Source: an uncultured archaeon (lineage in GTDB: Archaea > Iainarchaeota > Iainarchaeia > Iainarchaeales > 0-14-0-20-30-16). From it: DNA of 17,698 bases. A model generated the notes under the pieces. It made no database searches. It was not told the DNA's origin and was given only the letters and a program-made list of their open reading frames with translations. The position numbers and the translations under genes were made by a program. Positions within the stretch are counted from its first letter, which is position 1. Every line of letters starts with the position of its first letter. The DNA is taken from positions 1 to 17,698 of the forward strand of contig CAYZSS010000013.1 in the NCBI GenBank assembly GCA_964480435.1, given 5' to 3'. This document shows positions 1 through 17,698 of this stretch, in pieces.

Positions 1-703
<703 letters not shown>

Positions 704-840
704 TTAAGTTAAAAAAAAGGATTTTTGTCCTTGTTTTTGTCTTACATATATAATATATAACATTAACTATATAAATGCTAGGATTTTGGCTGATTTTTGG
801 GTGCAAAAAGGAGACTATTTTCTACTTCTTTGTGTAACAT

Positions 841-852
841 AAATATATAAAT
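841..852 (+). promoter_or_regulatory. TATA-box-like element upstream of trpS. The spacing implies a leaderless or near-leaderless mRNA.
   Basis: aaatatataaat is centred about 26-28 nt upstream of the trpS ATG at 874. No Shine-Dalgarno motif lies between them. An archaeal TATA box normally sits about 26 nt upstream of the transcription start site. Confidence 0.35.
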
Positions 853-873
853 AAATGACTCTAAATTATAAGT

Positions 874-1995
874 ATGGTTAAAGATACTAATTTTACTGTC
901 AATCCTTGGGAAGTTCAGGGAAATATAGATTATTCTAAACTCATTAAAGACTTTGGGCTTGAGCCTATGGGGAAATTGCCTCAAAAGGTTAAGGAAAACA
1001 TTCTTTTTAGAAGAGGATTTGTATTTGCCCACAGAGATTTCTCAAGAATATCCAAATGCATTGAAGAAAAGAAGCCTTTTGCAATGATGACCGGTCTAAT
1101 GCCCTCAGGAAACATGCATTTTGGGCACAAAATTGCAGCAGACCAAATAATCCTATACCAAAACCTAGGAGCCAAGGTATACATCGCTGTTGCGGACACA
1201 GAAGCCTATAACTCCAGAAACACAAACCTGGAAGAGCTAAGAAACACCGCAATCGACCAATACCTAGTAAATTACATTGCTTTAGGATTAAAGCCAAAGA
1301 ATTGTGATTTTTATTTCCAAAGTTCAAGAAGCAAGGACGGAAAGAAAGCATCAGCCTACTATACTCTAGCAAACAGGCTAGCAAGGCATGCAACCTTTAA
1401 TGAGTTTAAAGCAGTATATGGAGAAATAAGCCCAGGAAAGATGGCATCTTCATTATTACAGGCATCAGATATGCTACACCCTCAGCTGAATGAGTTTGAT
1501 GGTCCAACCCCAACCATTGTACCTGTTGGAGCCGACCAAGACCCACATATAAGATTAACAAGGGATATTTCCCAAAGGATAAAAACTAATAACTTTATTC
1601 AAATAAGTTCAACTTATCATAGATTCTTGCCCGGATTAGGAGGAGGAAAGATGAGTTCCTCAGACCCAACAAGCCACATAGCTTTAAGCGAGAACCCAGA
1701 AAATGTAAAAAAACTCATCAACAAATATGCTTTTAGTGGCGGTCAGCCAACTCTAGAAGAGCACAGAAAGAAAGGTGGAAACCCAGATATTGATGTTTCT
1801 TATCAATACCTAACTTATATGGAAGAAGATGACAAAAAGCTTGCAAAGATTTACAATGATTACAAAAGCGGTGCTTTACTTTCAGGAGAAATAAAAGCTT
1901 TAGCTATTGAGAAAATTAGTTCTTTCCTAAAAGGTCATGAAAAAGAAAGAGAAAAAGCAAAAAAAAGAATTAATGAGTTTATTCTAAAGAGGTAA
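874..1995 (+). CDS. trpS: Tryptophanyl-tRNA synthetase, archaeal/eukaryal type (class I aaRS)
   Basis: 373-aa ORF. The N-terminus, VNPWEVQGNIDYSKLIKDFG, is typical of archaeal/eukaryal TrpRS. It has the HIGH-type motif PSGNMHFGH and the KMSKS-type motif GKMSSS. AT-rich antisense ORFs (778-1032, 981-1199, 1007-1393) are shadows. Confidence 0.92.
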   Translation: MVKDTNFTVNPWEVQGNIDYSKLIKDFGLEPMGKLPQKVKENILFRRGFVFAHRDFSRISKCIEEKKPFAMMTGLMPSGNMHFGHKIAADQIILYQNLGAKVYIAVADTEAYNSRNTNLEELRNTAIDQYLVNYIALGLKPKNCDFYFQSSRSKDGKKASAYYTLANRLARHATFNEFKAVYGEISPGKMASSLLQASDMLHPQLNEFDGPTPTIVPVGADQDPHIRLTRDISQRIKTNNFIQISSTYHRFLPGLGGGKMSSSDPTSHIALSENPENVKKLINKYAFSGGQPTLEEHRKKGGNPDIDVSYQYLTYMEEDDKKLAKIYNDYKSGALLSGEIKALAIEKISSFLKGHEKEREKAKKRINEFILKR

Positions 1996-1999
1996 AAAA

Positions 2000-2638
2000 A
2001 TGTTAGAAAAAAGACCTACAAAGAATTTATTAGTAAGAGGCGAAGAAGCAGAGGTTTTTAGATACGATGAAAGAACTAGAAACAAAAAAAGAGATATAGT
2101 GAGAATAAAACCAATGGTATTAAACGCAAGAAAATCTGCTTTTGCTAAATTCAGAAAATTAAAATTAGCAAACGCTATTTTCCCAGAATTATTTATTACT
2201 CCCACAAGATCAATACACTCAAAAGAAACCCTTGATGGCACTAATTATTTAATGTCTCGTTATGAAGAAACTACTCCAGAATATGTTGACTTTGTTAAAG
2301 CTTTTTATTCTTGGTTAAGGAATAGAAAAAGTAGCTTTCCTAGTGACCACCCACATATGGTTGAATATAATAAAAAAATACGATATATTAGAGAGCTATT
2401 AGAGTCAGCAGGAATTTCTGCTCAACTTCATCCAGCAAATGTAGGTTTTAGACCAGATGGTTCCGCAGTATTATTTGAAATAAACGAAATTGATATAGCT
2501 AAAGCGAGCATACATATCTACTATATGCCACAATCAAAACAAAAAAGACTGGCAGAAAGGGAACTCGCAAGATATAACCGATTTATAAAAGCCCATAATT
2601 ATCAAAATCAGACCAAAATTCTCCGTAATCCTATTTGA
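2000..2638 (+). CDS. Hypothetical protein, translationally coupled to trpS, with weak resemblance to a degenerate RIO/Bud32-like kinase
   Basis: 212-aa ORF. Its ATG lies 4 nt after the trpS stop, and AGAGGT overlaps the trpS stop as a Shine-Dalgarno site. Only loose motif resemblance exists: LVRGEEAEVF resembles a glycine loop, and AQLHPANVGF...VLFEINEID resembles a catalytic loop and metal loop with the catalytic Asp residues missing. Function is not established. Confidence 0.6.
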   Translation: MLEKRPTKNLLVRGEEAEVFRYDERTRNKKRDIVRIKPMVLNARKSAFAKFRKLKLANAIFPELFITPTRSIHSKETLDGTNYLMSRYEETTPEYVDFVKAFYSWLRNRKSSFPSDHPHMVEYNKKIRYIRELLESAGISAQLHPANVGFRPDGSAVLFEINEIDIAKASIHIYYMPQSKQKRLAERELARYNRFIKAHNYQNQTKILRNPI

Positions 2639-2769
2639 AATAGAGCACATTGACTTAGAAAACGCAGAAAAATATGTTAAAAATTTACCTGAATCAAGAC
2701 AAAAATTAATGGCCTTAAGAGAAATAGTTAAATATAAAAGGTACTTATCTATATATATAAAGAGTTGAT
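2450..2769 (+). repeat. Diverged tandem duplication (period 160 nt) of the 3' coding module of ORF 2000-2638. The second copy is open in the +1 frame.
   Basis: Ungapped alignment of 2450-2580 against 2610-2740 gives 83/131 identical nt by my count. Copy 1 encodes RPDGSAVLFEINEIDIAKASIHIYYMPQSKQKRLAERELARYNRF. Copy 2 is open from 2589 to the stop at 2766-2768 and encodes RPKFSVILFEIEHIDLENAEKYVKNLPESRQKLMALREIVKYKRY. Copy 2 has no start codon near its beginning. Confidence 0.8.
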
Positions 2770-2773
2770 ATTT

Positions 2774-3730
2774 ATGCCTAGAGAACCGAGTAGATTTAAA
2801 AGAGCAGTTGTTGCGGGAACTATGGCGGCAAGCTTTGCTTTAGGTGGGCAAGCCGCAGCAAGAGAAGCTGCGGAAAGAGCACAATTAAGAGAACATGCAA
2901 AACAAGTTGAAATAGCAAGAGAAGCAGAAAGACATACTTCAAGCGATTTCAGAGTAAGAGGTAGCGAAATAGAAAAAAGAGAACTATTTAGACAAGGCCT
3001 TGAACAAGGAAAAAGATTACGAGGAATATCAAAAAATGACGAGGCAAGATATCTTAAATTAATGGATAAATACCAGAAAGGACAATTAACTCCAGATGAA
3101 GCAAGAGAAATGGCTAATGCAATTAATGCAGAACTAGGTAAAGAGGCAAAAATAAGTATTGTTTCTGGTCTAGAAATAAAACAGATGGGATTAACAGGCG
3201 ATATTACTAAAATGCCAAAGTATGCTTGGCACGCAGTTCTTAATTTAGAAGAGCATTATGTTTTAGTCCCTTTAGCAGAATTAATGATGTTATTTACCTA
3301 CTTAGGGCTTGCAAGAAAAATAAGGCAAAGAGGATTTTCTAAAGTATTAGAAACCGATGCAAGCTGGTCACATATAAGAGAATTTGGAGATTTATCCACT
3401 TTAGGAAAAATTGGTTTACTTCCTTTAGCTATAGTTGTAGCAAATAACCCAATTAGTATTGGATTAGCGTTAGGAGCCGTTGCAAACCCAAAAGTAAGAT
3501 CCCAAATGGCACAATGGTTTAGTAAAAGAAATAGAGGTAGCAGTTCTTATACTCCTGAAAGAACAGCAAGAAATAAAGGTCCAGGTACTGGCACAAGATT
3601 AGCTGAATACCTATACAAAGGAGATAAAGAAGAACCAACAGTAAGAGACATCAGAGACCATTGGGAAGACAGAGCAAAAAATGCCTTAGATAGACTTGCT
3701 GGATTTGATCCCAAGAAAAGAAAAAAATAA
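2774..3730 (+). CDS. Hypothetical membrane protein: N-terminal hydrophobic anchor, charged coiled-coil-like region, central hydrophobic helices, basic tail
   Basis: The track ORF starts at TTG 2765, and the first ATG is at 2774 (MPREPSRFKRAVVAGTMAASFALGG...). Hydrophobic stretches are AVVAGTMAASFALGGQAAA, YVLVPLAELMMLFTYLGLA and IGLLPLAIVVANNPISIGLALGAVA. No family was recognised. Confidence 0.7.
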   Translation: MPREPSRFKRAVVAGTMAASFALGGQAAAREAAERAQLREHAKQVEIAREAERHTSSDFRVRGSEIEKRELFRQGLEQGKRLRGISKNDEARYLKLMDKYQKGQLTPDEAREMANAINAELGKEAKISIVSGLEIKQMGLTGDITKMPKYAWHAVLNLEEHYVLVPLAELMMLFTYLGLARKIRQRGFSKVLETDASWSHIREFGDLSTLGKIGLLPLAIVVANNPISIGLALGAVANPKVRSQMAQWFSKRNRGSSSYTPERTARNKGPGTGTRLAEYLYKGDKEEPTVRDIRDHWEDRAKNALDRLAGFDPKKRKK

Positions 3731-3732
3731 AA

Positions 3733-3749
3733 TTTCTTTTTTTATTTTT
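3733..3749 (+). terminator. Oligo-T terminator after ORF 2774-3730
   Basis: tttcttttttttattttt begins 3 nt after the TAA stop (3728-3730). Archaeal RNA polymerase terminates at oligo-T tracts. This is a convergent gene junction with the minus-strand methyltransferase gene. Confidence 0.5.
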
Positions 3750-3769
3750 CAACTTAGATTTATACAAAA

Positions 3770-4405
3770 TCAGTTTCTTATTTTTTTAATTAACAGCAAG
3801 CCATTATCAATTTGAAGAGGATAACTGATTATTCTATTATCATTTTTTACCGTATCTAAAAATTTTGTCATATATTTTTTATAATTAGTAATATTATCTG
3901 CTACAATAATACCCCCAAGCCTAAGTTTAGGAAATACCTGTTCATAGTATTTATGGTAATCTTCTTTTTTTGCATCAATAAAAACAAAATCAATTTTCTT
4001 TTTGAATTTTTTTAATGCAGAAAAAATATCTTCTTCAAAAATAGTTATTTGTTTTTCTAACCCAGCGGAAACAATATGTTCTTTTGCCAATTTTATTTTT
4101 GGTTTAAACACCTCAATAGAATAAACATGCCCTTTTGTTTCCTTAGCCCCAAGACCAAACCACATACCAGAGTAACCTATAGAAGTGCCAAGTTCAAGAA
4201 TAGTTTTTGAACTTGTAGATACTACTAAGAATCGCAAAAATTCAGCAGTTGATCTTGAAACCTGCCAAGCATAAATAACGCCTTTAGTTTTATTTTTGGT
4301 AACTACATCTGTGTAATTTTTTGTTGGCACCCAGTTAATTGTTTTCCCTAGCTTTTCAACATCTTTAGAAACTCTTTCAAAATTATCTAAAAAACTTTGA
4401 TTCAT
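3770..4405 (-). CDS. Class I SAM-dependent O-methyltransferase (caffeoyl-CoA OMT / Methyltransf_3-like)
   Basis: Motifs are ILELGTSIGYSGMWF (SAM motif I), FVFIDAKKEDYHKYYE and LRLGGIIVADN, which match the FIDADK..Y / GG.IV.DN signature of family-3 O-methyltransferases. I prefer ATG 4405 (MNQSFLDNF...) because it follows a GTGAT Shine-Dalgarno site and lies 4 nt after the upstream stop. The track start, ATG 4444, would overlap the upstream gene by 35 nt. Confidence 0.8.
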   Translation of the reverse strand: MNQSFLDNFERVSKDVEKLGKTINWVPTKNYTDVVTKNKTKGVIYAWQVSRSTAEFLRFLVVSTSSKTILELGTSIGYSGMWFGLGAKETKGHVYSIEVFKPKIKLAKEHIVSAGLEKQITIFEEDIFSALKKFKKKIDFVFIDAKKEDYHKYYEQVFPKLRLGGIIVADNITNYKKYMTKFLDTVKNDNRIISYPLQIDNGLLLIKKIRN

Positions 4406-4409
4406 TATA

Positions 4410-6830
4410 TCACTTCTTAAATGCACTTGCTGTTTTTCCTGCATCCCAGGTTACCCTTGGTCTAATCTTTACTAACCAAAGCTTTTCAGAATTATCATCC
4501 AAGATTAATGCATATCCTTTTGCTCTGGGCATTCTTGCAAAATATTTATCCATATCCTCATGTAAATAACTTGGTCTTAGTGCAGACACAGCATCAATAT
4601 CTGGTTTTGCAGTCATTCTCATACTTAAAAATAAATCACACTGGGAAATTGCATCAGGATGTAATTTCTCTGGTCTCTGAGTTGCTAACAATAAACTCAA
4701 TCCAGGTTGTCTTCCAACTCTCACCCACTCAAGCAAAACATCTAATGCCATACTTGGTCTATCTTTTGGCATGAACATGTGGGCTTCATCAATAAGCATC
4801 CAAATCATTGGAAGGTCATTCTTTTTTTCTCCTTCCCCAATTAAAGTTATTTCTTCTTTTTTTCTTTCTAACATTCTTTCTTCATACAATCTTTTTCCAA
4901 GAAGAGCAACAATAATTTCTCTTATATTTTCCATCCCTAAAACTTGACCATAAGTTGAAACATCAATAATATTTACAAACCCAGGTTTAGCCATATCTCT
5001 TACCCCTGTTCCTGTTTTTGAAAATATACCCCATGACTCAGCAACATCAAATCTATTTTTCAAACTTACTCTTACATCTTTATCTGTTTCCTGCATCATA
5101 TCAATTGTAGCTTGTATTTCTTTTATTCCATAATAAGTTCCAAAAGTTTCTTTTGCTTTTTCAATTACATCCAACAATAATGATGCTTCTTTGTCGTTCC
5201 AACCAAGTTTGAACATTGAGAACCATTCCATTGGATCAAGATCAGAAGTTTTTATTGTAAATGCATCGTCCACAGGCATTTTATTTGTTTTATAAAAATC
5301 TAGTTTTCCTTGTGGAACTAAAACCCTTAGATTCTCCATTCCTTGTGGTTCCAAACCCCATTCCCTAATTATTGATTCATCTTCTTTATTTGCTAATTTC
5401 ATACTCCAAAAAATTCCAACAGTATCAATAACAAAAATAGACATTCTATTTCTTATTTCTGGCGGAAGATTAGAAAAACCTTCAATAAAAACCGACATCG
5501 CGTAGCTCTTACCACTATTGTGACTTATTATGCCATTAGCAATAAAAGAATGATTTTTTGGTACTTGTAAATCATAAACTTTTTTTATCCCTTTAATTTT
5601 GCTTATCTTTATTATTTTTTGGAAAAAGGACGTACTATCTAAGTATTCTGTTGATTTTCTTTTTTCCACCTTGTTAAATTTTCTTTTTTCTAATCTATTT
5701 TGTTTTTCTTTCTGGAAAAAACTTATTTCTGTTCTATATTTTTTTACTGAACTATAATCAGAAATGTCTAACTCATAGGACGTGAATTTTTTACCATTAC
5801 AAGTAGTTTTTTTTGTTCTAATACAAGATTGAATTCCAAAATAAGCCAACAATAAATTTAGGTCTCTGATTAATCCAATTGAATTGGAATAATAATTTAC
5901 TCTTACACCTTTTTTTTCGACGTATCCATCACAAGAAAATAATGCCTTAATAAATTCACTTTTAAATTTATTAGAAGATTCCCAAACTACTTTAGGAATA
6001 CGTATTATTTTATCTTTTTTTCCACGCGGAACCCCCAACTTTTCAAAGAAATGTACAATTTTTTGTTGTTCTGTTGTTACTATTTTACAATTTTCTTTTC
6101 CTTTTTCTTCGATTCTAGATTGAATTCCAAACTCTAAATCTAAATCTTTTTTCGTCCGAGTTAATATTTCTTCATCCCCAGCTATAATCCTTACTCTTGC
6201 TTTATTACCATTATATAGGTAACCCTTGCCATCTTTATAAATTCCAGACCTTATTTGCATACTACCATCAGATAATAAGAATCCCAGCAGCCTTGCAACC
6301 CTTAAACTATACTTATTTTTTATCTTTATTTCCGGCAGACTATAAACAGTTAAAATTTCATCAGTATCTTTTATTTTGCTTGCTTTAATCCACTCTGTTT
6401 TCTTGTTTCTTCTAATTAATAATGGATGCTCAGTAGTAGCTATTAACTTTTGCCCATCCTTAAATTCAAATTCACGCATCTCTTCGTTATTAGCCACATC
6501 GTAAATGATAAGCTTTGCTTTTTCCCATTCAAATTTGTTTTTTTCTATATTATAAGATAATACCTTATCTTTAGGTAAAAAAGTTGATATTTGTTTATAA
6601 CCCTTATCAGTAAAAATAAGAGTATCTTCAACAAGACAACCCCTTTTACCACAAATAAGTACAACATGGGGACTTGCAAGATCAACAAATACTTTTCTAC
6701 CTAATACTGGATTTTCTCCAGAGCTCATTACTACTTTTGCTAAAAATCCAGTTCCTTTTGCACCATATTTGTTAATATCTTTTTCTGGTCTTCCAACAAT
6801 AATATCTTCAGCTGCTAATTCAAAACCCAT
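4410..6830 (-). CDS. HerA/DUF87-type (FtsK-HerA superfamily) P-loop ATPase, intein-containing (paralog 1); extein about 430 aa
   Basis: After removing the intein, Walker A reads ICGKRG|SGKSYAMS. Walker B is WMLIDEAHMFMP. The sensor motif is LLLATQRPEKL and the C-terminal motif is VKIRPRVTWDAG. The track start is GTG 6839. ATG 6830 (MGFELAAEDIIVGRPE) lies 4 nt after a GTGAT Shine-Dalgarno site. Confidence 0.85.
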   Translation of the reverse strand: MGFELAAEDIIVGRPEKDINKYGAKGTGFLAKVVMSSGENPVLGRKVFVDLASPHVVLICGKRGCLVEDTLIFTDKGYKQISTFLPKDKVLSYNIEKNKFEWEKAKLIIYDVANNEEMREFEFKDGQKLIATTEHPLLIRRNKKTEWIKASKIKDTDEILTVYSLPEIKIKNKYSLRVARLLGFLLSDGSMQIRSGIYKDGKGYLYNGNKARVRIIAGDEEILTRTKKDLDLEFGIQSRIEEKGKENCKIVTTEQQKIVHFFEKLGVPRGKKDKIIRIPKVVWESSNKFKSEFIKALFSCDGYVEKKGVRVNYYSNSIGLIRDLNLLLAYFGIQSCIRTKKTTCNGKKFTSYELDISDYSSVKKYRTEISFFQKEKQNRLEKRKFNKVEKRKSTEYLDSTSFFQKIIKISKIKGIKKVYDLQVPKNHSFIANGIISHNSGKSYAMSVFIEGFSNLPPEIRNRMSIFVIDTVGIFWSMKLANKEDESIIREWGLEPQGMENLRVLVPQGKLDFYKTNKMPVDDAFTIKTSDLDPMEWFSMFKLGWNDKEASLLLDVIEKAKETFGTYYGIKEIQATIDMMQETDKDVRVSLKNRFDVAESWGIFSKTGTGVRDMAKPGFVNIIDVSTYGQVLGMENIREIIVALLGKRLYEERMLERKKEEITLIGEGEKKNDLPMIWMLIDEAHMFMPKDRPSMALDVLLEWVRVGRQPGLSLLLATQRPEKLHPDAISQCDLFLSMRMTAKPDIDAVSALRPSYLHEDMDKYFARMPRAKGYALILDDNSEKLWLVKIRPRVTWDAGKTASAFKK
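5517..6638 (-). mobile_element. Intein (374 aa) with LAGLIDADG homing-endonuclease domain, inserted in the Walker-A loop of HerA paralog 1 between GKRG and SGKS
   Basis: Block A is CLVEDTLIF, with Cys1 at codon 6638-6636. Block B is ATTEHPLL (TxxH). The LAGLIDADG motifs are LLGFLLSDGSM and FIKALFSCDGYV. Blocks F/G are VYDLQVPKNHSFIANGIISHN, followed by +1 Ser. The terminal Asn is codon 5519-5517. I checked both codon positions against the sequence. Confidence 0.88.
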
Positions 6831-6874
6831 AAGTATCACACTTCATTCTATATATGTTAAAATAGTATATAACT

Positions 6875-7135
6875 TTATTTCAAAGCCATTACTACAAACC
6901 CATATTTTTCAACATCTTCTTTTTTCCACATTGTAGCATTTTTTGTTTTCAATACAGAAGTTATTTTCTTTTCTAAAACCCTACCAGTATAATCTTTTGT
7001 TCTGGGGTCCCATTCTTTTAGAACTAAAATGTCCCCTTCTTTGCAATCAAAATCCGCAACTCTTATATCATAAGTTTTGCTTCCGTTTTTTACTAAATCA
7101 AAATACTCTGGCCAACATTTTTTTTCTATTTTCAT
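6875..7135 (-). CDS. DUF3850-like / ASCH-PUA-fold small protein
   Basis: The 86-aa ORF reads KKCWPEYFDLVKNGSKTYDIRVADFDCKEGDILVLKEWDPRTKDYTGRVLEKKIT. This matches my recollection of the DUF3850 pattern (W-PEYF..v..G.KtfEiR.nDRdf.vGD.L.L.Ew....YTGR). A 9-nt gap separates it from the upstream gene. Confidence 0.7.
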   Translation of the reverse strand: MKIEKKCWPEYFDLVKNGSKTYDIRVADFDCKEGDILVLKEWDPRTKDYTGRVLEKKITSVLKTKNATMWKKEDVEKYGFVVMALK

Positions 7136-7144
7136 ATTCTCACA

Positions 7145-7672
7145 TTAATCCATTTTTTCGAATTTTCTTTCATCAAAATGTTCTCTTAATCCATGGAACA
7201 CAATACCATAATTAACATATTTTTTTCCATCAGTATCAATATCATGCCATCTTTTCATTAATTCTTTATAGGGTATATAAGTTCTCAAAAAAGAGGAAGG
7301 ATCTGCAAAATAGATTCTTTTTCTATCATAACCTATTGCAACAACATAATGGCCATCAACCCAGTCTTTTTCCCAGTCAACATGCTTTTTATCAGTCCAA
7401 GCTTGCAAAACAAGTATTACTGGTTTTTTATGTGCCAAGTGCTTCTTCAATTCTTTTAGTGTCATATCATGCACAGTTGCATGCAAACCATATTTTTCTG
7501 CTACTTTCATAATTCCAGAAATAGGGGTGCCATTCTTAGAGGTACCAGCAAGTTTCATGATGATATCCTCTCTTACATCCTTCCCATAATATGCCAACAC
7601 CAATTGCACAGCCTTTGCACCGCAATCATAATTGTAGGTTTGCCTACCCCGAGGAAAATCAATCATTTTCAT
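7145..7672 (-). CDS. Papain-fold cysteine peptidase, C39-like (Peptidase_C39_2-like)
   Basis: Candidate catalytic motifs are QTYNYDCGAKAVQLVLAYYG (Cys), VDGHYVVAIGYD (His) and YFADPS (Asp). The track start at 7732 is TTG. The first ATGs are at 7672 and 7666 (MKMIDFPRGRQ). aaatataaat lies about 25 nt upstream of 7672, which suggests a leaderless transcript. Confidence 0.7.
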   Translation of the reverse strand: MKMIDFPRGRQTYNYDCGAKAVQLVLAYYGKDVREDIIMKLAGTSKNGTPISGIMKVAEKYGLHATVHDMTLKELKKHLAHKKPVILVLQAWTDKKHVDWEKDWVDGHYVVAIGYDRKRIYFADPSSFLRTYIPYKELMKRWHDIDTDGKKYVNYGIVFHGLREHFDERKFEKMD

Positions 7673-7759
7673 AATAGATATATTTCTTTGAAATTTATAT
7701 TTGTTACTATCAAAGTAGGAGCCAAACAGCAAAGGTTAGACAAAAAAATAACAATTTAA

Positions 7760-7800
7760 ACAAAAATAGAAATAATAGAAAAAGTGGCATTAATGCCACT
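7760..7800 (-). terminator. Stem-loop plus T-tract, a likely terminator of the Sm/MinD/HerA operon transcript
   Basis: agtggcattaatgccact (7783-7800) is an 18-nt perfect palindrome. On the minus strand it is followed by TTTTTCTATTATTTCTATTTTTG (7782-7760). Confidence 0.45.
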
Positions 7801-7801
7801 G

Positions 7802-7920
7802 TCTTTCTTTTGGGCAACTAAGAAACCTTTTTGCGTTAAGGCAAAAAGTTTCAGAGCCTGAATAATTTTCCTTTGGAAAATTACTTCTTACTTACCATTT
7901 TCTTTCTTCAAGAAAGAAAA
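7802..7920 (-). other. Series of five consecutive hairpins between the Sm stop codon and the terminator hairpin: a structured 3' UTR or a candidate small RNA
   Basis: I verified the complementary arms by eye. They are 7804-7809/7820-7825 (6 bp), 7827-7834/7841-7848 (ctttttgc/gcaaaaag, 8 bp), 7850-7854/7858-7862 (ttcag/ctgaa), 7863-7871/7875-7883 (taattttcc/ggaaaatta, 9 bp) and 7898-7908/7910-7920 (ttttctttctt/aagaaagaaaa). No ORF is present. Confidence 0.4.
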
Positions 7921-7926
7921 GGGCAG

Positions 7927-8154
7927 TTAGGGAGTTATCATTATCAAAGAGTCTCCTCTTAGCATAGTCTTCCCATATTTAATTTTTACACTGTTGTCTT
8001 CTTCTAGTTGTTCAGCATCATCTAATACAACATTCATGTGTATATCAAAGGCAAGTAATTTTCCTCTTATTTTCACATTTCCTTTCATTAAAACTAATAC
8101 GGATTTTCCTATCCATGAGTTTAAATGATCAAAAGGTCTACTTTCAGTAGTCAT
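7927..8154 (-). CDS. Sm-like archaeal protein (SmAP / LSm)
   Basis: 75-aa ORF. The Sm1 motif is VLVLMKGNVKIRGKLLAFDIHMNVVLDDAEQL and the Sm2 motif is MLRGDSLIMI. A GGGGG Shine-Dalgarno-like run lies 9 nt upstream of the ATG, and a 15-nt gap separates it from the MinD gene. Confidence 0.9.
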   Translation of the reverse strand: MTTESRPFDHLNSWIGKSVLVLMKGNVKIRGKLLAFDIHMNVVLDDAEQLEEDNSVKIKYGKTMLRGDSLIMITP

Positions 8155-8169
8155 AATTATTCCCCCAAT

Positions 8170-8952
8170 TTATTTTTTGTTCTTAGAAAAAATTCTTTTA
8201 ATCCAAGCAAAGAACCCACCTGATTCGTTCTTGAATTCTATTTGAATCCCTAATATTTTTCCTGCAACAGCAAGTACTGCTTTTGATGCCATTGCATTTG
8301 GATTACGTATAATTACTGGTTGTATTTTTTTATAGTAAAATGTTTTTCTTACTTCTTCATCATATGGTATTACCCCATACAAAGGTAATTCAAGCATGCT
8401 AATAATATCTTTTTCAGGTATTTCTCCTTTTAATCCAGCATACATATTAATTATAACTCCAACCGGTTTTGCATTTATTCTTTGTGCAGATATTTTTGTT
8501 TTTAGGGCATCTGCAATAGATAAAGAATGTGGATTCACAACCAAAAATACTTCTGTTGATGATGCCATAGCAGCAAGAGTGTCTTCCCCAATTCCAGCAG
8601 GACAATCCAATAATACAAAATCATATTTTGGAGCCACTTGTTTAATTATATTAGGCAACTTTGTTAAATCTAATCTTTGGGTATCTTGCAATCCTAAAGA
8701 AGCAGGCATAATATTTATTTTTTCAGGACCATCATAAACAACATCCCAAACTCCAGCATCCCCTTTAAGTACATCATTCAAAGTTATTGGACTTGTTTCC
8801 ATTCCGAGTATTAAGCTTAAATTCGCCATTGCCAGATCAGTATCAACTAATAACACTTTTTTTCCTTGTCTTGCCAAAGCAACACCTAAGTTAGCAACCA
8901 CAGTAGTTTTTCCTACTCCTCCTTTTCCTGATGCAAAAGCAATTATTCTCAT
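8170..8952 (-). CDS. minD: MinD/ParA-family ATPase (archaeal MinD-like, SIMIBI class) with a C-terminal amphipathic tail
   Basis: The deviant Walker A is IAFASGKGGVGKTTVVANLG. Further motifs are LLVDTD and a Walker-B-like FVLLDCPAG. The C-terminus, GGFFAWIKRIFSKNKK, resembles a MinD membrane-targeting helix. The track start at 8964 is TTG. ATG 8952 (MRIIAF) follows a GGTGAT Shine-Dalgarno site. Confidence 0.9.
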   Translation of the reverse strand: MRIIAFASGKGGVGKTTVVANLGVALARQGKKVLLVDTDLAMANLSLILGMETSPITLNDVLKGDAGVWDVVYDGPEKINIMPASLGLQDTQRLDLTKLPNIIKQVAPKYDFVLLDCPAGIGEDTLAAMASSTEVFLVVNPHSLSIADALKTKISAQRINAKPVGVIINMYAGLKGEIPEKDIISMLELPLYGVIPYDEEVRKTFYYKKIQPVIIRNPNAMASKAVLAVAGKILGIQIEFKNESGGFFAWIKRIFSKNKK

Positions 8953-8972
8953 ACATATCACCAAAATACTTT

Positions 8973-9443
8973 TTAAATTTTAACAAAAGACATAATTTTT
9001 CTATATTCTTCTAGAAAAATATTTTTACCATAAACTGCAATATCTTTTGATACTGCATTTAACTCAAACTCGCTTAATCTTGCCTCACTCTTTATTAGAT
9101 ACACAAAGTCATCTCTCTCAAACATACTTACCCAGCTTCCCACATTAAAATAAAGAACTTTATCTTTTCTTTTAAACGCTGAAAACATATCGTAAATTTT
9201 GTTTGCTAATTCCAGAATTTCTGGAGAGGATGAATAAAGCAAATTATTAGCTTTAAAAACAACCACGCTATCAATTAAATGTTTTCTTAGTAAAGAGTCC
9301 ACAAATTCATTAAATGTGTTTCTTGATATTTCTGTAACGGAATATTCTTTAGAAACATCTTTCAGATAATTTATTTGTTCTAATGGCAGGTCAGTGTCAT
9401 CAAGGCCCAATATTTTATATACCAATTTTGAAAATATATTCAT
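8973..9443 (-). CDS. Hypothetical protein (156 aa); possibly a roadblock/LC7-like fold, weakly supported
   Basis: The ORF is tightly packed, with its ATG 1 nt after the upstream stop. The alpha-beta-beta pattern ...FVDSLLRKHLIDSVVVFKANNLLYSSSPE...VLYFNVGSWVSMFERDDFVYLIK is only reminiscent of roadblock/LC7. No diagnostic motif was seen. Confidence 0.55.
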   Translation of the reverse strand: MNIFSKLVYKILGLDDTDLPLEQINYLKDVSKEYSVTEISRNTFNEFVDSLLRKHLIDSVVVFKANNLLYSSSPEILELANKIYDMFSAFKRKDKVLYFNVGSWVSMFERDDFVYLIKSEARLSEFELNAVSKDIAVYGKNIFLEEYRKIMSFVKI

Positions 9444-9444
9444 A

Positions 9445-9933
9445 TTACAACCCTATATTACCTAAACCAATTTCCTTAAGCAGAGCATATTTATCCTTAC
9501 TTAGCTCAGATTTATCTATATATTTCTCTACTAAAGACTCTTTATATTCCTTTATGTAATTATCAAAGATTTTCTGCATATTCGCTGATTTTATCAGGAT
9601 TTTATCATTAAAGGTAATAATTAACTCCATTTGTTCATTTGTTAGTCTAAAAACATCAAAACAGCCAAATTGTGAAGCAAAAGAGTTAAAAAATAGCCTA
9701 ATCCCTTCTTCACCATAAATTATTTTATCAAATGCTAAAAATGCATGAGAGCAACCCATTACAGAACCCTGTTTAAAAAACAAAGTAGAATCTTCAAACC
9801 CATAGTTCATTTTTGTTGTTACTGCAATATAACCACTAAAGTTTTTGGATTGCAGATCAGAGATAACTTTCCTAACATCAACTTTTTTTATGTCAATATT
9901 TTCTGCTACTCTTTCACCAACTGGAATATTCAT
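9445..9933 (-). CDS. Hypothetical protein (162 aa); possible PATAN/DUF4388-like domain, weakly supported
   Basis: VISDLQSKNFSGYIAVTTK...STLFFKQGSVMGCSH....IYGEEGIRLFFNSFASQFGCFDVFRL resembles the PATAN pattern L..L....tG.L.v.....g.iyf..G.vv.A.....G.eAl..ll....G.F.f. I prefer ATG 9933, which has a GTGAT Shine-Dalgarno site 6 nt upstream and lies 7 nt after the NYN stop. The track start at 9984 would overlap the NYN gene by 44 nt. Confidence 0.55.
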   Translation of the reverse strand: MNIPVGERVAENIDIKKVDVRKVISDLQSKNFSGYIAVTTKMNYGFEDSTLFFKQGSVMGCSHAFLAFDKIIYGEEGIRLFFNSFASQFGCFDVFRLTNEQMELIITFNDKILIKSANMQKIFDNYIKEYKESLVEKYIDKSELSKDKYALLKEIGLGNIGL

Positions 9934-9940
9934 AAAAATA

Positions 9941-10399
9941 TCACTTTCTCTCTTTATCAAGCACAATAACATAATCCGCCGCATTCTTTAATGCTGATCC
10001 GGAAGATTCATCCACAAGTATTACTGCAACATCTTTTCCATGTTGTTTCGCTTTTACTATTGCTGGCAAAAAATCTGAATCTCTAGTAACCAAACAAATA
10101 ACATCAATATTTGGATTAAACACTGTCTCAGTAGCTTCAACAGCCATCATCACATCAATATCTGAAACACAAACAGCAACTTCAAATCCCTGATTTATTA
10201 CTGCTTCTACTAATTTCCCTGGTGCAAACTGGTTCAGATACACTTTACCAATTTTCATAACCCCAAGTTTATTTATTATACCTTTTACCTTACCCAGGTC
10301 CAAACTAAACTCTTTCCTAAGCATATTTGGGCCATCAATAAATACGGCTACTTTCTTCTCTTTTTTTGTCTTAAATTTATCCCAAACCCTTTCCAACAT
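9941..10399 (-). CDS. NYN-domain (LabA/DUF88-like) protein, a predicted RNase fold
   Basis: The acidic motifs are in the order expected for a LabA-type NYN domain: VAVFIDGPNM, VSDIDVMMAVEA and LVTRDSDFLPAIVKAKQHGKDV. Confidence 0.8.
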   Translation of the reverse strand: MLERVWDKFKTKKEKKVAVFIDGPNMLRKEFSLDLGKVKGIINKLGVMKIGKVYLNQFAPGKLVEAVINQGFEVAVCVSDIDVMMAVEATETVFNPNIDVICLVTRDSDFLPAIVKAKQHGKDVAVILVDESSGSALKNAADYVIVLDKERK

Positions 10400-10438
10400 A
10401 AAAACACCATATATTAGTTATATAAAATGTAATTTAAA

Positions 10439-13400
10439 CTATTCTACTTTATGACCATAATAACTATCAAATAAAGCTACTTGGTTAGACTCCTCATTTT
10501 TAAACATATATTCCTTTCTCAAAAGAGTATCTATGTTTTCTATTTTTATATTTTTCCATATTATTCCAATCAGCGACCTTAAACTCTCCATACTTATTCT
10601 AGGATCAAGTATATGTTCCTGCTCAACTTCCTGCTCCATTAGGTGTATTTCACCAACCGAAGAAAGTAGTTTTAGTTTAGGGTTCTGTGGAACTTCTATT
10701 GTTTTCAACGCAAAGTATACATTCCTTATTCCTCTTTTTTCTTTTCTTACCAATCCTGCAGAAATAAATCTCTCCATCATATTCTTCAGTTTTACTTCTC
10801 CAAAACTACTTAATTCTTCCAAATAAGCAACATCAAACCCTTTATTCTTTGGCAATTTTAAGATTAACCTTAAATCATCTGCATCAAAGGCTTTTATTTC
10901 TGTTAGCCCTTGGGAATAAACAAAGTCATTGTCTATGTTATGTAGAAACTCTATTTTTACTGGGTCAATATAACATTCATTTGTTACAAAACCGCCGTCA
11001 GGGTTATAGATTTTATAATCCACTTTTAGAATTGGCCTATAAACCGTGCTTACAACAAAATTAGTCCAACCAAGTGTTCTCTTTGCAACACCCTCCACCT
11101 GCTCTTTATCATAGGTCTCTTCTAAAACAGCGTACTTAACTTTTTCTCTATATTCTTCCTGCTCTTCTTCTTTTTCAATTGATAAAATATCATCTTCTAA
11201 TTTTGCTCCACTATCCACCAAGGAGCCCAAAAACTTTTCAAACCCAACTGTTGATTTGTATTTCATATTTAGAATTTTTAGTAAAGTTTCCAAAGAATGC
11301 ATATCCAAAGACCCATACCTATCCAGTTTGCCCATTCCGATTTCTGCCATTATTTTCAGCAGGTCTTTTTCTTTGTATTCATATTTTATTTCTGCTGTCT
11401 GGGTTTCTCTTCCCTCGTGTTGTGACATTCTAGGTCTTACTTTTATAACAAATGCTCTGGAAGTTGTTTCAACTCTATCCGCAACCAGAGGAACACCAAT
11501 CTCAAGCCTTTTTATGAATTCTGGTTTCCTAAATTCAGCGGGCACTATTGTTGGGATTCTTCTATACACTGCTTTAATATCATCATCAAAAACTAATTTA
11601 TAAGAAATTAAAGTTCCTACCTGTGACAAAACCCTGGTATCAATTGCCGATGGTTGCTGAGTTGCAAACACCAATGAACAACCTGGCCTTCTTCCTTGTT
11701 TTACATATTCTATTATTGCTTTTGATGCTGGAGTTTCCAAAGACCCAGACGGAATTAAGGTGTGGGCTTCATCAATAAATAACCAAGTTGGAGGAATATC
11801 CATTTCTAAAGTATCTAGTGCTTCACCACCATTACTAAATTTCTTTACTGCTTGCTTTCTAGTTGCAATCTTTCTTGCAGATAAAATTCTTCTGGCAATA
11901 ACACCAACCAACAAAGCAGCAACAGTTTCATCCAAAAAACTAACATCAATTACTGTTAATTGACCTGGCACTGAAATCTCAATTAAGGGAGTTCCCTGCT
12001 TTGCAAAAATACCCCATGATTTCCCTGCTTCAAATCTTGAAATTAATGCTCTCATAGAATCTTTTTTGTAACCTTTTTCTTTTGAGTTTAATTCAGCATC
12101 ATCCCTCAAACAGTTAGTAATATCATCAATTTCATAATTCCCATTTTTTCCTTTTACTATTAATCCAGCTAAAGACCTATATCCATCTCTTACTTTTATT
12201 AAAACTTTTTCTAATAGTAAGCCTAAAGGACTAAATCTATCAATCCCAAAGGTTAATGCCCAATCTTCCGCAGTCAGGAAAGATGGCTGGATTGTAAAAA
12301 CAGCATCATAAGTTTCTTTAGGGGTCTTTGATTTTGCCCCTTCAGGGATAAATACCATTACATTATCCAATCCTTTTGGATCTAATCCCCATTCTCTTAA
12401 TTGTTTTATTTCGCTCTCTTGCCTGTTTGGATATTTCATACTCCAAAATACACCCACAGGGTCAATAACAACCATTCCTACATTTGGATTCTTCATTGCT
12501 AATTCTTCTGCAACAACACCCAAAACATAGGAGTTATGCACAAAAACACTGTTAGCAATAAAATTATGATACTTAGGGATAGTAATATCGTAAACTTTTG
12601 TTTTTCCCTTTATTTCTTTTATGCTTACTATCTCATCCCAAAAAATATCTGAATTAGCCAAAGTAGTTAGTTCTTTATTTTTTAACAAAGCCCCAATTTT
12701 TTGCAATTTATCTCTACCAATATCATAACATTTGCAACTAATTATTGATTTAGGACTTTTGTAGCCATAATCTCTTCCGAGCTTTGCCCAATTCTCTACT
12801 TTTATTTTTTTAAATATTTCTTTAGGGATAGTATCGATATTAGTATTATACTTTATTTTTTCAAGTTCTTTCTTAGCAATTTTTGAGACCTTTTCTTTTC
12901 TTCCATAAAATCCAATTCTATCTATAAAGTCTGCAACAAATCTTCCAGCAATAACAATTTCAAAACTCCTAACATACTTTCCTAAATATTTTACTTTCTT
13001 TTCTCTTATTCTATTCACAATTCCAAATCTTAACAAAAGATGATGAACTTGTTTGATTAAGTCTTCAGAAGAAGAGCTATAAGATAATTGCCAACAGTTA
13101 TTGTAAAATATAGATCCATCACAACTAAACAGCCTATTCAAAAACAAAGCAAGTTTTTCCTTTCTTAATGTAAAAATCTCTTTAGGAATAAATCTTTCCG
13201 GGGACTTTTTCCCGTACAGTTCAACGGATTCCAAGTACTGCACAAGAGAGTTTTTTAGCATTTTTATTTTTGATTCATTAGTAAACATCCCTTTTGAATT
13301 TCTTTTTAGTCCAGAGCAGTCAGTTTTTTTCTTTTTTTGTGCTACTCTAAAACACCCAGCTCTTGAATGGATTTCCACTCTTAAGTTGCTATCAAAATCA

Positions 13401-14419
13401 TTTACTGCTTTCTTAAATTCATCAGAAATTACTTTATCTTCGTTAGAAAATAACACAAAAGAATTACCCATATGCCCTTCTGCAATCAAATATGCCAAAA
13501 GCTTTACTTTATGGTCTTCTAAATTACTTTTCCCAAAAGCAGGGATTTCTCTGGGCGTTGCGATCTTAGTACCTTTCTTTATTTTTTCTGCAGGTTCCCA
13601 ACCATTAATTGTGTACAGAGGATGCTCAGGAGTCAATTTTATTGTTTTTCCTGAATTTAATTTTAGTTCTAATATCTTCTTTACTTCTCTTTCATAAAAG
13701 TTCTTTTTCTTGATTTTTTTAATCTTTAAATTATCATCCATTGCTAATAGTTCTTCATCTTTCTTCAAATCTTTTATTTGCTTTATTTCTCCATTTGCAA
13801 GAATTATCTCTGTTTCCCCTACAAGGCACTTTCCTGATCCTCTGGACCCACATACAAACATTACCTGAGGGTCTAAAGAATCAAAGTAAATTTCTTTTGC
13901 TTCTTCACCATCTTCGTAAACTTTTCCTAAATACAAAGCAGCTTCTTCACCGTATTTTTCAAAAACAGATCTCTTTCTTCCAACCATTGCATGGCCAGTT
14001 AAAGGATTTTCTAAAAAAGTTAAAGGCACATTGCACTTGTTAATTATTTTTGTTACATTATCTTTAATTAGTTCAGCATCAGGAATTCCAAATACAGGTT
14101 CATCACGAGTAGAGTTAGATTCTTCAAGTCCCTCTTCTAAGCTATCTTCACTTTTGGATTCTGTTGTTATTGCATCCTCACTATCAGTATTTTCTTCTAT
14201 TTTCTTTCTTGATGCTCTTTTCTTCTTTGGTTTTATCTCAGTCATAGGCTCTTGATCCTGTGACTCTTGATTAGATTCTTCGGGTATTTCTTTTGTTTCT
14301 GCTACGGGTGTTTCTTCCGGTTCTGCTTTTTCCACAAGATTATTTGAATATACGGTTGTCTTTCCTTCTTTTTTCTCTGGATTCCCAGCCATATCATCAA
14401 ATATATCAAACATTCCCAT
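10439..14419 (-). CDS. Giant HerA/FtsK-superfamily ATPase (paralog 2), 1326 aa: acidic disordered N-terminus, intein-interrupted ATPase core, 316-aa C-terminal extension with a wHTH-like motif
   Basis: The spliced Walker A reads VCGSRGSGK|SYVLG. Walker B is WLFIDEAHTLIP. The sensor motif is LVFATQQPSAI and a further motif is IKVRPRMSQHEG. The core is collinear with paralog 1, for example VGR..KYG...LGKV...D..P.V...CG.RGSGKSY. The C-terminal region carries MERFISAGLVRKEKRGIRNVYFAL. Confidence 0.85.
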   Translation of the reverse strand: MGMFDIFDDMAGNPEKKEGKTTVYSNNLVEKAEPEETPVAETKEIPEESNQESQDQEPMTEIKPKKKRASRKKIEENTDSEDAITTESKSEDSLEEGLEESNSTRDEPVFGIPDAELIKDNVTKIINKCNVPLTFLENPLTGHAMVGRKRSVFEKYGEEAALYLGKVYEDGEEAKEIYFDSLDPQVMFVCGSRGSGKCLVGETEIILANGEIKQIKDLKKDEELLAMDDNLKIKKIKKKNFYEREVKKILELKLNSGKTIKLTPEHPLYTINGWEPAEKIKKGTKIATPREIPAFGKSNLEDHKVKLLAYLIAEGHMGNSFVLFSNEDKVISDEFKKAVNDFDSNLRVEIHSRAGCFRVAQKKKKTDCSGLKRNSKGMFTNESKIKMLKNSLVQYLESVELYGKKSPERFIPKEIFTLRKEKLALFLNRLFSCDGSIFYNNCWQLSYSSSSEDLIKQVHHLLLRFGIVNRIREKKVKYLGKYVRSFEIVIAGRFVADFIDRIGFYGRKEKVSKIAKKELEKIKYNTNIDTIPKEIFKKIKVENWAKLGRDYGYKSPKSIISCKCYDIGRDKLQKIGALLKNKELTTLANSDIFWDEIVSIKEIKGKTKVYDITIPKYHNFIANSVFVHNSYVLGVVAEELAMKNPNVGMVVIDPVGVFWSMKYPNRQESEIKQLREWGLDPKGLDNVMVFIPEGAKSKTPKETYDAVFTIQPSFLTAEDWALTFGIDRFSPLGLLLEKVLIKVRDGYRSLAGLIVKGKNGNYEIDDITNCLRDDAELNSKEKGYKKDSMRALISRFEAGKSWGIFAKQGTPLIEISVPGQLTVIDVSFLDETVAALLVGVIARRILSARKIATRKQAVKKFSNGGEALDTLEMDIPPTWLFIDEAHTLIPSGSLETPASKAIIEYVKQGRRPGCSLVFATQQPSAIDTRVLSQVGTLISYKLVFDDDIKAVYRRIPTIVPAEFRKPEFIKRLEIGVPLVADRVETTSRAFVIKVRPRMSQHEGRETQTAEIKYEYKEKDLLKIMAEIGMGKLDRYGSLDMHSLETLLKILNMKYKSTVGFEKFLGSLVDSGAKLEDDILSIEKEEEQEEYREKVKYAVLEETYDKEQVEGVAKRTLGWTNFVVSTVYRPILKVDYKIYNPDGGFVTNECYIDPVKIEFLHNIDNDFVYSQGLTEIKAFDADDLRLILKLPKNKGFDVAYLEELSSFGEVKLKNMMERFISAGLVRKEKRGIRNVYFALKTIEVPQNPKLKLLSSVGEIHLMEQEVEQEHILDPRISMESLRSLIGIIWKNIKIENIDTLLRKEYMFKNEESNQVALFDSYYGHKVE
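12533..13828 (-). mobile_element. Intein (432 aa) with LAGLIDADG homing-endonuclease domain, inserted in the Walker-A loop of HerA paralog 2 between GSGK and S
   Basis: Block A is CLVGETEIIL, with Cys1 at codon 13828-13826. Block B is LTPEHPLY. The LAGLIDADG motifs are LLAYLIAEGHM and FLNRLFSCDGSI. Blocks F/G are VYDITIPKYHNFIANSVFVHN, followed by +1 Ser. The terminal Asn is codon 12535-12533. I checked both junction codons against the sequence. Confidence 0.88.
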
Positions 14420-14463
14420 TTTTTACACCCTATTGGTTAATTAGAATAATATTTAGTTTCGTT

Positions 14464-14471
14464 ATATAAAA
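14464..14471 (-). promoter_or_regulatory. TATA box (TTTATATA on the minus strand) upstream of the HerA-paralog-2 operon
   Basis: The plus-strand tatataaa at 14464-14471 is TTTATATA on the minus strand, about 45 nt upstream of ATG 14419. GGGTG lies about 6-10 nt upstream of the ATG as a Shine-Dalgarno site. Confidence 0.4.
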
Positions 14472-14514
14472 GGAAAAAAGATATATAAATATAGGGTATA
14501 TTTAGGAAATTATT

Positions 14515-15537
14515 CTAGGCATATTTTGCCTTTCCAGTATTAACAATCAATATTTTCTTATCCTTAGGGATTTTATCTTTCATTTGTAACAGCAAAGCCA
14601 AACCAGAAATTCCAGATGGTTCAAAATTAATTTTCTGTGCTGCTGCAATTTCCATTGCTTTATCCAAGAATTCTTCTTTTAAAATATAAACACTAGATGC
14701 TTGCCCACAAAATCCAGCATAACGATAAAATCTCATCCATTGTTCATCATAGTGTACAAAAGGCAAATGTGGAGAATACAATTTTTCCGCCTTTGATCTT
14801 GGATTATTAGTAGTAACTCCAAAGAAATTACATTTTCTTATTTTTTCTATATCTCCCTTAAATCTTTTATCCTGTTTTTTTGAAGATATTTCTTTTCTAA
14901 CAATATTCAAAATATTTTCATAAAGTTGTCCAGTCCCAAAAGGAACAAAACAATAGTCTGGGCTGGAATTAATTATTTCATAGCTAAGCCAGTCATAAAA
15001 CCGCATTGTTGGATCCAAAGCAATGTTAGAAGTAATATCAAACCCATCTAAATTATGTGTTAAGATTAGTATCTCTTTACTGCCAAATGGTTTTTCACTT
15101 AAATCTGTTTTGTATATTTCACAGCCAATTTTTTCTAGTTTTTCTATTATACTCTTGTTAAGATATTCATCAACCAAAACTTTTAGAGATGGCAATCCAT
15201 ATTTAGCTAACACAGTTTGTATTGCAAATGCTGCAGACCCAGATGAGATTATAGACATTTGGGGTAATTTTGACTTTACTAACCCTTTCTTTTTTGACAT
15301 CAAAAAGTCTCGATAATTTACAATTATTTCCCAAGCCATCCTGTCCTTATGTGTTCCCGTTGGATTATAGCTTTCATCTTTTAACCAAACATTTGTGAAT
15401 CCAGGTACCTTTATTTTATAAGTAGGAGTAGCAGGAAATTTTGGGTTTTCAGGAGGAAATTCTGGTTTGTTAGGGTTATTTTCAGACGGTACAACAATTG
15501 ATTTTAATATTTTTTCTTCTTTCTTTGATAATCCCAT
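14515..15537 (-). CDS. Fold-type-II PLP-dependent enzyme (Trp-synthase-beta / threonine-synthase-like superfamily), divergent
   Basis: LKDESYNPTGTHKDRMA matches the PLP-lysine motif K.E..NPTGSFKDRGA. SSGSAAFAIQ resembles the AS.GN.g loop, and VPFGTGQLYENI resembles the glycine-rich phosphate loop. It has its own AGGTG Shine-Dalgarno site and an upstream TATA-like tttttatatat. Confidence 0.72.
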   Translation of the reverse strand: MGLSKKEEKILKSIVVPSENNPNKPEFPPENPKFPATPTYKIKVPGFTNVWLKDESYNPTGTHKDRMAWEIIVNYRDFLMSKKKGLVKSKLPQMSIISSGSAAFAIQTVLAKYGLPSLKVLVDEYLNKSIIEKLEKIGCEIYKTDLSEKPFGSKEILILTHNLDGFDITSNIALDPTMRFYDWLSYEIINSSPDYCFVPFGTGQLYENILNIVRKEISSKKQDKRFKGDIEKIRKCNFFGVTTNNPRSKAEKLYSPHLPFVHYDEQWMRFYRYAGFCGQASSVYILKEEFLDKAMEIAAAQKINFEPSGISGLALLLQMKDKIPKDKKILIVNTGKAKYA

Positions 15538-15599
15538 CTAAACACCTTTTTTATTATATAATAAATAAGGTAAAATATATAAAAACAGTTTATAACAGC

Positions 15600-16562
15600 T
15601 TACGGCCAATTTCTTTTAAACCAGTAAACTCTTTTGTGTCTTCCATCAAAAACAGTTATTCCATAAGAAGAATCAGCTTTAACAAAAACTACTGGAGAAA
15701 GATATAGCCCAATTACTTTTCCATTATCAAACAAAGGGTTAGTAACATCAAATATGTGCCAAATACCATCCAATTTTACTAAGTTAAAAGCACGAGGTCC
15801 ATTTTCTGCTATTTGCCCACCATTTTCATCTGTATGCTCCAGTTTTATTTCTCCCACAACATACCTTGATTCAATCCCTAATTCCTGTAAAATTAATTGT
15901 GCAAGCATAGAAAGTTCTGAACACATTCCAACTTTTTCTTTTACAAATTCTGATAACTTTTGTGCTGAATCTATTTCAGAATCATAGGTCCTATCCGAAA
16001 TTAATTGTCTCTTTGCTTCACTCTGTTCAAAAGAAGCATATAAGAACTTTGCAACTAAAGCAATTTCTGTTTTTTGGGTTTTAGGAAGATGTGGAGCAGA
16101 ACCAGAATAAGTTTCAATATATTTTTTAACATCAGATATTAATTTTTTTATTTCTTGGCTGTTAGGGTCTATCTTTGTTGCATGCCCAAATGGAGAAATA
16201 GGTAACACATCCCCTTCTTGTAATTCTTTTATAATTCCCCCTCTAAATATCCCCACTGCATCAGAACCATGGCTTTCAGCAGAAACATATTTATCCATAA
16301 ATTTTGCTGCCCTAAAATTTGTTATAGCTCCTCTTGCAAGCAAAATTTTTTCTTTAAAAAGAGGATCTGATTTTATTTTTCTTACTGCTTCTTTTATTTT
16401 TTCTGGATCAGATAAAGTTCCAAATTCTAAACCAAAAAGAGATTCTAATACAGCCATGCTATTTTCTTTTCTTCCATGTGTAGTTTCAGGAGTTAATTTA
16501 TGATCCTTTACCAAATCAGCAATTCTTGCTCTTACTTCCGGCTTTAATTCTCTAAATGGCAT
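15600..16562 (-). CDS. Hypothetical protein with a C-terminal transglutaminase-like (papain-fold) core
   Basis: KVGMCSELSMLAQLILQELGIESRYVVGE ... RAFNLVKLDGIWHIFDVTN parallels the transglutaminase-core pattern G.C..fa.l....R.lGIpaRyV.G ... HAW.EV...g.W..fDpT. The N-terminal ~200 aa were not recognised. Confidence 0.55.
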   Translation of the reverse strand: MPFRELKPEVRARIADLVKDHKLTPETTHGRKENSMAVLESLFGLEFGTLSDPEKIKEAVRKIKSDPLFKEKILLARGAITNFRAAKFMDKYVSAESHGSDAVGIFRGGIIKELQEGDVLPISPFGHATKIDPNSQEIKKLISDVKKYIETYSGSAPHLPKTQKTEIALVAKFLYASFEQSEAKRQLISDRTYDSEIDSAQKLSEFVKEKVGMCSELSMLAQLILQELGIESRYVVGEIKLEHTDENGGQIAENGPRAFNLVKLDGIWHIFDVTNPLFDNGKVIGLYLSPVVFVKADSSYGITVFDGRHKRVYWFKRNWP

Positions 16563-16574
16563 AAAAATCCCTTA

Positions 16575-16615
16575 CAATAGTTTACTTCCATTTTCTGCTT
16601 TCTTTTCTAAACAGG
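16575..16615. repeat. Direct repeat copy A: a displaced or duplicated 3' end of the csaA-like gene
   Basis: It contains tttacttccattttctgcttt (16581-16601), identical to 17440-17460. On the minus strand it still reads ...LEKKAENGSKLL-stop, compared with the gene's real end ...PEKKAENGSKLY-stop. Confidence 0.8.
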
Positions 16616-16619
16616 TTAT

Positions 16620-16805
16620 TCACCAAACAGATAAACCTTTCATTTTAAGATATTGTTCTTTAGTATAATTTGCAGATTTTATTGAAGAATTTATTATTAC
16701 ATTTTGTTGTTTAGACCAATCAAGGTCATCATGAGTTTTTACATAGTCCGCCCACAATTTAACAAACTTCATTCTTTCCCCATTATTTTCCGAAATAAAA
16801 CTCAT
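16620..16805 (-). CDS. Small hypothetical protein (61 aa, or 50 aa from ATG 16772), second gene of the NTase cassette
   Basis: The ORF overlaps the NTase gene by 23 nt if it starts at 16805. The internal ATG 16772 (MKFVKLWADYV...) has a GGGGA Shine-Dalgarno site 6 nt upstream and lies 10 nt after the NTase stop. No family was recognised. Confidence 0.45.
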   Translation of the reverse strand: MSFISENNGERMKFVKLWADYVKTHDDLDWSKQQNVIINSSIKSANYTKEQYLKMKGLSVW

Positions 16806-17367
16806 TTAACATCACCGCATATTTTTTTATTAATTCGTTACTAAGGTGTCCATACGCAACAGCCCGTATGTGTTGCGCATCTTCTAAATCTTTAGGAGAC
16901 TTTAGAACTTGTTCTTTAAAAGCAATCTGCAATTCTAAACAAGAAATAATAATTTGTTTATCTTTCACCATAATCTCAATAGGCCTAGATAAAGCAAGTT
17001 CATCAAAAGGAGTCTTTACAAATTTTACTTCCATATTTGGAATTATCGTATCTTTTTTTGCAAATCTTACTGAAACATTATTTTTCAAATAATCATAAGC
17101 TTCTTTATAGTCATCAGTATTAAGACAGTAAAAATCATTAGCGTATAACTCCTTGCACAAAGCCTTAAAAGAGATAAAATTTAACTTAGGAACTATTAAG
17201 TCAATGTCTTCACTTGCCCTAGATCTCCCCAATAGGATCGCCACATAACCGCTAATAATTACATATTTTGAGTGAGGTTCTAAAATCTTTAAAAAATCGA
17301 GTGTAAAGTTATCCAAATCAGACAATTCTCTATCTAGCTTTATTTTTGATTTAGATACAAACTCCAT
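16783..17367 (-). CDS. Nucleotidyltransferase-fold protein (minimal NTase, MNT/AbiEii/DUF6036-like)
   Basis: VIISGYVAILLGRSRASEDIDLIVP fits the pol-beta NTase signature G[GS]-x(9-13)-DhD. At 194 aa, its size is typical of toxin-antitoxin or abortive-infection NTases. Confidence 0.55.
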   Translation of the reverse strand: MEFVSKSKIKLDRELSDLDNFTLDFLKILEPHSKYVIISGYVAILLGRSRASEDIDLIVPKLNFISFKALCKELYANDFYCLNTDDYKEAYDYLKNNVSVRFAKKDTIIPNMEVKFVKTPFDELALSRPIEIMVKDKQIIISCLELQIAFKEQVLKSPKDLEDAQHIRAVAYGHLSNELIKKYAVMLNEFYFGK

Positions 17368-17430
17368 ATAGTAAAATAGACTGTTTCTTTTTAAAATAGT
17401 ATCGAATTTAGCCCTTAAAACACCACTAAA

Positions 17431-17698
17431 TCAATATAATTTACTTCCATTTTCTGCTTTTTTCTCAGGGACTGCTAATACAACCCCTTTATCTGTATAG
17501 AATCCAGTTGTTAAAACTTCAGAAAAAAATTTACCTATTTGTTTAGGAGGAAAATTAGTTACACATATTACTTGCTTACCAATTAATTCTTCTTTTTTAT
17601 ACAAAGCAACAATTTGTACACTGGAATTTTTTATTCCAATTTCTTTACCAAAATCTATTTTCAATTTATACGCTGGTTTCTTAGCCTCAGGATAATTT
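17431..17698 (-). CDS. csaA: CsaA-type tRNA-binding-domain protein (EMAP/Trbp111 OB fold), C-terminal part; the gene continues beyond the window end
   Basis: The frame is open to the window edge: NYPEAKKPAYKLKIDFGKEIGIKNSSVQIVALYKKEELIGKQVICVTNFPPKQIGKFFSEVLTTGF. This matches the CsaA pattern FPEArKPAYKl.iDFG.eiG.K.SSaQIt..Y..EeLiG.qV..VvNFpPkqIg.f.SEVL. The track 'M' at 17664 is a TTG Leu codon. Confidence 0.85.
   Translation of the reverse strand, partial: NYPEAKKPAYKLKIDFGKEIGIKNSSVQIVALYKKEELIGKQVICVTNFPPKQIGKFFSEVLTTGFYTDKGVVLAVPEKKAENGSKLY
17432..17469. repeat. Direct repeat copy B, the authentic 3' end of the csaA-like gene
   Basis: It shares the 21-nt perfect core (17440-17460) and imperfect flanks (caata..., ...ttct..cagg) with 16575-16615. 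Confidence 0.8.

Follow-up and report, generated by a model that had tools for sequence, protein, structure and literature searches.

A putative MinD operon of DPANN archaea encoding a predicted RNase and an Sm-like protein, and its HerA/FtsK-superfamily neighbor

Does a tightly packed string of six genes in an uncultured member of the Iainarchaeota encode one dedicated cellular system, or have genes of different histories come to lie side by side? A preliminary description of this DNA had viewed the string as a candidate undescribed module in which a giant HerA/FtsK-type ATPase is coupled to an NYN-domain protein, two unknown small proteins, MinD, and an Sm protein. We addressed this question within the window, the entire 17,698-nt stretch of DNA that was analyzed, and by comparison with related loci.

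Organization of the locus and the inteins of its ATPases

The six genes are present on the minus strand between positions 14419 and 7927 (Table 1), and the gene-to-gene gaps of 39, 7, 1, 20, and 15 nt are exact. SD-like motifs precede the internal genes for NYN (GGTG), p3 (GTGAT), MinD (GGTGAT), and Sm (GGGGGA); both the spacing and these sites agree with the preliminary description. Because the cluster is embedded in a run of about 17 same-strand genes with short gaps, co-directionality alone is uninformative, and the cluster stands out from this run solely through its wider flanking gaps, which measure 95 nt on the upstream side and about 250 nt on the downstream side. The preliminary description had overlooked this run, as well as the intein of the first ATPase, the family of p3, and a second, intein-bearing paralogous ATPase further downstream.

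The TATA-like box noted earlier upstream of the first gene, TTTTATATAA, is indeed there, and a second exact copy lies in the ATPase-NYN gap. These are the two exact copies in the whole window, where the motif is not over-represented when one mismatch is allowed. An internal promoter is therefore possible, and the second copy may be regarded as a candidate promoter for a NYN-Sm unit. The terminator-like hairpin reported after the last gene turned out to be a group of four stem-loops behind a T-rich tract, the strongest inverted repeats of the window; the first and the last of them also follow Sm in L003, a non-GTDB metagenome contig. An Rfam search of this region gave zero family matches, and its sequence probably represents a transcription-termination or palindromic-element region.

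Table 1. Positions of genes, inteins, and signals in the window
Feature	Position	Strand	Remarks
TATA-like box TTTTATATAA	14462..14471	-	43-52 nt ahead of the ATPase A start codon; exact match
ATPase A, HerA/FtsK-superfamily (DUF87) precursor	10439..14419	-	1326 aa; PF01935, HerA_C
LAGLIDADG intein of ATPase A	12533..13828	-	aa 198-629 (432 aa); Walker A loop, at GSRGSGK^S
Second exact TTTTATATAA	10418..10427	-	in the 39-nt ATPase-NYN gap, 19-28 nt before the NYN ATG
NYN-domain protein, predicted RNase	9941..10399	-	TIGR00288 family, PF01936; first core gene
p3, DUF2226-family protein	9445..9933	-	162 aa; PF09987 34.6 bits (cutoff 22)
p4, small-family protein	8973..9443	-	156 aa; found here only in Iainarchaeota loci
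Archaeal-type MinD ATPase	8170..8952	-	260 aa; TIGR01969 273.4 bits (cutoff 201.75)
Sm-like archaeal protein	7927..8154	-	75 aa; PF01423 66.3 bits (cutoff 23.4); last core gene
T-rich tract, then four stem-loops	7774..7926	-	directly after Sm; fold z-score -4.9
ATPase B, ATPase A paralog	4410..6839	-	435-aa extein, shorter; about 1 kb downstream of the six-gene cluster
LAGLIDADG intein of ATPase B	5517-6638	-	inserted at GKRG^SGKS

The giant size formerly ascribed to ATPase A is an artefact: the protein appears giant because a mobile intein with a LAGLIDADG homing endonuclease occupies its P-loop, and the spliced form comprises 894 amino acids. The intein matches Intein_splicing (97.5 bits) and LAGLIDADG_3 (56 bits) as well as TIGR01445 and TIGR01443, and has the boundaries Cys1 and HN/Ser+1. 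The closest ortholog (P0001; 83% identity) is intein-free, with GSRGSGKS uninterrupted, while another (P0014) carries an intein at the identical site. In spliced ATPase A, the N-terminus is acidic and of low complexity; a P-loop ATPase core follows, and the C-terminal extension of about 320 amino acids contains a winged-helix-like segment. The spliced protein scores 53.4 bits against PF01935 (cutoff 23.2) and 22.7 bits against HerA_C, and its best solved relatives are HerA proteins (E 5e-9 or weaker). Its orthologs are Diapherotrites/Iainarchaeota proteins of 830-1100 amino acids, some of which match TrmB winged-helix models. ATPase B is 29% identical to ATPase A over 445 amino acids (E 4e-60) and alone gave a match, a weak one, to FtsK_SpoIIIE (25.6 bits). 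The inteins of the two paralogs are 27% identical, and their insertion sites are three residues apart.

Five core genes and their conservation

Profile searches upheld the HerA (DUF87), NYN, MinD, and LSM assignments. The NYN protein exceeds the TIGR00288 cutoff (193.6 versus 178.45 bits), matches PF01936 with an E-value of 4e-25, and is 50-57% identical to its methanogen orthologs. MinD possesses the deviant Walker A motif SGKGGVGKT with the signature lysine and ends in an amphipathic tail, GFFAWIKRIFSKNKK. Among the 44 MinD proteins of such clusters, about 40 show both the deviant Walker A motif and this type of tail, with the motif GF[FL]xRLFxxFKKK. Against NF001963, the Sm-like protein reached 75.6 bits, which is under the cutoff of 101.

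As to the two small proteins originally listed as unknown, this holds for p4, for which a Pfam search gave zero family matches, but not for p3, a member of the DUF2226 family; PF09987 is also matched by 21 of 26 p3 orthologs. A literature search on DUF2226 or TIGR00288 found none. The start of p3 at ATG 9933 is backed by an alignment of its orthologs, all of which begin with MN[IL]P. The protein combines an N-terminal beta-rich domain (pattern F.GY..T..G..G.EEG.L.F..G) with a conserved C-terminal tail (K..lFKKlGLG), and one ortholog weakly matches DUF4388/PATAN. Relatives of p4 amount to 32 cluster representatives among 1.84 billion proteins. An hhalign comparison with human roadblock-1 spans the whole domain (probability 31%, E 5e-4), the top match of the p4 profile among solved structures is a dynein light chain roadblock (E 1.1), and Foldseek hits of its low-confidence model are mostly LAMTOR, roadblock, and MglB-type folds, none of them significant. 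We infer that p4 probably has a Roadblock/LC7-like fold to which an N-terminal extension is added. The fold assignments of p3 and p4 are weak because their AlphaFold models are poor (pLDDT 40 and 44).

All five genes lie in the order NYN-DUF2226-p4-MinD-Sm and within 4.5 kb in 34 of the 37 species-level Iainarchaeota loci with sufficient sequence downstream of NYN. The flanks are less well kept: 21 of 40 loci have aIF5A on the upstream side, and 16 of 25 have the coiled-coil protein c6 on the downstream side. The core occurs in at least four different contexts, in many Iainarchaeota in a translation and RNA-processing setting with aIF5A, MetRS, L15e, RNase P Pop5, and proteasome alpha. Core junctions are often 4-nt overlaps, with median gaps of 4, 17, 54, and 11 nt; DUF2226 immediately follows NYN in 50 loci (median 4 nt), and Sm follows MinD in 41 loci (median 11 nt). 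It is these two junctions, rather than DUF2226/p4-MinD, that are the tightest. The order TatD-NYN-DUF2226-MinD-Sm was present on two contigs of Micrarchaeota, whose DUF2226 and MinD proteins are about 21% and 38% identical, respectively, to those of Iainarchaeota. That the support from this phylum amounts to two contigs counts against the explanation favored below. NYN, DUF2226, p4, or Sm was found near other MinD-family genes in none of 80 loci, and in the sampled methanogen loci the TIGR00288 NYN gene has variable neighbors, with neither DUF2226, MinD, nor Sm beside it.

Collectively, these comparisons suggest that the five genes make up an operon, apparently undescribed, that has been maintained in two DPANN phyla, four of the five being found in Micrarchaeota; to this extent, the proposal of an undescribed module stands, while its extension to the ATPase does not. 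Predicted operons often place archaeal FleN/MinD ATPases alongside unrelated proteins, and roadblock/LC7 proteins are recurrent in related loci (Makarova, Koonin and Albers, 2016; PMC4858521).

ATPase A and the interpretation of the locus

Among 40 testable species loci, ATPase A lies upstream of NYN in L005 alone; the same adjacency is seen in the window and in L003, L003 and L005 being the nearest relatives of the window. It was not found for ATPase A orthologs of 44-64% identity, whose neighbors are unrelated (pilin-like genes or small membrane proteins), and ATPase A is located away from NYN in L001, L002, L004, the P0003 contig, L087-89, L092, and L093. In GCA_002779075.1, the ortholog is carried by contig PEXK01000005 and the core cluster by PEXK01000002. 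The neighborhood comparison thus revealed a conserved core and a non-conserved position of the ATPase; the proposed coupling of this gene to the remaining five is not supported. On this evidence, ATPase A is to be viewed as a recent neighbor of the core operon without conserved membership. In L003 and L005, however, the ATPase-NYN gap measures 17 nt, contains an SD-like motif, and is devoid of a TATA-like box; in this lineage, ATPase A is therefore probably co-transcribed and could have gained a functional link. In addition, the ATPase B gene recurs shortly after Sm in three genomes, L003 and L006 among them. Both observations speak against ATPase A being a mere newcomer.

With moderate confidence, we therefore regard the locus as a composite of an old DPANN operon centered on a membrane-binding MinD and of ATPase A as a newcomer in the species group of the window. 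The first part would be the conserved operon of NYN, DUF2226, p4 (in Iainarchaeota only), MinD, and Sm; the second would be ATPase A, which appears conserved throughout Iainarchaeota and placed upstream of the operon only in the window species group. MinD would dimerize upon ATP binding and attach to the membrane via its C-terminal amphipathic helix. DUF2226, with its PATAN-like N-domain and basic-hydrophobic C-terminal tail, and the Roadblock-like p4 may serve as MinD adaptors or ATPase regulators; they would stand in for MinC/MinE and position, together with MinD, a cellular cargo. To our knowledge, archaea lack MinC and MinE. The NYN RNase and the Sm RNA chaperone would be co-transcribed, growth-linked RNA-metabolism genes, co-expressed with MinD and its candidate partners and possibly physically coupled to them. 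ATPase A, with its winged-helix C-terminus, would probably act as a DNA-handling motor; it would be co-expressed here through recent juxtaposition, without being a required part.

Alternatively, the five core proteins might be one physical, RNA-centered machine in which MinD, DUF2226, and p4 tether or position an RNA-processing body of NYN RNase and Sm ring at the membrane. We rate this as unlikely, yet the data do lend it substance: the order NYN-DUF2226-MinD-Sm has held in two phyla despite the low identities of DUF2226 and MinD, the core is more conserved than its flanks, and the association was seen with this MinD orthologue but at none of the 80 control loci. Furthermore, the tightest and often overlapping junctions cross functional categories, a pattern no less compatible with a physically integrated RNA-plus-MinD machine than with the split proposed here. 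A parallel would be found in E. coli, where both RNase E and Hfq are reported to associate with MinD and with cytoskeleton-like structures. On the other hand, the sampled methanogen NYN loci lack the three partners, archaeal superoperons, in a region of which the core resides, often combine functionally separate housekeeping genes, and the structural models of p3 and p4 are too poor for use.

That all six genes, ATPase A included, form one dedicated segregation, DNA-transfer, RNA-handling, or defence system is improbable and largely refuted by the comparative data. The tight packing in the window, the short ATPase-NYN gap with its SD-like motif in the two nearest relatives, and the recurrence of ATPase B behind Sm would agree with it, and an FtsK-like motor would make functional sense next to MinD in division or segregation. 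However, the ATPase-NYN adjacency is confined to one shallow clade, the more distant orthologs have unrelated neighbors or, in GCA_002779075.1, a contig of their own, and a TATA-like box separates ATPase and NYN in the window.

We consider it slightly less probable still that unrelated housekeeping genes were crowded by genome compaction, with their order not under selection. The compact nature of DPANN genomes and the run of about 17 same-direction genes with short gaps point this way, but the core order is kept while its flanks change and is missing around other MinD and NYN genes; for the five-gene core, this reading is refuted by the 34/37 conservation and the Micrarchaeota loci. Genome compaction nevertheless describes the ATPase-NYN junction best.

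An anti-phage defence island based on a HerA-type ATPase and an NYN nuclease, an option raised in the preliminary description, is most improbable: in both ATPases the C-terminal half is matched by PADLOC HerA models, and there is a weak hit to a defence NYN model, but these matches are partial and generic to P-loop and NYN folds, the NCBIfam anti-phage HerA models reach 36-40 bits against cutoffs of 800-850, known partners such as Sir2 or DUF4297 are absent, and the core order is near-universal in the sampled Iainarchaeota, among translation genes, whereas defence islands are patchy.

Comparison with known systems

The cluster MinD shares the deviant Walker A motif and signature lysine with the MinCDE and ParA/MinD systems (MinD-MinE, FlhG/FleN, Haloferax MinD4 and MinD2), its amphipathic tail closely resembles the membrane-targeting sequence of E. 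coli MinD, and, as in MinD positioning systems, it adjoins small proteins that are possible regulators. In contrast to MinCDE, no MinC or MinE homolog was detected in the cluster, which instead contains DUF2226 and a probable Roadblock-like protein; moreover, the operon has an RNase and an Sm protein among its conserved members, an arrangement that we did not find described for any MinD system. With the MglA/MglB polarity modules (in which an NTPase switch is paired with a Roadblock/LC7 regulator and frequently with PATAN-domain proteins), the cluster has in common the combination of an NTPase switch with p4 and p3, although its NTPase is a MinD/ParA ATPase rather than a Ras-like GTPase; the underlying assignments of p4 to Roadblock and of p3 to PATAN are below significance.

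ATPases A and B share their HerA/FtsK P-loop superfamily (DUF87) with the motor of the archaeal HerA-NurA end-resection helicase, which works with Mre11-Rad50. They differ from it in that neither a HAS-barrel nor a NurA, Mre11, or Rad50 neighbor was detected, the absence of these three genes from the window having been noted before; scores against the NCBIfam HerA equivalogs are 32-35 bits, where the cutoffs are 800-970, and ATPase A has its winged-helix-like C-terminal extension and an acidic N-terminus. FtsK/SpoIIIE proteins resemble ATPase A in the succession of a same-superfamily motor and a C-terminal winged-helix-type domain, and the TrmB matches of ATPase A orthologs may recall the FtsK gamma domain; ATPase A, however, lacks a transmembrane N-terminus, and its role as a translocase is putative. 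As in other intein-bearing P-loop ATPases (archaeal RFC, MCM, DnaB, and RecA), a LAGLIDADG intein with Cys1 and HN/Ser+1 sits in the P-loop, but here the host is a HerA-like family in which two paralogs carry only distantly similar inteins. Finally, the archaeal exosome/proteasome superoperon and similar housekeeping superoperons are resembled in that the core lies, in many Iainarchaeota, among aIF5A, MetRS, L15e, Pop5, and proteasome alpha genes, which fits co-regulated but functionally mixed strings of genes; in contrast to such superoperons, the five genes of the core exceed these flanks in conservation and shift between contexts as a unit.

Organization of the window and its candidate transcription signals

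The window has a GC content of ~31% and a strongly negative GC skew. Approximately 17 consecutive genes, separated by short gaps, are read from the minus strand (3770-17664); this run, over all of which the GC skew is negative, includes the genes for a tRNA-binding protein, a transglutaminase-like protein, a PLP enzyme, the six-gene cluster, a C39 peptidase, an ASCH protein, ATPase B (a second, shorter paralog of ATPase A) and an O-methyltransferase. All six ORFs of the cluster were found where the preliminary description had placed them (Table), and the intergenic gaps that it had reported (39, 7, 1, 20, and 15 nt) are exact. In two public metagenomes that include this contig, independent gene calling gave the same genes; samples ERZ27248937 and ERZ27248961 carry the contig. 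Shine-Dalgarno-like motifs (GGTGAT, GTGAT, GGGGGA) do precede the internal genes, as had been noted from the sequence, and wider gaps flank the cluster (95 nt upstream, about 250 nt downstream).

The TATA box proposed for the first gene is present as an exact copy of TTTTATATAA positioned 5' of the ATPase A gene. The window contains only two exact copies of this element, and the second lies inside the 39-nt gap, 19 nt in front of the NYN start codon (ATG), so that the NYN-to-Sm unit may possess a candidate promoter of its own. A scan of the window for sigma-70-type promoters, a model that is not meaningful for archaea, yielded a count at chance level. Directly after the Sm gene, a spacer with a T-rich tract and four stem-loops (z = -4.9) carries the strongest inverted repeats of the window, and these are terminator-like. 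No RNA family was detected in this spacer or in the rest of the window with Rfam (gathering and E-value thresholds), and a tRNA search of the window found none. The first and the last of the four stem-loops recur 3' of Sm in the comparison locus L003, where several palindromes of the CTTTTTGC..GCAAAAAG type also stand in a row ahead of the ATPase B gene, possibly a REP-like element family (L003 5657-5730 and 6040-6190 for the recurring stem-loops and the palindromes together). The genes for a C39-family cysteine peptidase and an 86-aa ASCH/DUF3850 protein, located between Sm and ATPase B in the window, look like a lineage-specific insertion since a 580-nt spacer takes their place in L003.

Features of the window (nucleotide positions)
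Feature	Position	Strand	Remark
ATPase A	14419..10439	-	ORF, 1326 aa
NYN	10399..9941	-	ORF
p3	9933..9445	-	ORF
p4	9443..8973	-	ORF
MinD	8952..8170	-	ORF
Sm	8154..7927	-	ORF
Hairpin spacer 3' of Sm	7774-7938	-	
C39-family cysteine peptidase	7145-7732	-	
ASCH/DUF3850 protein	6875-7135	-	
ATPase B	4410-6839	-	HerA/DUF87 paralog; extein 435 aa, 29% identical to ATPase A over the core
LAGLIDADG intein of ATPase B	5517-6638	-	inserted at GKRG^SGKS, three residues upstream of the ATPase A site

Conservation and predicted products of the NYN-to-Sm core

We surveyed 80 NYN-anchored loci from GTDB species genomes, searching their ORFs with profiles obtained by iteration starting from the window proteins. 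A DUF2226 gene (p3 in the window) directly follows NYN in 50 of them; wherever a lineage is named, it is Iainarchaeota or Diapherotrites, and the complete genomes AR10 and Forterrea belong to this set. The order NYN-p3-p4-MinD-Sm is present within 4.5 kb in 34 of the 37 loci with enough downstream sequence, and the three exceptions each retain three or four of the five genes. Median gaps at the junctions are, in gene order, 4, 17, 54, and 11 nt, and 4-nt overlaps are frequent. The flanks of the core vary more and present at least four distinct contexts: aIF5A lies upstream in 21/40 loci, and a ~530-aa coiled-coil protein (c6) downstream in 16/25. Two Micrarchaeota contigs carry TatD-NYN-DUF2226-MinD-Sm, without p4. 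As a control, the NYN genes of methanogens have variable and unrelated neighbors; likewise, NYN, DUF2226, p4, and Sm occur near other MinD-family genes in none of 80 metagenome loci among the matches listed, a mixed MinD set that serves as a negative control only. That the order is kept in all but three of these 37 loci and, without p4, in the two Micrarchaeota contigs, and in none of the controls, argues that the core (five genes; four in Micrarchaeota) is a real operon conserved in this DPANN branch, as judged from gene order. Conservation of the gene neighborhood, which the preliminary description had proposed as a check, holds for the five core genes across the Iainarchaeota and for four of them in Micrarchaeota, but does not extend to ATPase A.

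Several features of individual loci were recorded alongside. No p4 was detected in L018 (11006-13693) and L028 (10962-12452), two of the exceptions, where 1.5-2.7 kb of other sequence separates DUF2226 from MinD; in the third, L047 (after 11383), MinD and Sm are not adjacent to p4. The cluster MinD ORF of the Iainarchaeum locus L017 (3345-5558) comprises 737 aa, compared with the usual about 260 aa; this could reflect a gene fusion, inserted sequence (perhaps a further intein) or an error of ORF calling. In the Micrarchaeota loci L085 (5285-6013) and L086 (5237-5989) and in the euryarchaeal locus L063 (9117-9866), the gene immediately upstream of NYN, in the same orientation, encodes a TatD-family nuclease, which may be a second conserved partner for the TIGR00288 protein. 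The c6 protein, recorded in L038 (8240-9829) and 22 other loci, is about 530 aa long (range 318-651 aa) and follows Sm in the 16 of 25 Iainarchaeota loci given above. The L038 protein begins with a small conserved domain, continues through a low-complexity region and ends in a long coiled coil, with no Pfam match; c6 could serve the MinD operon as a cytoskeletal or scaffold partner. The window lacks c6 and has the C39 peptidase and ASCH/DUF3850 genes in its place, and c6 is not a diverged ATPase B.

The domains named in the preliminary description (DUF87/HerA, NYN, MinD, and LSM) all received family profile scores over the respective cutoffs. NYN scored 193.6 bits against TIGR00288 (cutoff 178.45) and hence belongs to this family, which is near-universal in archaea and uncharacterised; its alignment retains the invariant Asp residues, and an RNase role is predicted. 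Sm contains a clear LSM domain (PF01423, 66.3 bits; cutoff 23.4) and scored 75.6 bits against the equivalog NF001963, under the cutoff of 101. MinD matched the archaeal MinD model TIGR01969 with 273.4 bits (cutoff 201.75). The deviant Walker A motif SGKGGVGKT is present in every cluster MinD (consensus KGGxGK[ST]), and the C-terminal tail GFFAWIKRIFSKNKK, common to about 40 of 44 cluster orthologs, is of the same type as the membrane-targeting helix of E. coli MinD.

The p3 protein matched DUF2226 (PF09987) with 34.6 bits (cutoff 22), a match covering only positions 12-109 of the 252 in the profile, and the model was also matched by 21 of 26 p3 orthologs, whose C-terminal tail (K..lFKKlGLG) is conserved. 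The pattern of the ortholog alignment can be read as a likeness to PATAN/DUF4388 (PF14332), for which p3 gave no significant match and one of the 26 orthologs a weak one (E 0.0016). A word-indexed homolog search with p3 returned five close relatives only. Matches of p3 to Utp17 in a PDB sequence profile search (E 0.002) were disregarded because they are confined to a low-information helical tail; apart from these, the p3 and p4 profiles found nothing significant among PDB sequences, and hhalign detected no relatedness between p3 and p4 (probability below 1%). AlphaFold2 models were too poor for use (pLDDT 44.5 for p3 from a 5-sequence alignment, 40.5 for p4 from a single sequence), and Foldseek on the p3 model was uninformative.

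The p4 protein (156 aa) has no Pfam family and belongs to a small group, with 32 representatives among 1.84 billion proteins. Three weak concordant signals point to a Roadblock/LC7-type fold, which is probable but not established: hhalign against human roadblock-1 gave a probability of 31% (E 5e-4); the best solved-structure match of the p4 profile was the dynein light chain roadblock (PDB 1y4o, E 1.1); and the top Foldseek matches of the low-confidence model, all with E above 0.2, were mostly LAMTOR/roadblock folds.

Possible function of the core

To our knowledge, MinC and MinE are absent from archaea, though MinD-family ATPases are present, and few partners of archaeal MinD are known. No protein encoded beside MinD matched the MinC or MinE families. 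On balance, we lean slightly toward a reading in which MinD would act as a membrane-binding ATP switch with DUF2226 and p4 as its adaptors or regulators, while NYN and Sm would be co-expressed genes of RNA metabolism. The core sits among translation and RNA-processing genes in many genomes (aIF5A, MetRS, L15e, Pop5, proteasome alpha). According to Makarova, Koonin and Albers (PMC4858521), predicted operons commonly join the genes of archaeal FleN/MinD ATPases to those of unrelated proteins, and type IV pilus loci repeatedly contain roadblock/LC7 proteins. In the Haloferax MinD2 paper, a different neighbor, HVO_0596, is described, with no phenotype.

The principal rival holds that all core proteins form one RNA-centred machine organised by MinD. 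In its favor, the tightest junctions, NYN-DUF2226 and MinD-Sm, cross the functional categories, and the gene order has outlasted very deep sequence divergence; we nevertheless regard this rival as rather unlikely. A more specific proposal, tentative and in our estimation unlikely, is that MinD of Iainarchaeota and Micrarchaeota, together with the DUF2226 adaptor and, in Iainarchaeota, the Roadblock-like protein, organises a membrane-associated RNA-processing body of NYN RNase and Sm ring, i.e., a ribonucleoprotein machine positioned in the ParA/MinD manner, to which an FtsK/HerA-like translocase was maybe recruited in the lineage of the window. If true, this would supply an archaeal MinD with its first candidate partners. 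The pairing of DUF2226 with MinD across two phyla, and with a Roadblock-like protein in one of them, offers testable candidates for such partners, and the persistent presence of NYN and Sm in the same operon provides a first functional context for DUF2226 and TIGR00288. The same persistence suggests, as a possibility, that DPANN cells organise their RNA processing in space.

ATPase A and the relation to known systems

The preliminary description had coupled a giant HerA/FtsK-type ATPase to the five core genes. ATPase A carries, at aa 198-629, an intein with a LAGLIDADG homing endonuclease according to Pfam and NCBIfam (PF14890, 97.5 bits; PF14528, 56 bits; TIGR01445 and TIGR01443 match as well). 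It interrupts the Walker A loop (GSRGSGK^S) and has the ends CLVGETEI ... VHN|S, with Cys1 and an HN/Ser junction. Predicted splicing restores Walker A (GSRGSGKS) and leaves 894 aa, an ordinary size for a HerA/FtsK-like protein. From an acidic, low-complexity N-terminus the spliced chain runs through a short pre-ATPase region and the DUF87/HerA-type core to a C-terminal extension of ~320 aa, which matches TrmB-type winged-helix models in several orthologs. The intein of ATPase B is only 27% identical to that of ATPase A, suggesting that the same P-loop was invaded on independent occasions. ATPase B is located after Sm in L003 and L006 as well. By their DUF87 scores (PF01935, cutoff 23.2), spliced ATPase A (53.4 bits) and ATPase B (36.5 bits) are members of the HerA/FtsK superfamily. 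Neither matched the HAS-barrel (PF09378), found by the same scan in a genuine Methanothrix HerA; the HerA equivalogs NF040819 and NF040937 gave 35.3 and 32.1 bits, far below their cutoffs of 970 and 800; and no window protein scanned has a NurA, Mre11 or Rad50 domain, in agreement with the first reading of the sequence. These three lines rule out ATPase A as a canonical HerA-NurA helicase.

The ATPase A family comprises 576 proteins (E <= 1e-5), the named ones from Diapherotrites/Iainarchaeota or unclassified archaeal MAGs, and most relatives have no intein. Besides the window, the six-gene order is limited to its closest relatives, L003, with an intein-free ATPase 83% identical to ATPase A, and L005, a GTDB species representative with an 84% identical NYN. 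In the other loci compared, the orthologs lie away from NYN, MinD, and Sm. Those with 62-64% identity (L002, L004, the P0003 contig, L087-89) stand divergently beside two to four pilin-like genes whose products have class III signal peptides (KGQA, then a hydrophobic helix) and no Pfam match; those with ~45% identity (L001, L092, L093) are accompanied by a small membrane protein, a ~100-aa protein and a DUF3566 protein. In GCA_002779075.1, the two are on separate contigs: PEXK01000005 bears the ATPase gene, and PEXK01000002 the NYN-to-Sm cluster. These unrelated neighbors and separate contigs contradict the proposed coupling, and by these gene orders the ATPase A-NYN adjacency is a recent event in one shallow clade. 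Within the clade of L003 and L005, a 17-nt gap with a Shine-Dalgarno-like motif suggests co-transcription of the ATPase gene with NYN. A six-gene system that includes ATPase A is consequently very improbable. Juxtaposition by pure chance fits the ATPase-NYN junction well and is refuted for the five-gene core; as an overall explanation it is very improbable. A false lead is thereby removed: ATPase A is an ordinary-sized, intein-bearing, recent neighbor.

The pilin-like genes (L002, 5289-7951; L004, 5212-7902; L087, 251-1544), which are conserved and whose class III signals are of the archaeal type IV pilin-like kind, may encode the real partners of the ATPase in that clade (about 62% identity); the window contains no such gene. 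In the ~45% identity group (L001, 7313-11869; L092, 6412-6894; L093, 6477-10522), a multi-pass membrane protein of 154-160 aa is encoded divergently upstream in 3/3 loci, and L001 and L093 have the conserved ~100-aa protein and the DUF3566 membrane protein downstream, with an SMC gene within about 7 kb. A possible NYN-HerA link in Methanothrix (L075, L084), involving a canonical HAS-barrel HerA and an intervening rhomboid gene, was judged coincidental.

A defence system, also raised initially, has a negligible probability, since PADLOC matches to HerA models are partial and generic (C-terminal half only), the anti-phage HerA models NF042943 and NF042944 gave 36-40 bits (cutoffs 800-850), the window encodes no effector homolog (e.g., Sir2, DUF4297) and the core holds its place among housekeeping genes.

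The preliminary description did not recognise the gene combination as a described module, and we found no literature description of the core either: full-text searches for DUF2226, PF09987, and TIGR00288 returned no relevant paper, and searches that paired MinD with NYN, Roadblock or PATAN turned up no account of the cluster. By profile matches, each part of the locus can be placed in a known family (DUF87/HerA superfamily, intein, TIGR00288, DUF2226, archaeal MinD, LSM). The cluster matches no catalogued defence system and differs from the HerA-NurA system in the ATPases and in the missing nuclease; the core differs from MinCDE in having neither MinC nor MinE. It can be likened to a ParA/MinD positioning module, a role it would fulfil under the reading that we favor, and its putative accessory proteins would resemble those of MglA/MglB-type switch modules.

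Follow-up and report, generated by a model that had tools for sequence, protein, structure and literature searches.

The P-loop of ATPases is the commonest site of intein insertion, and it has been suggested that conservation of its DNA helps to explain this (PMC4513877). Within the loop, the 'classic' position lies between the Walker A lysine and the Ser or Thr that follows it (PMC5050341), the position at which MCM-a and VMA-b have been described (PMC10643990). Other positions lie close by: a single residue separates the P-loop sites of TerL1-a and TerL1-b, and two residues those of DnaB-a and DnaB-c (PMC5050341, PMC4760082). In Haloferax, MCM-a is the neighbour of MCM-d, both being endonuclease-bearing inteins in the conserved ATPase domain of one gene (PMC10643990), and some P-loop inteins, such as that of Pho RadA, splice conditionally (PMC4513877). 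Surveys of inteins have hardly touched DPANN archaea (only two DPANN genomes were included in that of PMC10643990), and a literature search turned up no paper on inteins in HerA or DUF87 proteins.

Here we consider two such proteins, encoded in a 17,698-nucleotide stretch of chromosomal DNA (the window, meaning the whole of the stretch analysed) from a DPANN archaeon of the Diapherotrites/Iainarchaeia group, the closest exteins being those of Ca. Iainarchaeum/Diapherotrites. Both match the DUF87/HerA family of Pfam, and their spliced exteins are 29% identical (E 3e-60), with P-loops that align without gaps (CGKRGSGKSY in the short paralog, CGSRGSGKSY in the long one). The long paralog is variable and acidic/lysine-rich at its N-terminus and carries a long extension at the C-terminus; its orthologues, found in Diapherotrites/Iainarchaeia, mostly have no intein (e.g. 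P0001, 76% identity). The short paralog likely starts at the ATG at 6830, judging from the orthologue in Ca. Iainarchaeum genome GCA_028710695.1 (here L001), which begins MSFELASDD. An AlphaFold model of another short-paralog orthologue (P0121) has the fold of HerA, with an N-terminal barrel and a RecA-like ATPase domain, matching 9x1m and 4d2i (best Foldseek matches to HerA structures: E about 1e-16, or 6e-17 for the best, and TM about 0.6). In predicted fold and in the Pfam DUF87 match, the two proteins thus resemble the hexameric DNA translocase HerA (Sulfolobus, 4d2i; Thermococcus HerA-NurA, 9x1m). They differ from HerA proper in their best score against the curated NCBIfam HerA families (46 bits, against a cut-off of 850) and in their context: no gene for NurA or Mre11/Rad50 adjoins either of them, and they lie instead in a conserved cluster with genes for MinD/ParA, NYN, DUF2226, C39 peptidase and ASCH proteins. 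Both ATPases are therefore best called HerA-like. Adjacency of the two genes is confined to close relatives such as L001; it is not seen at the P0003, P0080 and P0097 loci, nor near the loci that bear relatives of intein 1. The L001 locus is syntenic with that of the window and has intein-free alleles of both genes, which a preliminary description of this DNA had proposed as a useful comparison.

Each gene is interrupted within its P-loop by an intein (Table 1). For intein 1, in the short paralog, the junctions read VVLICGKRG/CLVEDTLI...GIISHN/SGKSYAMS, with a slash at each splice point, so that the insertion site is GKRG^SGKS and the fifth Walker A position, a variable one, supplies the +1 residue. 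For intein 2, in the long paralog, they read VMFVCGSRGSGK/CLVGETEI...SVFVHN/SYVLGVV (that is, GSRGSGK/C...HN/SY), placing it at the classic Walker A site, GSGK^S, with the Walker A serine as +1 residue. The insertion sites of the two neighbouring paralogs are thus three residues (9 bp) apart in the ATP-binding loop. The split points, as well as the extent of intein 2, had been given correctly in the preliminary description, the latter exactly on the translation, and the motifs that it quoted (LFSCDG and VYD..P..H.FIAN...HN) are indeed present.

Table 1. Coordinates of the two HerA-like genes, their inteins and the sequence motifs discussed in the text
Feature	Position	Strand	Remarks
Short HerA-like (DUF87) ATPase precursor (paralog 1)	4410-6839	-	809 aa from GTG; mature extein ~432 aa
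N-extein 1 end, ICGKRG	6639-6656	-	Junction
Intein 1	5517-6638	-	374 aa, residues 68-441; full-length class-1, LAGLIDADG endonuclease
Intein 1 first LAGLIDADG motif, ARLLGFLLSDGSM	6258-6296	-	
Intein 1 second LAGLIDADG motif, FIKALFSCDGYV	5919-5954	-	
C-extein 1 start, SGKSYAMS	5493-5516	-	+1 Ser; Gly in closest intein-free orthologues
Long HerA-like (DUF87) ATPase precursor (paralog 2)	10439-14419	-	1326 aa; mature extein 894 aa
N-extein 2 end, VCGSRGSGK	13829-13855	-	Walker A through lysine
Intein 2	12533-13828	-	432 aa, residues 198-629; full-length class-1, LAGLIDADG endonuclease
Intein 2 block B, KLTPEHPLYT (TxxH)	13610-13639	-	T, H and P positions invariant in alignment A3
Intein 2 first LAGLIDADG motif, KLLAYLIAEGHM	13469-13504	-	Acidic residue Glu
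Intein 2 second LAGLIDADG motif, LALFLNRLFSCDGSI	13109-13153	-	Acidic residue Asp
Intein 2 blocks F and G, VYDITIPKYHNFIANSVFVHN	12533-12595	-	Terminal His-Asn
C-extein 2 start, SYVLGVV	12512-12532	-	+1 Ser = Walker A Ser; identical in intein-free L001 orthologue

The anatomy of the two elements is the same: an initial cysteine, a TxxH motif (TTEH in intein 1, TPEH in intein 2), a terminal His-Asn followed by the +1 serine (SHN/S and VHN/S) and two LAGLIDADG motifs with their acidic residues (cores LLSDG and FSCDG in intein 1, LIAEG and FSCDG in intein 2). Intein models of both Pfam and NCBIfam match both, TIGR01445 and TIGR01443 doing so above their cut-offs; in Pfam, Intein_splicing and LAGLIDADG_3 matched intein 1 at E 1e-18 and 2e-17, and intein 2 at E 9e-28 and 5e-15. 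For intein 1 the assignment is by such sequence models, the fold model having been made for intein 2. The latter (AlphaFold, pLDDT 87.7) has a bipartite intein/endonuclease fold, with best matches to the TliVMA intein (7qss, TM 0.72) and PI-PfuI, and also to PI-SceI; its splicing domain resembles the mini-inteins of DnaB and RecA, as expected of a Hint fold, and I-DmoI and PI-PfuI are among the matches to its LAGLIDADG fold.

The relatives of intein 2 are very numerous. An exhaustive search gave 3230 cluster representatives at E<=1e-10, of which 659 reached E<=1e-30, and among the nearest 150 representatives, 103 of which could be mapped at both junctions, 87 of the 103 lay at GK^[ST] (site b). 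Judged by these sequences, intein 2 is a member of the widespread classic Walker A allele class (GK^S/T). It shares with MCM-a, VMA-b, DnaB-b and TerL1-a the position after the Walker A lysine, its best structural match being the TliVMA intein, and differs from them in its hosts, here two HerA-like DUF87 ATPases of DPANN archaea. The lineage is present in six of the top 120 homologues of the long paralog, invariably at GSGK/C..HN/SY, and among such orthologues intein identity tracks extein identity (61 versus 63%, 58 versus 56%). Orthologues of both HerA-like paralogs have it too, as do DnaB and terminases. In the cross-paralog cases the inteins are 44-49% identical and the host exteins only 29-31%, and every one is at GK^S; from this, the lineage seems to have moved between paralogs, to the homologous position and not to a shifted one.

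Intein 1 lies outside this class, three residues upstream of the Walker A Lys^Ser, and has a lineage of its own. All of its 77 protein matches, and those in about 45 species-representative genomes, are at GKRG^[ST]GKS (site a). The lineage is common among the short-paralog orthologues of Woese-, Pace-, Nano- and Aenigmatarchaeota; Orc1/Cdc6 has it as well, and when Orc1/Cdc6 and MCM are included, every relative is at G^[ST]GK[ST]. These relatives were found by word-indexed or pattern-based searches, by which site-a inteins in Iainarchaeia could be missed. The site-a inteins are 47-50% identical to intein 1, in hosts that are 35-40% identical to its extein, and there is no intein in any of the 120 closest short-paralog orthologues (57-88% identity), so intein 1 was probably acquired horizontally. 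In a sliding comparison with the L001 orthologue, no clear co-conversion tract was found round intein 1; there is a mild dip in identity downstream of the junction, like that in other variable stretches.

Which relationship, then, do the two inteins have to each other? The preliminary description had left a choice between two independent invasions and an ectopic move of one intein between the paralogs to a shifted site, and had proposed that they be aligned. The alignment shows 27% identity (68 bits), and more than 659 intein clusters are closer to intein 2 than is intein 1 (E 6.6e-14 on that scale). In a neighbour-joining tree the site-a clade has 100% bootstrap support and falls outside the clade that HerA-like site-b inteins form with 74-78% support, an outgroup position that is partly built in, the sample having been the top matches of intein 2. 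Thus the two window paralogs do not share a single allele: the sites differ, identity is low and the clades are separate. With each intein having its relatives at its own site, and the two scoring so poorly against each other, it is very probable that each gene was invaded independently, by a different and already existing intein lineage. The alternative that the inteins were catalogued alleles at these exact sites, foreseen in the preliminary description, comes essentially true, both alleles being widespread in public sequences. Since all LAGLIDADG inteins share deep ancestry, an ancient site shift may nevertheless lie behind the two lineages.

How the elements would act can be outlined. With the P-loop interrupted, both precursors should be inactive, and class-1 splicing would restore an intact Walker A motif, through an N-S acyl shift at Cys1, transesterification to the +1 Ser, cyclisation of the terminal Asn and an O-N shift. 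The LAGLIDADG domains would cut alleles that have no intein, allowing the elements to spread by homing, and such homing could account for their patchy distribution among orthologues (an intein in 6/120 of the nearest homologues of the long paralog and 0/120 of those of the short one). One or both inteins might instead be decaying residents that have become fixed, with a dead endonuclease or with a role as conditional-splicing regulator of the ATPase, and no longer mobile. There are precedents, since the endonuclease is gone from many relatives of intein 1, now mini-inteins of about 145 aa, in keeping with the usual cycle of decay, and P-loop inteins such as that of Pho RadA are conditional; however, both window inteins retain both LAGLIDADG motifs, the acidic residues and intact reading frames, and their patchy occurrence in close orthologues agrees with gains and losses that still continue, which leaves decay a rather unlikely explanation.

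We consider a donor–derivative relationship, in which the resident intein of one paralog landed three residues off in the other, to be less likely still. The general resemblance of the two (both class-1 LAGLIDADG inteins, with similar F and G blocks and the LFSCDG motif) had been read in the preliminary description as a sign of relatedness, and the intein-2 lineage has demonstrably crossed between paralogs elsewhere. The motifs prove to be generic, though: among the 150 nearest relatives of intein 2, LFSCDG occurs exactly in 25 and H[NS]F[IVL]A in 105. Hundreds to thousands of clusters are nearer to intein 2 than its supposed partner is, the cross-paralog relatives of intein 2 are all at GK^S and the relatives of intein 1 all at G^[ST]GK[ST], and only 42 of 81 P-loop positions agree in the DNA of the two window genes. 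The hoped-for 'slide' of a homing site between paralogs was therefore not seen.

That the insertion points are really homologous, and the offset an arbitrary choice of junctions, can be dismissed almost entirely: beyond the repetitive look of GxxGSGKS it has nothing in its favour, whereas the junction residues are unambiguous (G/C...N/S versus K/C...N/S), the intein-free L001 orthologues, which read ICGKRGGGKSYTMSV and VCGSRGSGKSYVLGV, are collinear with both spliced products (placing the sites truly three residues apart and ruling out an alternative junction assignment), and both products align without gaps to these orthologues and to 240 database homologues. A chimeric assembly at the joins is also unlikely: the reading frame runs through both of them, and on either side the exteins match orthologues from Iainarchaeia.

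Independent invasion makes this an ordinary case, two separately acquired intein types having each been common already at its own site in other archaea, and our understanding of inteins is unchanged by it. What it adds are two alleles, undescribed in the literature searched, of inteins in the HerA-like ATPases of DPANN archaea. It also illustrates cleanly how intein lineages hold to an exact P-loop position while moving between hosts (the two paralogs, Orc1/Cdc6, MCM, DnaB and terminases), which fits the idea that P-loop DNA conservation favours this site (PMC4513877). Like TerL1-a/-b and DnaB-a/-c, the two types are unrelated inteins at insertion points a few residues apart in one ATPase motif; those pairs, however, are alleles of one gene, whereas the window sites belong to two paralogous genes of one genome, although in other DPANN lineages the short-paralog family itself carries either allele.

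Nearby targets raise the question of interference, as they do for Haloferax MCM-a and MCM-d, but those inteins co-occur in one gene, whereas no HerA-like gene was found with both of the sites, 9 bp apart, that are occupied here. In the data examined, the short paralog has an intein at site a in some DPANN lineages and at site b in others, never at both, and a metagenome scan for a doubly occupied HerA-like P-loop (...NG[IV][IV]SHN-[ST]GK-C...) gave a single match, a phage terminase. It is conceivable, if doubtful, that the two sub-sites belong to position-keeping lineages that move between host families and compete for one 9-bp neighbourhood, with intein 1 interrupting the target of the intein-2 endonuclease, whose coding sequence lies in the long paralog, 3.6 kb away. 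If so, the locus would be a natural instance in which one intein keeps another out, and intein 1 would fix as Ser a variable Walker A position that is usually Gly. In 118 intein-free orthologues the site-a +1 residue is Gly in 74 and Ser in nine, and it is Ser or Thr in every orthologue that bears an intein.

The Walker A motif is interrupted in two large ORFs of the minus strand, which encode a long and a short HerA-like ATPase (paralogs 2 and 1), and Intein_splicing, LAGLIDADG_3 and DUF87 (the HerA central domain) are matched in both precursors (Pfam). The preliminary description had placed an intein in the long paralog, and the translated ORF reproduces its coordinates exactly, with junctions VMFVCGSRGSGK^CLVGETEI...SVFVHN^SYVLGVV; those of the short paralog are VVLICGKRG^CLVEDTLI...GIISHN^SGKSYAMS. 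Over the full length of the ATPase domain, the spliced exteins share 29% identity (E 3e-60), with no gaps in the alignment of their P-loops, so that with the junctions mapped the two insertion points lie three residues apart, as had also been claimed. An alternative junction assignment was ruled out, because the spliced P-loops are both gap-free and collinear with the orthologues in L001, a syntenic Ca. Iainarchaeum locus (GCA_028710695.1) in which neither ATPase gene has an intein (P-loops VCGSRGSGKSYVLGV and ICGKRGGGKSYTMSV). In DNA sequence, the two P-loops of the window are identical at 42 of 81 positions. As orthologues of the short paralog start at a methionine three codons downstream of the GTG (6839) that opens its mechanical ORF, the ATG at 6830 is probably the true start.

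Coordinates of the two precursors, their inteins and the gene-content differences from L001
Feature	Position	Strand	Details
Paralog 1 precursor	4410-6839	minus	809 aa from mechanical ORF
Intein 1	5517-6638	minus	374 aa
Paralog 2 precursor	10439-14419	minus	1326 aa, translated ORF
Intein 2	12533-13828	minus	residues 198-629 of paralog 2
Gene-content differences from L001	6875-7732 and 14515-15537		comparison with L001

Both inteins retain intact reading frames, both LAGLIDADG motifs and the complete set of class-1 splicing catalytic residues. Each precursor would be able to bind ATP only once splicing had rejoined Walker A; the +1 nucleophile would be the Walker A serine at the position of intein 2 (GK^S/T, the classic site) and the fifth Walker A residue at that of intein 1 (G^[S/T]GK[S/T], site a), and the endonucleases may spread both elements through homing into intein-less alleles. 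The lower G+C content of the inteins (0.277 and 0.296, vs 0.338 and 0.346 for the exteins) fits mobile elements or weaker constraint.

How are the two inteins related? The motifs that they share, stressed earlier as a sign of kinship, are generic. Their identity is 27% (68 bits, equivalent to E 6.6e-14 when scaled to the exhaustive library). In that library, 659 representatives match intein 2 at E<=1e-30, and 3230 do so at E<=1e-10. The NCBIfam DnaB-intein model gives 239 bits to intein 2 and 77 bits to intein 1. In a neighbour-joining tree of 58 inteins, those at site a form a clade with 100% bootstrap, and HerA-like inteins at the classic site, from both paralogs, fall in a separate clade (74-78% support). 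The site-a clade lies outside every classic-site intein, a placement that the sampling favours and that is supporting evidence only. These results point to two independent invasions by pre-existing intein lineages, each faithful to its own position. That was one of two readings originally offered; for the other, a shifted ectopic move between the paralogs, no evidence was found.

Six of the 120 best long-paralog homologues carry an intein, always at GSGK^C...HN^SY. Intein identity to intein 2 parallels extein identity among these carriers (61 vs 63%, 58 vs 56%, 47-53 vs 46-59%), and closer orthologues (76% identity) have no intein, a patchy occurrence of the kind expected of a homing element. 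An exhaustive search seeded with intein 2 gave 7640 cluster representatives. Both junctions could be mapped in 103 of the 150 nearest: 87 at GK^[ST], five at xK^[ST], one site-a-like and 10 at other positions, for the most part the DnaB H4 motif. Among their host proteins are DnaB (ARPSMGK^T) and terminase-like proteins, and orthologues of the short HerA-like paralog are hosts as well (P0322, P0324-P0326, P0329 and P0330, all G[SGT]GK^S[YF]). Since the inteins of these short-paralog orthologues share 44-49% identity with intein 2, but their exteins only 29-31% with extein 2, the lineage has apparently crossed between long and short paralogs, each time landing at the homologous position. Modelled with AlphaFold (pLDDT 87.7), intein 2 has a bipartite splicing-plus-endonuclease architecture, with the TliVMA intein (TM 0.72) and PI-PfuI as best fold matches. 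Two short-paralog orthologues, P0321 (1308 aa) and P0328 (1300 aa), have a further intein in Walker B (VDE^C...HN^CH) besides that at the classic P-loop site.

None of the 120 best short-paralog homologues (57-88% identity) contains an intein. Relatives of intein 1, comprising full-length inteins (47-53% identity) and numerous mini-inteins of about 145 aa, are without exception inserted at GKRG^C...[HSK]N^[ST]GKSY. Their hosts, short-paralog orthologues with the labels Woese-, Pace-, Nano- or Aenigmarchaeota, share only 35-40% identity with extein 1. The full-length form occurs in about 45 species-representative genomes (precursors about 810 aa), none labelled Iainarchaeia. This discordance between extein and intein histories points to horizontal acquisition of intein 1 in this genome. 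The +1 residue at site a is the variable fifth Walker A position: of 118 intein-free orthologues, 74 have Gly there, 17 Tyr, nine Ser and nine Ala, whereas the intein-bearing ones always have Ser or Thr. Inteins of this type (34-39% identity) were also seen in Orc1/Cdc6 genes of DPANN archaea (L043, L044, L046 and L047), at the corresponding point of Walker A (YGKTG^TGKT; in L043 and L047 the match lies around 10001-11092), and a weaker relative is in an MCM protein (P0316, ^SGKS).

Among the places where inteins insert, the P-loop is the most frequent (PMC4513877, PMC4760082). Insertion after the Walker A lysine, as in intein 2, is the 'classic' P-loop insertion (PMC5050341), shared with MCM-a and VMA-b (PMC10643990). 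Separate alleles one or two residues apart within one motif are documented for TerL1-a/-b and DnaB-a/-c. No account of an intein in a HerA-like or DUF87 protein turned up in our literature search.

In the short paralog, alleles at the two sites, which are separated by 9 bp, might be mutually exclusive; neither the collected homologues and loci nor a metagenome pattern scan yielded a HerA-like gene with both P-loop inteins. The two can in principle be occupied together, since both sub-sites are filled in a phage terminase, L085. This T4-type large subunit (498-3990 of marine metagenome contig Ga0098052_1007009) has two P-loop inteins with only three residues between them (ASRQ^intein^CGK^intein^STAF). 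Of these, the second is split over two ORFs (36-aa N-piece, intervening ORF of about 107 aa, C-piece), like atypically split terminase inteins, and a third intein is in Walker B (VDE^C...SN^C).

The nearest homologues of both exteins are from Diapherotrites/Iainarchaeia (DPANN archaea). An AlphaFold model of a short-paralog orthologue (P0121, pLDDT 81) matches HerA structures 9x1m and 4d2i. Sequence scores are far under the curated HerA cut-offs and no NurA neighbour was found around the window genes, so the host ATPases are classed as HerA-like and not as HerA itself. L001 has, in order, genes for a transglutaminase-like protein, long DUF87 (890 aa), NYN, two small ORFs, MinD/ParA, LSM and short DUF87 (432 aa), with a class-I tRNA synthetase gene farther along. 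Its cluster in common with the window (3204-11299 and 4410-16562, respectively) comprises transglutaminase-like, long HerA-like ATPase, NYN, DUF2226-like, 156-aa ORF, MinD/ParA and short HerA-like ATPase genes, and the combination of MinD with two ATPases of the HerA fold suggests that these archaea have an uncharacterised module for DNA handling or segregation. Between MinD and the short paralog, the window has C39-family peptidase and ASCH/DUF3850 genes where L001 has LSM, and an additional gene, for a PLP-dependent enzyme, separates its transglutaminase-like gene from the long paralog. The acidic/lysine-rich, low-complexity N-terminal region of the long paralog (approximately residues 1-130; 14030-14419) is poorly conserved (15-50% identity to L001, vs about 90% for the ATPase core) and differs greatly in length between orthologues.

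Follow-up and report, generated by a model that had tools for sequence, protein, structure and literature searches.

Integrative elements directed to the 3' end of a gene can preserve this gene: phage 21 and e14, located in icd, carry a replacement gene end. The locus described here resembles these elements, and those of the tRNA-targeting archaeal integrases, in the direct repeats at a 3' end, in an element-borne copy that preserves the gene and in the partial divergence of the copies. With the toxin-antitoxin (TA) cassettes of integrons it shares the format, small promoter-poor or promoter-light units of one or two genes with TA cargo and bounded by repeats. In MNT-HEPN modules, abundant in archaea and composed of a minimal nucleotidyltransferase (NTase) antitoxin and a HEPN RNase toxin, the NTase gene comes first and the partner gene lies immediately downstream, as in the present locus. 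The closest described enzymes belong to the MenT/AbiEii group of two-gene modules, among them MenAT1, composed of MenT1 (Rv0078A) and MenA1 (Rv0078B). MenA1 is a two-helix antitoxin of 68 aa, and K137 and D152 of MenT1 are the catalytic Lys and Asp of motifs III/IV (PMC10435456). Orphaned 3' ends have a precedent in homology-facilitated illegitimate recombination, the 'C-terminal displacement' of Rhs, CDI and T6SS effector-immunity arrays (PMC5361080).

The window, the whole stretch of 17,698 nucleotides that was analysed, comes from a tiny DPANN-type archaeon and carries a two-gene cassette between the 3' end of csaA and a transglutaminase-like gene. All genes of the cassette region are encoded on the minus strand. 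The features are given in the direction of transcription:

17431 to 17698, minus strand: csaA (tRNA-binding domain / CsaA-like; PF01588, TIGR02222), the 3' 89 codons
17431 to 17469, minus strand: repeat copy 1, the functional csaA end with the last 12 codons and the stop, PEKKAENGSKLY-TGA; core 17440-17460
17368 to 17430, minus strand: cassette leader of 63 nt; a TATA-like box rich in A/T, CTATTTTAAAAAG, lies about 21-33 nt 5' of the ATG
16783 to 17367, minus strand: 194-aa protein with predicted NTase fold, putative toxin, MenT/AbiEii-like by structure
16620 to 16805, minus strand: 61-aa partner, DUF8150 (precomputed Pfam PF26477), putative antitoxin
16611 to 16619, minus strand: tail of 9 nt, ATAACCTGT, from the stop of the small ORF to the orphan repeat; presumed illegitimate joint
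16572 to 16610, minus strand: repeat copy 2, the orphaned csaA 3' end, LEKKAENGSKLL-TAA; core 16581-16601
15600 to 16562, minus strand: transglutaminase-like gene (PF01841), 320 aa, the resident downstream neighbour

The csaA gene extends past the end of the window and is visible as a whole, with 110 aa, in locus L001 (5765-6097). Its 88 residues in the window matched NCBIfam TIGR02222 (chap_CsaA) with 123 bits (cutoff 119.65) and PF01588 with 39.1 bits (cutoff 27). Relatives of the transglutaminase-like protein have 322 or 323 aa at a coverage of 99%.

The unit of 859 bp comprises the leader, the two ORFs and the tail; the initial annotation had likewise seen exactly two genes between the repeats. 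The partner gene and the NTase gene share 23 nt, and an overlap, predominantly of 4-23 nt, was present in most loci of the family. The leader probably serves the cassette as an archaeal promoter of its own and would give rise to a near-leaderless mRNA; in the relatives L005 and L014 a TTTAAA is present at about -27 to -21. The unit is best explained as a self-contained accessory operon with its own promoter leader, the NTase and a translationally coupled partner. In an alignment of 30 sequences, the 194-aa protein showed invariant S39-G40, D54-x-D56 and E113 and, in the C-terminal helices, invariant K151, K159, D160, D163 and H166. Its AlphaFold (AF2) model had a pLDDT of 95.2. Foldseek placed MenT1 (8an5/8an4) first with E-values of 5e-7 to 2e-6 and TM scores of 0.53-0.65, followed by MenT3/TglT (1.7e-4), and the identity in the structural alignment with MenT was 15-16%. 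The NTase fold proposed in the initial annotation is supported by motif and predicted structure, a Pol-beta core in a bi-lobed fold with MenT as the closest structural match, but it is not visible to sequence-family searches. Neither the 194-aa nor the 61-aa protein had a meaningful match in Pfam, NCBIfam, PADLOC or PHROGs. For the 194-aa protein, hmmscan against Pfam-A (E ≤0.1) returned a sub-threshold Prophage_tailD1 alone, with PF08843 (AbiEii/DUF1814) absent, and a sequence profile search of the PDB gave no true homologue. The precomputed Pfam field was blank in all 120 homologues among the matches listed, and relatives of the NTase were absent from the viral_contigs scan and from phage records. 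The 61-aa protein is predicted to form two helices and has a conserved motif, WSxQQNxIINS; its single-sequence AF2 model had a pLDDT of 68, a moderate confidence. Its assignment to PF26477 is a precomputed match that was not recovered with the local Pfam copy, and a literature search found no papers on DUF8150.

By analogy with the MenT/AbiEii proteins, the NTase is probably the toxin and the helical DUF8150 protein the antitoxin. The enzyme would add nucleotides to the 3' ends of tRNAs, as MenT toxins do, and binding of the partner would inhibit it. From these resemblances we infer a TA or defence function of the pair. Common to the cassette and MenAT1 are an enzyme of about 190 aa with a Pol-beta-type NTase fold (MenT1 at E 5e-7, TM about 0.6), the S-x-D signature at the metal site, a very short two-helix partner (61 aa versus the 68 aa of MenA1) and the patchily distributed two-gene format; the conserved Lys and Asp in the C-terminal helices may correspond to K137 and D152 of MenT1. 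The generic features of TA modules are present as well: small, adjacent and co-oriented genes that mostly overlap and stay together, a patchy distribution, a variable context and horizontal transfer, with an empty site and megaplasmid copies. In favour of a TA-like pair is also L014, where the NTase is destroyed and the small ORF is intact. Counting against a toxin are the lack of AbiEii/DUF1814 membership at the sequence level and the result with PADLOC-DB 2.0, in which the 194-aa, 61-aa and 320-aa proteins had no match at E ≤1. The pair differs from MenAT1 and AbiE in its reversed order, the NTase gene being first and the overlapping partner second. It also differs from MenAT1 in a partner of another family, which is more conserved than the enzyme, unusual for an antitoxin. 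A further difference from the MenT/AbiEii systems is the archaeal host range (DPANN, Halobacteria and others). The likeness to MNT-HEPN modules ends with the gene order: the two-helix partner has neither a HEPN match nor the Rx4-6H motif, and the NTase matches neither PF01909 nor PF18765; by this comparison either partner might be the toxin.

The NTase/DUF8150 family was found in at least 293 GTDB species representatives of several archaeal phyla, including DPANN and Halobacteria, and the NTases formed 490 clusters at 50% identity and 596 at 90% identity. In 93 of 94 loci, which span DPANN archaea and the megaplasmids of haloarchaea, the NTase gene was followed by the DUF8150 gene. The genomic contexts of the cassette were unrelated across 77 loci: the 140 immediate neighbours represented 184 Pfam families, none of which occurred in more than four. 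MNT-HEPN and MazE-type genes adjoined the cassette in several loci. In a marine lineage the pair stands in a tight operon after the gene of tRNA-dihydrouridine synthase (Dus), a context also compatible with a non-toxic, tRNA-related role. Neighbours related to aminoacyl-tRNA synthetases or tRNA (HisRS, IleRS, Dus) were considered as a signal and discarded, with four cases among 140, not above the expectation for DPANN genomes by our own estimate. Identical NTase proteins kept one context per species, on six contigs for the species of the window, 22 for P0065, 24 for P0022 and 15 for P0064; thus there is no sign of ongoing mobility.

The perfect repeat of 21 nt noted initially (16581-16601 and 17440-17460), embedded in an imperfect one of about 40 nt, was recovered. 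Computational extension yielded 31 nt with 90% identity (16577-16607 and 17436-17466), and read by codons the homology covers 36-39 nt (17431-17469 versus 16572-16610), at a start-to-start distance of 859 nt. With up to three mismatches the 21-mer occurs twice in the window, against a chance expectation of 0.01 and two or more occurrences in none of 200 shuffles; it is present nowhere else in the window. The assignment of the upstream copy as the true csaA end and of the downstream copy as an orphan held: copy 2 has no gene body upstream, and 9 nt separate its stop from the ATG of the transglutaminase-like gene. The arrangement recurs in six independent assemblies of this species (L001-L004, L098, L099), which excludes an assembly artefact. 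The two copies differ in four codons synonymously and in one non-synonymously, and the copies at another cassette, L036, show three synonymous differences within the core. Seven of these eight codon differences, the entire base of the argument and drawn from two loci, are synonymous, where about 40% would be expected under free decay of one copy (p about 0.01, own estimate). In this respect the copies look like diverged alleles. At the informative sites, three in number (AAG, Leu, TAA), the orphan agrees with the relatives and the functional copy carries the derived state; by these three sites the orphan looks ancestral. The TGA of the small ORF continues in frame into the orphan peptide. A readthrough that keeps the orphan under selection was rejected, because the orphan of L036 is out of frame; the frame in the window is regarded as coincidence.

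The empty site predicted initially exists. In the related contigs L015 and L016 csaA (..KLL-TAA) is followed after 10 nt by the transglutaminase-like gene, with no cassette, and the orphan copy, the 9-nt spacer and the gene start of the window are collinear with this junction. In L013, too, csaA ends with KLL-TAA, and the cassette is absent from this locus. Measured against the csaA-transglutaminase adjacency, with an ancestral spacing of about 10 nt, the cassette is an insertion. Two relatives, counted as donor-like, carry a cassette in the same neighbourhood: directly after HisRS in L014, and after HisRS and a csaA pseudogene in L005, where a 280-nt spacer is present and the locus is visibly degraded. 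The protein identities change across the joint. For HisRS, the window and L014 share 88%, more than L013 and L014 with 84%, and within residues 241-300 the values are 95% and 68%, whereas for the transglutaminase-like protein the window and L014 share 70%, less than the 80% of L013 and L014. This phylogenetic incongruence counts for an acquisition by recombination. A donor allele with ..KLY was not found by the search for csaA homologues, the closest csaA proteins having 88% and 82% identity. For the PALP protein of the window, all contigs recovered belonged to one species and carried the cassette, with no empty allele within the population, and a scan of metagenome_contigs with the transglutaminase-like protein returned the window's own contig alone.

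On balance, we lean towards a homology-anchored recombination that brought in a TA-like accessory module and displaced the gene end, and not towards site-specific integration. The module would have arrived by host recombination, with neither an integrase of its own nor a dedicated one. The donor DNA would stem from a related archaeon with the module already in place behind HisRS-csaA, and would have paired with the resident csaA, either as a linear fragment in a homology-facilitated illegitimate recombination or as a circularised fragment in a single crossover. At its far end the donor DNA would then have formed an illegitimate joint, 36-39 nt short of the stop of the resident csaA. The gene would now be completed by the incoming end (..KLY-TGA), and the displaced resident end (..KLL-TAA) would remain as a stub directly before the transglutaminase-like gene. 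Such a donor-versus-recipient mechanism, read from the sequence comparison, agrees with C-terminal displacement in the upstream homology anchor, the illegitimate far joint, the resident 3' end displaced downstream as orphan stub and copies that differ like alleles (PMC5361080). The differences lie in the displaced piece, here 36-39 nt of a housekeeping gene and not a toxin domain, in the TA-like pair as cargo and in the archaeal host; in the literature searched, the process was not found documented for archaea, and it is deduced here from sequence. The same process, anchored in any conserved adjoining gene, would explain the stubs in other archaea. If this reading holds, the cassette represents an uncharacterised pan-archaeal TA-like family, a MenT-like NTase with DUF8150 and lacking functional annotation, and orphaned gene ends resembling the displaced allele would be footprints of the entry of accessory cassettes into compact DPANN genomes. 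These archaea are uncultivated and gene flow among them is otherwise hard to observe; stubs are easy to search and could date and polarise the transfers of other cassettes.

Flanking direct repeats occur at other cassettes of the family. In a gapped scan, repeats of 20-76 nt with unrelated sequences exceeded the null maximum in ten of 77 loci. In an ungapped scan (score ≥16), nine of 75 cassettes had such repeats versus one of 170 neighbouring control ORFs (Fisher p = 1.2e-4). Duplicated are, for example, the last 76 nt of the gene for ribosomal protein S7 in L036 and, in L006, a TATA-box-like segment of 23 nt immediately before the start of IleRS, which is probably the IleRS promoter. The cassette tail measured 0-33 nt in eight of the ten loci, with L049 and L095 as outliers at 169 and 192 nt. 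This pattern invites the alternative of a transposition-like insertion at staggered breaks, in which the cassette would be captured between nicks 20-76 nt apart and the fill-in would leave a target-site duplication of variable length; the agent would be other machinery or the cassette's own Pol-beta-fold enzyme, and later differences between the copies would stem from allele replacement by homologous recombination. The enrichment around the cassette, the variable lengths, the many unrelated targets and the compact, constant unit of leader, two genes and short tail fit such an insertion, and for the perfect non-coding repeats of L006 (23/23) and L085 (20/20) plain target duplication fits equally well. 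We nevertheless consider it unlikely as an account of the window. No transposase was found in the contigs or among the common neighbour families, and the ten repeat-flanked units lack both terminal inverted repeats and conserved termini: scores for terminal inverted repeats were at background in nine of ten, and the 11.0 of L010 exceeded the 95th percentile of the null (8.5) but not its maximum (12). No identical cassette was seen in two contexts, and for several repeats the end coincides with a stop codon, which would not be expected of staggered cuts made at random. The synonymous bias and the ancestral-looking orphan speak against it as well.

Site-specific integration, the reading of the initial annotation with the repeats as attL and attR, appears less probable still and was given up in favour of homology-anchored recombination. 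A tyrosine or serine integrase acting in trans would have recombined attB at the csaA 3' end with an attP borne by the circular cassette or by a larger, now missing element; the identical 21 nt would be the core, and the element would have brought the replacement 3' end. The junction of a circular cassette would read ATAACCTGT, one repeat copy and TTTAGTGGTG. A perfect core with diverged arms, a repeat that overlaps the 3' end and restores the gene, the single-copy empty site and the position of the relatives' cassettes at the same general locus, after HisRS or csaA, are what such an integration would leave. However, a crossover in the core predicts a chimera, and to either side of the core the orphan resembles the relatives. 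As already stated in the initial annotation for the window, no integrase or other recombinase is encoded by its ORFs, and the same holds for the extended contigs of 17 kb and for the top 25 Pfam families of the neighbours, those common to at least two of the 140. The ten cassettes have ten repeats that differ in sequence and length, some of them in promoters or intergenic DNA, and related elements share no common att core. The window contains no tRNA gene and no Rfam family, and a tRNA gene adjoined the cassette in one of 60 loci scanned. No inverted repeats and no attC-like imperfect palindrome were detected at the boundaries (16572-16620 and 17431-17470). In contrast to the integrative elements in icd or tRNA genes, the cassette has only 0.86 kb, lacks an integrase and a tRNA target and has a different repeat at each locus.

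The cassette might also be the resident and its neighbour the newcomer, with an ancestral order HisRS-csaA-cassette-HerA into which a block of csaA stub, transglutaminase-like gene and PALP gene, derived from a genome where csaA adjoins the transglutaminase-like gene, was inserted downstream. The repeat would then be uninformative about the mobility of the cassette, and the pair could be an ordinary, possibly tRNA-related operon. In L005 the cassette indeed lies directly upstream of HerA, and the transglutaminase-like and PALP genes are absent; the divergence of the cassette (73%) is close to that of host genes (72-76%), the context is stable within species and one lineage has the Dus operon. 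Yet L005, with its pseudogene and long spacer, is a degraded witness, and the transglutaminase-HerA synteny itself looks resident because the two are also linked in L013 and L015. The stubs that flank the cassette in nine further contexts, all unrelated, would be left unexplained, and the patchy distribution and the plasmid-borne haloarchaeal pair are at odds with a resident operon. We judge it improbable, a shade more so than the integrase reading. We regard it as very improbable that the pair is a selfish element of minimal size and free of recombinase, which would make it a new class of mobile elements in archaea and not a TA module recombined passively. The Pol-beta-fold enzyme and its small DNA- or RNA-binding partner would in that case promote their own insertion, for example by priming or filling in where breaks are staggered or templates switch, with long target duplications of 20-76 nt beside or inside the ends of conserved genes.

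Compared with integron cassettes, the units lack IntI and an attC-like boundary palindrome, and their repeats are copies of neighbouring host genes. An array-like arrangement reminiscent of integrons was seen in L010 and L022, where the 5' end of a gene similar to 5-FTHF cyclo-ligase is duplicated and an MNT-HEPN module adjoins the cassette.

In the right-hand 3 kb of the window every gene lies on the minus strand, and the two-gene cassette is placed between csaA and a transglutaminase-like gene.

Features of the right-hand part of the window in transcription order
17431 to beyond 17698, minus strand: csaA, seen as a full 110-aa gene in the longer contig L001
63 nt, minus strand: leader between csaA and the 194-aa ORF
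16783-17367, minus strand: 194-aa ORF, the nucleotidyltransferase (NTase) gene
16620-16805, minus strand: 61-aa ORF, overlapping the 194-aa ORF by 23 nt
9 nt, minus strand: tail between the 61-aa ORF and the orphan copy
16572-16610, minus strand: orphan copy of the csaA end, 39 nt
9 nt, minus strand: spacer between the orphan copy and the transglutaminase-like gene
15600-16562, minus strand: transglutaminase-like gene (TGase)
following TGase, minus strand: PLP-dependent enzyme gene (PALP)
following PALP, minus strand: intein-bearing HerA-type ATPase gene

A repeat finder detected a 31-nt repeat of 90 % identity with a spacing of 859 nt. Its 21-mer TTTACTTCCATTTTCTGCTTT occurred exactly twice in the window with up to three mismatches allowed, for a chance expectation of 0.01. 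The first copy is translated as PEKKAENGSKLY-stop and its gene scored above the CsaA cutoff, the second as LEKKAENGSKLL-stop without a gene body. The arrangement was identical in six independently assembled contigs of the window's species. These results confirmed the observation of the initial annotation, which had described a 21-nt repeat bracketing a two-gene unit with the end of csaA as upstream copy. Beyond the TGA of the 61-aa ORF, the reading frame continues as ITCLEKKAENGSKLL-stop (window 16620-16572, minus strand), and readthrough would extend the partner protein by the orphaned CsaA end, probably a coincidence. Part of the repeat core recurs a third time at 15798-15819 inside the TGase gene, as the 13-mer TCCATTTTCTGCT, where A-E-N-G is likewise encoded; chance microhomology is the probable explanation.

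The flanking genes have their closest relatives in DPANN archaea (70-88 % protein identity), one of them labelled Candidatus Iainarchaeum ('ainarchaeum' in the record). The neighbourhood shows five arrangements, that of the window and the following four.

Arrangements in related contigs
L015/L016: csaA, 10 nt, TGase; without cassette
L013: HisRS, TGase, csaA, HerA; without cassette
L005: HisRS, heavily deleted csaA pseudogene, cassette, 280 nt, HerA
L014: HisRS, cassette with broken NTase gene and intact small ORF, HAD hydrolase gene, TGase

A five-way alignment placed the orphan copy of the window, together with the 9-nt spacer and the TGase start, collinear with the csaA-to-TGase junction of L015, thus the cassette was very probably inserted into a csaA-TGase adjacency. 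The empty site that the initial annotation had proposed as a check is present in L015/L016, and the orphan copy represents the end of the resident csaA, which stayed where it was. The csaA pseudogene of L005 (448-645), between HisRS and cassette, consists of recognisable fragments (..DFG..KEIGIKNS..ICVTNFP..). The NTase pseudogene of L014 (6640-7066) has gained 2 nt after the ATG, which shifts the frame, and has lost about 330 nt internally, while the DUF8150 ORF directly 3' of it is intact and 81 % identical to that of the window. Loss of the enzyme with retention of the partner is the pattern expected from toxin decay with antitoxin retention.

To find flanking repeats, the 200-300 nt preceding the NTase start were compared at every locus with an equally long stretch beyond the stop of the small ORF. 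Ungapped scores of at least 16 were obtained for 9 of 75 non-redundant cassettes (99th percentile of the null, 12) and for 1 of 170 neighbouring ORFs of the same loci as control (Fisher p = 1.2e-4); with gapped scoring 10 of 77 loci exceeded the null maximum. The repeats all differ from one another.

Flanking repeats at other cassette loci
L036: 76 nt, last 25 codons and stop of ribosomal protein S7 inside a NusA-S12-S7 operon (S7 confirmed by Pfam, NusA and S12 named solely by reading ORF translations)
L006: 23 perfect nt, including a TATA-box-like stretch that directly precedes the IleRS start and is probably the IleRS promoter
L010 and L022: 57 and 38 nt, lysine-rich 5' end of a 5-formyl-THF cyclo-ligase-like gene
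L041, L049, L070, L085, L095: 20-65 nt, intergenic

The repeat-bounded units measured 769-1108 nt. In eight of ten, the two genes are preceded by a leader of 20-75 nt and followed by a tail of 0-33 nt; longer leaders or tails of up to 192 nt occur in L049 and L095. Neither terminal inverted repeats nor shared termini were found in the ten units. The 140 immediate cassette neighbours fell into 184 Pfam families, each present in at most four neighbours, with no recombinase among the families common to at least two. Transfer RNA genes adjoin the cassette in only 1 of 60 loci, L034, where tRNA-Ser and tRNA-Arg (3739-3905) end about 95 nt upstream of it and no flanking repeat was detected. In one sub-lineage the cassette is flanked, on one side or on both, by stubs of the cyclo-ligase-like 5' end (L010 4895-7065; L022 2934-4800; L027 4767-5360; L021 3900-4000), with the intact gene adjoining the cassette in L027. 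The same lysine-rich stub also occurs 3' of an MNT-HEPN pair adjacent to the cassette, and the order is circularly permuted between L010 and L022. This locus looks like a hotspot where toxin-antitoxin (TA) cassettes accumulated one after another and each left a stub behind.

Three observations speak for a divergence of alleles as the origin of the two repeat copies, and against duplication of a single sequence followed by decay. The copies in the window differ by synonymous changes (GAG/GAA, AAA/AAG, TTA/CTA, TGA/TAA) and one Tyr/Leu change, those of the L036 core by AAG/AAA, AGT/AGC and TCT/TCA, all synonymous. Together 7 of 8 differences are synonymous, p ~0.01 against about 40 %, our own estimate for one constrained and one free copy. 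At the three sites where L013 and L015 agree (AAG, Leu, TAA) the orphan is relative-like and the functional copy derived, whereas free decay of the orphan would lead one to expect the reverse. Moreover, relationships flip across the joint: in HisRS the window is closest to L014 (88 %; 95 % over residues 241-300), which has the cassette after HisRS, whereas it is the window that stands apart in HerA and the transglutaminase-like protein. These three observations and the arrangements in L005 and L014 fit a two-parent event, and we tentatively favour homology-facilitated illegitimate recombination with end displacement, at somewhat less than even confidence. DNA of a relative with HisRS-csaA-cassette would have paired with the resident csaA, and its far end would have been joined illegitimately 36-39 nt before the resident stop, displacing the old csaA end; a single crossover of a circularised fragment would yield the same product. 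Stubs of a downstream gene's 5' end (L010, L022) and of a probable promoter (L006) would be mirror images of this, anchored on the opposite side. A matching pattern of C-terminal displacement is described for Rhs and T6SS loci (PMC5361080). Transposition-like insertion at staggered breaks, with long target duplications of variable length, may account for the perfect non-coding repeats, but it predicts neither repeats ending at stop codons nor allele-like differences, and nothing was found that encodes it. The incomer could also have been the TGase-PALP block; because TGase is linked to HerA in L013 and L015 and repeat-flanked cassettes recur elsewhere, this reading is less parsimonious. Site-specific integration by an integrase in trans, the attL/attR mechanism of the initial annotation, accounts for the window alone and is not supported, since ten unrelated repeats without any linked integrase are left unexplained. 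No sign of present-day mobility was seen; identical NTase proteins always occur in one context per species.

The 194-aa protein had no match in Pfam, NCBIfam, PHROGs or the defence database PADLOC, the last a comparison suggested by the initial annotation. Its family comprised 596 clusters at E up to 1e-3 in a 90 % database, the best 120 of these at 55-73 % identity, and an exhaustive search gave 490 clusters at 50 % identity. Carriers included 293 GTDB species representatives, spread over Woese-, Nano-, Aenigm- and Micrarchaeota, with some bins labelled Thermoplasmatales or Methanosarcinales and one Archaeoglobus MAG among them. The MAG of assembly JBDRRK01 holds two cassettes on separate contigs (L041, L092), whose NTases share 57 % and 46 % identity with that of the window; across the 80 listed loci, every other genome has one. 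The alignment revealed an invariant triad, S39-G40 ... D54-x-D56 ... E113, and a conserved C-terminal block, LELQIAFKExVLKSPKDxEDAxH. The AlphaFold2 model was very confident (pLDDT 95.2, pTM 0.90); its best PDB matches were structures of the M. tuberculosis toxin MenT1, both free and complexed as MenAT1 (E 5e-7, TM ~0.6), followed by a fungal nucleotidyltransferase-like protein (5uvd), MenT3/TglT, and LnuA and ANT(2'')-Ia, which are antibiotic nucleotidyltransferases.

The 61-aa partner, assigned to PF26477 (DUF8150) in precomputed tables, lies directly 3' of the NTase in 93 of 94 loci, usually with an overlap of 4-23 nt. Its core W-x-Y-V-R-T-H-x-D-x-x-W-S-x-Q-Q-N-x-I-I-N-S is strikingly conserved, and two helices were predicted with moderate confidence (pLDDT 68). 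The pair also exists on megaplasmids of haloarchaea (Natrinema, Halorussus, Haladaptatus and others), with NTases 32-38 % identical. Their small ORF, unlisted in the plasmid gene tables consulted, matches the DPANN-partner profile at E 2e-22 and overlaps the end of the NTase homologue (L100 4515-4811, NZ_CP084474.1; L101 4383-4811, NZ_CP101157.1). An HTH/DUF7437 protein is encoded immediately upstream in the Natrinema megaplasmid.

MenT toxins add nucleotides to tRNA 3' ends, and MenA1, a two-helix protein of 68 aa, neutralises MenT1 (PMC10435456). The structure, tight gene coupling, patchy distribution, plasmid carriage, MNT-HEPN/MazE neighbours and the state of L014 point, with middling confidence, to a TA-like accessory module. 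However, the gene order is reversed relative to MenAT1, the NTase lacks sequence membership in AbiEii/DUF1814, and the partner is unusually conserved. In a marine lineage (L112-L121; GCA_002688745.1 and Tara contigs) the pair stands in a tight apparent operon between a tRNA-dihydrouridine synthase (Dus) gene, which ends 8 nt before the NTase start, and a 254-aa gene that overlaps the stop of the small ORF; this arrangement was identical across 15 contigs from many samples. For these reasons the pair may have a non-toxic, tRNA-directed role. It would represent an unannotated pan-archaeal variant of the nucleotidyltransferase TA theme, new as a variant and not categorically, as there are precedents for the fold family as well as for end displacement. 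The reproducible recombination scars would show how the cassette enters compact archaeal genomes.

AAAT at window 16496-16499 is missing from L001-L003 of the same species, where the first 35 TGase codons are frameshifted and the gene is called at 285 aa. The 320-aa form of the window is probably intact, since relatives of 322/323 aa cover 99 % of it; the 4-nt difference could be a population polymorphism or an assembly error. A run of N in L014 (7876-7985), flanked by a duplicated TGase gene start, is a scaffolding artefact of the public assembly. Two HerA/DUF87-type ATPase genes of the window (10439-14419 and 4410-6839, both minus strand) each contain an intein with a LAGLIDADG homing-endonuclease domain. 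The intein of the former is present in L005, and the L013 orthologue (890 aa versus 1326 aa) has no intein domain, thus intein presence varies among relatives.
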